Source: Octopus vulgaris
Taxonomy: Eukaryota
Length of the DNA: 64,000 bases
Assembly: GCA_951406725.2 (NCBI GenBank)
Contig: OX597841.1
Span: 6,200,001 to 6,264,000, forward strand
Direction of reading: 5' to 3'
The position numbers and the translations under genes are program-made. Below the pieces are notes generated by a model. It had not been told where the DNA came from. It saw nothing but the letters and a program-made list of their open reading frames with translations, and made no database searches. How positions within the stretch are numbered: position 1 is the stretch's first letter; each line of letters begins with the position of its first letter. This document shows, in pieces, positions 1-64,000 of this stretch.

Positions 1-150
1 TTAGTTGAGCTCAACTAATTCGAAACATGTGCTTTAGGCGGTGTCACTGATATTCTTTCCCCTCGTCTAAACGTTACCGGTGACATATACTCAAAATCCC
101 CAACACATAATGTAACAGAAGTCCAATTATATTAATTTACGTTTGTAATT
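1..150 (-). promoter_or_regulatory. Conserved upstream block of the ZF family, implying another minus-strand paralog left of the window
   Basis: Similar to 4641-4750 (upstream of ZF1) and to blocks upstream of other copies (GGTGTC..GAT..CCGGTGACA..AAAATCCCCA). Confidence 0.5.
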
Positions 151-425
151 ATATGCAACATAAGGCGGCGAACTGGCAACGTATTGTAACGTAACGGTGA
201 ATAAATGTTTCCTTAAAACTTCATGCATTGTCCATCTGGTAATTACATAAGTCCAGAACGGTGAGCCCACCCAAAGACTTGTAAGTAGATAGGACAGATG
301 GAAACTGAAGGAAGCCCATCGTGTATGTATGTCTGTTTCACATGGTATGGTACTCGTGTCACCAGTATACAACTTGCTGTTATAACAACAAATTTTTATC
401 ATTACAACTGTTGACGCCGACAGTT

Positions 426-838
426 GGATCTTTTCGGTTTGACCGGCAGATTTTTAAAATAATTTCTAGGTAACTAAACACTTTTAAACTTCGTATACTG
501 GTAGAATGTGTTTTTAAAACATCTTTTTCTCTTGGCTTTATTGAGAAAATTCTATAGTTTGTAAGATATTTGTTGTTTTTTTTCTTCAATTTCTGCAATT
601 TCAACCAATCAATGACGTCCATTGAAGTAAAAATCATTCTGTGCCGTATGAATATGTCCCTCGTTTAAGAAACGGATTGGGTTTATTTACATTTCTGAAG
701 AAAAAAAGATACCCTTCCCCCCACCCCTAAATCTAAAACAGATTGAAATGCAATAGATCGATACTAGGGTCATAATTATGGGTGACAATTTCATATGTCA
801 CCGCTAGAAAAAACTGCCGTTCAAACCGAAAAGGATCG
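426..838. mobile_element. MITE with GGATCTTTTCGGTTTGA(A/C)CGGCAG terminal inverted repeats
   Basis: Left end ggatcttttcggtttgaccggcagatttt; right end aaaaactgccgttcaaaccgaaaaggatc. Related arms at 4911-5150, 13051-13290 and 42755-43165. Confidence 0.65.
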
Positions 839-1015
839 TTAGCCCCTACACGCAAATTTTTTCTCTCCTTGTTTCTTTTCTGTGTATCTTTCTGTCGAAG
901 AGCGTAGGCTCGAAACATAAAAGACTTTTTCTATTCCTGAGCGCTATACTAATACAATTGTTTGTTTGTACTCCACCTGCCTTCGTCTTTTGTTTATTTT
1001 CGTAAACCTTCCCGT

Positions 1016-1044
<29 letters not shown>

Positions 1045-1046
<2 letters not shown>

Positions 1047-1548
1047 CATCATCATCATCGTTTAACGTCTGCTTTCCATGCTAGCATGGGTTGGACGGTT
1101 CAACTGGAGTCTGGGAAGCCAGAAGGCTGCACCAGGCCCAGTCTGATCTGGCAGTGTTTCTACAGCTGGATGCCCTTCCTAACGCCAACCACTCCGAGAG
1201 TGTAGTGGGTGCTTTTTATGTGCCACCGACACAGGTGCCAGACGAGGCTGGCGAACGGCCACGCTTGGATGGTGTTTTTTATGTGCCACCGACACAGGTG
1301 CCAGACGAGGCTGGCGAACGGCCACGCTTGGATGGTGCTTTTTATGTGCCACTGACACAGGTGCCAGACGAGGCTGGCGAACAGCCACGCTTGGATGGTG
1401 CTTTTTATGTGCCACCGACACAGGTGCCAGACGAGGCTGGCGAACAGCCACGCCTGGATGGTGCTTTTTATGTGCCACCGACACAGGTGCCAGACGAGGC
1501 TGGCGAACAGCCACGCTTGGATGGTGCTTTTTATGTGCCACCGACACA
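1045..1548 (-). mobile_element. 5'-truncated RTE LINE 3' end with a 63-bp minisatellite (~5.5 units)
   Basis: Matches the 3' UTR of the LINE at 52298-55424, including the (GAT)n tail and the 63-bp unit. Confidence 0.8.
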
Positions 1549-3137
1549 AAGGCCAATGTATATATATATATATATGTATATATTAATAAAGTAGAGAGTC
1601 CAAGTGATTTATCTTTGTTACTCATTATAAATGTTATGCCTTTCAACCAGGTGGTCATGGTGTATTCTCATTTTCATTACCATTTTATCCTAGCATTACT
1701 GGATTACACATAATACTTTCTTTTCAATGTCCGTTGTCAACTTACCTGTAATATTTGCTCTTCCCGGTTCCAATCTGTCCCTTCCAGGTTTTCTTTAATC
1801 AAATTTTACTCTTTCTCTACCTTTCACTACCATTTCACAAAACTTCCTTTGTTCACATTTATATCAATTATACAACTCAGACACTGGCCGGGTACCCATG
1901 TACCCATGTGAAAAAAAAAAAACCTATGTTTTGGTGGATTTCAATACAAACATACCTACGACATTTATGAAATATTAAGAAGTATTTATTGTCGAAAATA
2001 ACAAAATGAAGAATAATGAGTGAATTACTGACAATAAAACATTGAAAATATTAAAATCAGTTCTTTATAATATTTGCAGAGGGATAAAAATAATTTGCTT
2101 TTTCGCTTGTGATTTTGGCATTTTTATTTAAATACTTATACAAACATTAGCATCTTTAATCATGGACGTATTTCAATAATGCCTCTGTCATTATTGATAG
2201 CTGGTAATTACATAAGTCCAGAACGGTGAGCCCACCCAAAGACTTGTAAGTAGATAGGACAGATGGAAACTGAAGGAAGCCCATCGTGTATGTATGTCTG
2301 TTTCACATGGTATGGTACTCGTGTCACCAGTAAACAAAAAGTGGCCTCCATCAAAATATTACCAATCTGGGGCAAATCCTCATCATGCCTCCAGCGTTAG
2401 TGACGGCTTGGTTATGCTTAGTATTTGCATAAGATCAGAAGAGTGAGTCTATCCAAAGACTTGTGAGTAGATAAGACATGGAAACCGAAGGAAGCCCATC
2501 GATTATGTGCGTCTATTTCACTTTTAATAGAATGGTAGTTGTGTCACCGATATGCAAAAAGTATCCTTCATCAAAATACTACCAATCAGGGGCAAATCAT
2601 CATCATTTAGAATCCGTCGTCCATGCTGGCATGGGTTGGGCTGTTTGACCAGGGTTGGAAACCTGGAAGGCAGCACCAGACCCCAGTCTGACTTTGGCAT
2701 GGTTTCTCTGGCCTGATGCCCTTCCCAACACCAACCACTCTGAGAATGTAATGAATTGGGAAGAGTGTCACGTGACCACAGTGATTGACTCAACAAACCC
2801 TATCTGACCCAGTCAAGTGTGAAAATGTGGAAGTTAAAATACTGAAGATCGTCTCTCATGATTCATGAAATTGTGTCTCAGCCAAAGAATTAACAGTGAA
2901 CAGATCATCCTCTTGATGGTATTTGTGGATTAGAAGAAGAGAAGAATGATTTCTAACATGTTTCACCATTTCACGTTGGCATTAGGAAGGGCATCCAGCG
3001 AGAGAAACCAGGGCCAAAACAGACAACTGGTGCAGCTCTCCAGTAAAACCGTCCAACCCATGCCAGCATGGAAAATGTGATGTTAAATATTGATGACTAT
3101 TCCCTGTCATAAAATGTTCTCCAAAGAAAAGGGTTCA

Positions 3138-4440
3138 TCATATCTTACAGTTGAAAGGTTTCCCTCCAGAATGAATCTTTTTCTCATTAATTCACTACAA
3201 GACACAATAAATTTCTTACATCTTTCACAGTGGAATTCTATTTCCTCCTGTGTGACGACATTTGTGGTCAATTAGGCTACCACTCTGAGTAAAAGATTTT
3301 CCACATCTTTCACAGTGGAAGGGTCTTTCTCCAGTGTGGACGATATTTGTGGTGCAATTCAGGGTACTACTCTGAGGAAAAGATTTCCCACATAATTCAC
3401 AGTGGAATCGTTTCTCCCCAGATATTTGTGTCAATTCGTCTATGAACTCCAACTTGAAACTTATGAAGATAATTCTTTCCCATATATTTCCACAATTATT
3501 CTCTTTTATTCCAGAGTGTATTTTCTTATGGCGTGCACAAGAAGATTGATCAGAGAAGGATTTACCACACGTTTCACACTGGAAGGGTTTTTCCCCTGTA
3601 TGGACCCTTTTATGTCTGTCTAAATCACTATTAGAGACAAAACATTTCCCACAGATTTCACAAGGAAAACGTTTTTCCCCAGTGTGTACAATTTTGTGTG
3701 TTCTTAATGTACTCCTAGAACCAAATGATTCTCCACAGATTTCACAGTGGGAACGGTTTTTCCCCAGTGTGTGTTTTTATGTGTGTTATTAAAACTCTAT
3801 TTGTGACAAAAGATTTCTTACACAATTTACACTGGAATGGTTTCTCTCCTGTGTGACTACGTTTGTGAACCACAACATAAACATTCTTATTAAAAGACTT
3901 TCCACATATTTCACAATGGAAAGGCTTTTCCCCTGTGTGTATTGTTAAGACACTGCTAGAAACGAAAGATTTTCCACATATTTCACATCGGAATGGTTTC
4001 TCTCCAGTGTGACAACGTTTGTGAATTACAACAGAGGCAGAATCAGCAAAAGATTTCCCACAGATTTCACATTGGTATGGTTTCTCTCCTGTGTGACGAC
4101 GTTTGTGTCCAATGAGAGTAGAACTCTGAGCAAAAGATTTTCCACAAATTTCACAGTGGAAAGGTTTTTCCCCAGTGTGACTACGTTTGTGAGCTTCGAG
4201 ATCATAATTTCTGTGAAATGATTTCCCACAGATTTCACAACGGAACCGTTTCTTCTTCTTGTGTATTTCTTCATGTGAGAAGACTTCATCTTCTGAAGAG
4301 AATTTCTTCCTACAAATCTCACAGTGATATTCAGCAACACTTTTGTCTTCAGCTTCCTCATCTCTCTCTGTCTCTTCAACTGCATCTCCGTTCTCAAAAA
4401 CAGTCGTCTTACAAGTGTCCAAGAGATTAACGTTCTCCAT
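3138..4440 (-). pseudogene. C2H2 zinc-finger gene copy 1 (ZF1), frameshifted and degenerate in its 3' half
   Basis: ORF 3742-4440 has the family start MENVNLLDT and CxxC..HxxxH/TGEKP repeats. A +1 frameshift near 3750 (CCGTTCCCACTGT versus CCGTTCCACTGT) is followed by further broken fingers down to the family-type ending (SGGKPFNCKI*) at 3138. A finger is also shortened (VLTIHTGEK). Some indels could be sequencing errors. Confidence 0.85.
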
Positions 4441-4502
4441 ATGAATTCTTGGGGAATTCTTAAAAAGTAGACAAATGCTCGGTTTCTTATCGTTGATATC
4501 AA

Positions 4503-4586
4503 AGGCGGCGAGCTGGCAGAAAGGTTAGCACGCCGGGCGAAATGCTTAGTGGTATTTCGTCTGCCGCTACGTTCTGAGTTCAAATT
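4503..4586 (+). mobile_element. tRNA-derived SINE head (family B), truncated
   Basis: GGCGGCGAGCTGGCAGAA...GAGTTCAAAT with A/B-box-like motifs; longer copies at 39558-39792 and 37895-38341. Confidence 0.7.
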
Positions 4587-4910
4587 TCAATTTAAAAAGA
4601 AATAATCACAATTCGATGATTTCGATTCGAAAGACGAGCAATAGGCGGTGTCGTTGATAAGCTTTCCCCTAGTGTAAACGATACCGGTGACATATATTAA
4701 AAATCCCCAACATAATATAACACACGCCCAATTACATTAATTTACGTTATTGATTGTATCCAGCATCACACAACACAATTTCATGTAGACAGGAGTGAGC
4801 TTCGACGTGGTCTTTCGACCTTGTAGAAATAACAGCTAAGTCTCAAATAGATTACATCATTCTGACTTAACAAAACAAAGGAGACATTCTACAGTGCGGT
4901 CTTCGACAAA

Positions 4911-5150
4911 TAATTGTTGTTGACACACTACGGCAGAAATTGTATTCACCTTAATAGACGTCATTGATTGGTTGATATTGCTGAAATGCAAGAGATTAAA
5001 CAACAAATAGCTTACAAACTACAGAATTTTCTCAAAAGAGCCGAGAGAAAAAAATGTTTTAGGTAACACACTTCCGGTATACGAAGTTTTAAAGTATTTA
5101 GTTACAAAAAAATTATTTTAAAAATCTGCCGGTCAAAATGAAAAGATCCA
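4911..5150. mobile_element. One arm of the GATC-terminal foldback MITE
   Basis: Reverse-complement similar to 13051-13290 and to 426-640; ends in AAAAGATCCA. Confidence 0.65.
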
Positions 5151-5387
5151 TTATTTCTATATTTTATGCAAACAAAATGCACAAGAAAGCTACACGTTTG
5201 CATTATGTTATATATACAATAACAATAAAGGATGTTACCGTATACATTTCTACAAACCAAGGACGTTATATGGACCTCCTTGACTCAAGTCAGAGAAGGG
5301 GTGCGTATTATACACAAGGTTTAGGTTTTTCAGAGGTACAGACCCCTAAAAATCCCCTGGGCGGACTATACTCGAGGATTTACGGTA
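5151..5387 (+). mobile_element. Right part of a CCGTA-terminal (Tc2/pogo-like) MITE, hybrid of two variants
   Basis: Ends TATACTCGAGGATTTACGG-TA; 5292-5387 matches the reverse complement of the copy at 31443-31870. Confidence 0.8.
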
Positions 5388-5756
5388 CATTGCTATAATA
5401 TCCGAAGCGTACTCATTTCCAGTTGAAAACTATATTCTAACCAAACGTTTATTTTTGAGTGGGGATTTTTATTTTCGTCACCGCTTATATTCAAACAAGG
5501 GAAAAAGTATCATCGACACCGTCTACCGTGTTTCTAATTTTCTTAATTAAATCTAATTAAATCATTCGTAGTAATTATCTCATGTTGAGGTGAACGTTAC
5601 CGTTTGCGGATAAGACAGGGCTACGAACAAGTCTGGTTTTTAGGGGTTCGTTCGACCCAACTCGACAAAACCAAAGCAAACATTCCACTGTCCCAGATTA
5701 ATTATTTCATTTGATCAAAGCTTTAAATCGTTAATTGGTTTTCCCCTATTTTACAG

Positions 5757-5855
5757 AAAAGGAGGAAATGGCTTTTAATCAACAACAAATCAATCAACGA
5801 ACTTTCTTCAGCCTTCTCCACTCTTCATTTGGACTTTATACCAAACATTCTACTG
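5757..5855 (+). other. Conserved upstream mini-exon of ZF2
   Basis: TATTTTACAG acceptor and CTG|GTGAGT donor; homologous sequence precedes ZF3-ZF9. Confidence 0.65.
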
Positions 5856-5994
5856 GTGAGTAGGAAATACATCTACATTGCATCTGTTCCACACTTGTAA
5901 ACGGAGGACTGTGATATCTAAGACAAGAAATTGAACCATAACAGATTAACGCACGGACGTTTGTCTACTTTTTAAGAATTGCTCAAGAAATAAT

Positions 5995-8900
5995 ATGGAG
6001 ACCGTTGATCACTTGGACACAATTGTTTTGAACGATACAGATACAGATAGAGAGACAGACGGGGATGAGAAAACTGTTAATGGTGAAGTATTTACTAAAG
6101 AAAGATCGAGACAGGGAAATATCACCGAATATAAATGTGATGTTTGTAGGAAGACATTCTCTTCGGAGCAAGAAGTCTTTAAACACAAAGAAATACACAA
6201 TAAGGAAAAAGCCTATAATTGTGAAATATGTGGGAAGAATTTTGTCTCTGAAGATGTCTTAACGAAACACAAACGGATACACACTGGAGCAAGATTGTTC
6301 CATTGTGAGATCTGTGGAAAATCATTCATTAACAATTCTGATCTTGTTCTACACACTCGTAGTCACACTGGGGAGAAACCATTCAAGTGTGAAATTTGTG
6401 CAAAATCATTTGTCTCAAAAAGTAGGCTAAAAATTCACAAAAGAATCCACTCTGGAGGAAAATTATTTCATTGTGAAATTTGTCAGAAATATTTTCTATT
6501 TAACAGTGATTTAAACAGACATAAACGAATCCATAGTGGTGAGAAACCGTTTAGTTGTGAGATCTGCGGGAGATCATTTCTTAACAATTCTCATCTTGCA
6601 ACACACACACGTCGTCACACTGGGGAGAAACCATTCAAGTGTGAGATATGTGCAAAATCATTTATCTGTAAAAGTGAGCTAACATTTCACAAAAGACTCC
6701 ACACTGGAGAAAAATTACTCCATTGTGAAATATGTCCGAAATATTTTCGTTTTAACTGTGATTTAAACAGACATTTAAGAACACATTCAAGTGAAAAACC
6801 ATTCCACTGTGAAACGTGTGGGAAAAGCTTTACTGATAACAGTGGCTTAACGAAACACAAAGGAATCCACACTGGAGCAAGACTGTTTCATTGTGAGATC
6901 TGTGGAAAATCGTTTCAATGCAATTCTCATCTTGCAATACACACTCGTAGTCACACTGGGGAAAAACCATTCAAGTGTGAAATATGTGCGAAATCATTTG
7001 TCTGTAAAAGTGTACTACACAGACATAAAAGGATCCACTCTGATGAGAAACCCTTCAGTTGTGAGATCTGCGGGAAATCATATATTAACAATTCTGATCT
7101 TATTCTACACACTCGTAATCACACTGGGGAGAAACCATTCAAGTGTGAAATCTGTGCAAAATCATTTGTCTGTAAAAGTGAACTAAACAAACATAAAAGG
7201 ATCCACTCTGATGAGAAACCCTTCAGTTGTGAGATCTGTGGAAAATCGTTTCTTTGCAATTCTCATCTTGCAATACACACTCGTAGTCACACTGGGGAGA
7301 AACCATTCAAGTGTGAAATATGTGCAAAATCATTTGTCTGTAAAAGTGAATTAAACAAACATAAAAGGATCCACTCTGATGGGAAACACTTCAGTTGTGA
7401 GATCTGCGGGAAATCATTTCTTAGAAATTCTGAACTTTCAGTACACACACGTCGTCACACTGGGGAGAAACCATTCAAGTGTGAAATATGTGCAAAATCA
7501 TTTGTCTGTAAAAGTGAACTAATCAAACATAAAAAGATCCGCTCTGATGAGAAACCGTTTAGTTGTGAGATCTGCGGGAAATCATATATTAACAATACTG
7601 ATCTTGTCCTACACACACGTCGTCACACTGGGGAAAAACCATTCAAGTGTGAAATATGTGCAAAATCATTTGTCTGTAAAAGTGTACTAACAGCTCACAA
7701 AAGGATCCACTCTGATGAGAAACCCTTCAGTTGTGAGATCTGCGGGAAATCATTTCTTAGAAATTCTGATCTTGTTCGACACACACGTAGTCACACTGGG
7801 GAAAAACCATTCAAGTGTGAAATATGTGCAAAATCATTTGTCCGTAACAGTGTTTTAAACAGCCATAAAAGAATCCACTCTGATGAGAAACCCTTCAGTT
7901 GTGAGATCTGAGGGAAATCATTTCTTAGAAATTCTGATCTTGTTCTACACACATGTCGTCACACTGGGGAGAAACCATTCAAGTGTGAAATATGTGCAAA
8001 ATCATTTGTCTGTAAAAGTGTACTAACAGCTCACAAAAGGATCCACACTGATGAGAAACCCTTCAGTTGTGAGATCTGCGGGAAATCATTTCTTAGAAAT
8101 TCTGATCTTGTTCTACACACTCATAGTCACACTGGGGAAAAACCATTCAAGTGTGAAATATGTCAGAAATCATTTGTTTGTAAAAGTGTACTAACAGCTC
8201 ACAAAAGAATCCACTCTGATGAGAAACCGTTCAGTTGTGAGATTTGCGGGAAATCATTTCTTAACAATTCTGATCTTGTTCTACACACATGTCGTCACAC
8301 TGGGGAGAAACTATTCAAGTGTGAGATATGTTGTAAATCATTTATCTCTCATTATCGACTAAAAATTCACAAAAGACTCCACACTGGAGCAAGACTGTTT
8401 CATTGTGAGATCTGTGGAAAATATTTTCTCTCCAATTATGCTTTAAACAGGCATAAACAAACACATACAGGGGAGAAGCCTCACCATTGTGAGGTGTGTG
8501 GAAAAAGTTTCACTCAAGCCTCTCATCTTGCAGTTCACAAACGGATCCACACAGGAGAAAGACCTTTCCACTGCAGGGTTTGTGGCAAATCTTATAATAC
8601 AAATTTTACTCTTGTTCTTCACTTACGTAGTCACACAGGTGAAAGACCTTTCCATTGTGAAATCTGTGGTAAATCCTTCTCTAATAATTCTTCTCTTGTA
8701 GTTCACAAACGAACTCACACTGGAGATAAACCTTTCCATTGTGGAATATGTGGAAAGTCTTTTGTCAGGAGCAGCCACTTAAACACACACAAATTTATTC
8801 ACTCTAGAGGAAAAAGGTTTCACTGTGATATGTGCGGGAAATGGTTCACTCTTAATTCTACGCTTGTCATTCATAAACGAATTCACACCGGAGAAAAGCC

Positions 8901-9673
8901 TTATTGTTGTGATATATGTGGCTCATTGTTTGTCTCTCGCAGTAACTTAACGAAGCACGAACGAGTCCATACAGGAGACAAACCATTTGGCTGTGAAATA
9001 TGTGGAAAATCTTTTGTTTGTAGCAGTGACTTAACGAGGCATAGAAGGGTCCATACTGGGGAAAAACCTTTCCACTGTGAAATATGTGGAAAATCTTTTT
9101 CTCAGAATCCTCATCTTGTGATTCACAAACGTGGCCACACTGGAGAAAAGCCGTTCCAGTGAAATGTGTGGGACATCATTTGTGTCTAGCACTACCTTAA
9201 CACAACACAAAAGGATACACTCAAAAGAGAAAGCATTTGGCTGTGAAATATGTGGGGAATCTTTTGTTTGTAGCAGTAAATTAACGAGGCATAAAAGACT
9301 GCATTCTGAACAGAAACGCTTCCACTGTGAAATGTGTGGAAAATCTTTTACTCTGAATTCTCGTCTTGTAATTCACAAACGTCATCACACTGGAGAGAAG
9401 CCATTCCACTGTGAATTCTGTGGGACATCGTTTGTGTCTGAGAGTGGCTTAACAAAACACAAAAGGATACATAAAGTTGAAGGACGTTTTTTTTGTGAAG
9501 TCTGTGGGAAATGTTTTGCATATAACAGTAACTTAACAGAACACAAAAGGGTCCATGCAGGGGAACAACGTTTTCCTTGTGCAATCTGTGGGAAATGTTT
9601 TGCATATAACAGTAACTTAACAGAACACAAAAGGATTCACTCTGGAGGGAAACCTTTTAACAGTGGCATATGA
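5995..9673 (+). pseudogene. Chimeric C2H2 zinc-finger gene (ZF2), about 42 finger units, with premature stop and frameshift
   Basis: The 84-nt finger periodicity is continuous from ~6130 to ~9640. TGA at 7909-7911 replaces a Cys codon and the frame stays open after it. A 2-nt deletion near 9158 is seen against the paralog 34473-36893. The upstream acceptor AG is changed to GG (5955-5956). Confidence 0.88.
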
Positions 9674-12530
9674 TAAATCCTTAAAAACTTGCCAGGAATG
9701 GGACCAAAACATAAGAAAACAAGATCGGTTCGAGACGAAATCGTTAGTAAATGAATGAAGGACAAAATAATGAGCAGAATAAAGGTTTAGGGCCCCAGGA
9801 AAACAAGGATTAAATGAAAATAGTCGATAGAGAGCAAGAAAAGCCTTTGGGCTGCTGGACAAGACAAGAATGGGGAATGCGAAAGAGAAATGAAAACTTG
9901 TAAAGGACAATGAACACTGGGTCGGTAGAGCAAGGAGCTCAAAAAATTGTGACCAGTGCGGACGAGGGCAACGCGTAAAAAGAATGACCACTGCCTCAGG
10001 CAATCACCAATCACATTCTCAAGCAGTAATGTAATTAGATAGAGATCGTTATGGCCAGTGTCATAGGCCACCGGCTGTTAGTGTCTGAAGGGGTGGTGTA
10101 GTGCTGTGTATTTTCTGGATGCAGAACCCTGGGTAACCCCATAGAACAGCCATAACTATCTTCATCTAATATATATGTATGTGTGTAAATAGGTTTCTTT
10201 GTGTCTGCATCTGGCAAGTTATCTAACGCCTTTCCTCAGTCTGGTATAATAATATAGATCAGACTGGAGCCTGGTGCAGCCTCCTGGCTTCCCAGACCCT
10301 GGTCGAACTGTCCAACCCATGCTAGCATGGAAAACGGACATTAAATGATGATGATATTTATGTGTGTGTGTATAATTTCAGTAAATCATGAATAGAAAAG
10401 AGAAGTATACTCCAAGTCATAGAGCAATAGAGTAATTAGACAAAGGTAGTTATGGGCAGTGTATGGTTTTACACAGGGATTTGAGTGCATGAAGGGCTTA
10501 GCTTTACAGCATCTCTTCAGAAATTTATGGTTGGTCACCAGGGGCATAAGCTGTTACGATCTGACAACTGCTCTAAAACTAAGCCCAGAGGCCAGCCACA
10601 ACTATCTTTATCTAATATACATGTTTCTTTCTGTTTGCATCTCACAAGTTCTTTTCTCCGTCTGCTATAATAATATAGAACACTTGTCCAAGACATCTCA
10701 TAGTGGGACTGAAACCGATATCAACATGGTATGGTTTAGAAAAGTGTCTAAATTCTGTAATGGTGGTCATGTTGGAATATGAAACCAACAGCTGGAGAGA
10801 GATTCGTCCAAGTGAAACCTTTTCACTTTACCTCGTCTATCAATAATTTTTAATTAAAACCACAGGAAATTCAAAATCATTTTAAATAAAAATTTATTCT
10901 TTATATTCCTTAGACCAGCATAAAACCACAAATTATTCAATGATGAAATCAGAAACAAGCAAAGAACATTCACTGTAAAAAGCAGACTTTCCTTTTCTTT
11001 CTGTTAATAATTCAGATCCAGCAAAAACAGAAATCACTGAGAAATTTAGGCAAAACTTTATCATTGAAATTTGTGAGGAAATATTTTTTGGTCAATTTAA
11101 AATATTTTGTTAAAAATGTCCTGAATTTTGAAATTAAAATCCTTTCATTTTAATAATTTGTTGCATTATATTTTCTGGTCAGTTGATGTGATTCTTTCCA
11201 TTTTGATTCTTGAGTGAAAAACTTTCTTTTATTAAACAACATAAAACCACGTTTGCACTGCCAACTCCCTTATAATCAGGGGCTGTATTGTTCCCCTTCC
11301 AATCGAGGCTGCAGGTTTCTGCTTTCCAATCTTCATTTCTACTCCCTGATCTTTTATTCTTTGTTGCAGTCATTTTCCTGACAGCTATGAGGAAACAATG
11401 TCTGTAGGGGCAGGTGAAGGTGTACATTTGTACAGGTAAGCCTATATCAGTGGGGGAAGTTATTAAAGTACATACTATTAACAATAAAAATTTGCACAAT
11501 GACTTCTGAGTGCAACCTATGGCAACGGTTCACCTGCCCTCAGCATCTCTCTCTCCCTCCAACTCCGTTTCTGGCTTAAGTTTCCGTCTGCCGGCCTGAG
11601 CGATGTGGAACACATTGCATTTTATGAAATGGAAGTCAAGATTTGAATGGACTTACAAATACGAAAGACAAAAAGAACAACGAAGCAGAGATGCTTTTAT
11701 AGAAAGCGAGTGGAATATCTGTTGGATGTCTTGCAAACTACTTGCACATGCAAGAGCTACCAGTTAAAAGCTCCGTATACCGGAAGCTAGCAAGTGTATG
11801 GGGTCATCAGGAGAGAATGCGCGCCGTTTTGGGGCCTACCTCTCGACGGCCCCCCCTCACCGATATGAGGCCCCGCTTGCTAGATCAGCTGGTTATGAAG
11901 TTAAACTCAACATCCTTCTAGCCATCGCTCATCGTCTCTTTTTAACCAAATCCAGTGGCTAGCCTTCTCCATTTCGGGGCCTACTTCTCGACGGCATCAA
12001 TGCGCACTGCCCCCCACCTCACTGATATGAGGCCCCGCTTGCTAGATCAGCTGGTTATGAAGTTAAGCTCAATATCCTTCTAGCCATCACTCATCGTCTC
12101 TTTTTAACCAAATCCAGTGGCTAGCCTTCTCCACCGTAGATTAGAAAAGCATTTATGAGAGACAAACGCGAAAAATAAAGAAAACGATTCAAGCTCGTGT
12201 GGAATGATTTGAACGTATAAAACTTGTAAACAGAAACAAATTGGACAGCTTCAAAAGCTAGAATCACTTACAGAAAAAGAAGTTTATATATATGTAAATA
12301 TATAAACAAAGTTACGTAGCATATTGTAGAAGGGGTGAAGAAATGTTACTGGCTTTAGGAAAAGAAAGTACAAGTGGATCAGTTATTTAGGATTTTATTC
12401 AACGTCCCCTTCTCACATTCATTCAGTGTAGCCGATCTTCAGTTTTTCTAGGTCATCTAAAAGAACTCGGAAGGTGGGGCCTGAAACCAGGCCTTCCGCC
12501 ACCCACTTAAAGTCGGGAGCTGCCCTCATA

Positions 12531-13050
12531 TACCGTAAATCCTCGAGTATAATCCGCATTTTTCCCCCAAAATTTAAAGGTCAGAATCCCTAGTGCGTAC
12601 TATATACGAGGTTCAAAAATGACAATTATTTTCTAAGCAATGACCAAGTCTCTATTTGCTGTCCGGCAATGTTTATTCAGACGCATTTTGTGATGTCGGG
12701 CGCTAAAATACCTTCAGCTAAGCCTGAAAGCAATGAAGTCATAAAAGAATCATCCATAACTTGCAATAAGCAACATTTATTAAACGTTATTACTGTTATT
12801 TCTTTATTTTATGTTATATATACAATAATAATAAAGGATGTTATATAGATCTCCTTGACTCAAGTTAGAGAAGGGGTGCGTATTATACACCAGGTTTAGG
12901 TTTTTCAGAGGTACAGCCCCCTAAAAATCCTCTGCGTATTATACCCAAGGGCGCGAAAATACCTTAAGCTAAGCCTGAAAGCAATGAAGTCATAAAAGAA
13001 TCATCCATAACTTGCAATAAGCAACATTTATTGAACGTTATTATTGTTAT
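12531..13050 (+). mobile_element. Left part of the same Tc2/pogo-like MITE plus an internal partial repeat
   Basis: Starts TA-CCGTAAATCCTCGAGTATA; right TIR missing; 12953-13050 repeats ~12700-12800. Confidence 0.8.
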
Positions 13051-13290
13051 TGGATCTTTTTGCTGAACGGCAGACTTTTAAAATAATTTCTTTGTAATTA
13101 AACACTTTTAAACTTCGTATACTGGTATAAATGTGTTTATATAACTTCTTTTACACTTGGCTTTCTTGAGAAAATTCTGTAGTTTGTAAGCTATTTGTTG
13201 TTTAATTTCTTGCATTTCAGCAATTTCAACCAATCAATGACGTCTATTGAGGTGAATACAATATCTCCGGATCTTTGTCAACAACAATTA
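13051..13290. mobile_element. Opposite arm of the GATC-terminal foldback MITE
   Basis: Starts TGGATCTTTT; inverted relative to 4911-5150. Confidence 0.65.
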
Positions 13291-13504
13291 CTTGCTGTGT
13301 CTTCTTCTATGTTTAGCAGTTGGAAGAAGGCAGTCTGGGTCAAATGCTTCTTTTGGCTGTCTCCACATGTATACTAGGCCAGTGGGGTCGATCTAATTTA
13401 CTGGCTCCCTCCCACCAAATTTCAGGCCTTGTGCCTAGAGTAGAATAGAATATTCATAACTTCTGATGATTTGCTGTGCATTGCAATATTTAAAAGAGAT
13501 TTAA

Positions 13505-13985
13505 AATAATAATGAAATTATTGCATACAGTGCTCAGGTGCACCACAACTTGTCAGAAAGTGCATATAAAGTATATGCAGTAATGTAGAAATGTCTGGAA
13601 AGTGAACAGTGTATGAGTCAGATACATGCTTGTGTGTGTATGGAGGGGAGAAAGATCAGGTGTAGTGTTGGCGAATCTCAGGAAGCATTGAAGTTTTGAA
13701 GGATGCAGTGCTCCGACAACTAACAACCGATGCCGGCAGTTTGTTCCATGCTTCAGTAACTCTCAGCGTGAAAAAATGTTTCCTGAAGTCATGGGAGCTG
13801 TGCTGTTTTCTGACTTTGTAAACATGTCCACGGGTGTTAGACGGGTGGAGTTTGAAAAGGTGCTCAGAGTTATTGTTTGTACGATGGTTGATAATTTTAT
13901 GGGTGTCTGCCAAGTCAGCTGCCAGACGTCGGAGTTTCAATGTGTCCATGCCCAGGGAAGTAAAGCGTTCAGGATATTTCTTCAT
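13505..13985 (-). mobile_element. CR1-type LINE 3' fragment
   Basis: Encodes LKLRRLAADL..NTRGH..FRKHFFTLRV..AWNKLP, typical of the CR1 ORF2 C-terminus; homologous to 28280-28678. Confidence 0.8.
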
Positions 13986-14189
13986 CTTTATAGTAGACTG
14001 AGTTTGATGGACTGATTTCTTTGAAAACAGTGATAAGAAGACACATCAAAGTGACGAACTCCACCAAATAACTGACCCAATCCAGTGACCTGCTGTCTTA
14101 TGCTCCCAACACTTAACTTTAGATATTTCCTCCTAATATGGATGTTACACATAATTAAACAAAAGAGAAATAATTTGAAATTACAGATT

Positions 14190-14894
14190 CAGGCGCAGGA
14201 GTGGCTGTGTGGTAAGTAGCTTGCTAACCAACCACATGTTTCCAGGTTCAGTCCCACAGCATGGCACCTTGGGCAAGTGTCTTCTGCTATGGCCCCGGGC
14301 CGACCAATGCCCTGAGAGTGGATTTGGTAGACGGAAACTGAAAGAAGCCCGTCGTATATATATATATAGGTGCAGGAGTGGCTGTGTGGTAAGTAGCTTG
14401 CTTACCAACCACATGGTCCCGGGTTCAGTCCCACTGCGTGGCATCTTGGGCAAGTGTCTTCTGCTATAGCCCCGGGCCGACCAATGCCTTGTGAGTGGAT
14501 TTGGTAGACGGAAACTGAAAGAAGCCCGTCGTATATATAGGTGCAGGAGTGGCTGTGTGGTAAGTAGCTTGCTTACCAACTACATGGTCCTGGGTTCAGT
14601 CCCACTGCGTGGCATCTTGGGCAAGTGTCTTCTACTATAGCTCTGGGCCGACCAACGCCTTGTGAGTGGATTTGGTAGACGGAAACTGAAAGAAGCCCAT
14701 CGTATATATGTATATATATATATATATATGTAGTAGCTGTGTGGTAAGTAGCTTGCTAACCAACCACATGGTTCTGGGTTCAGTCCCACTGCGTGGCATC
14801 TTGGGCAAGTGTCTTCTGCTATAGCCCTGGGCCGACCAAAGCCTTGTGAGTGGATTTGGTAGACAGAAAATGAAAGAAGCCTGTTGTATATATG

Positions 14895-14925
<31 letters not shown>

Positions 14926-15126
14926 CTGTGTTTGTCCCCCTAGCATTGCTTGACAACCGATGCTGGTATGCTTATGTCCCCGTTACTTAGCGGTTCGGCA
15001 AAAGGGACCGATAGAATAAGTACTGGGCTTACAAAAGAATAAGTCCCGGGGTCAATTTGCTCGACTAAAGGTGGTGCTCCAGCATGGCCGCAGTCAAATG
15101 ACTGAAACAAGTAAAAGAGTAAAGAG
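14190..15126 (+). mobile_element. tRNA-derived SINE (family A) with four tandem heads and one tail
   Basis: The head (G)GAGTGGCTGTGTGGTAAG...GGTTCAGTCCC...GAAAGAAGCCC occurs 4 times (the fourth lacking its first bases), then a (TA/TG)n spacer and the tail ending GTAAAAGAGTAAAAGAG. Confidence 0.85.
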
Positions 15127-15575
15127 ATTCAAATGTGTCTCCTCGTGTCTTACAAGAGATATTTTTCTTCTGGAACTTCTGCAATGAATATAAATAATAA
15201 CATTTGTCACAAATATTTGGAGCTTTTGAACAGAACAAGTCAAATATATTGTAAATGCCCAGCTTTTACATCAACTGAACCTGCTGTCCGTTGACAACCT
15301 TTTCCGCCTCCACCCATTGCCATGCCATTTTTGTGGTGGTCACCTCCCATGCCATGCTTCTCTCAATGAGACCATTGAGAAACTCGGATCTGTATGTGTT
15401 ACGTAAGACTAGAGATGGGAGTGACTTTGTGCCGTTGGCCAGCTGGTGACGTCTTCTCGAGGCTAAAAACAAAAGTAGCACCGTAGGATCGACCCCAGTG
15501 CGTAACTGGTACTTATTTAATCGACCCCGAAAGGATGAAAGGCAAAGTTGCCAGTCTGAAGTATTGTTGTTATTC

Positions 15576-16007
15576 AAATGAATTTTCCCCCAGAAACACA
15601 TCTAATTGTCTATTTTGGGGATTTTAGCCAAAAATTCGTGCTGTCCCCTATTTGAAAATGTGATTAAACATTTTTTTTTAATTTGAAAAACACACAATGA
15701 ATTTTGTTTTCATACCTTTATTTTCAAATATATAACATACAAACATGTACATCTTTTAGAACATTGTCATTTTAGTAGATTTTGCTGGCAAATTTCTTAA
15801 CAAACATTTATTTACATGGAAGAAAATTCCCGGAGAATTTTCATCCAATTCTTCCAAGTCTTTCCGTAAGAGGAAAAACCAAGGCTGTGCAGATATTAGA
15901 GCATTTATAGATAGATGATGATGATGATATGGAATGGTTTTTGGGTTTTTTTTCGCCAAATAAACATATGTGACAATTAAGTGTGTTTATGGGGGAAAAT
16001 TCATTTG
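15576..16007. mobile_element. Probable MITE with ~35-bp imperfect inverted ends
   Basis: caaatgaattttcccccagaaacacatctaattgtc ... gacaattaagtgtgtttatgggggaaaattcatttg. Confidence 0.5.
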
Positions 16008-16352
16008 TGAGTAAGAGCACACAAGAAGATGGACAGTGTTGCTGATGAGGTTACAGATGGGTGATGAAAGATTTAAGGTCAATGGACAGGAATTACAATA
16101 AGAACAGTAATAAATGAGTGATGATCAAATATATATATTGTACATATGTTTATTTGGTGAAAAAAACCCCAAAAAAACCATTCCACATCATCATCATCAT
16201 TTCACGTCTGTTTTCCATGCTGGCATGGGTGGCTTGGACGGTCTGACTGAGGACTGGTATATATGCAATATTCCAATATCCTTTGAGTAAAATCCAAAAG
16301 TCTGACAGAGTTTAAAATGAGTCCTTCCAAATATAGAGTTTATAAGCATACT

Positions 16353-16404
16353 GTCTCCGATGAAGGGATATTATTAATTAATATCCTTGAAACAGCTGTA
16401 AGAC
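16353..16404 (+). ncRNA. Type I hammerhead-ribozyme-like motif (CCGAUGA core variant) in a Penelope-type remnant
   Basis: Stem I GUCU/AGAC; core CCGAUGA; 10-bp stem II; GAAA; short stem III with palindromic AGCU loop; GUA triplet ending at 16400. Confidence 0.55.
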
Positions 16405-16470
16405 CTTCTATCTATAAATGCTCTAATATCTATACAGCCTTGGTTTTTTTATCCTATTATGCAAAATATT

Positions 16471-16511
<41 letters not shown>

Positions 16512-16564
16512 GAAATATTAAAATTACTAAGTCTCTCTAAAGGAGATTACAGCAGCGTTACTGG

Positions 16565-16815
16565 AAATTAATAGTTATCGCCATACTTATATGGCAGTCT
16601 TATAAATATAAGACTAAAGCTATCGCTGATTAGCTCCAAGAGGCCACCGTCTCAAGCTAGCTATTTGACACACAATCTGTTCGAAGGTTTATAATGGACG
16701 CAGATTGTGTGTCAAATAGCTAGCTTGAGGCGATGGCCTCTTGGAGCTAATCAGCGACAGCTTTAGTCTTATATTTATAAGACTGCCATATAAGTATGGC
16801 GATAACTATTAATTT
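16565..16815. repeat. Near-perfect foldback (arms ~115 bp, 21-nt spacer)
   Basis: 16565-16679 is the reverse complement of 16701-16815 with about 3 mismatches. Confidence 0.9.
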
Positions 16816-17529
16816 ATATATATATACATCTATATATATTTATATTAAATTAGAGATAAAACCACTATTAGGCAAATCAAACTGAAAATCATAAACCAAT
16901 ACATAGAAATAAAATTTTATCTCTAATTTAATATATATATTTATACTGTGAAATTAGATTTAATCCTAATATTATATATATATATATATAAAGAGTAAAG
17001 ATCCCCTTCGGTCATGAATGACCATGGGATTGAACCTAGAGAATTTCTTTCTGAGTCATAAGTCCTGGCAAGGTTGTTTGTAGAAGACCAGCAGTCACCC
17101 ATGCATACCAGCCTCCACTTCCCATGCCATTGATGTTATCCAAGAGAAAAGCAAAGGGGCCGATACAGCAGGGCACCAGTGACGTCGTACCTCAATTCTA
17201 CAGGTGAGTGAACTGGAGCAACGTGAAATAAAGTGTCTTGCTCAAGAACACAACACACAGCCCGGTCTAGGAATTGAACTCACTACCTCACATCTGCCTC
17301 AACAAACTATCAAAACCATGCAAGAGTGGAAAGATGGACATAAAAATGCCGGCGAAGGTCTGGAACCAGTATTTCTCTCATCGTCATTCACGAAATGGTG
17401 ACTGTCTAAAACTTAGCAGCAAACGCATCTTTCTCCCCTTGGTATTTGTGCATCACAAGACCAGAACATGGAGAACGATTTCTGAAATATTTCATCATCA
17501 TAATACATTCTACAAAGAAAAGAAACTTA

Positions 17530-18918
17530 TCACGTTTCACAGTCGAAAGGTTTCCTTCGAGAGTGAATCCTTTGATGATTCTTTAATTTATTAGAAGACA
17601 CAAAACATTTCCCACATACTTCACAGTGGAATGGTCTTTCTCCTGTATGGTAGCGTCCGTGTTCAACTAAACGACATTTCTGAGTGAACGCTTGTCCACA
17701 GATTTCGCACTGAAAACGTTTTTCCCCCGTGTGATAACGTTCGTGCTCAATTAGATGAGAATTCCAGTTAAAAGATTTTCCACAGATTTCACAGTGGAAT
17801 GGTGCTTCTTCTCCTGTATGTAATCTCTTGTGAATCTTCAAATCACTAAGAGAAGCAAAATATTTCCCACAGATTTCACAATGGAAAGGTTTTTCCCCGG
17901 TGTGTGCCCTTCGGTGTTGTATTAGGGCGCTACCAGAACCATAAGGTTTCCCGCATATTTCGCAACGGAATGGTTTTTCTCCCGTGTGTATTCGTATGTG
18001 TATTGCTAGATTGGTGCTCGAACTAAAAGACTTCCCACATATCTCACACTTGAATGGTTGCTTGCCACTGTGAACTCTTCCATGCAAAATTAATGTCTTT
18101 TTACATGCATAACATTTTTCACATATTTCACACTTGAACGGTTTTTCTCCAGTATGGCTACGTTTGTGAACTACAACGTGAGATTTCTGAGGGAAAGACT
18201 TTCCACATATTTCACAATGGAAAGGTTTCTCCATGGCGTGCAGCCTGTTGTGTTTCTTTAAATCCGGTTCAAACGCAAAAGCTCTGCCACATATTTCACA
18301 CTGGTAAGGTTTTTCAGAAGCGTGTATTCTTTTATGCGCTGTTAAGTTGCCACGAGAAATAAAAGACTTCTTACATATTTCACAATGGAATGGTTTTTCT
18401 CCAGTGTGACAACGTTTATGGTAAAGAAAATGAGAATTCTGAGTGAAAGACTTCTTACATATTTCACAATGGAACGGTCTTTCTCCAGTGTGACTTCGTT
18501 TGTGAACCAAAAGGTGAGAATTCTGAGTGAAAAATTTCCCACATGTCTCACAACGGTAAGGCTTTTCTCCACTGTGACTACGTCTGTGGTTCTGAAGGTG
18601 AGAATTCTGACTGAAAGTTTTCTCACATATTTCACATTTGAATGGTTTTTCGCCAGTGTGGCTACGCTTGTGAACTACGAGATGTGATTTACTAAGAAAT
18701 GATTTTCCACACGTCTCACAATGAACCGGTCTCTTTTTACTGTGTATTTCTTTGTGTGTGACGACTTCATCTTCTGAAGAGAATGTCTTCCGACAAATCT
18801 CGCAGCGATATTCAGGAACGCTTCCGTTTTCACCTTTTTCATCTCCGTCTGTCTCTCTAACTGTATCTGTATTGTTAACAGGTGTGTTACACGTGTCCAA
18901 GTGATCAACGTTCTCCAT
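17530..18918 (-). CDS. C2H2 zinc-finger protein (ZF3), 462 aa, 15 fingers
   Basis: Intact ORF with a short acidic N-terminus followed by 15 tandem C2H2 fingers with TGEKP-type linkers. Confidence 0.93.
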   Translation of the reverse strand: MENVDHLDTCNTPVNNTDTVRETDGDEKGENGSVPEYRCEICRKTFSSEDEVVTHKEIHSKKRPVHCETCGKSFLSKSHLVVHKRSHTGEKPFKCEICEKTFSQNSHLQNHRRSHSGEKPYRCETCGKFFTQNSHLLVHKRSHTGERPFHCEICKKSFTQNSHFLYHKRCHTGEKPFHCEICKKSFISRGNLTAHKRIHASEKPYQCEICGRAFAFEPDLKKHNRLHAMEKPFHCEICGKSFPQKSHVVVHKRSHTGEKPFKCEICEKCYACKKTLILHGRVHSGKQPFKCEICGKSFSSSTNLAIHIRIHTGEKPFRCEICGKPYGSGSALIQHRRAHTGEKPFHCEICGKYFASLSDLKIHKRLHTGEEAPFHCEICGKSFNWNSHLIEHERYHTGEKRFQCEICGQAFTQKCRLVEHGRYHTGERPFHCEVCGKCFVSSNKLKNHQRIHSRRKPFDCET

Positions 18919-19057
18919 ATTATTTCTTGAGCAATTCTTAAAAAGCTGACAAACGTCTGTGAGTTAATTTATTGTGGTTCAATTCCTTGTCTCAGACATC
19001 ACAGATCTTTGTTTACAAGTGTGGAACAGATGCAATGTAGATATATTTCCTACTCAC

Positions 19058-19155
19058 CAGTAGAATGTTTGATATAAAGTCCAAATGAAGTGTGGAGAAG
19101 GTCGAAGAAAGTTCGCTGATTGATTTGTTGTTGATTAAAAGCCATTTCCCCCGTC
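19058..19155 (-). other. Upstream mini-exon of ZF3 (ATG at 19145, in frame after splicing)
   Basis: AG/GT boundaries; a ~100-nt intron ends at TTAACTCACAG, 38 nt before the ORF ATG. Confidence 0.65.
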
Positions 19156-19861
19156 CTGTAAAATAGGGAACAACCAATTAACGATATTAATGAAATTTTT
19201 AATCACGAAGGAGATGAAACATCGACCCCTAAACTTATTTGTCCCCTTGACTTATCCACAAATAGTTACGTTTACCTTAACACGAGGTAACATATTAAGG
19301 TTTAGCCGAATTATTCAGAAGGTAAACATCATGGACCGCACCCCGCTTTGAGATTTTTTTGTTTCACTGGAACACGCTATATTGAGGACTGAGATTCAGA
19401 ATCTGTAAAAAAGAATCTGCATTTCAAAATTTAAATTCCGAACCGACCATTTCTTAAATTTTCACTTGAAAAAATTCTTTTTCGTGAAATCATCATCATC
19501 ATCATCGTTTAACGTCTGTTTTCCGTGCTAGCACGGGTTGGACGGTTCGACCGGGGTCTGGGAAGCCAGAAGGCTGCCCCAGGCTCCAGTCTGGTCTGGC
19601 AGTGTTTCTACAGCTGGATGCCCTTCCTAACGCCAACCACTCCGCGAGTGTAGTGGGTGCTTTTTACGTGCCACCTGCACAGGTATAGAAAAATACAGAG
19701 ATTATGATTCTGAGAAAAGTGGGGTGCAATAATGATGTAGTTATAATTAGTGAGTGGGGACTACTCGAAAACAGTGGTCCCGGTGCGCGCACTCGCTAGC
19801 TAGTCAGGACTAGTCGATCATTTGTGTTTTTGTTTTATTTACTGTTTAAAAAAATTATTTA

Positions 19862-20430
19862 CTTTACTCTTACTCTTTTACTTGTTTCAGTCATTTGACT
19901 GCGGCCATGCTGGAGCACTGCCTTTAATCGAGCAACTCGACCCCGGGACTTATTCTTTTTGTAAGCCCAGTACTTATTCTATCGGTCTCTTTTGCCGAAC
20001 CGCTAAGTAACAGGGACATAAACACACCAGCATCGGTTGTCAAGCAATGCTAGGGAGACAAACACACACATACATATATACATATACATGACGGGCTTCT
20101 TTTCAGTTTCCGTCTACCAAATCCACTCACAAGGCTTTGGTTGGTCTGAGGCTATAGTAGAAGACACTTGCCCAAGGTGTCACGCAGTGGGACTGAACCC
20201 GGAACCATGTGGTTGGTAAGCAAGCTACTTACCACACAACCACTCCTGCGCCTATATATATACATACATATACATGACGGGCTTCTTTTCAGTTTCCGTC
20301 TACCAAATCCACTCACAAGGCTTTGGTCGGCCTGAGGCTATAGTAGAAGACACTTGCCCAAGGTGCCACGCAGTGGGACTGAACCCGGAACCATGTGGTT
20401 GGTAAACAAGCTACTTACCACACAGCCACT
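19862..20430 (-). mobile_element. Family A SINE with two heads, inserted in a foldback MITE (~19760-20575)
   Basis: Reverse complement of the family A consensus; the flanks form an inverted repeat (gtggtcccggtgcgcgcac...gtgctgatgcacgcaccgggaccac). Confidence 0.8.
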
Positions 20431-20825
20431 ACTTTGCTTAAAAAAATTATTTACTTTGTGTAAAAAAATGTTTATTTTGTGTTTTATTTACTTTGCTGCA
20501 TCGTCGTTATAGGATCGACTAGTCACGACTAGCTAGTGCTGATGCACGCACCGGGACCACTCTTCTTAGATAGTACCCGAAACCACAATCTTACGATCAT
20601 GATGTAGTTATATATGGTGAGTGTTTATTCTTCATTTAGGCGCAGTCTACATCTAATGAACACCACCCTGTACAAAACTCCATGTCCCCCTACATGACCT
20701 TGCTTTTTGCTTTTTGAACCAAAAAATTCACTTAACTAATCGTCACCGTTCCCAACTCAACAATAAAAAGTTACGCCGACGGGAGAGTCGTGGCGAGAAG
20801 TACAAAGGCTGCAGTGATGCTATGA

Positions 20826-21985
20826 CATTCTGGTACTACCAGCGAACAGTGGGCCCGGTGCGCGCACTCGCGCTAGCTAGACGTAAGTAGTCGATCCTAC
20901 AACGACTTGCGCGTATGTTTGTATTTCAAGGCTGAATCCATATCAAAGAAAATTAAATAATACTAGCAGTATCGCCCGGCGTTGCTCGGGTTTGTAAGGG
21001 AAATAACTATATAAGCATTTTTAGGGAGCTACTTCCCTTATAGATGCCAATTCGGGCTTTCTTATCCATTTCTGTTTGGGTGTCTTCAAGCCATGAAGTC
21101 GTTGTTCTAAAAGAACGCTGGTCTCCTTGACAACGCTTTACGACGTTGATTTCCTTACACTCCCTTCCCCACAGCTTCACAAGGGAGGGAAGAAGGGGGA
21201 GAAGCAACACATGTGCAGGTGTGAGCGTGGACGCCAACTCCGCCGCCATCGACACACGAAAAATTATGCATTAAAATGGAATAAAAAATGATGTTAAATT
21301 ATTTTTAAAATCGTAGACTCATCGTAGACGCGCGCTAATAGCCAGACGGGCTCGATATGAATCACGACTATAAGATACCCGAATTTGGTTAAACTGCACC
21401 GCAAAATGTGGGAGTAGTTAGGAATCTAAATCGAAGGGGACAGACACTCACACAACTACAGTTTTATATATAAAGATTTTTCCAACAAAGTAAATAAAAC
21501 GCAAAGTAAATAATTTTTTAAAACAAACTGAGGTTAGGGTTAAAAAGTCGTAGGATCGACTACTTACGACTGGCTAGCGAGTGCGCGCACCGGGACCACT
21601 GTTCGCTAGTAGTATCAAGAATGTGTACAGCAACCGTTTTCGGCCTAACAAAAACCCGGTACTAGTCGCGTAGACTGGACCCGGTGCGCGCAGACGCGCA
21701 TCCGCGCTAGCCAGTCGATCCTACAACGACTTGCGCGTGTGTTTGTATTTCAAGGCTGAATCCATATCAAAGAAAATTAGGCGATCTTTCGTCTCTAGTA
21801 GACCGAGACGAAAGATTGCCGAAAATTAAATATTTTTCGAACCAAGTAAATAATTTTTTAAACTAAGGAAATAAATTAAGGTTAGAGTTAAAAAGTCGTT
21901 GTAGGATCGACTACTTACGACTAGCTAGCGCGGATGCGCGAGTGCGCGCACCGGGACCACTGTTCGCTAGTAGTATCAGACATTC
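20826..21985. mobile_element. Two adjacent GC-rich foldback MITEs (CTAC(T/C)AGCGAACAGTGG..CCGGTGCGCGCAC family)
   Basis: Inverted arms at ~20835-20905 / 21547-21615 and ~21680-21730 / 21896-21976. Confidence 0.65.
20963..21476 (-). mobile_element. Non-autonomous Helitron
   Basis: On the minus strand it starts TC and ends CTAG, has a subterminal hairpin CCCGAGCAACGCCGGG, and sits between A and T inside the MITE above. Confidence 0.75.
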
Positions 21986-22316
21986 TATTATTATGTGTGT
22001 GAAAACATTGTCAGATGGTTACCTACTGTGAGTGAGGCATCGCTGAAATGAAGGAGACCCAGAAGTCCAAGCTGTGGGCAGTTAGAAGAGATGAGGAGGG
22101 GGCCAAAGGATGAAGAGGGAACGGTCTTTTCCGTCGGGACTCTTTGGATGCCTTTCTCGACTGTTGTGTTTTGCGCATGCCTGCTGTGTCTCTTCCGGGT
22201 TATATGTTTAACCCTGAGACAACGCAAGCAGGCGTGATGGGTACGCTACGATTGTTTGGAATTTTCAGAGAATATTTACGAATTTGGTGTTCTACGCACG
22301 GAAATTCATACAATTG

Positions 22317-22762
22317 TGGGCGATCTTTCGTCTCTAGTAGACCTTTCCGTCGATTTCCGTAAAAAAATATTTTTTTTTACATATGGGCTTGCGGGAACTT
22401 TTGAAGTAATATACATACATATACACACACATACATACACATACACCGAGTAAAAAATTTCAGTTATCTCTTTCTTTCACACATTACTCTCTCTGTCTCT
22501 TCACACACACTAACAGAAGCACTTCACTTACACAACATACTGTCTGTCTCCCACACCCCATCAAACACACACACACACACACATGTACATCAATGCTTCC
22601 CATGCACGGTAACTTCAAAAGAACTTCCCTCGTCATAAAATCGTTTTTTCTTAGTCTCTTTCGCTCTCATTACTTCAAAAGTTCCCGCAAGCCCATATGT
22701 AAAAAAAAAAAAATTTTACGGAAATCGACGGAAAGGTCTACTAGAGACGAAAGATTGCCCAC
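22317..22762. mobile_element. MITE with ~95-bp TIRs (GGGCGATCTTTCGTCTCTAGTAGACC...)
   Basis: 22317-22410 is the reverse complement of 22669-22762; a ~40-bp minimal derivative lies at 21780-21820. Confidence 0.8.
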
Positions 22763-22914
22763 TTTTTTTCAAATTTATTTTTTAAAAATAAAGTTTAAAA
22801 TGCGAACAGTCCATTATTTTTTTTGCCTAAATCCCAGCAATGGACTACCCTTGGGTGCGTCATGTTGTCATAGAATGTGTTTATGGAGAGAAAAATATTG
22901 AAAAACGTAAATAG

Positions 22915-24145
22915 GAGGGGCTGTGTGGTAAGTAGCTTGCTAACCAACCACATGGTTCCGGGTTCAGTCCCACTGCGTGGCATCTTGGGCAAGTGTCTTC
23001 TGCTATAGCCCCGGGCCGACCAAAGCCTTGTGAGTGGATTTGGTAGACGGAAACTGAAAGAAGCCCGTCGTATATATGTATATATATATATATGTATGTT
23101 TGTGTGTCTGTGTTTGTCTCACTAGCATTGCTTGACAACCGATGCTGGTGTGTTTACGTCCCCATTACTTAGCGGTTCGGCAAAACAGACCGATAGAATA
23201 AGTACTGGGCTTACAAAAAATAAGTCCCGGGGTCGATTTGCTCGACTAAAGGCGGTGCTCCAGCATGGCCGCAGTCAAATGACTGAAACAAGTAAAAGAG
23301 TGAAAAGAGTATATGTGAGAGTGAGATAGAAACAAAGAAGGTATCAGGTGGTCGTGGGTTGTACTCTTTTACTTGCTTCAGTCGTTTGACTGCGGCCATG
23401 CTGGAGCACCGCCTTTAGTCAAGAAAATCGACCCCCAGGACTTATTCTTTGTAAGCCCAGTACTTATTCTATCGGTCTCTTTTGCCGAACCGCTAAGTTA
23501 CGGGGGCGTAAACACACCAGCATCTGTTTTTGAACTGTCAGAGTTATTTTCGCGATTTATCCAGTACAACGCTTAAACACATAGATGGTATTTTCCTAAA
23601 CAATAGATCCAGCTATTTCGGTTAGGGACTTATTCACGAATATACCAATACTAGCACCACTAGTACTAATATTTTCTGGGAATGCACAAAAGCCCTTTTC
23701 AGAGTTACTTATTTTGAATTGTTATTACCTCATACTTGATTAGCCCGTTATTAGATAACGAGCTTCAAGACTTTAGTATACATACCTTACTCTTTACTCT
23801 TTTACTTGTTTCAGTCATTTGACTGCGGCCATGCTGGAGCACCGCCTTTAATTGAGCAAATCAACCCCGGGACTTATTCTATCGGTCTCTTTTGCCGAAC
23901 CGCTAAGTGACAGGGATGTAAACACACCAGCATCAGTTGTCAAGCAATGCTAGGGGGACAAACACACATACATATATATATACGGCAGGCTTCTTTCAGT
24001 TTCCGTCTACCAAATCCACTCACAAGGCATTGGTCGGCCCGGGGCTATAGTAGAAGACACTCGCCCAAGATGCCACGCAGTGGGACTGAACCCGGTACCA
24101 TGTGGTTGGTTAGCAAACTACTTACCACACAGCCACTCCTGCGCC

Positions 24146-24179
<34 letters not shown>

Positions 24180-24637
24180 TAAAAAACGACAGGCTTCTTT
24201 CAGTTTCCGTCTAATTGTTTCATTATATAGGCGCAGGAGTGGCTGTGTGGTAAGTAGCTTGCTTACCAGCCACATGGTTCCAGGTTCAGTTCCACTGCGT
24301 GGCACCTTGGGCAAGTGTCTTCTACTATAGCCTCAGGCCGACCAATGCCTTGTGAGTGGATTTGGTAGACGGAAACTGAAAGAAGCCCGTCGTGTATATA
24401 TGTATATATATATATGCGTGTGTTTGTGTGTCCATGTTTGTCCCCCTAGCATTGCTTGACAACTGATGCTGGTGTGTTTACGTCCCCGTTACTTAGCGGT
24501 TCGACAAAAGAGACCGATAGAATAAGTACTGGGCTTACAAAAGAATAAGTCACGGGGTCGATTTGCTCGACTAAAGGCGGTGCTCCAGCATGGCTGCAGT
24601 CAAATGACTGAAACAAGTAAAAGAGTAAAGAGTAAAG
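22915..24637. mobile_element. Cluster of four family A SINEs in alternating orientation
   Basis: Copies at 22915-23310 (+), 23362-23525 (-, tail only), 23788-24146 (-) and 24228-24637 (+). Confidence 0.85.
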
Positions 24638-24730
24638 ACAAACATATCTTTCAGTTGCAGTAGACTATGCATTGCATTGTATGCAATTATGCATCCAAGT
24701 TGCAGCAATTTCATCAAGGGTCTATGTTGT

Positions 24731-25277
24731 TTAATAACTTCCCCCACTGATATAGGCTTACCTGTACAAATGTACACCTCCACCTGCCCCTACAGACATT
24801 GTTTCCTCATACCTGTCAGGAAAATGACTGCAACAAAGAATAAAAGATCAGGGAGTAGAAATGAAGATTGGAAAGCAGAAACCTGCAGCCTCGATTGGAA
24901 GGGGAACAATACAGCCCCTGATTATAAGGGAGTTGGCAGTGCAAACGTGGTTTTATGTTGTTTAATAAAAGAAAGTTTTTCACTAAAGAATCAAAATGGA
25001 AAGAATCACATCAACTGACCAGAAAATATAATGCAACAAATTATTAAAATGAAAGGATTTTAATTTCCAAATTCAGAACATTTTTAACAAAATATTTTAA
25101 ATTGACCAAAAAATATTTCCTCACAAATTTCAATGATAAAGTTTTGCCTAAATTTCTCAGTGATTTCTGTTTTTGCTGGATCTGAATTATTAACAGAAAG
25201 AAAAGGAAAGTCTGCTTTTTACATTGAATGTTCTTTGCTTGTTTCTGATTTCATCATTGAATAATTTGTGGTTTTTA
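24731..25277. repeat. Cluster-specific downstream repeat (~550 bp)
   Basis: Near-identical to 32763-33310 and 42391-42752, and inverted to 10925-11465; always 3' of a ZF gene in the same relative orientation. Confidence 0.85.
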
Positions 25278-25290
25278 TGATACTCTAACG

Positions 25291-25696
25291 AATCATCATC
25301 ATCATCGTTTAACGTCCGCTTTCCATGCTAGCATGGGTTGGACGGTTCGACCAGGAGGCTGCACCAGGTTCCAATCTTGATCTGGTAGAGTTTCTACAGC
25401 TGGATGCCCTTCCTAACGCCAACCACTCCGTGAGTGTAGTGGATGCTTTTTACGTGCCACCGACACAGACATTATATATATATATATGCCAGACTCCCCT
25501 GGCACCTGTGCCGGTGGCACGTAAAAAGCACCCACTACACTCGCGGAGTGGTTGGCGTTAGGAAGGGCATCCAGCTGTAGAAACACTGCCAGATCAGACT
25601 GGAGCCTGGTGCAGCCCCTGGCTTCCCAGATCCCGGTCGAACCGTCCAACCCATGCTAGCATGGAAAACGGACGTTAAACGATGATGATGATGATG
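25291..25696. mobile_element. Inverted pair of RTE 3'-end fragments
   Basis: Minus copy 25291-25468 and plus copy 25500-25696, each with a (GAT)n tail. Other short copies at ~2598-2745, 2975-3095, 10255-10355, 16186-16258, 19488-19684 and 33792-33892. Confidence 0.75.
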
Positions 25697-25952
25697 TATG
25701 TATGTATGTAAGTGTGTGTGTGTCTGTTTCTATGAATCTGGGTTGATGCCTGATTGTTTTGACATCACAAAATTGTCACCCTCACACAAGCATTTCCAAT
25801 CCTTTGTGAAAACCTAAGTTGGAAGGGCATCCACTAGCAAGAAATGTGCCTCAGCAAATTCTATCTGACCCATGCATATATGGAAAGGTGCACGTTAAAA
25901 TCTTGAGGTTTTCTCTGATGATTCAACAAGAAGCTTGCTTCCCAATCTATAC

Positions 25953-25998
<46 letters not shown>

Positions 25999-26041
25999 CA
26001 ATATCTCTCTCTATATATATACATATATATGCATGTATGTG

Positions 26042-26075
<34 letters not shown>

Positions 26076-26284
26076 ATTATAATAAGGGTTTTTTGCAACA
26101 AGTTGCTTAAATCACATACCGAAAATATTAGAAATAGCAGTCAAAGGGCTACCATTTCTATTACTACAATATATATATAACTTTATAAATTTTTACCGAA
26201 TATGGTTCTTTTGCATACTGAAATACTACTAGGTGAAATTTATTGATTTTATTAAATCAATTATATTTCACCCTTTATCTGTAT

Positions 26285-26323
<39 letters not shown>

Positions 26324-26660
26324 TAAGTATAGGAAATTTTCTGTTGTGAGTTTGCTACCCAGGTATCGGTTATCTTTCGAATTATCCGTAATAAGATAAT
26401 TCATTTGTCTACTTAAATAATTATATATATATATGCAGCTGTGTGTTTGTGTCCATATTTATTCCCCGCCACTGCTTGAGATCTGGTGTTGGTGTCTTTA
26501 AGTCACAATAACTTAGCAGTTCGGCAAAAGATAAGGATAGAATAAATACCAGGTTTGAAAAAGGAACGATAATTGGAGTCAATTCATTCGATTAAAAATT
26601 ACTTGAGGCATTGTCCCAGTATCCGTGGGGTCTACTGGCCGAAACACATAAAAGGTAAAT

Positions 26661-28066
26661 AGGCGCAGGAGTGGCTGTGTGATAAGTAGATGCTTACCAA
26701 CCACATGGTTTTGGGTTCAGTCCCACTGCGTGGCACCTTGGGCAAGTGTCTTCTACTATAGCCTCAGGCCGACCAAAGCCTTTTGAGTGGATTTGGTAGA
26801 CGGAAACTGAAAGAAGCCCGTCGTATATATGTATATGTATATATATATAGGCGCAGGAGTGGCTGTGTGGTAAGTAGCTTGCTTACCAACCACATGGTTC
26901 CGGGTTCAGTCCCACTGCATGGCACCTTGGGCAAGTGTCTTCTACTATAGCCTCAGGCCGACCAAAGCCTTTTGAGTGGATTTGGTAGACGGAAACTGAA
27001 AGAAGCCTGTCGTATATATGTATATGTATATATATATAGGCGCAGGAGTGGTTGTGTGGTAAGTAGCTTGCTTACCAACCACATGGTTCCGGGTTCAGTC
27101 CCACTGCGTGGCACCTTGGGCAAGTGTCTTCTACTATAGCCTCGGGCCGACCAAAGCCTTGTGAGTGGATTTGGGAGACGGAAACTGAAAGAAGCCCGTC
27201 GTATATATGTGTGTGTATATGTTTGTATGTCTGTGTTTGTCCCCCTAGCATTGCTTGACAACTGATGCTGGTGTGTTTACATCCCCGTCACTTAGCGGTT
27301 CGGCAAAAGAAACCGATAGAATAAGTCCTGGGGTCGATTTGCTTTACTAAAACAAGTAAAAGAGTAAAGAGGGTTCCTGCCTAAAACTGAATGGTGAATA
27401 CATTTTGACATTTTTCTCCAGGAAGTATTTCTGGATTACAAGACCAGAAGTCAGAGAATAATTTCCAAAATACTTCCCACGGATAAGTTCTCTCTATTCA
27501 ACTCTTCTTCATTAAATTGAAGACTGACTTTAACACTGAATAATTCCTCCTTTATATAGTTTTTCTGTCCAGTTTAACTTCCACTATAGCCTTGGGCTAA
27601 CCAAAGCCTTGTGAGTGGATTTGGTAGGTGGAAACTGAAAGAAGCCTGTCATATATATATTTTACTCTTTTACTTGTTTCAGTCATTTGACTGCGGCCAT
27701 GCTGGAGCACCGCCATTTTAATCGAGCAACTCCACCCCGGGACTTATTCTTTGTAAGCCCAGTACTTATTCTATCGATCTCTTTTTGCCGAACCGCTAAG
27801 TGACGGGGACATAAACACACCAGCATCTGCTGTCAAGCAATGCTAGGGGGACAAACACAGACACAAACATATACACACGCATATATATATATACATATAT
27901 ACGACAGGCTTCTTTCAGTTTCCGTCTACCAAATCCACTCACAAGGCTTTGGTCGGCCTGGGGCTATAGCAGAAGACACTTGCCCAAGGTGCCACGCAGT
28001 GGGACTGAACCCGGAACCATGTGGTTGGTTAGCAAGCTACTTACCACGCAGCCACTCCTGCGCCTA
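26661..28066. mobile_element. Family A SINEs: three-headed plus copy (26661-27370) and full minus copy (27661-28066)
   Basis: Repeated ~188-nt heads and shared tail sequence. Confidence 0.85.
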
Positions 28067-28279
28067 TATATATATGTATATGAAGCTATGTGTGTGAGTT
28101 TCTATGTGTTCTACGTTTGTCCTGCTACACTGCTTGACAACTGGTGTTGGTATGTTTATATCCCTGTAACTTAGCAGTTCAGCAAAACGTACACATAGAC
28201 TAAGTGCCAAGTGTAAAAAGACACAAAAGTGCTGGGGTCAATTCATTCGACTAAAACCTTGTGGAAAATGGATTGAGTA

Positions 28280-28678
28280 ATCCATATTCTGAGCGCCTTG
28301 TTTCCCTGGGCATGGATTCACTGAAGCTCCGGCGTCTGGCAACGGACTTGGTAAACACCCACAAAGTTATCAACCACCTCACCAACAACAACACTGAACA
28401 CCTTTTTGATCTCCATGTGTCCAACACGCGTGGACATGCCTACAAGGTCAGAAAACAACACAGCTCCCATGACTTTCGGAAACATTTTTTCACGCTCAGA
28501 GTTGCTGAAGCATGGAACAAACTGCCTGCGTCAGTTGTTGACTGCCATGACACTGCATCTTTTAAGGCCCTCATGCTTTCCGAAATACGCCGAAACTACA
28601 CCTGATTATACATACACTTTAGATGAGTTGTAGTGCACCTGAGCACTGTACACAATTATTATTATTATTATTATTATC
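28280..28678 (+). mobile_element. CR1-type LINE 3' fragment with (ATT)n tail
   Basis: CR1 ORF2 C-terminal motifs followed by a 3' UTR ending in ATTATTATT. Confidence 0.8.
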
Positions 28679-28835
28679 CACAAGTTCACAAATAGGAATG
28701 CCCAGAATATTTTGGAGAAAAAACTTCTCCTAAACAAGAGATCAACAAGATTCAAAGATAAGAAATGATGAGAAATGAGAATTATTTCCATCATATTTCC
28801 CCCAAGTTAAAATGTTCTCCACAGAAAAGGATTTA

Positions 28836-30833
28836 TCATATTCCACAGTTAAGAGATTTCCTTCCTCTGTGAATCCTTTTGTGTTGTGTTAAGTTACTGC
28901 TAGTGGCAAAAGATTTTCCACAGATTTCACAGCGGAAAGGTTTTTCCCCTGTATGGATTCTTCTATGCTTCGTTAAGCTACTGCTATAATTAAAAGATTT
29001 CCCACATATCTGACAGCCAAATGGTTTCTCCCCTATATGTCTTCTTTGGTGTTTCGTTAAGATACTGTTAGACACAAACGATGTCCCGCAGATTTCACAG
29101 TGGAAAAGTTTTTCTCTTGTGTGGACACGTTTGTGAATTACAAGATGATAACTCTGAAAAAAAGATTTTCCACATACTTCGCAGAGGAAAGGCTTTTCTC
29201 CAGTATGGCCACGTTTGTGACATATGAGATGGGAATTCTGAGAAAAAGATTTTCCGCATATTTCACAGTGGAAAGGTTTCTCCCCAGTATGCAGTCGTTC
29301 ATGCCTCGTTAAGTCACTGCCACAAACGAAAGTTTTCCCACAGATTTGACAGCGAAATGGTTTCACTCCTGAATGGATTCGTTTGTGTTTTGTTAAGTTG
29401 CCATTGTAGGCAAACAATGTGCCGCATATTTCACAACGATATGGTTTTTCCCCAGTGTGACTCTGCTGATGTCTGACAAGAGTAGAATTTTGAGTGAAAC
29501 ACTTCCCGCAGATTTCACAGCGAAGCAGTTTTCGTCCAGAGTCATTCAATTTGCACGTATTTAAGAGGCTGTTACCAACGAAGGGTTCCCCAAATATTTC
29601 ATGGAAAGGCTTCTCTTCAGCGTGACTTCGTTTGTGAACAACAAGAAGAGAATTATCGGAGAAAGATTTCTCACACACTTCACAACGGTAGGGATTTTCT
29701 CCAGTGTCACTACGTTGGTGTTCAACGAGGCATGGTTTATCAGCAAATGATTTTCCGCCTATTTCAAAGCGATAAATATTTTCTCCAGTGTGACTAAGTT
29801 TGTGACGAACCAAATTAAAATTAACAGAGAATGATTTACCACAGATATCACAATGATGTGGTTTCTCCCCGGTATGTGTTCGCCTATGTTTCTTTAAAGC
29901 ACTATTACAGAAAAAATAATTTCCACATATCTCACAATCATAGGATTTTTCCCCCGTGTGGATCCGTTTGTGTTTCGTTAAGCCACTGTTATCAGTAAAG
30001 CTTTTCCCACACGTTTCACAGTGGAATGGTTTTTCACTTGAATGTGTTCTTAAATGTCTGTTTAAATCACAGTTAAAACGAAAATATTTCGGACATATTT
30101 CACAATGGAGTAATTTTTCTCCAGTGTGGAGTCTTTTGTGAAATGTTAGCTCACTTTTACAGATAAATGATTTTGCACATATTTCACACTTGAATGGTTT
30201 CTCCCCAGTGTGACGACGTGTGTGTAGAACAAGATCAGAATTGTTAAGAAATGATCTCCCGCAGATCTCACAACTAAACGGTTTCTCACCACTATGGATT
30301 CGTTTATGTCTGTTTAAATCACTGTTAGATAGAAAATATTTCTGACAAATTTCACAATGAAATAATTTTCCTCCAGAGTGGATTCTTTTGTGAATTTTTA
30401 GTACACTTTTACAGACAAATGATTTCGCACAAATTTCACACTTGAATGGTTTTTCCCCAGTGTGACTACGAGTGTGTATTGCAAGATGAGAATTGCATTG
30501 AAACGATTTTCCACAGATCTCACAATGAAACAGTCTTGCTCCAGTGTGTATCCGTTTGTGTTTTGTTAAGACATCTTCAGAGACAAAATATTTCCCACAT
30601 ATTTCACAATTATAGGATTTTTCCTTATTGTGTATTTCTTTGTGTTTAAAGACTTCTTGCTCCGAAGAGAATGTCTTCCTACAAACATCACATTTATATT
30701 CGGTGATATTTCCCTGTCTCGATCTTTCTTTAGTAAATACTTCACCATTAACAGTTTTCTCATCCCCGTCTGTCTCTCTATCTGTATCTGTATCGTTCAA
30801 AACAATTGTGTCCAAGTGATCAACGTTCTCCAT
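28836..30833 (-). CDS. C2H2 zinc-finger protein (ZF4), 665 aa, about 22 finger units (2 degenerate)
   Basis: Intact ORF; two internal units have lost Cys/His ligands (YRFEIGGKSF, FHEIFGEPF). Confidence 0.93.
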   Translation of the reverse strand: MENVDHLDTIVLNDTDTDRETDGDEKTVNGEVFTKERSRQGNITEYKCDVCRKTFSSEQEVFKHKEIHNKEKSYNCEICGKYFVSEDVLTKHKRIHTGARLFHCEICGKSFQCNSHLAIHTRSHTGEKPFKCEICAKSFVCKSVLKIHKRIHSGGKLFHCEICQKYFLSNSDLNRHKRIHSGEKPFSCEICGRSFLNNSDLVLHTRRHTGEKPFKCEICAKSFICKSELTFHKRLHTGEKLLHCEICPKYFRFNCDLNRHLRTHSSEKPFHCETCGKSFTDNSGLTKHKRIHTGEKSYDCEICGNYFFCNSALKKHRRTHTGEKPHHCDICGKSFSVNFNLVRHKLSHTGENIYRFEIGGKSFADKPCLVEHQRSDTGENPYRCEVCEKSFSDNSLLVVHKRSHAEEKPFHEIFGEPFVGNSLLNTCKLNDSGRKLLRCEICGKCFTQNSTLVRHQQSHTGEKPYRCEICGTLFAYNGNLTKHKRIHSGVKPFRCQICGKTFVCGSDLTRHERLHTGEKPFHCEICGKSFSQNSHLICHKRGHTGEKPFLCEVCGKSFFQSYHLVIHKRVHTREKLFHCEICGTSFVSNSILTKHQRRHIGEKPFGCQICGKSFNYSSSLTKHRRIHTGEKPFRCEICGKSFATSSNLTQHKRIHRGRKSLNCGI

Positions 30834-30972
30834 ATTATTTCTTGAGCAATTCTTAAAAAGCTGACAAACGTCTGTGAGTTAATTTATTGTGGTTCAATTT
30901 CTTGTCTCAGATATCACAGTCCTCCGTTTACAAGTGTGGAACAGATGCAACGTAGATGTATTTCCTACTCAC

Positions 30973-31071
30973 CAGTAGAATGTTTGGTATAAAGTCCAAA
31001 TGAAGAGTGGAGAAGGCTGAACAAAGTTCGTTGATTGATTTGTTGTTGATTAAAAGCCATTTCCTCCTTTT
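30973..31071 (-). other. Upstream mini-exon of ZF4 (ATG at 31060, in frame after splicing)
   Basis: AG/GT boundaries; intron 30872-30972; 88+38 nt is a multiple of 3. Confidence 0.65.
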
Positions 31072-31442
31072 CTGTAAAATAGAGGAAAACCAATTAACGA
31101 TTTAAAGCTTTGATCAAATGAAATAATTAATCTGGGACAGTGGAATGTTTGCTTTGGTTTTATCGAGTTGGGTCGAACGAACCCCTAAAAACCAGACTTG
31201 TTCGTAGCCCTGTCTTATCCGCAAACGGTAACGTTCACCTCAACATGAGATAATGACTACGAATGATTTAATTAGATTTAATTAAGAAAATTAGAAACAC
31301 GGTAGACGGTGTCGATGATACTTTTTCCCTTGTTTGAATATAAGCGGTGACGAAAATAAAAATCCCCACTCAAAAATAAACGTTTGGTTAGAATATAGTT
31401 TTCAACTGGAAATGAGTACGCTTCGGATATTATAGCAATGTA

Positions 31443-31870
31443 CCGTAAATCCTCGAGTATAGTCCGCCCAGGGGATTTTTAGGGGTCTGTACCTCTGAAA
31501 AACCTAAACCTTGTGTATAATACGCACCCCTTCTCTAACTTGAGTCAAGGAGATCTATATAACATATTTTATTATTATTGTATATATAACATAAAATAAA
31601 GAAATAACAGTAATAATGTTTAATAAATGTTGCTTACTGCAAGTTATGGATGATTCTTTTATGACTTCATTGCTTTCAGGCTTAGCTGAAGGTATTTTAG
31701 CGCCCGACATCACAAAATGCGTCTGAATAAACATTGCCGGACAGCAAATAGAGACTTGGACATTGCTTAGAAAATAATTGTCATTTTTGAACCTCGTATA
31801 TAGTACGCACTAGGGATTTTGACCTTTAAATTTTGGGGGAAAAAAGCAGATTATACTCGAGGATTTACGG
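31443..31870. mobile_element. Complete Tc2/pogo-like MITE
   Basis: 19-bp perfect TIR CCGTAAATCCTCGAGTATA with TA on both flanks. Confidence 0.85.
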
Positions 31871-34472
31871 TATATGAGGGCAGCTCCCGACTTTAAGTGG
31901 GTGGCGGAAGGCCTGGTTTCAGGCCCCACCTTCCGAGTTCTTTTAGATGACCTAGAAAAACTGAAGATCGGCTGCACTGAATGAATGTGAGAAGGGGACA
32001 TTGAATAAAATCCTAAATAACTGATCCACTTGTACTTTCTTTTCCTAAAGCCAGTAACATTTCTTCACCCCTTCTACAATACGCTACGTAACTTTGTTTA
32101 TATATTTACATATATATAAACTTCTTTTTCTGTAAGTGATTCTAGCTTTTGAAGCTGTCCAATTTGTTTCTGTTTACAAGTTTTATACGTTCAAATCATT
32201 CCACACGAGCTGGAATCGTTTTCTTTATTTTTCGCGTTTGTCTCTCATAAATGCTTTTCTAATCTACAGTGGAGAAGGCTAGCCACTGGATTTGGTTAAA
32301 AAGAGACGATGAGCGATGGCTAGAAGGATATTGAGCTTAACTTCATAACCAGCTGATCTAGCAAGCGGGGCCTCATATCAGTGAGGGGGGCCGTCGAGAG
32401 GTAGGCCCCGAAATGGCTCGCATTCTCTCCTGATGACCCCATACACTTGCTAGCTTCCGGTATACGGAGCTTTTAACTGGTAGCTCTTGCCTGTGCAAGT
32501 AGTTTGCAAGACATCCAACAGATATTCCACAGCATCTCTGCTTCGTTGTTCTTTTTGTCTTTCGTATTTGAAAGTTCATTCTAATCTTGACTTCCATTTC
32601 ATAAAATGCAATGTGTTCCCCATCGCTCAGGCCGGCAGAGGGAAACTTTAGCCAGAAACGGAGTTGGAGGGAGTGAGAGTGAGAGATGCCCAGGGCAGGT
32701 GAACCGTTGCCATAGGTTGCACTCAGAAGCCGTTGTGCAAATTTTTATTGTTGATAGTATTTACTTTAATAACTTCCCCCACTGATATAGGCTTACCTGT
32801 ACAAATGTACACCTTCACCTGCCCCTACAGACATTGTTTCCTCATACCTGTCAGGAAAATGACTGCAACAAAGAATAAAAGATCAGGGAGTAGAAATGAA
32901 GATTGGAAAGCAGAAACCTGCAGCCTCGATTGGAAGGGGAACAATACAGCCCCTGATTATAAGGGAGTTGGCAGTGCAAACGTGGTTTTATGTTGTTTAA
33001 TAAAAGAAAGTTTTTCACTCAAGAATAAAAATGGAAAGAATTACATCAACTGACCAGAAAATATAATGCAACAAATTATTAAAATGAAAGGATTTTAATT
33101 TCCAAATTCAGAACATTTTTAACAAAATATTTTAAATTGACCAAAAAATATTTCCTCACAAATTTCAATGATAAAGTTTTGCCTAAATTTCTCAGTGATT
33201 TCTGTTTTTGCTGGATCTGAATTATTAACAGAAAGAAAAGGAAAGTCTGCTTTTTACATTGAATGTTCTTTGCTTGTTTCTGATTTCATCATTGAATAAT
33301 TTGTGGTTTTATGCTGGTCTAAGGAATATAAAGAATAAATTTTTATTTAAAATGATTTTGAATTTCCTGTGGTTTTAATTAAAAATTTGTGATAGACGAG
33401 GTAAAGTGAAAAGGTTTCACTTGGACGAATCTCTCTCCAGCTGTTGGTTTCATATTCCAACATGACCACCATTACAGAATTTAGACACTTTTCTAAACCA
33501 TACCGTGTTGATATCGGTTTCAGTCCGACTATGAGATGTCTTGGACAAGTGTTCTATATTATTATAGCAGACGGAGAAAAGAACTTGTGAGATGCAAACA
33601 GAAAGAAACATGTATATTAAATAAAGATAGTTGTGGCTGGCCTCGCTGTAAAGCTAAGCCCTTCATGCACTCAAATCCCTGTGTAAAACCATACACTGCC
33701 CATAACTACCTTTGTCTAATTACTCTATGACTTGGAGTATACTTCTCTTTTCTATTCATGATTTACTGAAATTATACACACACACATAAATATCATCATC
33801 ATTTAATGTCCGTTTTCCATGCTAGCATGGGTTGGACAGTTCGACCAGGGTCTGGGAAGCCAGGAGGCTGCACCAGGCTCCAGTCTGATCTATATTATTA
33901 TACCAGACTGAGGAAAGGCGTTAGATAACTTGCCAGATGCAGACACAAAGAAACCTATTTACACACATACATATATATTAGATGAAGATAGTTATGGCTG
34001 TTCTATGGGGTTACCCAGGGTTCTGCATCCAGAAAATACACAGCACTACACCACCCCTTCAGACACTAACAGCCGGTGGCCTATCACACTGGCCATAACG
34101 ATCTCTATCTAATTACATTACTGCTTGAGAATGTGATTGGTGATTGCCTGAGGCAGTGGTCATTCTTTTTACGCGTTGCCCTCGTCCGCACTGGTCACAA
34201 TTTTTGAGCTCCTTGCTCTACCGACCCAGTGTTCATTGTCCTTTACAAGTTTTCATTTCTCTTTCGCATTCCCCATTCTTGTCTTGTCCAGCAGCCCAAA
34301 GGCTTTTCTTGCTCTCTATCGACTATTTTCATTTAATCGTTGTTTTCCTGGGGCCCTAAACCTTTATTCTGCTCATTATTTTGTCCTTCATTCGTTTACT
34401 AACGTTTTCGTCTCAAACCGATCTCGTTTTCTTATGTTTTGGTCCCATTCCTGGCAAGTTTTTAAGGATTTA

Positions 34473-36893
34473 TCATATTCCACTGTTAAAAGGTTTCCCT
34501 CCAGAGTGAATCCTTTTGTGTTCTGTTAAGTTACTGTTATATGCAAAACATTTCCCACAGATTTCACAAGGAAAACGTTGTTCCCCTGCATGGACCCTTT
34601 TGTGTTCTGTTAAGTTACTGTTAGATGCAAAACATTTCCCACAGATTTCACAAAAAAAACGTCCTTCAACTTTATGTATCCTTTTGTGTTTTGTTAAGCC
34701 ACTCCTAGACACAAACGATGTCCCACAGAATTCACAATGGAACGGCTTCTCTCCAGTGTGATGACGTTTGTGAATTACAAGACGAGAATTCAGAGTAAAA
34801 GATTTTCCACACATTTCACAGTGGAAGCGTTTCTGTTCAGAATGCAGTCTTTTATGCCTCGTTAATTTACTGCTACAAACAAAAGATTCCCCACATATTT
34901 CACAGCCAAATGCTTTCTCTTTTGAGTGTATCCTTTTGTGTTGTGTTAAGGTAGTGCTAGACACAAATGATGTCCCACACATTTCACAGTGGAACGGCTT
35001 TTCTCCAGTGTGGCCACGTTTGTGAATTACAAGATGAGGATTCTGAGAAAAAGATTTTCCACATATTTCACAGTGGAAAGGTTTTTCCCCAGTATGGACC
35101 CTTCTATGCCTCGTTAAGTCACTGCTACAAACAAAAGATTTTCCACATATTTCACAGCCAAATGGTTTGTCTCCTGTATGGACTCGTTCGTGCTTCGTTA
35201 AGTTACTGCGAGAGACAAACAATGAGCCACATATATCACAACAATAAGGCTTTTCTCCGGTGTGAATTCGTTTATGAATGACAAGCGTAGAATTAAGAGT
35301 GAACCATTTCCCGCACATATCACAGTGAAACCTTTTTCCTCTAGAGTGAATAAATTTGTGTGTGTTTAAGTGGCTGCTCCTGACAAAAGACTTTCCACAT
35401 ATTCCACAATGGAAAGGTTTATCTCCAGTGTGAGTTCGTTTGTGAACTACAAGAGAAGAATTATTAGAGAAGGATTTACCACAGATTTCACAATGGAAAG
35501 GTCTTTCACCTGTGTGACTACGTAAGTGAAGAACAAGAGTAAAATTTGTATTATAAGATTTGCCACAAACCCTGCAGTGGAAAGGTCTTTCTCCTGTGTG
35601 GATCCGTTTGTGAACTGCAAGATGAGAGGTTTGAGTGAAACTTTTTCCACACACCTCACAATGGTGAGGCTTCTCCCCTGTATGTGTTTGTTTATGCCTG
35701 TTTAAAGCATAATTGGAGAGAAAATATTTTCCACAGATCTCACAATGAAACAGTCTTGCTCCAGTGTGGAGTCTTTTGTGAATTTTTAGTCGACATTTTG
35801 AGATAAATGATTTTGCACATATCTCACAGTTGTATGGTTTCTCCCCAGTGTGACGACGTGTGTGTAGAACAAGATCAGAATTGTTAAGAAATGATTTGAA
35901 GCATATCTCACAACTGAAGGGTTTCTCATCAGAGTGGATTCTTTTGTGAATACTAAGTACACTTTTAGATACAAATGATTTCTGACATATTTCACACTTG
36001 AATGGTTTCTCCCCAGTGTGACTACGTGTGTGTAGAACAAGATCAGAATTGGTAATACAAGATTTCCCGCATATCTCACAACTGAAGGGTTTCTCATCAG
36101 AGTGGATTCTTTTGTGAATTCTAAGTACACTTTTAGATACAAATGATTTCTGACATATTTCACACTTGAATGGTTTCTCCCCAGTGTGACTACGTGTGTG
36201 TAGAACAAGATCAGAATTGTTAATATATGATTTCCCGCAGATCTCACAACTGAAGGGTTTCTCATCAGAGTGGATCCTTTTATGTCTGTTTAAAACACTG
36301 TTACAGGCAAATGATTTTGCACATATTTCACACTTGAATGGTTTCTCCCCAGTGTGACGACGTGTGTGTACTGAAAGTTCAGAATTTCTAAGAAATGATT
36401 TCCCGCAGATCTCACAACTGAAGGGTTTCTCATCAGAGTGGATTCTTTTATGGCTGTTTAAAACACTGTTATGGACAAATGATTTCGCACATATTTCACA
36501 CTTGAATGGTTTCTCCCCAGTGTGACTACGAGTGTGTATTGCAAGATGAGAATTGCATTGAAACGATTTTCCACAGATCTCACAATGAAACAGTCTTGCT
36601 CCAGTGTGTATCCGTTTGTGTTTTGTTAAGACATCTTTAGAGACAAAATTCTTCCCACATATTTCACAATTATAGGCTTTTTCCTTATTGTGTGTTTCTT
36701 TGTGTTTAAAGACTTCTTGCTCCGAAGGGAATGTCTTCCTACAAACATCACATTTATATTCGGTGATATTTCCCTGTCTCGATCTTTCTTTAGTAAATAC
36801 TTCACCATTAACAGTTTTCTCATCCCCGTCTGTCTCTCTATCTGTATCTGTATCGTTCAAAACAATTGTGTCCAAGTGATCAACGTTCTCCAT
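34473..36893 (-). CDS. C2H2 zinc-finger protein (ZF5), 806 aa, about 27 fingers
   Basis: Intact ORF with tandem C2H2 fingers and an internal two-finger (168-nt) repeat. Confidence 0.94.
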   Translation of the reverse strand: MENVDHLDTIVLNDTDTDRETDGDEKTVNGEVFTKERSRQGNITEYKCDVCRKTFPSEQEVFKHKETHNKEKAYNCEICGKNFVSKDVLTKHKRIHTGARLFHCEICGKSFQCNSHLAIHTRSHTGEKPFKCEICAKSFVHNSVLNSHKRIHSDEKPFSCEICGKSFLRNSELSVHTRRHTGEKPFKCEICAKSFACNSVLNRHKRIHSDEKPFSCEICGKSYINNSDLVLHTRSHTGEKPFKCEICQKSFVSKSVLRIHKRIHSDEKPFSCEICGKSCITNSDLVLHTRSHTGEKPFKCEICQKSFVSKSVLSIHKRIHSDEKPFSCEICFKSFLNNSDLVLHTRRHTGEKPYNCEICAKSFISKCRLKIHKRLHTGARLFHCEICGKYFLSNYALNRHKQTHTGEKPHHCEVCGKSFTQTSHLAVHKRIHTGERPFHCRVCGKSYNTNFTLVLHLRSHTGERPFHCEICGKSFSNNSSLVVHKRTHTGDKPFHCGICGKSFVRSSHLNTHKFIHSRGKRFHCDMCGKWFTLNSTLVIHKRIHTGEKPYCCDICGSLFVSRSNLTKHERVHTGDKPFGCEICGKSFVCSSDLTRHRRVHTGEKPFHCEICGKSFSQNPHLVIHKRGHTGEKPFHCEMCGTSFVSSTTLTQHKRIHSKEKAFGCEICGESFVCSSKLTRHKRLHSEQKRFHCEMCGKSFTLNSRLVIHKRHHTGEKPFHCEFCGTSFVSRSGLTKHKRIHKVEGRFFCEICGKCFASNSNLTEHKRVHAGEQRFPCEICGKCFAYNSNLTEHKRIHSGGKPFNSGI

Positions 36894-37807
36894 ATTATTT
36901 CTTGAGCAATTCTTAAAAAGCTGACAAACGTCTGTGAGTCAATCTCCAATGGTTCAATTTCTTGTCTTAGATATCACAGTCCTCCGTTTACAAGCGTGGA
37001 ACAGATGCAACGTAGATGTATTTCCTACTCACCAGTAGAAAGTCCAAATTAAAAGCCATTTCCTCCTTTCCTGTAAAATAGGGAAAAACCAATTAACGAT
37101 TTAAAGCTTTGATCAAATGAAATAATTAACACCGATCATCACACTTGCTCGTCGCCCTGCCTTATCCACAAACAGTAACGTTCACCTTAACATAAGATAA
37201 TTACTACATACGATTATAATTAGATTTACCTGAAATAATTAGAAACACAAACACAGTAGACGGTGTCGATGATCATTTTTCCCGTTTGTATAACGGCGGT
37301 GACAAACATGAAAATCCCCACTCAAAAATAAACATTTGGTTAGAATATAGTTTTCAACAGTCTATAACTGCGCATCGGATACAGTATTAATGTATACGAA
37401 GGGTGCCCCTGGCTTTAAGGGTGTTGCGAAAGGCTTGGCTGCAGGCCCAACCTTCCGGGTTGTTTAACAGGGCTTCGAAAAACTGAAGGATGAATGTGAG
37501 AAGGGGATCATGTTGAATAAAATCCTAAATGACTGATCCACCTGTATTCTCTTTTCTTAGAGTCAGGAACTTTTCATCATCTACCCTACATTACGCTGTG
37601 TATCTTTTGAAGTTGTCTAATTCTTTTTTCAGTTTATAATTTTCAGAGGAAGGTAAAATTACCCACCCCCGGTGGTTAGGGTTACGCCAAAAACGGGTGG
37701 CGTGCGTATTGTTTTTTTCACCTCCGCCTATGTTTCATACTTTCAAAACATTCAAAACCGGCTGGAATCGCTTGTTTATTTTTCGCCTTTGTTTCATAAA
37801 TAGTTTT

Positions 37808-38376
37808 TGTGGTGTTATGAGCCAGGCTGTGTTGTAGGGAAGGACCGGAAGTGAGGCCTGTGGGTCCCACCGATCGTTCCCTACAACAGAGCTTAGCCCT
37901 TTGTGGGTAATAAAGAAATACCTTTTTCTTTACTGCCTATAAGGGGCTAAACACAGAGGGGACAAACAAGGACAGACAAACGGATTAAGTCGATTATATC
38001 GACCCCAGTGCGTAACTGATACTTATTATTTAATCGACCTCGAAAGGATGAAAGGCAAAGTCGACCTCGGCAGAATTTAAGCCCAGAACGTAACGCCAGG
38101 CGAAATACCTATTTCTTTATTACCCACAAGGGGCTAAACACAGAGGGGACAAACAAGGACAGACATAGGTATTAAGTCGATTACATCGACCCCAGTGCGT
38201 AACTGGTACTTATTTAATCGACCCCGAAAGGATGAAAGGCAAAGTCGACCTCGGCGGAATTTAAACTCAGAACGTAACGGCAGACGAAATACCTCTAAGC
38301 ATTTCGACCGGCGTGCTAACGTTTCTGCCACCTCGCCGCCACCTCCCTACAACATAGCCTGGCTCATAACACCACA
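37808..38376 (-). mobile_element. Short 3' LTR of the Gypsy remnant, interrupted by a family B SINE (37895-38341)
   Basis: TG...CA termini with ~33-bp inverted ends (tgtggtgttatgagccaggct); a G-run polypurine tract lies immediately 5' on the minus strand (38377-38390). Confidence 0.65.
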
Positions 38377-40875
38377 TGCCCCCCCCCCCACTGATCTGAA
38401 GATCATTCAACCAGCCTGGCCACGCCCTCTTCTCAACTCCGACCTCATGGCTTAACTTGTCTCGTAATCAGCCAACCAGTGAAGAGGGCACCACTCCCTT
38501 TGTGACCGCCGTGGGACTTCAGGACTGGCCTCAGTTCCTGGCATGTTTCTGCCAGCTTCATCCTCTTGTCCGTTACTGCCGGCCCCATCCCCCGTCACAG
38601 TGATGACCCTGCTGTGGTAAGTAGCATGCTTACCAACCACATGGTTCCGGGTTCAGTCCCACTGCGTGGCATCTTGGGCAAGTGTCTTCTACTATAGCCT
38701 CGTGCCGATCAAAGCCTTGTGAGTGGATTTGGTAGACGGAAACTGAAAGAAGCCTGTCGTATATATGTATATATATATGTATGTGTGTGTGTTTGTGTGT
38801 CTGTGTTTGTCCCCCTAGCATTGCTTGACAACTGATGCTGGTGTGTTTACGTCCCCGTTACTTAGCGGTTCGGCAAAAGAGACTGATAGAATAAGTACTG
38901 GGCTTACAAAAAGAATAAGTCCCGGGGTCGAGTTGCTCGACTAAAAGGCGGTGCTCCAGCATGGCCGCAGTGAAATAACTGAAACAAGTAAAAGAGTAAA
39001 AGAGAGAGAAAGAGAATCCAAAATATGCCGTGGCATGCCATCTACGGATACATTGTTCTTCAAATTTACAGAGGTTATTGTCCCCTTTTCCCACTGTGAT
39101 GTGCACAGTGCATTTGGGGGCCGAACCCAGACTCCTTCCCCGACCTGCACAAAGCCATGCTCTTTCTCTTCTGCGGGATGTGGCAATGCGGTACATCGAT
39201 GTCTCCACTTGTACTTGAATATTGCTCTGTGTGACACTGACTCCTCAGCCTGTCCCATCCTGGGCGACATATTATACCAAAAAACGGCCTCTACAGGTGA
39301 GATGTGGACCCTCACCACTAGGGCCTTGATGGTACGTTGATGTCTCTCCACAACCCCATTGCCACTTGGCCTGTATGCTGCTCAGAAGAAACGACTGGCA
39401 TGCCACTTGTCGAGCATTTCCCCCAGCACCTCCGAGCGAAACACAGTGCCATTGCCTACAAGCACCTCATTATGTGTGATTTCCTCTGCGGTCCCCGTCT
39501 CCATCTCCTTCCATATGGCCAACCATCCCGGTCCACAGTCGACCATTGAAAGGTATACCGGTGAGCTGGCAGAATCGTTAGCACGCCGGGCAAAATGCTT
39601 AACAGTATTTTGTCCGCCGCTACGTTCTGAGTTCAAATTCCGCCGAGGTCGACTTTGCCTTTCATCCTTTCGGGGTCGATAAATTAAGTACCAGTTACGC
39701 ACTGGAGTCGGTATAATCGACTTAATCCGTTTGTCTATCCTTGTTTGTCCCCTCTGTGTTTATCCCCCTGTAGGTAGTAAAGAAATAGGTATACCCCCTG
39801 CCAGTAGTGAATCACGTCCACTGCCAGTCATTTCCAGTTGTCCACTGGAATGCTTCTTGCACACCCGGAGTGGGGTCAATGGACTGGCACCTGTCACAGC
39901 TCCCAACGACTTTTTGCACACCCTGCCTGGTCACGTTAGAGTCAACTTTCCTGGCTAGGAACAGGGTCCTGTCCACCCCCATATGTTGCATGGTATGCAA
40001 TCTCCTCAGCTCCAGATCACTCAGTCGACACACTGCAGCCACTCCTAGCTCCAGACCCTCAAGCACCAGCAACCAGGTTTTCTTTACTCTGGTCAGGACG
40101 TCCACTCTATTCCTCTCTGAGGGCACAAAAACCACAATCAGCCTCAGGTCAAACTCGGCAGCTAGCTCGCCCAGAATTCCCAGACAGCGTTTTATCAGCA
40201 TCTCTGCATCTTCAAAGCCACAGTCGAACCAATTCTACTCTATGGTTCAGAAACCTGGACGTTATCAAAGAAGCTTGAGAGGCGGTTGGATGGAACCTAC
40301 ACTCGCCTCCTTACGAGAGCTCAAAATCTCTTGTGGAAGCGTCATCCAACCAAAATGTAAATATATGGGAAACTACCACCTGTGTCATCTCTTGTGAAAG
40401 GTAGGAGAGTCCAGTTTGCTGGACATTGTTGTAGAGCTGAAAACGAGGTAATTTCTACTCTTCTCCTCTGGAAGCCATCTACTCGCAACACCAGAGGGCG
40501 CAAACTCTCCTACCCTGATGTAATCTCCAGGGATACAGGCATCCAGCAACAGGACCTCCGTAATGCCATGATGGACCATGAAGTCTGGCGTAGCATAGTA
40601 AATTCCATTGTCTCGGCCACGGTCGAACAATGATGATGATAATGCATCACGTTTGGTTCACACCCTCCACCCGCCTGTGATCACTGATCCCCACCACCTA
40701 AGTGCAGTGGCCGAATCGGCTCTTCACACATAGGCATCATATAATCTGTCTTTCACTTTGGCAGAGTGGCTCTTTCTTACCAGCAAATGCAGGAACTCTC
40801 TGAACGTTGCTCAGCCTATTCTAGCAGCCAAGCTGTTGGAGCATCCACCTCTGCTACTCACTTGGTCACCGAGAT
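38377..40875 (-). mobile_element. Gypsy-like LTR retrotransposon pol remnant (RNase H end and integrase), with nested SINEs and a LINE piece
   Basis: VFVPSERNRVDVLTR, then an integrase H2C2 motif (HTMQHMGVDRT..CDRC), ERHQRTIK..WYN and VQVGEGVWVRPP. Inserts at 38610-39002, 39558-39792 and 40205-40640. Confidence 0.8.
40205..40640 (+). mobile_element. RTE-like LINE 3' fragment (second family)
   Basis: Encodes FKATVEPILLYGSETWTL..RRVQFAGHC..RGRKLSY; (TGA)n tail; possible TGCATC target duplication. Confidence 0.7.
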
Positions 40876-41054
40876 CAGTGCTTTTCAAACTTTTTGCTGG
40901 AGCGGAACCCCAGGCAAACATTCCACTGGCTCGAGGAACCCCTGTGCAATAATTTAATAGTCTTATGCACACATATCTGCACAGGAGACTTAAAAATTAC
41001 TGTCGATTTTAGCAGTTTTGTAACTTCTTGCGGAACCCTGGTTGAAAACCACTG
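40876..41054. mobile_element. hAT-like MITE
   Basis: CAGTGCTTTTCAA...TTGAAAACCACTG ends; flanking 8-mers ACCGAGAT and ACCCAGAT match at 7 of 8. Confidence 0.7.
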
Positions 41055-41139
41055 ACCCAGATATTTGAAGCTTCTAGTTTTCCTCCCTGGCATTTGATGG
41101 AGTCTATTTTCTGCACATGCTGAGTGTTCATTGTATCTC

Positions 41140-41475
41140 TCTTTTACTCTTTTACTTGTTTCAGTCATTTGACTGCGGCCATGCTGGAGCACCACCTTTA
41201 GTTGAGCAACCCGACCCCGGGACTTATTCTTTTTTGTAAGCCCAGTACTTATTCTATCGGTCTCTTTTTGCCGAACCGCTAACAAACATACATATATATA
41301 TATATATATATACGACAGGCTTCTTTCAGTTTCCGTCAACCAAATCCATTCACAAGGCATTGGTCGGCCCGGGGCTATAGCAGAAGACACTTGCCCAAGG
41401 TGGCATGCAGTGGGACTGAACCGAGAACCATCTGGTTGGTTAGTAAGCTACTTACCACACAGCCACTCTGCGCCT
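41140..41475 (-). mobile_element. Family A SINE
   Basis: Reverse complement of the family A head and tail. Confidence 0.8.
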
Positions 41476-41484
41476 TCCATACAC

Positions 41485-41875
41485 AAAAACTATTTTCCCT
41501 GCAAACTTTCCTCTGATATTGCTGCACCAGTTATGTGCCCATAGCTTACACCGGGTACATCTTATGGAGTTTCTACCCACACCTTTTCTACAGATCAAGC
41601 ATGGTCATCTACCTGAGGGTGATTTGTGATTTGTCTCCTCTCCTACTTACTAAGACTTTGGTTTTAGCATTTTGATTCCATATCAGAAGTTTCTTCTCTA
41701 GTTCTGGTAGTGATTGTATCCTAAGAAGAAAGTCATCAGCATAGAGGAGCTCCCAGGTGCAGCCCATCTTAATTTCCTCTGTTCTTGCCCGGAGGACTAT
41801 GATGAACAAGAGGGGACTGAGGACTGATCCTTGGTGAACCCCTACTTGTACCCTGAATTCATCACTATACTCACA
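41485..41875 (-). mobile_element. Decayed RTE reverse-transcriptase fragment
   Basis: GCTWELLYADD motif; homologous to 53790-54240. Confidence 0.75.
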
Positions 41876-41930
41876 GCATCCTTCTAAAAGGCTTATAGAG
41901 CTCTTACCAGCAAGTCATATATATATATAT

Positions 41931-42230
41931 GGAGGCGCAATGGCCCAGTGGTTAGGGCAGCGGACTCGCGGTTTCAATTCCCAGACCGGGCATTGTGAGT
42001 GTTTATTGAGTGAAAACACCTAAAAAGCTCCACGAGGCTCCGGCAGGGGGTGGTGGTGATCCCTGCTGTACTCTTTCACCACTCTTTCTCCCACTCTTTC
42101 TTCTGTTGGCCTGCTCGCTTAGCCAGCGGGGTGGCGTCAGTTGAAGGCTAAAACAATGTGAAGCGCATTGTGACCAGTGATGTGTAGCAACATCTGATAG
42201 CCTGGTCGATCACAAAAAGATCACGGTGAT
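41931..42230 (+). mobile_element. tRNA-derived SINE (family C)
   Basis: Head GGAGGCGCAATGGCCCAGTGGTTAGGGCAGCGGACTCGCGG; relatives at 49345-49718 (-) and 60947-61241 (+). Confidence 0.7.
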
Positions 42231-42754
42231 ATATATATATTCGTGTGCCTTTGATTGTCCTCACCACCACACCATCATTTAACAGACTAATAGAATAAAT
42301 AGGAGGCTCACACAGAATAAGTCCTGGGGTCAATTACTTCAACTAGGGTAAAAGAAACCCTTTAAGGTGGTGCTCCAGCATGGCCACACTCAAATGACTG
42401 CAACAAAGAATAAAAGATCAGGGAGTAGAAATGAAGATTGGAAAGCAGAAACCTGCAGCCTCGATTGGAAGGGGAACAATACAGCCCCTGATTATAAGGG
42501 AGTTGGCAGTGCAAACGTGGTTTTATGTTGTTTAATAAAAGAAATGTTTTCACTCAAGAATCAAAATGGAAAGAATCACATCAACTGACCAGAAAATATA
42601 ATGCAACAAATTATTAAAATGAAAGGATTTTAATTTCAAAATTCAGAACATTTTTAACAAAATATTTTAAATTGACCAAAAAATATTTCCTCACAAATTT
42701 CAATGATAAAGTTTTGCCTAAATTTCTCAGTGATTTCTGTTTTTGCTGCATCTA

Positions 42755-43177
42755 AACTTCGGACACTGGTAGAATGTGTCATATAAAACATCTTTTACTC
42801 TTATCATTTTTGAGAAAAGCTTATATTTAGGAAGTTATTTCATGTTAAAGTTGTCCTATTTCGGCAATTTCAACCAATCAATGACGTGTTTTCAGCTGAA
42901 TAAAATTACTGCTATTGTTTGTCAACAACTTTTGGTGGTGTATTTTTTGTTTGTCACTGTTATTTATGACATCATTTCTGTGTTTGTACTGGTTTTAAGG
43001 TTGGGGTTTTAGGGTTAGGGTTTTAGTGTTAGGGGGTTAGGGTTTTAGGGTTAGGGCTGTCATAAATAACTGACAAACGAAGCATACACTGCTGGAAGTT
43101 CTTCTTGACAAACAACAGCAGTAATTTTATTCTGCTGAATAAACGTCATTGATTGGTTGAAATTAGGGTTAGGGTTA
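42755..43177. mobile_element. Foldback MITE remnant with central (TTAGGG)-like repeats
   Basis: Inverted arms (caaccaatcaatgacg..aataaaattactgct) around a ggttagggttttaggg tract. Confidence 0.6.
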
Positions 43178-43319
43178 TCATCCCAAGTTAGAATGTTCTC
43201 CACAGAAAAGGATTTATCTTATTCTAGAATTAAAAGATTTCCTTCCTTTGCGAATCCTTTTGTGTTCTGTTAAATTACTGCTAGATGCAAAAAATCTTCC
43301 ATATTTCGCAATGAAAGAG

Positions 43320-45047
43320 TCATTCCCCTGTGTGGATCCGTTTGTGACTTGTTAAGCCACTCTTAGACACAAACGATGTCCCACAAATTTCACAGTGGAA
43401 TGGCTTCTCTCCAGTGTGACGACGTTTGTGAATTACAAGACCAGAATTTTGAGAAAAAGATTTCCCACAGACTTCACATTGGAAAGGTTTTTCCCCAGTA
43501 TGGACCCTTCTATGCCTTGTTAAGTCAGTGCTGTAGGCAAAAGATTTCCCACAGATTTCACAGCCAAATGGTTTCTCCCCTGTATGTTTCCGTTTGTGTT
43601 TCGTTAAGGCACTGTTCGACAAAAAAGATGTCCCACATACTTCACAGTGGAAAAGCTTTTCTCCCGTGTGGATATGTTTGTGAATTATAAGACCGGAATT
43701 CTGAGAAAAAGATTTTCCGCATATTTCACATTGGAAAGGTTTCTCCCCCGTGTGCATTCGTTTATGCCTAATTAAGTCACTGCTACAAACGAAGGATTTC
43801 CCGCACATTTGACAGTCAAGTGTCTTCTCCCGTCTGTGTATTCTTTTGTGTTTAATTAAGTTACTATTATAGGCAAACAAAGCCCCACATATTTCACAAC
43901 GATACGGTTTTTCTCCAGTGTGGCTTCGTTTATGCATGACAACTTTAGAATAGTTTGAGAAAGATTTCCCACAGATTTGGCAGTGAAATGCTTTCTCTTC
44001 TGTGTGTATTGCTTTGTGTTCTGTTAAGTGACTGTTCGTCACAAAAAATGACCCACATATATTACAACGATATGGTTTCTCTCCTGCGTGACTTCGTTTA
44101 TGTATGACAAGCGTAGAATTTTGAGTGAAGCATTTCCCGCAGATTTCACAGAGATGCAGTTTTCGCCCAGAGTGCTTTAATTTGTGTGTGCTTAAGAGGC
44201 TGTTACTAACAAAAGACTTTCCACAAATTCCACAATGGAAAGGTTTATCTCCAGTGTGAGTTCGTCTGTGAACTACAATATAAGAATTATCAGAGAAGGA
44301 TTTACCACAGATTTCACAATGGAAAGGTCTTTCACCTGTGTGACTACGTAAGTGAAGAACAAGATTAGAATTTTTAGTGTAAGATTTGCCACAAACCATG
44401 CAGTGGAAAGGTCTTTCTCCTGTATGGCTGCGCTTGTGAACTGCAAGACTAGAAGTTTGAGTGAAACTTTTTCCACACACCTCGCAATGGTGCGGCTTCT
44501 CTCCCGTGTGTGTTCGTTTATGTATGTTTAAATCACTATTACAAAGAAAATATTTTCCACAGATCTCACAATGACAGCTGTTTTCTCCAGAGTGGATTCT
44601 TTCGTGAATTTTTAGCCTACTTTTTGAGACAAATGATTTCGCACATATTTCACACTTGAATGGTTTCTCCCCAGTGTGACTACGAGTGTGTAGAACAAGA
44701 TCAGAATTGTTAATGAATGATTTTCCACAGATCTCACAATGAAACAGTCTTGCTCCAGTGTGTATCCGTTTGTGTTTCGTTAAGACATCTTCAGAGACAA
44801 AATTCTTCCCACATATTTCACAATTATAGGCTTTTTCCTTATTGTGTGTTTCTTTGTGTTTAAAGACTTCTTGCTCCGAAGAGAATGTCTTCCTACAAAC
44901 ATCACATTTATATTCGGTGATATTTCCCTGTCTCGATCTTTCTTTAGTAAATACTTCACCATTAACAGTTTTCTCATCCCCGTCTGTCTCTCTATCTGTA
45001 TCTGTATCGTTCAAAACAATTATGTCCAAGTGATCAACGTTCTCCAT
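43320..45047 (-). CDS. C2H2 zinc-finger protein (ZF6), 575 aa, about 19 fingers
   Basis: Intact ORF ending at HTGE*; a decayed extra finger and the family-type C-terminus lie beyond the stop (to ~43215). Confidence 0.92.
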   Translation of the reverse strand: MENVDHLDIIVLNDTDTDRETDGDEKTVNGEVFTKERSRQGNITEYKCDVCRKTFSSEQEVFKHKETHNKEKAYNCEICGKNFVSEDVLTKHKRIHTGARLFHCEICGKSFINNSDLVLHTRSHTGEKPFKCEICAKSFVSKSRLKIHERIHSGENSCHCEICGKYFLCNSDLNIHKRTHTGEKPHHCEVCGKSFTQTSSLAVHKRSHTGERPFHCMVCGKSYTKNSNLVLHLRSHTGERPFHCEICGKSFSDNSYIVVHRRTHTGDKPFHCGICGKSFVSNSLLSTHKLKHSGRKLHLCEICGKCFTQNSTLVIHKRSHAGEKPYRCNICGSFFVTNSHLTEHKAIHTEEKAFHCQICGKSFSNYSKVVMHKRSHTGEKPYRCEICGALFAYNSNLIKHKRIHRREKTLDCQMCGKSFVCSSDLIRHKRMHTGEKPFQCEICGKSFSQNSGLIIHKHIHTGEKLFHCEVCGTSFLSNSALTKHKRKHTGEKPFGCEICGKSFAYSTDLTRHRRVHTGEKPFQCEVCGKSFSQNSGLVIHKRRHTGEKPFHCEICGTSFVSKSGLTSHKRIHTGE

Positions 45048-46074
45048 ATTATTTCTTGAGCAATTCTTAAAAAGCTGACAAACGTCTGTGAGTTAATTTA
45101 TTGTGGTTTAATTTCTTGTCTTAGATATCACAGTCCTCCGTTTACAAGCGTGGAACAGATGCAACGTAGATGTATATCCTACTTACTGGTAGAAAGTCCA
45201 AATTAAAAGCCATTTCCTCCTTTCCTGTAAAATAGGGAAAAACCAATTAACGATGTAAAGCTTTGATCAAATGAAATAATTAACACCGATCATCACACTT
45301 GCTCGTCGCCCTGCCTTATCCACAAACGGTAACGTTCACCTTAACATAAGATAATTACTACGTATGATTTAATTAATTTTACCTGAAATAATTAGAAACA
45401 CAAACACGGTAGACGGTGTCGATGATAATTTTTCCCACGTTAGAATGACACCGGTGACAAACATGAAAATCCCCACTCAAAAATAAAAATTAGGTTAAAA
45501 TATAGTGTTCAACTATTAATAAATGCGTCTTGGATATAGTATTAATGTATACGAGGGGTTCTCCTAGCTTTAAGGGTGTTGTGAAAGGCCTGTTCCCAGG
45601 CCAAGCCTTCCGAGTTCTTGTAGAGGGCTTCGAAAAACTGAAGGATGGTCGCAGTGAATGAATGTGAGAAGGGGACATGTTGAATAAAATCCTAAATAAC
45701 CGATCCACTTCTAATTTCTTTTCCCAAAGCCAGAAACTTTTCATCGCCCGCTCAACATTACGCTACGTATCTTTGTGCGTGTGTGTGTGTGTGTGTGTGA
45801 GTAACACTCTAGCTTTTAACATTGTTTGATTTTTTTCCAGTTTACAAGTTTTAGTCGAAGATAAAGAACACGCTCACGTGGTGGTCAGAGTTCGGTTTAG
45901 AGTTTAAGATTAGGATTTCGCCGAAAACGGGTGTGTGCGTATTTTTTTTTTACCTTTTAAATCATTCAATGCGAACTGGAATCGCGTGTTTATTTTTTGC
46001 ATTTGTCTCATAAATGACGCAGCACGGAATTTTGTCAGTGAACAGGTCGCGGTCTCAAAGCGACAAAAATACGC

Positions 46075-48636
46075 CTTTTCTACAGATCGAGCAGGGCCAT
46101 CTACCTGAAGGGATTTGTGGTTTGCCTGCCTTCCTACTTATTAGGACTTTGGTTTTAGCTAGGTTTCCATACTTGAAACTTCTCCTCTAGATCTGATAGT
46201 GACTCAGCAATTAGAGCACGATCGTCAGCATAGAGAAGCTCCCAGGGGCATCCTGTCTTGAATTCCTCTGTTATTGCCTGGAGGACTGAATCTTTGTGGA
46301 ACCCTACCTCTACCTGGAATTCTTCATTGTACTCGTTGCCAACCCTCACCTTACTGACAGCGTCCCTGTATATGGCTTGCACAGCTCTCACTAACCATTC
46401 ATCTATCCCTAGTTTCCTTATTGACCACCAGATAAGGGATCGGGGGACCCTGTCGAAGGCTTTCTCCATGTCAACAAAAGCCTGGTACAGGGGCTTATCT
46501 TTGGCTAGGTATTTCTCCTGCAGCTGCCTTACCAGGAATATGGCATTAGTGGTGCTTTTCCCTGGCACGAACCCAAACTGACTCTCTCCCTAATTAGTTG
46601 GGCTATGACCATCTCCGTGACCTTCATTACCTGATCCAACAGCTTAATACCCCTGTAGTTATTTGTATCTAAATCATCACCTTTACCTTTGTAGCAATTG
46701 ACTAGTATGCTGCAACACCAGTCATTGGGTATGACTCCTTCGTGTATCACCTGGTTAACTATACGGGTGACTAGGCTGTAGCCGACATTACCAGATATTT
46801 TGAGCATCTCTTCAGTGATTCCTGATGGGCCAGGTGTTTTCCCTTTCTTCATACTCTTAATTGCTTTATCTACCAAGGTACTGTCAACTCGAATAGCTGG
46901 TCACTCTGTTGAGCCGACATTCGGCAGACTCTCTTTCTTCCATTCATTCTCTTTATTTAGCAACCTTTCATAGTGGCGTCTCTAAACCTCTCTCTTTGCA
47001 ACCTCATTTAGTTCAAGAGAACCATCATCCATGCGGACACATTTCTCTCCTACGACATCACGATTCTCTCTCACACACTGTCTTGCAACATGAAATATCT
47101 CACGGTGCAGAACATTGGCAAATTTTTTATCTGCTTCCCCTCTGGCTAAATTAACCTGCCTCCTAGCTTCCCTTCTGGCTGTCTGATACAATTCCCTGCT
47201 ACCACTGTTCTTCCAGTCGTTTCCAAGTCTGTTTCTTTTGTCTAATAGCCCTGTCAACAACATTGTTCCACCACCATGTTTTTTTGGGTCGAGAGGGGAC
47301 TTTGCACCATCCACAGATCTGGTCAGTGACTCTCAGCAGCTTGTCCCGTAGAAACCTCCAGTTGTCTTCTACATCGTGTGAAGCTATATCCCCCTCTATT
47401 TTGTCAAAAGCTTAGAGTAATATGTCTCTAAATCTCTGTCCATTTGCAGGATCATTAAGCTTCCAGACCCTTCTTTATGATGGTCATCTTCTGGGCATCC
47501 ATTTAGCCCTGATCCTGAAGTCACTAACTTCCAGTCTATGTTGTGGGGTACATTCTTTGCCTGGGAAGGTTTTGGCATTCATAAGCAGCCATCTTTCCAT
47601 TTTTCTAGCGAAGATGTAGTCAATTTGGCTAGAGTGTTTGCCAAAACAGTGACTAGGTGACTGGCAGGTTTCCTGAAGTTAGTATTGCAAACCATAAGAT
47701 CATTTGCAACGCAGAACTCTAGCAGCCTGGTTCCCTCCTTGTTGTGGGAACCAAAACCATAGCCTCCATGTACGCTGTAGAAGCCCCCTTTATGTTGTCC
47801 AACATGTCCATTGAAGTCACCAGCCACAAAGAGAAGGTCCCTATCATTTGTCAATGAGGTAGTCTGCAAGAGGGTGTCATAGAATTGGTCTTTCTGTCCA
47901 TCGGGTAGCCCTGGCTGAGGGGCATAGGCCGATATAATGGCTGCTAACACATGATGAAGCACTAATCTAATCTTAAGTATTCTGTCACATACTCTGACTA
48001 CCTCGATTACCTTATCAACCCATTTCTCCGCAAGAGGTATCCCCACGCCCCTGATCCTGTCAGTGTTCCTTGCCCAGAAAATCTTGTACCTGTGTTCTTT
48101 GCCTGTGAGGAACCTAGCAGAACCTCCTCTCCACCTTACTTCTTGGATGCAGCACATATTGACACATCTCCGTTCAAGCATCTCAACAATCTCACAAGAC
48201 CTACCTTTCAGTGTGCTGATGTTGAGAGAGTGCCAACCTTGAGGGTGTGGTGGGAGATATGGGCCTGTGAGACCCTGGGATGGGGGACAGTAGCTTCATG
48301 TACCTGAAAAGAAAGCTCGCATTTGGCAGAATTCATAAGCAAACAATAGCCTTCAGTTCAACCTGCATACACTACACTATCATATTTTTGCACTTTATGA
48401 TCACTACCTTACATAGGAGATAACCCTAAGTAGGGGTGGGCATGGCGTTAAGCCTTTAGAAGTGTTCATGGGAGACAACCAAGGGATGACAGAGGATAGG
48501 AACTTCCAGTACAGGGTGAGGGGGTGAGGGCAGGCGCACAGCAAACTAGGAAGTTTAGACGAGAGAATCTTCTGTGTGCGCTGGTTTATATCAGGTGGTG
48601 GTGGTGGAGGAAGTCTTGGTGAAGCAAGTGGTAATC

Positions 48637-48672
<36 letters not shown>

Positions 48673-49010
48673 GGCTAAGAGACAGACAGAGTGAGGCGGA
48701 GGGAGAGAGAGGGGGTAGTGGTCAAGAATACGAGGGAGAAAAAATATTCTTTTGGGATCTGTGTAGCATAATTTAACGAGGCAGCAAAATGTTGGTAATA
48801 GTAAAATAGAATTGAGAAATCTGAGAGTTTTCGGTCAGACAATCTAAGACAACGTAAAGTATAATAGCCATTTCAATATGGCTAACCACTAAGGGTGGGT
48901 GTTACTGTAGCTTTTAGCCCCAGGAGAACATCGTCTCCAGCTGGCTTTAGGCACACTATCTTATGGTATTTGCAAAGGGAGGTCATCCCTCTCTCGTAAG
49001 CCTAAGTGAT
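46075..49010 (-). mobile_element. Degenerate RTE LINE: 5' UTR, AP endonuclease and reverse transcriptase, 3'-truncated
   Basis: APE motifs (CIQEVRW, YAPQ, VAGDFNGH) in 47579-48181; RT motifs (FVDMEKAFD, YADD); many frameshifts; same family as 52298-55424. Confidence 0.9.
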
Positions 49011-49344
49011 ACGCACGGACTGCAGTTTCTAGGTATTTGCCTGTCTTCGGTGTACGGTAATCACCGGTTTTCGATGAAGTATTCTGTCACATACTCTGAC
49101 TACCTGTTTGCAAATACTTATTTATTGTTTTTCCAGTAACTTCTGTCACTGATTTCGAAAAACTGTCTGCAAGCATTAATAAATCTCTGAACGAGATGTA
49201 AACAGTAACCGCTCGACAACGTAAAGTATACTAGCCATCTCAATATGGCTAACCACTAAGGGTGGGTGTTACTGTAGCTTTTAGCCCCAGGAGATCATCA
49301 TCTCCAAAATTAGGGAAATAAGTGACAGTCTGTGATAAACTTTA

Positions 49345-49718
49345 AAAAGGAGCACTCCGTCGGTTACGATGATGAGGGTCCCAGCTGATACGATCAACAG
49401 AACAGCTTGCTCGTGGAATTAACGTGCAAGTGGCTGAGCACTCCACAGACACGTGTACCCTTAACGTAGTTCTCGAGGAGATTCAGCGTGACAAGGCCGG
49501 CCCTTTGAAATACAGGTACAACAGAAACAGGAAGAAAGAGTGAGAGAAAGTTGTGGTCAAAGTGTACAGCAGGGATCACCACCATCCCCTGCCGGAGCCT
49601 CGTGTAGCTTTTAGGTGTTTTCGCTCAATAAACACTCACAATGCCCGGTCTGGGAATTGAAACCACGATCCGACGACCGCGAGTCCGCTGCCCTAACCAC
49701 TGGGGCATTGTGCCTCCA
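49345..49718 (-). mobile_element. Family C SINE
   Basis: Reverse complement of the family C head at 49660-49718. Confidence 0.7.
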
Positions 49719-49887
49719 CTTATAAACTTTAAAAGATGAATGAATCGATGAATTTGTTGTAGTTAAGGAAATGCGTGAACTAAGGTCACCTTAAGGCAAC
49801 AACAAGGAAGACAAAACTATTGAAACTATATTTGCATGATGACATGGAACTGAAATAGACAGAATAAGGAAAAGAACTAATAACGAA

Positions 49888-50044
49888 TAGGAGTGGCTGT
49901 GTGGTAAGTAGCTTGCTTACTATCCACGTGGTTCCGGGTTCAGTCCCACTGCATGGCACCTTGGGTAAGTGTCTTCTACTATAGCCTCGGGCCAACCAAA
50001 GCCTTGTGAGTGGATTTGATAGACGGAAGTTGAAAGAAGTCCGT

Positions 50045-50047
<3 letters not shown>
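49888..50047 (+). mobile_element. Family A SINE head, with the matching tail at 55960-56170
   Basis: The head ends in the usual (TA)n spacer; no tail appears until 55960. Confidence 0.75.
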
Positions 50048-50077
<30 letters not shown>

Positions 50078-50079
<2 letters not shown>

Positions 50080-51463
50080 ATACAATATGTTACATTACTC
50101 GGTAGTCAAGATAAAACTCTGAGTTTCAGATGCCGAAGTGGAAATCCACAACACCATCTCTTCGGTTATCTGGCTATTTGAAAACGTTATGAAAAAATAC
50201 CGTTAAAAATGAAGGGAAATTACTCTGTTATAACTCTGCTTTGCCTGCGTACTTATACATCGCTCGCATTTTTCGTCATAAAAATTATATAAAAATACAT
50301 AAAAATATATAAAAATATATAAAATCTTCTTGGGACATAACACAGAAAGCATGTTCTATCCGTTTTCTTTAGGGGACCAAAAACGTAACAGAAATTTAGT
50401 CACATGTGGGCATGATCCGAAAAGCTCTGTCCTTGTATTTAGACATGTGGTAGGGTCTAAGCTGCTTTTCCAGATAAGCCATCTCTCCATGTCGCATAAA
50501 CCGCACCTTCCGCTGCCGTTAGTATAGGGCTTACATCTGGCCCAAATCTTCCATTGTATGTTATAATCGACACCTTTATCTCTTAAAGACCAAATATGAT
50601 TGGATAATTGTGTCGCTTTTCTTTTGTTCCAGTGCCTAAAGCTCAAAGTGTGGTTATTGAACCTGGCCTTGAAATTACCCTCTGTCAGGCCCACGTATTT
50701 CTTCGTCGAAATGGTGTCTTTAGTGGTTATAGAGTTTACGGTAGCTTCATATATGATGGTCTTGGACATGCAAGCTCCATTTAGCGGGCACAATTCTTTA
50801 TTCCTGCATGAACAGCTGTTTTCTTCTTGTGTTTTTTGTATGTTATGATTGATTATGTTTTTAAAATTGGTAGTTGAACTAAAACTAATTTTTAAATTGT
50901 GTCTATTGAAGAGTTTCCTATAAGCATGGTTAACTGGAAAATGTCTATCTATCAGTGCTAGGAAATATTTACCTATATTGAAGGCCACCTCGGGTGAGTA
51001 AGGGGGCGTAAACCAGCTTAGACCCTACCACATGTCTAAATACAAGGACAGAGCTTTTCGGATCATGCCCACATGTGACTAAATTTCTGTTACGTTTTTG
51101 GTCCCCTAAAGAAAACGGATAGAACATGCTTTCTGTGTTATGTCCCAAGAAGATTTTATATATTTTTATATATTTTTATGTATTTTTATATAATTTTTAT
51201 GACGAAAAATGCGAGCGATGTATAAGTACGCAGGCAAAGCAGAGTTATAACAGAGTAATTTCCCTTCATTTTTAACGGTATTTTTTCATAACGTTTTCAA
51301 ATAGCCAGATAACCGAAGAGATGGTGTTGTGGATTTCCACTTCGGCATCTGAAACTCAGAGTTTTATCTTGACTACCGAGTAATGTAACATATTGTATAG
51401 ATAAATTTCCTCTATTTACATAATATTGAGGTCTCTTTCTTTCTTTTGTTATCTTACCGTTTT

Positions 51464-51465
<2 letters not shown>
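50078..51465 (-). mobile_element. Penelope-like element 3' part: GIY-YIG endonuclease with inverted pseudo-LTR
   Basis: ORF 50356-50988 carries CSCR..CPLNGAC, IIYEAT..YVGLT..FKARF..H and CGLC..E motifs; ~50078-50460 is repeated inverted at ~51017-51400. Confidence 0.9.
51308..51368 (+). ncRNA. Hammerhead-like motif in the Penelope pseudo-LTR (identical minus-strand copy at 50110-50170)
   Basis: Stem I GAUAA/UUAUC; core CCGAAGA; long stem II; GAAA; near-palindromic ACUCAGAGU; GUU triplet; one extra U before GAAA. Confidence 0.45.
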
Positions 51466-52297
<832 letters not shown>

Positions 52298-55200
52298 ATC
52301 ATCATCATCATCATCATCATCGTTTAACGTCCGCTTTCCATGCTAGCATGGGTTGGACGGTTCAACTGGGGTCTGGGAAGCCCGAAGGCTGCACCAGGCC
52401 AGTCAGATGTGGCAGTGTTTCTACAGCTGGATGCCCTTCCTAACGCCAACCACTCCGAGAGTGTAGTGGGTGATTTTATGTGCCACCGACACAGGTGCCA
52501 GACGAGGCTGGCAAACGGCCACGCTCGGATGGTGTTTTTTATGTGCCACCGACACAGGTGCCAGACGAGGCTGGCAGACGGCCATGCTCGGATGGTGTTT
52601 TTTATGTGCCACCGACACAGGTGCCAGACGAGGCTGGCAGACGGCCACGCTCGGATGGTGTTTTTTATGTGCCACCGACACAGGTGCCAGACGAGGCTGG
52701 CAGACGGCCACGCTCGGATGGTGTTTTTTATGTGCCACCGACACAGGTGCCAGACGAGGCTGGCAGACGGCCACGCTCGGATGGTGTTTTCTTATGTGTC
52801 ACCGACACAGGTGCTAGACGAGGCTGGCGGACGGCCACGCTCGGATGGTGTTTGTTACGTGCCCTCAGCACGGAGGCCAGTCATTGCGGTACTGGCTACG
52901 GTCACGTTCGGATGGTTTTCTTATGTGTCACCGGCACTGGTACCACAAGGATACAAATTCCATTGATGTTCATCTATTTTGATTTGGTTCGTATTTTGAT
53001 TTGGTTCGATTTGATTTGATACGATTCGATTCTCACTTGCCTCAACAGGTCTTCACAAGTGTCACAAGAAGGAAGGTATGCACAGGTGGACTGACTACGT
53101 CCCAGGTAGGGGCCACGGATTATGGCTTCACTAGTCTTGCCGGGTCTTCTCACGCACAGCATACTTCCATAGGTCTCGGTCTCTAGTCATTTCCATGGTG
53201 AGACCTAACGTCCGAAGGTCGTGCTTCACCACCTCGTCCCAGGTTTTCCTGGGTCTACCTCTTCCACGGGTTCCCTCAACTGCTAGGGATTGGCACTTTC
53301 TCACACACCTCTCTTCATCCATTCTCGCCACATGACCATACCAGCGCAATCGTCTCTCTTGCACACAACAACTGATGCTTCTTAGGTACAACATTTCTCT
53401 CAAGGTACTAATGCTCTGTCGAGTAAGTACACTGACATTACACATCCATCGGAGCATACTGGCTTCGTTCCTCACGAGCTTACGCATGTCCTCAGCAGTC
53501 ACGGCCCATGTTTCACTGCCATGTAGCATAGCTGTTCGTACACATGCATCATACAGTCTGCCTTTTACTCTGAGCGAGAGGCCTTTAGTCACCAGCAGAG
53601 GTAAGAGCTCCCTAAACTTTGCCCAGGCTATTCTTATTCTAGCAGTTACACTTTCAGCGCACCCACCCCCACTACTGACTTGGTCACCTAGATAGCGGAA
53701 ACTATCAACTACTTCTAGTTTTTCCCCCGGAAAGTGACAGAAGTTGTTTTCTGCAGATTTTCGGAGGTCAGTGCTCCAGAGCACCTGCCACATACAAAAA
53801 CTATCTTCCCAGTTAGCCTACCTTTGACATTGCTGCACCTCTTATGTGTCCATAGCTTACACTGGGTACATCTTATAGAGTTTCTACCTACACCTTTTCT
53901 ACAGATCGAGCAGGGCCATCTTCCTGATGATATTTGTGGGTTTTCTACCTTTCTACTTATTAGTACTTTGGTTTTAGCTAGGTTGACTCTAAGGCCCCTC
54001 GATTCTAAACCCTCCTTCCACACCTGGAACTTCTCCTCCAGTTCTGATAGTGACTCAGCGATTAGAGCGAGGTCGTCAGCATAGAGGAGCTCCCAGGGGC
54101 AACCTGTCTTGAATTCCTCCGTTATTGCCTGGAGGACTATGATAAATAGGAGGGGGCTGAGTACTGAACCCTGGTGGACCCCAACCTCTACTTTGAATTC
54201 TTCTGTGTACATGTTGCCAACTCTAACCTTACTTACGGCATCTCTGTACATGGCTTGCACAGCCCTCACCAGCCATTCATCTATCCCTAGTTTCCTCATT
54301 GACCACCAGATGAGGGATCGGGGGACCCTATCAAAGGCTTTCTCCATGTCAACAAAAGCCAGGTACAGGGGCTTATCCTTGGCTAGGTATTTCTCCTGCA
54401 GCTGCCTTACCAGGAATATAGCATCAGTGGTGCTTTTCCCTGGGACAAACCCAAACTGCATCTCATCTAAACTAACTCTCTCTCTAATTAGTTGGGCTAA
54501 GACCCTCTCCGTAACCTTCATTACCTGATCCAACAGCTTGATACCTCTGTAATTATTTGTATCCAGGGCATCACCTTTACCTTTGTAGCAGTTGACTAGT
54601 ATGCTGCTACACCAGTCATTGGGTATGACTCCTTCGTGTATCACCTGGTTGACTATACGGGTGACTAGGTTATAGCCGACACTGCCAGATATTTTGAGCA
54701 TCTCTGCAGTAATTCCTGATGGGCCTGGGGCTTTCCCTGTCTTCATGCTTCTAATTGCCTTAGCTACCACGGAACTATCAACTCGGATAGCTGGTCCCTC
54801 TGTTGGGTCAACATTTGGCAGACTCTCTTTATCCCATTCATTTTCTTTATTCAGCAAACTTTCATAGTGGCATCTCCAAACCTCTCTCTTTGCATCCTCA
54901 TTTAGCGCAAGTGAACCATCATCCATGCGAACACACTTCTCTCCTACCACATCACGATTCTCTCTCACACACTGTCTTGCAACACGAAATACCTCAAGTC
55001 TTTCATCCTCACGGCTCAGAACATTGGCAAATTTTTTCTTATCCGCTTCCCCTCTGGCTATATAAACCTGTCTCCTAGCTTCCCTTTTGGCTGTCTGATA
55101 CAATTCCCTGCTACCACCGTTCTTCCAGTCCTTCCAAGCCTGTCTCTTTTGTCTAATAGCCCCGTCAACCACCGTGTTCCACCACCATGTTACTCTGGGT

Positions 55201-55422
55201 CGAGATGGTACTTTGCTCCATCCACAGATCTGGTCAGTGGCTGTCAGCAGATTGTCCCGTAGGAATCTCCAGTTGTCTTCCACATTAAGTGAAGCTATAT
55301 CCCCTTCTATTTCGTCAGAGGCTTCGAGTAGTATGTCTCTAAATCTCTGTGCATTTGCAGGATCTTGCAAATGCACAGAGATTTAGAGACATACTACTCA
55401 AGCCTCTGAAGCCTACTCGAAG

Positions 55423-55424
<2 letters not shown>
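52298..55424 (-). mobile_element. Young 5'-truncated RTE LINE: RT, Cys/His (PHD-like) motif, 3' UTR with 63-bp minisatellite, (GAT)n tail
   Basis: ORFs 53715-55376 and 53131-53793 join through one indel in a G-run near 53727. RT motifs QFGFVPGKST, GVHQGSVLSP and YADD; CSIC..CTQC..HKRC..CGRC. Confidence 0.93.
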
Positions 55425-55506
<82 letters not shown>

Positions 55507-55579
55507 CATATATATATATATATACATACATACATATATATATACATATACATATATATATATATATATACATACATAC

Positions 55580-55651
<72 letters not shown>

Positions 55652-55714
55652 CATATATATATATATACACATACATATATATACATATATACACATACAT
55701 ATATATACATATAC

Positions 55715-55761
<47 letters not shown>

Positions 55762-55960
55762 CATACATATATATATATATACATATATACATACATATAT
55801 ATATATACATATATACATACATATATATATATATATACATATATATATACATACATATATATATATATATACATATATACATACATATATATATATATAT
55901 ACATATATACATACATATATATATATATATACATATATATGTATATATATATATATATAT
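55425..55960. repeat. (TA)n/(TACA)n microsatellite
   Basis: Directly visible. Confidence 0.98.
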
Positions 55961-56170
55961 GTTTGTGTTTCTGTGTTTGTCTCCCCAACATCGCTTGACA
56001 ACCGATGCTTGTGTGTTTACATCCCTGTAACTTAGCAGTTCAGTAAAAAAGGCTGATAGAATAAGTACTAGGCTTACAAAAGAATATCTCCAGGGGTCGA
56101 TTTGCTTGACTAAAAGGCGGTGCTCCAGCATGGCCGCAGTCAAATGACTGAAACAAGTAAAAGAATAAGA
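55960..56170 (+). mobile_element. Family A SINE tail
   Basis: GTTTGTCTCCCC..GCTCCAGCATGGCCGCAGTCAAATGACTGAAACAAGTAAAAG. Confidence 0.75.
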
Positions 56171-56205
56171 AAGCAATGTATTTTCATTTAAAATTTCCTA
56201 TAGTT

Positions 56206-57876
56206 TTAATTAAAAATAGGTGATAAACGAGGCTTTTGTCCCGTGTGGCTTCGTTTGTGGATAACAAGACTAGAACTCTGAGTAAAAGATTTTCCACAGA
56301 TTTCACAGTGGAATGGTTTTTCCCCTGTATGGATCCGTATGTGAATTTTTAGTACACTTTTACGGACAAATGATTTCATACATATTTCACACTTGAATGG
56401 TTTCTCCCCCGTATGGCCACGTATGTGTCTTGCAAGGTCATGATTGCTTATAAATGATTTCCGGCATATTTCACAGTTGAACGGTTTCTCATCAGAGTGG
56501 ATTCTTTTGTGAGCTGTTAGTACACTTTTAGAAACAAATGATTTTGCACATATTTCACACTTGAATGGCTTTTCCCCAGAATGGCCACGTGTGTGTCTTG
56601 CAAGGTCATAATTGCTTATAAATGATTTCTCACAGATCTCACAATGAAACAGTCTTTCTCCAGAGTGGGTTCTTTTGTGAAATGTTAGCCCACTTTTACA
56701 CACAAAGGATTTTGGACATATTTCACACTTGAATGGTTTTTCCTTGGTGTGACAAAGAGAATGTACTGCAAGATGAGAATTGCTTATAAAAGATTTTCCA
56801 CATATCTCACAGTGGAAAGGTTTCTCCCCAGAGTGGATTTTTCTGTGAGTTGTAAGTACATTTCTCCAGGCAAATGATTTATCACATATTTCACACTTGA
56901 ATGGTTTCTCCCCAGTGTGACTACGTGTGTGTAGAACAAGATCAGAATTGTAAATAAAAGATTTCCCGCATACTTCACAGCTGAACGGTCTCTCTCCACT
57001 ATGGACTTTTTTGTGAGTTGTTAGCCCACTTTTAGAAACAAATGATTTTGGACATATTTCACACTTGAATGGTTTTTCCTCGGTGTGACAAAGAGAATGT
57101 ACCACAAGATGAGAATTCTTAGTAAATGATTTCCGACATATTTCACAGCTGAATGGTTTCTCCCCAGTATGGATTTTCGTGTGAGTTGTAAGTACATTTT
57201 TCCAGGCAAAAGATTTACCACATATTTCACACTTGAATGGTTTTTCTCCAGTGTGAGTAGGCATGTGTACTGCAAGGTTAGGATTGCTTATAAATGATTT
57301 ACCACAGATTTCACACTTGAATGGTTTCTCCCCAGTGTGACGACGTGTGTGTACTGAAAGTTCAGAATTTCTAAGATATGATTTCCCACAGATCTCACAA
57401 CTGAAGGGTTTCTCATCAGAGTGGATCCTTTTATGTCTGTTTAAGACACTGTTACAGACAAATGATTTTGTACATATTTCACACTTGAATGGTTTTTCCC
57501 CAGTGTGACGACGTGTGTGTATTGCAAGATGAGAATTGCATTGAAACGATTTTCCACAGATCTCACAATGAAACAGTCTTGCTCCAGTGTGTATCCGTTT
57601 GTGTTTTGTTAAGACATCTTCAGAGACAAAATTCTTCCCACATATTTCACAATTATAGGATTTTTCCTTATTGTGTATTTCTTTGTGTTTGAGGACTTCT
57701 TGCTCCGAAGAGAATGTCTTCCTACAAACATCACATTTATATTCGGTGATATTTCCCTGTCTCGATCTTTCTTTAGTAAATACTTCACCATTAACAGTTT
57801 TCTCATCCCCGTCTGTCTCTCTATCTGTATCTGTATCGTTCAAAACAATTGTGTCCAAGTGATCAACGTTCTCCAT
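56206..57876 (-). CDS. C2H2 zinc-finger protein (ZF7), 556 aa, about 18 fingers
   Basis: Intact ORF with the same N-terminus as ZF2/4/5/6. Confidence 0.93.
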   Translation of the reverse strand: MENVDHLDTIVLNDTDTDRETDGDEKTVNGEVFTKERSRQGNITEYKCDVCRKTFSSEQEVLKHKEIHNKEKSYNCEICGKNFVSEDVLTKHKRIHTGARLFHCEICGKSFQCNSHLAIHTRRHTGEKPFKCEICTKSFVCNSVLNRHKRIHSDEKPFSCEICGKSYLRNSELSVHTRRHTGEKPFKCEICGKSFISNPNLAVHMPTHTGEKPFKCEICGKSFAWKNVLTTHTKIHTGEKPFSCEICRKSFTKNSHLVVHSLCHTEEKPFKCEICPKSFVSKSGLTTHKKVHSGERPFSCEVCGKSFIYNSDLVLHTRSHTGEKPFKCEICDKSFAWRNVLTTHRKIHSGEKPFHCEICGKSFISNSHLAVHSLCHTKEKPFKCEICPKSFVCKSGLTFHKRTHSGERLFHCEICEKSFISNYDLARHTRGHSGEKPFKCEICAKSFVSKSVLTAHKRIHSDEKPFNCEICRKSFISNHDLARHIRGHTGEKPFKCEICMKSFVRKSVLKIHIRIHTGEKPFHCEICGKSFTQSSSLVIHKRSHTGQKPRLSPIFN

Positions 57877-59210
57877 ATTATTTCTTGAGCAATTCTTAAA
57901 AAAGCTGACAAACGTCTGTGAGTTAATTTATTGTGGTTCAATTTCTTGTCTTAGATATCACAGTCCTCCGTTTACAAGTGTGCAACAGATGCAATGTAGA
58001 TGTATTTCCTACTCACCAGTAGAATGTTTGGTATAAAGTCCAAATGAAAAGTGAAGAAGGTTGAAGAAAGTTCGCTGATTGATTTGTTGTTCATTAAAAG
58101 CCATTTCCTCCTTTTCTGTAAAATAGGAGAAAACCAATTAACGATTTAAAGCTGTGATGAAACGAAATATTTAATCATGAAGGTGATGGAACACCGACCC
58201 TCAAACTTGTTCGTTGCCCTGTCTTATCCACAAACATTAACGTTCACCTAATCATGAGATAATTACAATATATAATATAATTAGCTCAAATTATTAGAAT
58301 CACAAAAGCACATTTTTCCCCCACGTTTGAATGACAGCGGTGACGAAAATAAAAATCCCCACTCAAAAATGAAAATCGGGTTAGAATATAGTTTTCAAGT
58401 AGCAATGACTACTTTTGGGATATTATATGAATGTGTTCAAGGGGAACTGCTGGCTTGAAGGGTGTCGCGGAAAGGGCTGGTTGCCGGTCCAATCTTCCGA
58501 GGTTCCCAGAATAGAGAGGGAGAGGAAAGAAGAAATGGAAATGAGGAATATTTACATGGAAAAAAAGGTCCGTTGTGAAATAGGGCGTTGTTCTTTTTCG
58601 CTAAATGACTTTCTACAAATTCTTCATCTCGTCGAGTCAAACATAAAGAAGTCGGGTATATTTTTTTGCTGTTGGTTGTACATTCTTCAAAATAACATAT
58701 GCAGGAAACCTACGATAAAATACGTTCCAACCGCGACTTGTTTTGTTAGGATTTAAAAAATATAATTACGACTACCTTTATGCCTTTGTTAAAGCAGAAA
58801 GGGAGAATTTGAAGGAGGTGTGGTTGTTGTTTCTAGAAAATCGGAAGACCACGAAGAGACCCGCTCCTTTGTACATTATAGCTTTTGTGTTGTTCAATAC
58901 AATTAAAGATGAAAATTATTATAATTGAAGGTGTACCTGGCTGTTATATTATTGGGAACTTTTAACATATGTCACCGGTATGATTGAAACGAAAGAAGCA
59001 TTTATTAACGACACCGTCTGCTGTGTTTGGTTTTAATTAGTGTAATTATATCATATGTGGTAATTACCTCATGTTAAGGTGCACGTTAATGTTTATGGAC
59101 AACACAGGGCGACCTACGTGTTTGAGGGTCGGTGTTCCATCTCCTCCGTCGTTAATTATTTCATTTGATCACAGCTTTGCATCGTTAATTGGTTTTTCCC
59201 TATTTTACAG

Positions 59211-59309
59211 AAAAGGGGGAAATGACTTTTAATTAACAACAATTCGGTCAATGAACTTTCTTCAGCCTTCTCCACTCTTCATTTGGACTTTATACCAAAC
59301 ATTCTACTG
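59211..59309 (+). other. Upstream mini-exon of ZF8 (uATG followed by an early TAA)
   Basis: TATTTTACAG acceptor and CTG|GTGAGT donor; reads ATG ACT TTT AAT TAA. Confidence 0.6.
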
Positions 59310-59456
59310 GTGAGTAGAAAATATATCTACGTTATGTCTGTTCCACACTTGTAAACAAAGATCTGTGATGTCTGAGACAAGGAATTGAACCACAATAGAT
59401 TAACTCACAGACGTTTGTCAGCTTTTTTTTTTTAAAAGAATTGCTCAAGAATTAAC

Positions 59457-60755
59457 ATGGAGAACGTTGATGATTTGGACACTTCAAGCACAACTGTTTT
59501 TAGCAATATAGATACAGTTAGTGGAACAGACCGACATCAGAAAGCTGTTGACAAAAACATTCCTGAATATCGCTGTGAGATTTGTAGAAAAACATTCTCT
59601 TCAGAAGATGAAGTCGTCACACACAAAGAAATACACAGGAAGGAAAAACTGTTCCATTGTGATATCTGTGGGAAAGCTTTCACCCGGAATTCTCATGTTG
59701 TAGTTCACAAACGTAGTCACACGGGAGAAAAACCATTCCATTGCGAAATATGTGAGAAGTCTTTTGTTTCTAATAGCGTCCTAGCAACACACAAACGGAT
59801 CCACACGGGAGAGAAACCCTATCATTGTGAAATCTGCGGGAAATCTTTTGTCTCAAATAGTGATTTAACGATCCACAAACGGATCCATAGTGGGGAAAAG
59901 CCGTATCACTGTGAAATCTGTGGGAAAAGATTTGTTAATAATAGTAATTTAACGACGCACAGAAGTATTCACGTTGGGGAATCGCCCTATTATTGTGAGA
60001 TATGTGGGAAATATTTCGTGAAGAGCAGTAATTTAACGAGACACAAACGAATTCACTCTGGAGAAAAACCGTTCCACTGTGACATATGTGAGAAATCTTT
60101 CTCTGATAAATCTAGTCTTGCGTTCCATGAAAGACAACACTCTGGAGAAAAACCATATCGTTGTGAAATTTGTTCAAAATCGTTCTCTCAGAAATCTAGG
60201 CTTGTAGTTCACGAACGACTACACACGGGAATAAAACCTTATCATTGTCAAATATGTGAAAAATATTTTGTCTCAAATATTGGTCTCAAAAAACACTTAA
60301 GAATACACACGGGGGTAAACCCTTTCAGCTGCGAAATATGTGGAAAGTCTTTCACGCAAAATTCTAGTCTTCAAATACACAAGCTTAATCACATAGGAGA
60401 AAAACCTTTTCATTGTGATATATGTGGGAAGTCTTTCAGTCAAAATTCTAGCCTTCATATCCACAAACGTAGTCACACTGGGGTAAAGCCTTATCGCTGT
60501 GACATATGTGGGAAGTCTTTCACGCAAAATTCTAGCCTTCATATCCACAAACGTAGTCACACGGGAGAGAAACCTTACCATTGCGAAATCTGTGGGACAT
60601 GGTTTGTGTCTAGCAGTGACTTAACAAGGCACATACGGATCCACACGGGGGAAAAACCTTTTCACTGTGAAGTCTGTGGAAAATCCTTTTCTCAGAGTTC
60701 TAGTGTTGTTATCCACAAACGAAGCCACACGGGACGAAAGACATTATTATCGTAA
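59457..60755 (+). CDS. C2H2 zinc-finger protein (ZF8), 432 aa, about 14 fingers
   Basis: Intact ORF, head-to-head with ZF7. Confidence 0.93.
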   Translation: MENVDDLDTSSTTVFSNIDTVSGTDRHQKAVDKNIPEYRCEICRKTFSSEDEVVTHKEIHRKEKLFHCDICGKAFTRNSHVVVHKRSHTGEKPFHCEICEKSFVSNSVLATHKRIHTGEKPYHCEICGKSFVSNSDLTIHKRIHSGEKPYHCEICGKRFVNNSNLTTHRSIHVGESPYYCEICGKYFVKSSNLTRHKRIHSGEKPFHCDICEKSFSDKSSLAFHERQHSGEKPYRCEICSKSFSQKSRLVVHERLHTGIKPYHCQICEKYFVSNIGLKKHLRIHTGVNPFSCEICGKSFTQNSSLQIHKLNHIGEKPFHCDICGKSFSQNSSLHIHKRSHTGVKPYRCDICGKSFTQNSSLHIHKRSHTGEKPYHCEICGTWFVSSSDLTRHIRIHTGEKPFHCEVCGKSFSQSSSVVIHKRSHTGRKTLLS

Positions 60756-60946
60756 AAAATGGAGGAAATTGTTTGTCAGGTGTAGCAAAATGGCAAAACA
60801 CAAAAGGGTTCACCCTGGATGGAAACATTTTCAGTTGTAAAACATAATAAATGCATTTTTTTTTTAGAACATTTTATGATAATGAAATTGTGTTAGAAAT
60901 CATTTTCTTTATCTGAAATAAGATCTGTTCACCGTTCTGTTTTGTA

Positions 60947-61241
60947 GAGGCACATGGCCTAGCGGTTAGAGCAGCGGACTCGCGGTCGAGGGATCACAGG
61001 TTCGAATCTCAGACCAGACGATGTGTGTGTGTTTATGAGCGAAACACCTAAGCTCCACGCAGCTCCGGCAGAAGGTAATGGCGAAACCTCTGCTGACTCT
61101 TTCGCCACAACTTTCTCTCACTCTTTCCTCCTGCATCTTGCAGCTCACCTGCGACTGACCGGCGTCCCGTCCAGGTGGGGAACCTATACGCCAAGGAAAC
61201 CGGGAAACCGGCCCTTATGAGCCAGGAATGGCTCGAGAAGG
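60947..61241 (+). mobile_element. Family C-related SINE
   Basis: tRNA-like head TGGCCTAGCGGTTAGAGC..GGTTCGAATC followed by a non-tRNA body. Confidence 0.7.
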
Positions 61242-62126
61242 TACTTAGAGGATTTTTATTTCAAATATTCACAAAATTTTTACAAAATATTTAAATTGAC
61301 AAAAAAAATATTTCATCACAAATTTCAATATATAGAAATATATTTATATATATATATATATATAAATATATAAATAAATAAATGGAGTTGAACAAAGACG
61401 TTATTATAACTCTTTTACATTCGACACATGTTTCGAAGACAACATGGTTTTATTCCAAATTGTTTTCAGAGTTGGTTTTCTATTTTCTTTTCTTTTTTTT
61501 TTATTACAAGTGAAAAAACCAACGGTAAAATACGTTCCTCCCGTAACCATTTTATTCGGATGTCTTTTCATTTTCGTGTTTATTTACAAGTGCCCTATAA
61601 AACACCTCCTTGCCTTTATCAAGACAGAATCGTATGATTTGAAGGAGACTTGGCTGTTATTTCTAGAAGATCGAAAGACCACACAGAGACCCACTCCTTC
61701 GTAAGTAACTGTATTCGTGCAGCGTGATGATACTGGATACAAGTAAAAGAAATTTCTCTCTGTGCTATATTATATTGAGAACTTATTAACGTACGTCACC
61801 GGTTTCATCGAAACAAGGGAAATAATTATTGACGACACCGTATAACCGTGTTTCTGATTAATTGATCTGATCTAATTATGTCATGTCTTGTAATTATCTC
61901 GGTAATGTTTGTGGATAAGATAGGGCGACGGACATATTTCAGGGACGGTGCCCCTTCATGGCTTTAGATCGTTCATTGACCCGCCTGATTTCCTCTCGAA
62001 AGAAGGTAAGAATCGTTTTCTCATTGTAGTTGCAATTGCGAGGCTGAAAGGGTTAGGGTCGGGCAATTTCATCTCTGGCCCTGAATTGGTGAATTACTTC
62101 ACCTTTCACCTTCAAAGGAAAATAGG

Positions 62127-62226
62127 GCGATCCTTCGGTACAGGTACCGTAAGTACAGGAAGTGGCTTTGTTTACATATCTGAAGATAACAGAAACCCTT
62201 TTCTCCCACCCCTAACCCTAACCCCC

Positions 62227-62277
<51 letters not shown>

Positions 62278-62329
62278 CACTTTCTTGAAATGTATACGGT
62301 ACTTTCGGTACCTATACCGAAGGATCGCC
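62127..62329. mobile_element. Small MITE with GGCGATCCTTCGGTA TIRs and internal CCCTAA repeats
   Basis: ggcgatccttcggtacaggtaccg ... cggtacctataccgaaggatcgcc. Confidence 0.7.
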
Positions 62330-62381
62330 TTATTTGCTCTTTTACTTGTTTCAGTAATTTATTATGTTATTATAGTATTGC

Positions 62382-62760
62382 TCTTTTACTCTTTTACTTG
62401 TTTCAGTCATCTGACTGCGGCCATGCTGGAGCACCGCCTTTAATCGAGCAACTCGACCCCGGTACTTATTCTTTTGTAAGCCCAGTACTTATTCTATCGG
62501 TCTCTTTTGCCGAACCGCTAAGTAACGGAGACATAAACACACCAGCATCGATTGTCAAGCAATGCTAGGGGGGACAAACACACACACATATATATATATA
62601 TATACATATATACGACGGGCTTCTTTGAGTTTCCGTCTACCAAATCCACTCACAAGGCTTTGGTCGGCCTGAGGTTATAGTAGAAGACACTTGCCCAAGG
62701 TGCCACGCAGTGGGACTGAACCCGGAGCCATGTGACTGGTAAGCAAGCTACTTACCACAC
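62382..62760 (-). mobile_element. Family A SINE
   Basis: Full-length reverse-complement copy. Confidence 0.85.
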
Positions 62761-63298
62761 AATATATAAAAAAACACTTTCTTGAAATGTATCCGGTACT
62801 TTCGGTACCTATACCGAAGTTACGCCGAAAATAGGGCTAGAGAGAAAATGCCTGAATGTGAAAATGTTTGAAGATCGATGGAAGAATGTAACACGGATGT
62901 TGCGTGTGGGTGGAACCTCATGAATGCGACACAGGATGTAACTCGGGTATCAGTGGCGAGGCGGGACTCGTGGGGTCCGAATTAACCCTCCATCCGTAAT
63001 CTCTTCCAGTCTGTCTTATCGTTCGATTTCATTATATTTTCGTATTTGTGTGAAATTTTTAATGTCATCTTTTTGTATAATCATTCGTTCATCTGACCCC
63101 AAAATCAGATTGTATTGGCCCCTTGTGGGTAATAAAAAAAAATCTGGCTTTAGATCATTAATTGGTTGTTCCCTATTTTACAGGACAGGGGAAATGACCT
63201 AATCAACAGTGACTTAATCAAGGAACTTTCCTCATCCGTCTTCACTTTTCAAATTCGCAGACATTTGTCAGCTTTTTAAGAATTGCTCAGAAATTAAT

Positions 63299-64000
63299 AT
63301 GGAGAACGTTAATCATTTGGACATTTTTACCACAACTGTTTTTAACAATATGGATAAAGTTAGAATGAAGGTCGGAGGTGAGAAAGATGAAGACAAAAAT
63401 GTTCCTGAATATCACAGCGAGATTTGTCGGAAGGCATTCCCTGTCGAACGCAAAGACTTCACACACAAAGAAGTACATAGTAAGGAAAACTTGTTTCATT
63501 GTGAAATATGTGAGAAACCCTTTCTTAGAAACACCAGTCTTGTGGATCACGAATGTAGTCACGTCGGTGAAAAACGTTTTGACTGTGCAATTTGTGAGAA
63601 ACCCTTTCTTAGAAACACCAGTCTTGTGGATCACGAATGTAGTCACGTCGGTGAAAAACGTTTTGACTGTGAAATTTTTGAGAAATCTTTCGCTCGGGAT
63701 GCTTATCTTGTTCACAGCCGTTGTCACACCGGAAGAAAATCATCCCAGTGCGAAAAGTGTGACAAATCTTTTGACCCAAACAGAGATTTAACAACAACGC
63801 ACGTGAAAATATGCAATGAAGAAAAGCTATTCCAATGTGAAATATGTGAAAAAATTTTTGGCTCTAGTAGCATCCTGGCAACGCACATACGAATACACAC
63901 TGGTGAAAAACCGTTCCATTGTGAAATCTGTGGGAAATGTTTTGCTTATAAGCAACAACTTACGACACACAGTAGTCTACACACTGGGGAAAAACCTGAA
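63299..64000 (+). CDS. C2H2 zinc-finger protein (ZF9), 5' part; open to the window edge and absent from the ORF track
   Basis: Manual translation from ATG 63299 gives MENVNHLDIFTTTVFNNMDKV... with no stop in 234 codons. Early fingers are partly degenerate; one finger is tandemly duplicated (~63505-63670); the last fingers are canonical. Confidence 0.85.
   Translation, partial: MENVNHLDIFTTTVFNNMDKVRMKVGGEKDEDKNVPEYHSEICRKAFPVERKDFTHKEVHSKENLFHCEICEKPFLRNTSLVDHECSHVGEKRFDCAICEKPFLRNTSLVDHECSHVGEKRFDCEIFEKSFARDAYLVHSRCHTGRKSSQCEKCDKSFDPNRDLTTTHVKICNEEKLFQCEICEKIFGSSSILATHIRIHTGEKPFHCEICGKCFAYKQQLTTHSSLHTGEKPE

Follow-up and report, generated by a model that had tools for sequence, protein, structure and literature searches.

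A circularly permuted, inverted zinc-finger copy with reciprocal hybrid MITEs at its ends in an octopus C2H2 cluster

A 64,000-nt stretch of an octopus C2H2 zinc-finger cluster, hereafter called the window, contains two blocks built of the same pieces in different order, which raises the question of how one was made from the other. Self-BLAST of the window showed two offset anti-diagonals, as the preliminary description had expected from the permuted order. The first paired 5265-7008 with 31563-29821 (94.5%), and the second came in three pieces, 7456-10510, 10588-11971 and 11969-12950, paired with 36692-33645, 33644-32270 and 32416-31451, respectively (95-96%). The interval 5292-12890 (7.6 kb) is an inverted, circularly permuted copy of 29956-36603 (6,648 bp), diverged by approximately 1.5%. 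The source ends, 29956 and 36603, meet inside the copy and are fused there in frame, and the copy ends are adjacent in the source, which is the AB-to-BA order of a circular intermediate. The copy lies 17 kb from the source with ZF3 and repeats in between, and is thus not in tandem. Its length was accounted for as 6,648 bp plus 672 bp (eight extra fingers) plus 255 bp (net other indels), giving 7,575 bp, the copy length minus one 24-mer. Divergence was similar across the parts (1.6, 1.5, 1.3 and 2.0%), which fits one event. The spacer copy terminates in the distal upstream block of ZF4 (12306-12533), which is also found upstream of ZF5 and ZF6. The features are collected in Table 1.

Table 1. 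Coordinates of the permuted copy, its source and its flanks in the window.
Feature	Position	Strand	Basis
Right arm (240/269 bp) of long-TIR DNA-transposon family R, terminus toward the insertion	4912..5149	+	
Target-MITE (M2) part of left hybrid	5150..5291	+	keeps 39-bp and 31-bp segments absent from source MITE
24-bp crossover interval, left copy	5292..5315	+	identical to 12867-12890 and source 31513-31536
Source-type 3′ end of MITE	5316..5387	+	15-bp source deletion, TIR, TA
Copy of ZF4 proximal upstream region with predicted short 5′ intron	5388..5994	+	9 mismatches/562 bp vs 30878-31439
Chimeric C2H2 gene ZF2, ~42 finger units	5995..9673	+	finger comparison with ZF4 and ZF5; frame scan
In-frame fusion switch, ZF4 finger 9 to finger-2-type linker	6868..6872	+	allele switch within 5 bp
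Copy of ZF5-ZF4 spacer	9674..12532	+	40 mismatches/2,592 aligned bp
Source-type 5′ part of MITE	12533..12866	+	both source deletions present
24-bp crossover interval, right copy	12867..12890	+	identical to 5292-5315
Target-MITE part of right hybrid, then GGGCG joint into next internal tandem unit (12949-13051)	12891..13051	+	
Left arm (~250 bp) of R element, terminus toward the insertion	13052..13301	+	
Source gene ZF4, open frame 680 aa; boundary of proposed circle 29956	28836..30878	-	
Source MITE, intact, both TIRs, TA each side, three private deletions	31443..31870	-	
Source gene ZF5, open frame 821 aa, 27 fingers; boundary of proposed circle 36603	34473..36938	-	

The direction of the change was judged by paralogues rather than by an outgroup. 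Because the source MITE is intact and the upstream region of ZF6 runs continuously across the MITE site (45064-45549, then 45547-45776), the paralogues indicate that the source order is ancestral and 5292-12890 derived. Among the 40 best genome candidates scored, the upstream and spacer pieces had no near-identical match beyond these two copies, and there was no unpermuted parental hybrid, one of several findings that the preliminary description had named as able to overturn it. The reciprocal deletion allele, in which ZF5 fingers 1-2 would run into ZF4 finger 10, was absent among the 15 of 80 run joints that were listed, which counts against excision as a circle.

The reality of the copy was then compared with public runs. 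Within the source interval, contig depth was about twice that of the surrounding sequence (2x against 1x) in X1, X2 and X6 and mostly in X5, and about 2x depth was also seen in X7. X1, X2 and X6 come from three studies with two organism labels, and differ from the window in single-copy parts. The doubled depth in runs of several studies makes an assembly artefact unlikely, and it counters the concern, raised at the outset, that the region is an assembly chimera. An assembly error or a falsely duplicated haplotype would gain from the 1.5% divergence, which lies within the possible allelic range, since such a value could be allelic in a marine invertebrate, and from the fact that no read or contig in the runs checked spanned the whole copy. 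Against this, single-copy contigs differ from the window at only 6/1739 (X1), 6/1732 (X2) and 8/1570 (X6) letters, less than the two copies differ from each other; the window holds no N; and a misjoin does not make reciprocal hybrids with a separate MITE subfamily. We consider this explanation extremely improbable. Contigs of X1 and X2 extend from ZF4-type fingers 7-9 to 6895, and no contig of the runs crossed the left-flank or the fusion junction at the 31-letter requirement (reach 25-30 letters at the left flank and 23 at the fusion). Single alleles at double depth were not taken as homogenisation, because contigs collapse variants.

The first junction lies in the finger array. In-frame closure between fingers had been placed at about 6872, and could be refined: the switch falls in the 5 bp between the ZF4 finger 9 allele, seen at 6867, and the finger-2 allele, seen at 6873, within a 26-bp block in which ZF4 finger 9 and ZF5 finger 2 differ at two sites. 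The expected make-up of the chimera, ZF4-like fingers 1-9 followed by ZF5 fingers 3 to the end, held in part. ZF2 fingers 5-9 matched ZF4 fingers 5-9 best (89-100%), but fingers 2-4 look closer to ZF6. From finger 28 on, the array is of the type of ZF5 fingers 13-27 (96-100%), but the 17 fingers in between (10-26) have been reshuffled and do not simply repeat ZF5 fingers 3-11. The frame of ZF2 is open for 638 codons (21 fingers) and ends at finger 22 with a TGA at 7909-7911. Moreover, a 2-bp deletion at 9158, also present in contigs of X1 and X5, causes a frameshift, and the splice acceptor of the predicted 5′ intron is changed from AG to GG at 5955. ZF2 thus lacks the intact reading frame of a functional chimeric gene, and the stop and frameshift suggest that it is likely decaying or cut down to 21 fingers. 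Only two codons are changed in fingers 28-36, a number too small for a reading of selection. A protein search for octopus orthologues (lengths 350-1117 aa) listed 120 generic C2H2 proteins with at most 56% identity, and otherwise one weak match.

The second junction lies in a MITE, a short non-coding element with terminal inverted repeats, TA on both sides and many copies (4,574 candidates, eight of them aligned), which we take to be of Tc1/mariner type. Positions 5292 and 12890 are the exact outer edges of a 24-bp sequence that occurs at both copy ends and once in the source MITE. The flanking pieces had been assigned to the source MITE as a whole; they are only partly of source type, and the remainder belongs to a second, distinguishable MITE copy. 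At the markers left of 5292 (two deletions and 5264, 5272, 5275 and 5291), the right hybrid equals the source throughout and the left hybrid differs, whereas right of 5315 the roles are exchanged: the left hybrid is of source type at every marker (5316, 5342, 5356 and the 15-bp deletion), and the right is not. The two halves are reciprocal hybrids that switch within one and the same 24 bp with no base lost, which bears out the proposal that the copy was opened inside a MITE by homology. Junction elements that are chimeric, and reciprocally so at the two ends, form the pattern of TE-mediated non-allelic crossover. The chance that two independent switches fall in one marker interval is about 0.15, so reciprocity by itself is not decisive. 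The M2 part of the left hybrid shares private alleles with the tandem-type MITE copies L087 and L088. Target-type marker words drawn from both hybrids, sought across whole 3-kb loci, were found at 7/8 in L087 and 6/8 in L088, and at 0 in the source. The target is one permuted period of a tandem-type MITE of the other subfamily, oppositely oriented to the MITE of the proposed circle. Its internal joint had seemed unique, as an exact-match scan hit this site only, but a similarity search gave seven more copies and the idea was dropped.

A search for other permuted zinc-finger units, as had been suggested, covered 1.06 Mb of the cluster. With filters of at least 400 bp, at least 93% identity and at least 300 low-copy bases, 563 raw alignments were reduced to 87, among which the screen flagged 18 pairs. 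Three of the 18 are the junctions of the 5292-12890 copy itself, two connect part of that copy with an adjacent repeat or duplication, and the remainder, judged by coordinates, are tandem arrays or repeat matches. No second clean dispersed unit was found in the 1.06 Mb. Together with the stop, the frameshift and the changed acceptor of ZF2, this means that the locus does not demonstrate the gene-birth route once proposed for it. The cluster also holds four more local inverted duplications and a 51-finger array within a tandem array of about 6.7 kb.

The simplest route to the observed structure, in which we have about even confidence, is that the ZF4-ZF5 stretch formed a 6.6-kb DNA circle, which a single crossover with another MITE copy then returned to the chromosome 17 kb away. 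In the first step, recombination would have occurred in the near-identical 26-bp linker between ZF4 finger 9 and ZF5 finger 2, keeping the 84-bp finger register; the junction is read directly in the copy, and the putative circle may have arisen by direct excision from a sister or homologue, or by pop-out from an unequal-crossover tandem. In the second step, the MITE on the circle would have crossed, within 24 bp, with an oppositely oriented and already rearranged MITE of the other subfamily, splitting the target without loss; the reciprocal hybrids are observed, and this crossover would account for them. In the third, the finger array would have been reshuffled (eight added fingers and ZF6-like patches) and the chimera would have gained its stop and frameshift, differences that are present in the copy and presumably arose in this order. 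Such a route would have had little homology to work with, 26 bp in the finger linker and, in the MITE, about 140 bp with interruptions. In the human germline, the available part of one report gives 80 of 82 putative eccDNA insertions as intrachromosomal (10.64898/2026.09.03.749254). The preliminary description had an excised circle re-integrated in inverted orientation about 17 kb away. Permutation, closure and entry through a MITE agree with this. The free circle is putative, since break-repair copying, or a tandem duplication with two inversions, yields the identical end product. Since local inverted duplications are common in the cluster, inversion and template-switch routes have a raised prior.

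In break-repair copying, no free circle would exist. A broken target MITE would take the nearby source MITE as its repair template, by synthesis-dependent annealing or template switching, and copying would run through ZF4 fingers 1-9, with a switch to ZF5 finger 2 or by way of a pre-existing tandem duplicate, on to the MITE and back to the other broken end. Such repair would give the observed block order at a nearby inverted position, leave the source intact and split the target at a single point, and it needs only short homologies such as those present. On the other hand, it requires a 6.6-kb copying tract and a backward switch. Re-annealing in break repair usually converts some target markers, whereas here the two nearest, 24 bp apart, both survive. 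We consider this route somewhat unlikely. According to the available part of a study in human (PMC7450558), breakpoint features cannot tell end-joining from template switching.

Alternatively, unequal crossover between ZF4 and ZF5 may have made a tandem chimera, followed by an inversion between one of the source MITEs and the target MITE, and then by another within the 6-kb inverted repeat that this leaves, so that no circle is needed. On paper the product is identical, reciprocal hybrids included, and the tandem finger chimeras and inverted pairs of the same cluster are of the kinds this would involve. However, it takes three successive events, each of which must spread; neither a tandem nor a one-inversion intermediate was found among the best genome candidates scored; and run depths are about 2x, not 3x. 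This appears unlikely.

The arms of R elements that bracket the target MITE raise a further possibility. They are not the ends of a Pack-type gene-carrying TIR transposon, which was rejected because the R termini face inward beside the cargo; the 8-bp duplication is also missing. The ZF circle may instead have joined the target MITE elsewhere, or as a second circle, and the 8.4-kb block 4912-13301 may have arrived by opening inside the hairpin element R. The target being one permuted MITE period, bracketed by right and then left R arms facing inward and cut at 240 and about 250 bp, speaks for this, as does the absence of the outer parts of the target MITE within 100 kb on either side. Against it, the R/MITE joints overlap by 5-6 bp rather than showing the 8-bp target duplication seen at six pairs of termini of other R copies; arms stopping at 240-256 bp are common (10/19 copies, chosen by similarity to this arm); and landing 17 kb from the source needs chance or proximity. 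We regard this origin of the block as very unlikely. No empty site is restored when what lies outside the two R arms is brought together, which, like the missing outer parts of the target, counts against the single-crossover circle route. The flank on the left is close to unique, and the one on the right begins inside another repeat whose upstream part is unlike the left flank (11 copies compared). A 6-mer common to both flanks was taken as chance. A broader idea, speculative and unlikely to hold, is that octopus C2H2 clusters shed circles at finger repeats with MITE copies as landing pads, and that two circles were nested here: a finger-fusion circle would have entered a MITE by crossover at a TIR-like motif within it, with a transposase perhaps keeping the two in register, and the MITE-R unit would have opened inside a hairpin transposon. 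If so, finger shuffling could be repeat-guided and frame-preserving, and new chimeras would leave the tandem array.

Whichever route applies, the locus gives at base resolution a second product type beside tandem duplication, a dispersed, inverted chimera with both junctions in repeats. Since the donor MITE can be told from the target MITE, the two products of the exchange can both still be read. The weight of the case is limited: it is one locus, its mechanism is not unique and the new gene is broken. As a search image it offers a permuted unit flanked by reciprocal hybrid MITEs, and its three junctions, accessible to PCR or long reads, would allow the circle idea to be tested in germline DNA.

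Duplication through a circular intermediate with AB-to-BA order has already been described in cattle, tilapia, yeast and human, and the octopus copy can be set beside these, each as given in the available part of the report cited. Human circular-DNA-mediated segmental duplications (Chicote et al., 2020, PMC7450558) span 22-3918 kb; they show only 1-2 bp of microhomology or small indels, and the authors state that homology is absent at their junctions. Source ends joined in the copy, one opening point, non-tandem placement and two copies are common to both; the octopus copy is only 6.6 kb, its closure fuses two reading frames, and both its junctions lie in homologous repeats (the 26-bp finger block and 24 bp of identity within homologous MITEs). 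In the serial translocation of cattle KIT (about 500 kb, interchromosomal; summarised in PMC3420103), the circle likewise opened at a point other than where it had closed, and it re-entered in the second step presumably by homologous recombination. Re-entry there went through the circle's own ancestral locus, whereas in octopus it would have used a dispersed MITE copy with both exchange products readable. The vasa duplication of Nile tilapia (PMC3245284), about 28 kb at a distant site with an 8-bp inverted repeat at its ends, is also a permuted gene-bearing copy in an animal germline explained by a circle; the whole gene was moved, and the account describes no gene fusion such as the octopus copy carries. 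Human germline AB-to-BA insertions (10.64898/2026.09.03.749254), with source spans up to 5 kb, mostly on the same chromosome and enriched in terminal microhomology, share the cyclic block order and the chromosome, but their entry is of microhomology type, in contrast to the reciprocal crossover of two TE copies and the finger fusion here. Octopus C2H2 expansion has been described as tandem duplication (PMC9795677). In mouse KRAB zinc-finger clusters (PMC11952569), TE-mediated non-allelic recombination leaves chimeric TEs at the edges of duplicated blocks, as at this locus, whereas the permuted unit of octopus has no counterpart in that account. The copy at 5292-12890 is a homology-guided, gene-fusing variant of AB-to-BA duplication.

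The copy is permuted, carries an in-frame finger junction and ends in reciprocal MITE hybrids, and its source is intact. Self-BLAST of the window gave the offset anti-diagonals expected by the preliminary description, whose anatomy of the copy was right; the feature is real. The window corresponds to C28:6200001-6264000 of the assembly (G000; 2.8 Gb, 227 contigs), and the 1.064 Mb covered of the surrounding C2H2 cluster contains 96 arrays with four or more fingers. Because the ZF6 upstream region runs unbroken over the MITE site, the source order is ancestral. Outside the reshuffled fingers, copy and source differed at 9 of 562 sites in the upstream region, 40 of 2592 in the spacer, 17 of 1354 in the 3′ part of ZF5 and 6 of 299 in the 5′ part of the MITE. 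The source spans 6,648 bp and one period of the copy 7,575 bp, the 927-bp excess being extra fingers and catalogued indels.

Coordinates of the C2H2 genes in the window
Gene	Position	Strand	Description
ZF2	5995-9673	+	chimeric C2H2 gene
ZF4	28836-30878	-	source C2H2 gene
ZF5	34473-36938	-	source C2H2 gene
ZF6	43320-45092	-	paralogous C2H2 gene

The fingers were compared one by one. ZF2 fingers 5-9 track ZF4, and finger 28 onward tracks ZF5 fingers 13-27. Within finger 9 the sequence is of ZF4.9 type at 6867 and of finger-2 type at 6873, indicating an in-frame join at 6868-6872, within a 26-bp block where ZF4.9 and ZF5.2 show two differences. Finger 10 equals ZF4.3 exactly and is one base off ZF5.3, while fingers 10-26 are mosaic and exceed ZF5.3-11 by eight fingers. 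The partner of ZF4.9 would thus most simply be ZF5.2, though later finger shuffling blurs the assignment. ZF2 fingers 2-3 (6220-6470) were 98.8% like ZF6; ZF4.3, ZF5.3 and ZF7.3, among the 5′ fingers of ZF4-ZF7, have another type in common. This patchwork of paralogues in the 5′ fingers suggests that gene conversion is still going on.

Three deletions, of 39, 31 and 15 bp, set the source MITE apart from eight genomic copies. In the copy, the right-hand MITE shares the 39- and 31-bp deletions but not the 15-bp one; the left-hand MITE shares only the 15-bp deletion. All single-base markers agree, the right hybrid matching the source left of 5292 and the left hybrid right of 5315; two differences in the alignment were confined to the source, one of them 2 bases long and the other a single base. 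The non-source halves of both hybrids fall into one MITE subfamily, marked by a ~325-bp internal tandem repeat and found at seven other places among the 40 candidates scored. Target-type marker words drawn from both hybrids were present at two of these, L087 (7/8) and L088 (6/8). The reciprocal deletions, the markers and the single subfamily point to one target MITE, split at 24 bp of identity with the source MITE with no base lost or added. Both ends of the copy carry reciprocal chimeric MITEs, as in TE-mediated exchange. The 24-bp interval overlaps one of four TIR-like motifs of the element (3 mismatches in 18), and involvement of a transposase there is speculation. The seven subfamily loci (L087-L093) contain two or three units, all seven on contigs C27 and C28.

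A DNA circle entering through a MITE had been proposed. Entry by the MITE is supported by the reciprocal hybrids; the circle itself is likely, not proven. It would have closed at the finger linker (ZF4 finger 9 / ZF5 finger 2) and then opened through one crossover in its MITE, entering the target MITE, a route to which we give about even credence. The same or an enclosing structure would result if break repair copied from the source MITE and switched template once, which we regard as unlikely. Unequal crossover plus two inversions could also yield it and seems more doubtful still. Two independent MITE switches would agree by chance with a probability of ~0.15, and none of 15 joints listed, out of 80, was the reciprocal deletion.

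With the insert subtracted, the target reads flank, right arm of R (a long-TIR DNA transposon), one permuted tandem-MITE period, left arm of R, flank. R has 269-bp TIRs, with 8-bp target duplications in six pairs of termini, whereas the overlap at this target's R joints is 5-6 bp. A search of 100 kb to each side revealed no outer parts of the target MITE, and the two flanks do not rejoin when compared. This odd structure may stem from deletions running outward from R, or from a second circle. Serial circles opened inside R would equally produce the same or an enclosing structure and are the least probable route considered. Elsewhere, many R copies (L012-L030) consist of one arm only or of a hairpin that has lost its centre; 10 of 19 arms break off 240-256 bp in from the terminus, and C16:56503791-56537690 has ten arm matches at regular ~3.75 kb spacing, a tandem array.

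Contig depths in public runs were compared outside and inside the source interval, leaving out contigs over a 564-bp repeat or stretches common to other paralogues. Depths were 15.5-20.4 versus 29.5-44.5 (X1), 36.1-52.4 versus 81.6-94.9 (X2), 33-42.9 versus 57.2-70.6 (X6), 6.7 versus 16.1-19.7 (X7) and 57.1-84.3 versus 87.7-141.3 (X5, one inside contig near single depth); contig depth is not copy number, so these ratios are relative evidence. Single-copy X5 contigs were identical to the window, and X5 may therefore be the source individual. The left flank continues into R with 0 mismatches (X1, X2 and X7), and ZF4-type fingers 7-9 extend to 6895 (X1 and X2), both below the 31-letter bridging rule. 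Among the 40 best candidates scored in G000, near-identical copies of the upstream and spacer pieces number just two, and no closer unpermuted parental unit was seen.

The birth of a gene, as first suggested, was not borne out. ZF2 has an open frame of 638 codons (21 fingers) from the ATG at 5995, closed by TGA; a 2-bp deletion at 9158, also present in X1 and X5 contigs, disrupts the tail. The splice acceptor is GG where paralogues use an acceptor in frame, and the conserved distal upstream block now lies behind the gene. Judged from its sequence, ZF2 is probably a duplicate that is decaying or has been truncated.

A search for other permuted zinc-finger units had been proposed, and the screen of 1.064 Mb gave no second clean dispersed case; what it returned were tandem arrays, along with four further inverted duplications. 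Window 1582-4239 has an inverted copy (6193280-6195935 of C28; 2.7 kb, 97.5%) comprising ZF1 fingers and downstream DNA; it is unpermuted, has a stop codon and is preceded by a distinct 12-finger array, with a short repeat in between. ZF1 (3225-4524) is frameshifted, and one of its fingers is shorter than in the inverted copy. Elsewhere on C28, local inverted duplications occur at 6299964-6333053 (~12 kb, 93-98%) and 5968846-6009161 (4.2 kb, 95.8%), with a near-perfect palindrome at 6381784-6388721 (3.4-kb arms, 99.3%). A 51-finger array (5467206-5471995), inside a tandem array with units of roughly 6.7 kb, is likely an unequal-crossover finger chimera. Two pieces between zinc-finger genes (5511306-5513908 and 5520996-5527809; 96-97%) have swapped order, perhaps as the remains of a tandem junction or as a permuted unit of greater age. 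In the window, 397-bp inverted arms (50072-51406, 99.5%) flank a 222-aa open frame (50356-51024, minus strand) resembling what we take to be a GIY-YIG-type endonuclease tail, perhaps a young element. A LINE in pieces (47579-55382, minus strand) has endonuclease and reverse-transcriptase frames, labeled from translations, and 46070-47453 matches 53889-55364 at 84%.

Circle-mediated AB-to-BA duplication has been described for human segmental duplications (PMC7450558), tilapia vasa (PMC3245284), the human germline (10.64898/2026.09.03.749254) and, according to a review, cattle KIT (PMC3420103). Mouse KRAB-ZF clusters have duplications marked by chimeric TEs (PMC11952569), and the published description of octopus C2H2 clusters is one of tandem duplication (PMC9795677). 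The titles and abstract openings searched, mostly of non-subscription papers, contained no account of permuted or circle-type duplication in cephalopods or in any zinc-finger cluster. Circle-type AB-to-BA duplication is already known; distinct here are the homology at both junctions, the readable reciprocal products and the in-frame finger fusion.

Follow-up and report, generated by a model that had tools for sequence, protein, structure and literature searches.

In maize, the segment between Ac transposons can form a circle, and permutations occur (PMC3744419, PMC3470690), while duplications through a circular intermediate are described for human cSDPs (PMC7450558), by Takahashi and Innan (PMC7188851) and for tilapia vasa (PMC3245284). 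As far as these accounts go, the resolved human cases show no homology at their joints (PMC7450558), and the review PMC3420103 states the choice of reintegration sites for circular duplicates as open. Here we describe a gene copy, X, at ~5,151-13,050 of a 64,000-nt window of the Octopus vulgaris assembly GCA_951406725.2 (OX597841.1, 6,200,001-6,264,000, forward strand). X shares with the cSDPs that it is a non-tandem duplicate whose block order is rotated relative to the donor. Its joints, however, are of another kind: those reported in the cSDP accounts (PMC7450558, PMC7188851, PMC3245284) show, in place of homology, no more than microhomology of 1-2 bp, short indels or an inverted repeat of 8 bp, whereas both the closure (finger repeats) and the opening (a MITE) of X lie within homology, and X carries a second, nested permutation. 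X thus does not show the lack of homology that PMC7450558 lists for the joints of closure and integration.

At cattle KIT (Durkin et al. 2012, via PMC3420103), two successive circles are described, one presumed to have been integrated by homologous recombination; according to that review, the step by homology there uses unique sequence and brings hundreds of kb back to the ancestral locus, whereas X involves 7.6 kb and a short dispersed repeat. The yeast HXT6/7 circle (bioRxiv 10.1101/2022.06.22.497135) resembles X in arising from two tandem paralogs and carrying a chimeric gene, but in that report the circle re-enters the locus it came from, giving HXT6-HXT6/7-HXT7, while X sits inverted and non-tandem, 17-24 kb from its donor. 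With Ac/Ds, as presented in PMC3744419 and PMC3470690, X has in common transposon ends that face inward, a direct repeat next to each joint and a single new junction inside, and it differs in its same-type degenerate ends and the large loss at the internal junction. A literature search in which subscription journals were sparsely covered returned no paper combining a zinc-finger cluster, a circular intermediate, a chimeric gene and gene conversion, and, by titles and abstract openings, none on integration of a circle at a MITE. X is a real, homology-joined variant of the known circular-intermediate duplication, represented by one case, and its mechanistic parts are all already known.

The donor is a tandem pair, G1-spacer-MITE-G2 (30-37 kb), in which both C2H2 genes lie on the minus strand: G2 at 28836-30833 (20 fingers detected) and G1 at 34473-36893 (27 fingers detected). 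X is a circular permutation of this pair, with 7,575 bp between the switches; it starts and ends within one 24-mer, and its block order is rotated relative to the intact donor (BLAST blocks of 94-96%). Positions 5292-12890 correspond to the donor from G1 finger 2 via the spacer and the donor MITE (MITE A) to G2 finger 9, with its closure lying in the finger repeats and its new opening inside the MITE. On the plus strand, X consists of an A-type MITE right end with TIR and TA (5316-5387, identical to 31441-31512), a G2-derived upstream block with a small exon and an intron (5388-5994; splice signals read by eye), a C2H2 zinc-finger exon (5995-9673), the G1-G2 spacer together with the upstream block that in the donor is found to the left of the MITE (9674-12530), and TA followed by the A-type left part of the MITE with its left TIR (12531-12866). 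The G2-side length is 1,576 bp in copy and donor alike, and the 927-bp excess of the whole unit (7,575 bp in X vs 6,648 bp in the donor) is accounted for to ~1 bp by eight additional fingers and the listed indels. Against the donor we counted 37 substitutions in 2,715 bp as background (1.36%), with 31 in 2,037 aligned bp over 9674-11849 and 3/225 differences over 12306-12530; 5388-5635 differs from G2 at 1/248 positions and from G1, G3 and G4 by 16-20%.

The exon at 5995-9673, with 41 fingers detected, is chimeric: fingers 1-9 are those of G2 and the distal fingers those of G1, and the G2-to-G1 junction zone (6869-7020, plus strand), where the permuted unit is closed, joins finger repeats out of register. 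In the upstream part, X diverges by 0.4% from G2 and 16.3% from G1 (G1-G3, 10.0%), and in the distal fingers by 0.2% from G1 and 29.7% from G2 (G1-G3, 12.1%). These divergences rule out an ancestral X with a chimeric donor, and judged by them the chimera is the duplicate X, not the donor. The exon is interrupted by a stop at 7909-7911 and a frameshift from a 2-bp deletion near 9159. Ectopic exchange is common in this cluster, as seen in finger 3 of X, which is identical to G3 finger 3 (84/84). When residues 1-110 encoded by the chimera served as a protein query, 118 of 151 candidates passed, all generic C2H2 proteins at 28-52% identity. A circle formed from tandem paralogs would be expected to bear a chimeric gene like this one.

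The intact donor MITE A lies on the minus strand at 31441-31872 with TA on both sides; the element proper (31443-31870, CCGTA...TACGG) is 428 bp long, has ~25-bp TIRs and contains no ORF of at least 90 aa. It is missing from the same site in all three paralogs (G1, G3, G4), and the empty paralogous site in G1 and G3 is a single TA. Length, TIRs, TA duplication, empty paralogous sites and the short, non-coding make-up all resemble a Tc1/mariner-type MITE, to which MITE A probably belongs; it is presumably Tc2/pogo-like. The window contains no autonomous partner and, by blastn, motif scan and nhmmer, no MITE or B copies beyond the pieces described here, and the exact TIR pattern had no match in bacterial and archaeal genome contigs.

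The switches reported in the preliminary description are confirmed. The left MITE piece of X is of a non-A type (B) up to 5291 and of type A thereafter, without a single difference from the 31443-31870 copy over 5292-5572, and the right piece is A-like to 12890 and departs from 12891, with differences at 12891, 12917 and 12931. Both switches flank one 24-mer, identical at 5292-5315 (left joint, B to A), 12867-12890 (right joint, A to B; both plus strand) and 31513-31536, the figure of 24 bp being simply the spacing of neighbouring variant sites. The reciprocal hybrids thus switch once in the same interval, as expected of a single crossover. The left piece carries two extra blocks, of 39 bp (counted by eye) and 31 bp, and substitutions at 5223, 5272, 5275 and 5291 as well as, read by eye, at 5159; the right piece has an additional copy of the motif GCGTATTATACCC at 12934-12946. 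Eight further right-piece sites within 12533-12890 also differ from the 31-kb copy. Four of these (12766, 12786, 12836 and 12837) agree with the B-type pieces, so that the change is private to the 31-kb copy and there is no second switch, and the other four cannot be polarised; GG at 12836-12837 as a second switch was ruled out on this ground.

How much weight the coincidence bears was assessed by simulation. Two independent switch points fell within a gap of 0-24 bp in 5.5%, 9% and 19% of simulations over 424, 240 and 95 bp, respectively, and a single switch point did so in 39%, so that coinciding switches alone are modest evidence, with a likelihood ratio of ~2-7. Compared with the 1.36% background, the non-A parts have 5/77 (P=0.004), 3/44 (P=0.022) and 4/103 (P=0.053) substitutions, and 12/224 together (P=7e-5), with the sites entered by hand from the alignment.

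The non-A material comprises three parts on the plus strand: 5150-5291 (MITE positions ~263-334, with the two extra blocks), 12891-12953 (with the extra subterminal motif, stopping 22 bp before the right end of the MITE) and a second, probably B-type copy of MITE positions 166-268 at 12949-13051, which ends in ATT and has 4 private substitutions in 101 bp. The last two meet at GGGCG (12949-12953), where the sequence returns from MITE position ~406 to ~166; this motif is present exactly twice in MITE A, at 31705 and 31469. The three parts cover MITE positions 166-406 once, with gap or overlap solely at the joints. The B-type parts of the left and right sides share no MITE position, and an intact B copy is absent from the window. 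The crossover between two MITEs proposed in the preliminary description stands in part. Since the outer pieces are MITE-homologous, homology placed the joints, and the insert is indeed permuted, but an intact resident MITE is not supported: 5150-5315 joined to 12891-13051 lacks both TIRs and runs through positions 263-406 and then 166-268. The rebuilt 'empty site' furthermore sits between two inward-facing termini of a second element family, F, which the earlier reading had missed, and a permuted 'empty site' between F ends implies two nested permutations. The crossover may have happened at another place, and this locus may never have contained the 'empty site'. An empty site for the outer joints was not found within the window, and three of three alignments of the DNA right of the second F arm with the paralogous upstream block were at shuffle level, without continuation.

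The two F arms, F1 (4907-5149, minus strand, truncated at its far end) and F2 (13052-13321, plus strand), both turn a GGATC terminus toward the insert. F1 matches 13048-13294 in inverted orientation at 84.8%, and its terminus is that of the intact family-F copy at 426-837 (plus strand; ~30-bp imperfect TIRs; flanks GTT/GTT, or TT/TT if the end is 838). Both arms match the left arm of that copy and are of the same end type, and neither of their TIRs fits the 24-base TIR pattern within three mismatches; the exact F TIR pattern had no match in bacterial and archaeal genome contigs. The fold-back at 42753-43164 shows its inner arm end at 43058; F1 falls ~40 bp and F2 ~10 bp short of reaching it. 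As this fold-back is only 74-76% like F1 and F2, it serves poorly as a model of full-length F. The two F termini join the MITE at one and the same position: the tail at 12949-13051 ends at most 6 bp from the position at which the left piece starts, and both adjoin F termini. ATT is present at both outer joints (5150-5152, plus strand, at the F1/MITE joint) and is a candidate 3-bp target-site duplication, only the 3-mer being an exact direct repeat among lengths 1-8; for comparison, the length of such duplications can be read from a single reference F copy, GTT/GTT or TT/TT. Alternatively, the ATT may belong to an overlap of 5-6 bp. Between F1 and F2 the difference is 13%, and the divergence per branch is no different between the F arms (31/472) and B (12/224; Fisher P=0.62), so that F can have inserted into B. 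Among nine flanking ORFs, Pfam gave no transposase, with families for two of nine (RVT_1 and a weak endonuclease match), and Rfam had no match in 4000-15500. A reading of F1 and F2 as the long TIRs of a single pack-type transposon ending at 4907 and 13294 was rejected because the exact terminus that they share faces inward and their outer ends are ragged.

Two nested rearrangements would account for this arrangement, and as a whole we hold them to be a real possibility that stops a little short of probable. Recombination of the tandem paralogs G1 and G2 out of register would have produced a circle, either directly or as a pop-out from a transient triplication; as the donor is intact on the same sequence, a simple excision must stem from another chromatid. 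The MITE of this circle would then have recombined once with an older, longer relative, B, over ~95 bp at 94% identity, giving the B/A and A/B hybrids. B would beforehand have received a fold-back F at ATT, and a second circle, closed at the GGGCG microhomology inside B and opened near the F axis, would have inserted beside the region upstream of the 3742-4440 gene, so that an F arm remained on either side. Either order is possible, and an 'empty site' would have existed at this locus solely if the second-circle step preceded the MITE recombination. The outcome would be a chimeric finger gene, with its stop and frameshift, split from the upstream block left of the MITE. In favour of the nested model are the permuted order, the lengths that agree between copy and donor, the divergences that make X the chimera, the switch sites, the three B-type tiles, the shared F/MITE position, the arms that stop near the inner arm end of the fold-back, the divergences of F and B and the ectopic exchange in this cluster. 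Against it stand the five events that it requires, a homology of ~95 bp that is short for a crossover, the thin right-hand evidence (P=0.022 for the switch, P=0.053 for the tail), the low likeness of the fold-back, the DNA right of F2 without continuation of the paralogous block, and the 3-bp ATT duplication, which requires one more ATT in B than in A; neither a circle nor a deletion allele nor an empty site is seen.

Less probable, and on balance somewhat unlikely, is the repair of a break in B by synthesis with one template switch and no free circle, in which an end would invade MITE A, copy through G2 finger 9, jump back to G1 where the fingers are homologous (or pass along a transient G1-hybrid-G2 triplication), copy on as far as the MITE and re-anneal to the other end of B. 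Such repair would give an identical sequence with the same pair of joints while the donor stays untouched, and it tolerates short homology; conversion tracts between paralogs of the cluster indicate frequent template use, and breakpoint features as treated by Chicote et al. (PMC7450558) fail to separate end-joining from template switching. It would however need ~7.6 kb of synthesis and a backward jump of ~6.6 kb, or an intermediate that is not observed, and it leaves the outer F and GGGCG joints unexplained.

For the outer joints, transposition with reversed ends is decidedly unlikely: two old F copies would have faced each other around B, their ends would have been cut, the DNA between them would have circularised with GGGCG as the junction, and the ends would have reinserted into this circle at ATT, permuting it in place, which is compatible with the inner crossover. 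One such event would cover three junctions, its inward-facing termini, direct repeat at both joints and single new internal junction fit the geometry of maize Ac, and the 13% between F1 and F2 is as expected of separate old copies. Yet Ac uses a 5' and a 3' end, whereas both F ends are of one type relative to 426-837; both F TIRs are degenerate; 165 bp and 22 bp of the MITE ends are missing from the junction, whereas Ac circle junctions show footprints of a few bases; and the stopping of both arms near the fold-back axis would be chance. Same-type ends need not be fatal to this reading if palindromic F elements exist.

That the two sides are unrelated, the left a B fragment and the right a product of local mutation and slippage duplication of A whose switch agrees by chance, is highly improbable. 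The right-hand evidence is thin, with three substitutions and one motif next to a junction (3/44) and four substitutions in the tail (4/103), a chance agreement of 5-19% and no B copy to compare; but the end of the tail within 6 bp of the left start and both F abutments would then also be chance, and there are 12/224 differences overall. An assembly artefact or uncollapsed allele is hardly credible even in a region rich in near-identical repeats, as copy and donor differ by 1.4%, by indels and in finger number, the chimera is clean, the sequence contains no Ns and its joints are precise to the base.

The locus suggests dispersed transposon copies as possible landing sites for DNA circles that carry genes, although the landing site here is itself a rearranged fragment; the general claim that dispersed MITEs may act as integration sites has a single case behind it. 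Two joints in homology and a shuffled finger array away from its upstream block give a signature for genome-wide searches: permuted duplicates bounded by paired hybrid repeats. The route would offer zinc-finger clusters a non-tandem path to expand and reshuffle, at present seen as one event that left a copy with a stop and a frameshift. The broader idea that these clusters grow by serial circles, closed by finger repeats around a new chimeric finger array, landed by short dispersed MITEs for which ~95 bp at 94% identity suffices, and re-broken and moved again by fold-backs, is doubtful; if it is true, two nested circle steps are preserved here at base resolution, and the same pattern should be met elsewhere in the genome. 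Beyond F2, the stretch 13469-13977, which matches 28284-28710 at 80%, was considered as a leftover 3' flank of a replaced resident gene, which found no support; it gave no Pfam match and by eye resembles a retroelement fragment.

Generic C2H2 proteins were the sole matches of the protein search, and the window is filled by a C2H2 zinc-finger gene cluster of animal type, possibly like those of octopus, that contains introns, SINE-like repeats and the reverse transcriptase of a LINE (LINE-type ORF at 53715-55376, - strand; Pfam RVT_1, E=1.2e-31). Besides the chimeric zinc-finger gene X (5995-9673, + strand), the cluster contains the zinc-finger genes G2 (28836-30833), G1 (34473-36893), G3 (43320-45047) and G4 (56206-57876) and the cluster gene G0 (3742-4440), all on the - strand. 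The DNA around X matches the donor, a tandem pair at 30-37 kb, in the pairs 5265-7008 vs 31563-29821, 7456-10510 vs 36692-33645, 10588-11971 vs 33644-32270 and 11969-12950 vs 32416-31451. The donor runs G1, spacer, MITE and G2, and the X locus runs MITE-right, G2 front, G1 rear, spacer and MITE-left, a circular permutation of that order.

Fingers 4-8 of X are 78-84/84 identical to fingers 4-8 of G2, and fingers 28-41 are 82-84/84 identical to fingers 13-27 of G1. Upstream, X diverges from G2 by 0.4% and from G1 by 16.3%, while distally it diverges from G1 by 0.2% and from G2 by 29.7%; G1 groups with G3 both upstream (10.0%) and distally (12.1%). On this sequence comparison, X and not the donor is the chimera. 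The G2 likeness of X stays in register until 6868, 6869-7015 is in the register of finger 2 from either G2 or G1 (6 of 7 sites favouring G2), and from 7020 on G1-specific sites prevail, which places the conversion-blurred G2/G1 junction within 6869-7020. The unit measures 7,575 bp in X and 6,648 bp in the donor. Its G2 side has the same length, 1,576 bp, in each, and 8 extra fingers together with the observed indels account for the excess. X is interrupted by a stop at 7909-7911 and has lost 2 bp near 9159. In 6892-8400 a two-finger 168-bp unit has multiplied, so that X counts 18 fingers against 10 in G1. Its spacer holds a local tandem duplication at 11850-12133 (162-bp offset), which the donor does not have, and a young repeat at 10905-11474 with copies at 24723-25293 (97.7%) and 42392-42756 (98.6%) and a fragment at 61249-61329.

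The donor MITE, variant A, is 428 bp long (31443-31870). It has CCGTA...TACGG ends, is flanked on both sides by TA and is absent from the equivalent site in all three paralogs G1, G3 and G4, which fits a Tc1/mariner-type MITE, possibly a Tc2/pogo-like one. The outer, non-A parts of the MITE pieces flanking X are assigned to a putative longer variant, B. The left piece exceeds A by two blocks of 39 and 31 bp; short direct repeats border each of them, and A therefore appears to have arisen from B by deletion. No further B copy was found within the window.

As the preliminary description stated, the left piece is B-type to 5291 and A-type thereafter: besides the two blocks, it differs from A by five substitutions (5159, 5223, 5272, 5275 and 5291), and no difference occurs from 5292 to 5572. 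The non-A character of the right piece from 12891 also held, with differences at 12891, 12917 and 12931 and one extra subterminal motif; ahead of 12891 eight sites differ from the 31-kb copy, four of them private to that copy when the B-type pieces are compared. Pooled, the non-A parts differ at 12 of 224 bp, where the background is 1.36% (P=7e-5; separately, P=0.004 for the left part, 0.022 for the right and 0.053 for the tail). Both switches fall in the same 24 bp (5292-5315 and 12867-12890), a length set simply by the spacing of adjacent variant sites. In simulations, independent switches gave a gap of 0-24 bp in 5.5-19% of cases and a single switch point gave one in 39%, so the coincidence on its own is modest evidence; the DNA between the switches is stronger.

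Past 12891, the right piece reaches a GGGCG 22 bp before the MITE end, jumps to the other GGGCG at MITE position 166 and continues to position 268, and the left piece begins at position 263. The B-type parts thus cover positions 166-406 in an order that is again circularly permuted, and they include no TIR. On both sides they abut a terminus of a second DNA-element family, F, overlooked previously. The F arms (4907-5149 and 13052-13321) are inverted and 85% alike, and their GGATC start equals the end of the intact F copy at 426-837. ATT is the sole exact direct repeat at both F/MITE joints, and together with the meeting of the B parts at F termini it points to one F insertion site in B; had B not carried the extra ATT, the joints could instead share 5-6 bp containing one mismatch. 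GTT/GTT borders the intact copy, whose right end may alternatively lie one base further out. Relative to the inner arm end of a related fold-back at 42753-43164, which is only 74-76% similar to the F arms, the right arm ends about 10 bp short and the left about 40 bp short. Judged per branch, the ages of the F arms and of B are similar (P=0.62). A search for an empty site of the outer joints found none. The 42753-43164 fold-back has a TTAGGG-like spacer between its arms and past its right arm. A short hairpin, seen by eye at 405-425 immediately left of the intact F copy, is absent at the joints of the two F arms.

The feature is thus real, a single case, and more complex than first described through an extra nested rearrangement. 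The intact resident MITE that had been expected from joining 5151-5315 to 12891-13050 did not emerge, as the joined parts have no TIR, are permuted and are bounded by F termini; as the nested steps could have come in either order, such an empty site need not ever have been present at this locus. The permutation, the chimera, the paired switches, the GGGCG junction and the F termini present at the locus would be explained jointly by a model that we rate slightly below an even chance. A circle would have closed within the finger repeats, and its MITE would have undergone one crossover with B in a stretch of about 95 bp that is 94% identical; fold-back F would have been present in B beforehand, and a second circle would have formed by closure at GGGCG and been opened close to the axis of F. 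The circle is a putative intermediate. Repair synthesis with a template switch, which leaves the donor intact, could build the inner structure with no circle at all, and we consider this possible, if doubtful. The outer joints might derive from reversed-ends transposition as in maize Ac, for which circularization of the inter-end segment and recovery of permutations are described (PMC3744419, PMC3470690); however, the F ends here are of the same type and both degenerate, and the internal junction is short of 165 and 22 bp, making this origin improbable. That the outer MITE parts are unrelated to each other is very unlikely, and an artefact hardly credible.

The locus works like several known circle cases: rotated duplicates in human and tilapia, for which no homology is reported at the joints described (PMC7450558, PMC7188851, PMC3245284), cattle, where a homologous return step is presumed (PMC3420103), and yeast, where circles from tandem paralogs with a chimeric gene are known (bioRxiv 10.1101/2022.06.22.497135). 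It differs from cSDPs, whose joints are marked by 'no homology', and from a simple crossover, which would have left an intact resident element. Literature searches, covering titles and abstract openings in an open-access library, brought up no description of a circle integrating at a MITE. Octopod C2H2 clusters have been attributed to tandem duplication (PMC9795677), which bears on this locus if the window is of octopod origin.

The cluster also bears marks of exchange among paralogs. The 5' exon region (X 5845-6430 and its G1-G4 counterparts) is homogenised, with G2-G4 at 1.0% and the others at 3-6%, against 10-24% in the flanks; finger 3 of X equals that of G3 (84/84), and X 6869-7015 almost equals G2 fingers 2b-4a, pointing to frequent gene conversion. 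X adjoins a G0-type upstream block at a distance similar to that between G4 and the gene at 59457-60755, and this pair (57900-59460) is arranged head to head like X and G0. The G0-type neighbour could be there by chance, or X could have displaced a resident gene, a remnant of which was sought and not found. Two further repeats lie in the window: a 397-bp inverted repeat of 99.5% identity (50072-50468 and 51010-51406) around about 540 bp, beside a (TA)n run, resembles a fold-back element of very recent origin, and a 250-bp palindrome at 16565-16815 (92%) is probably another MITE.
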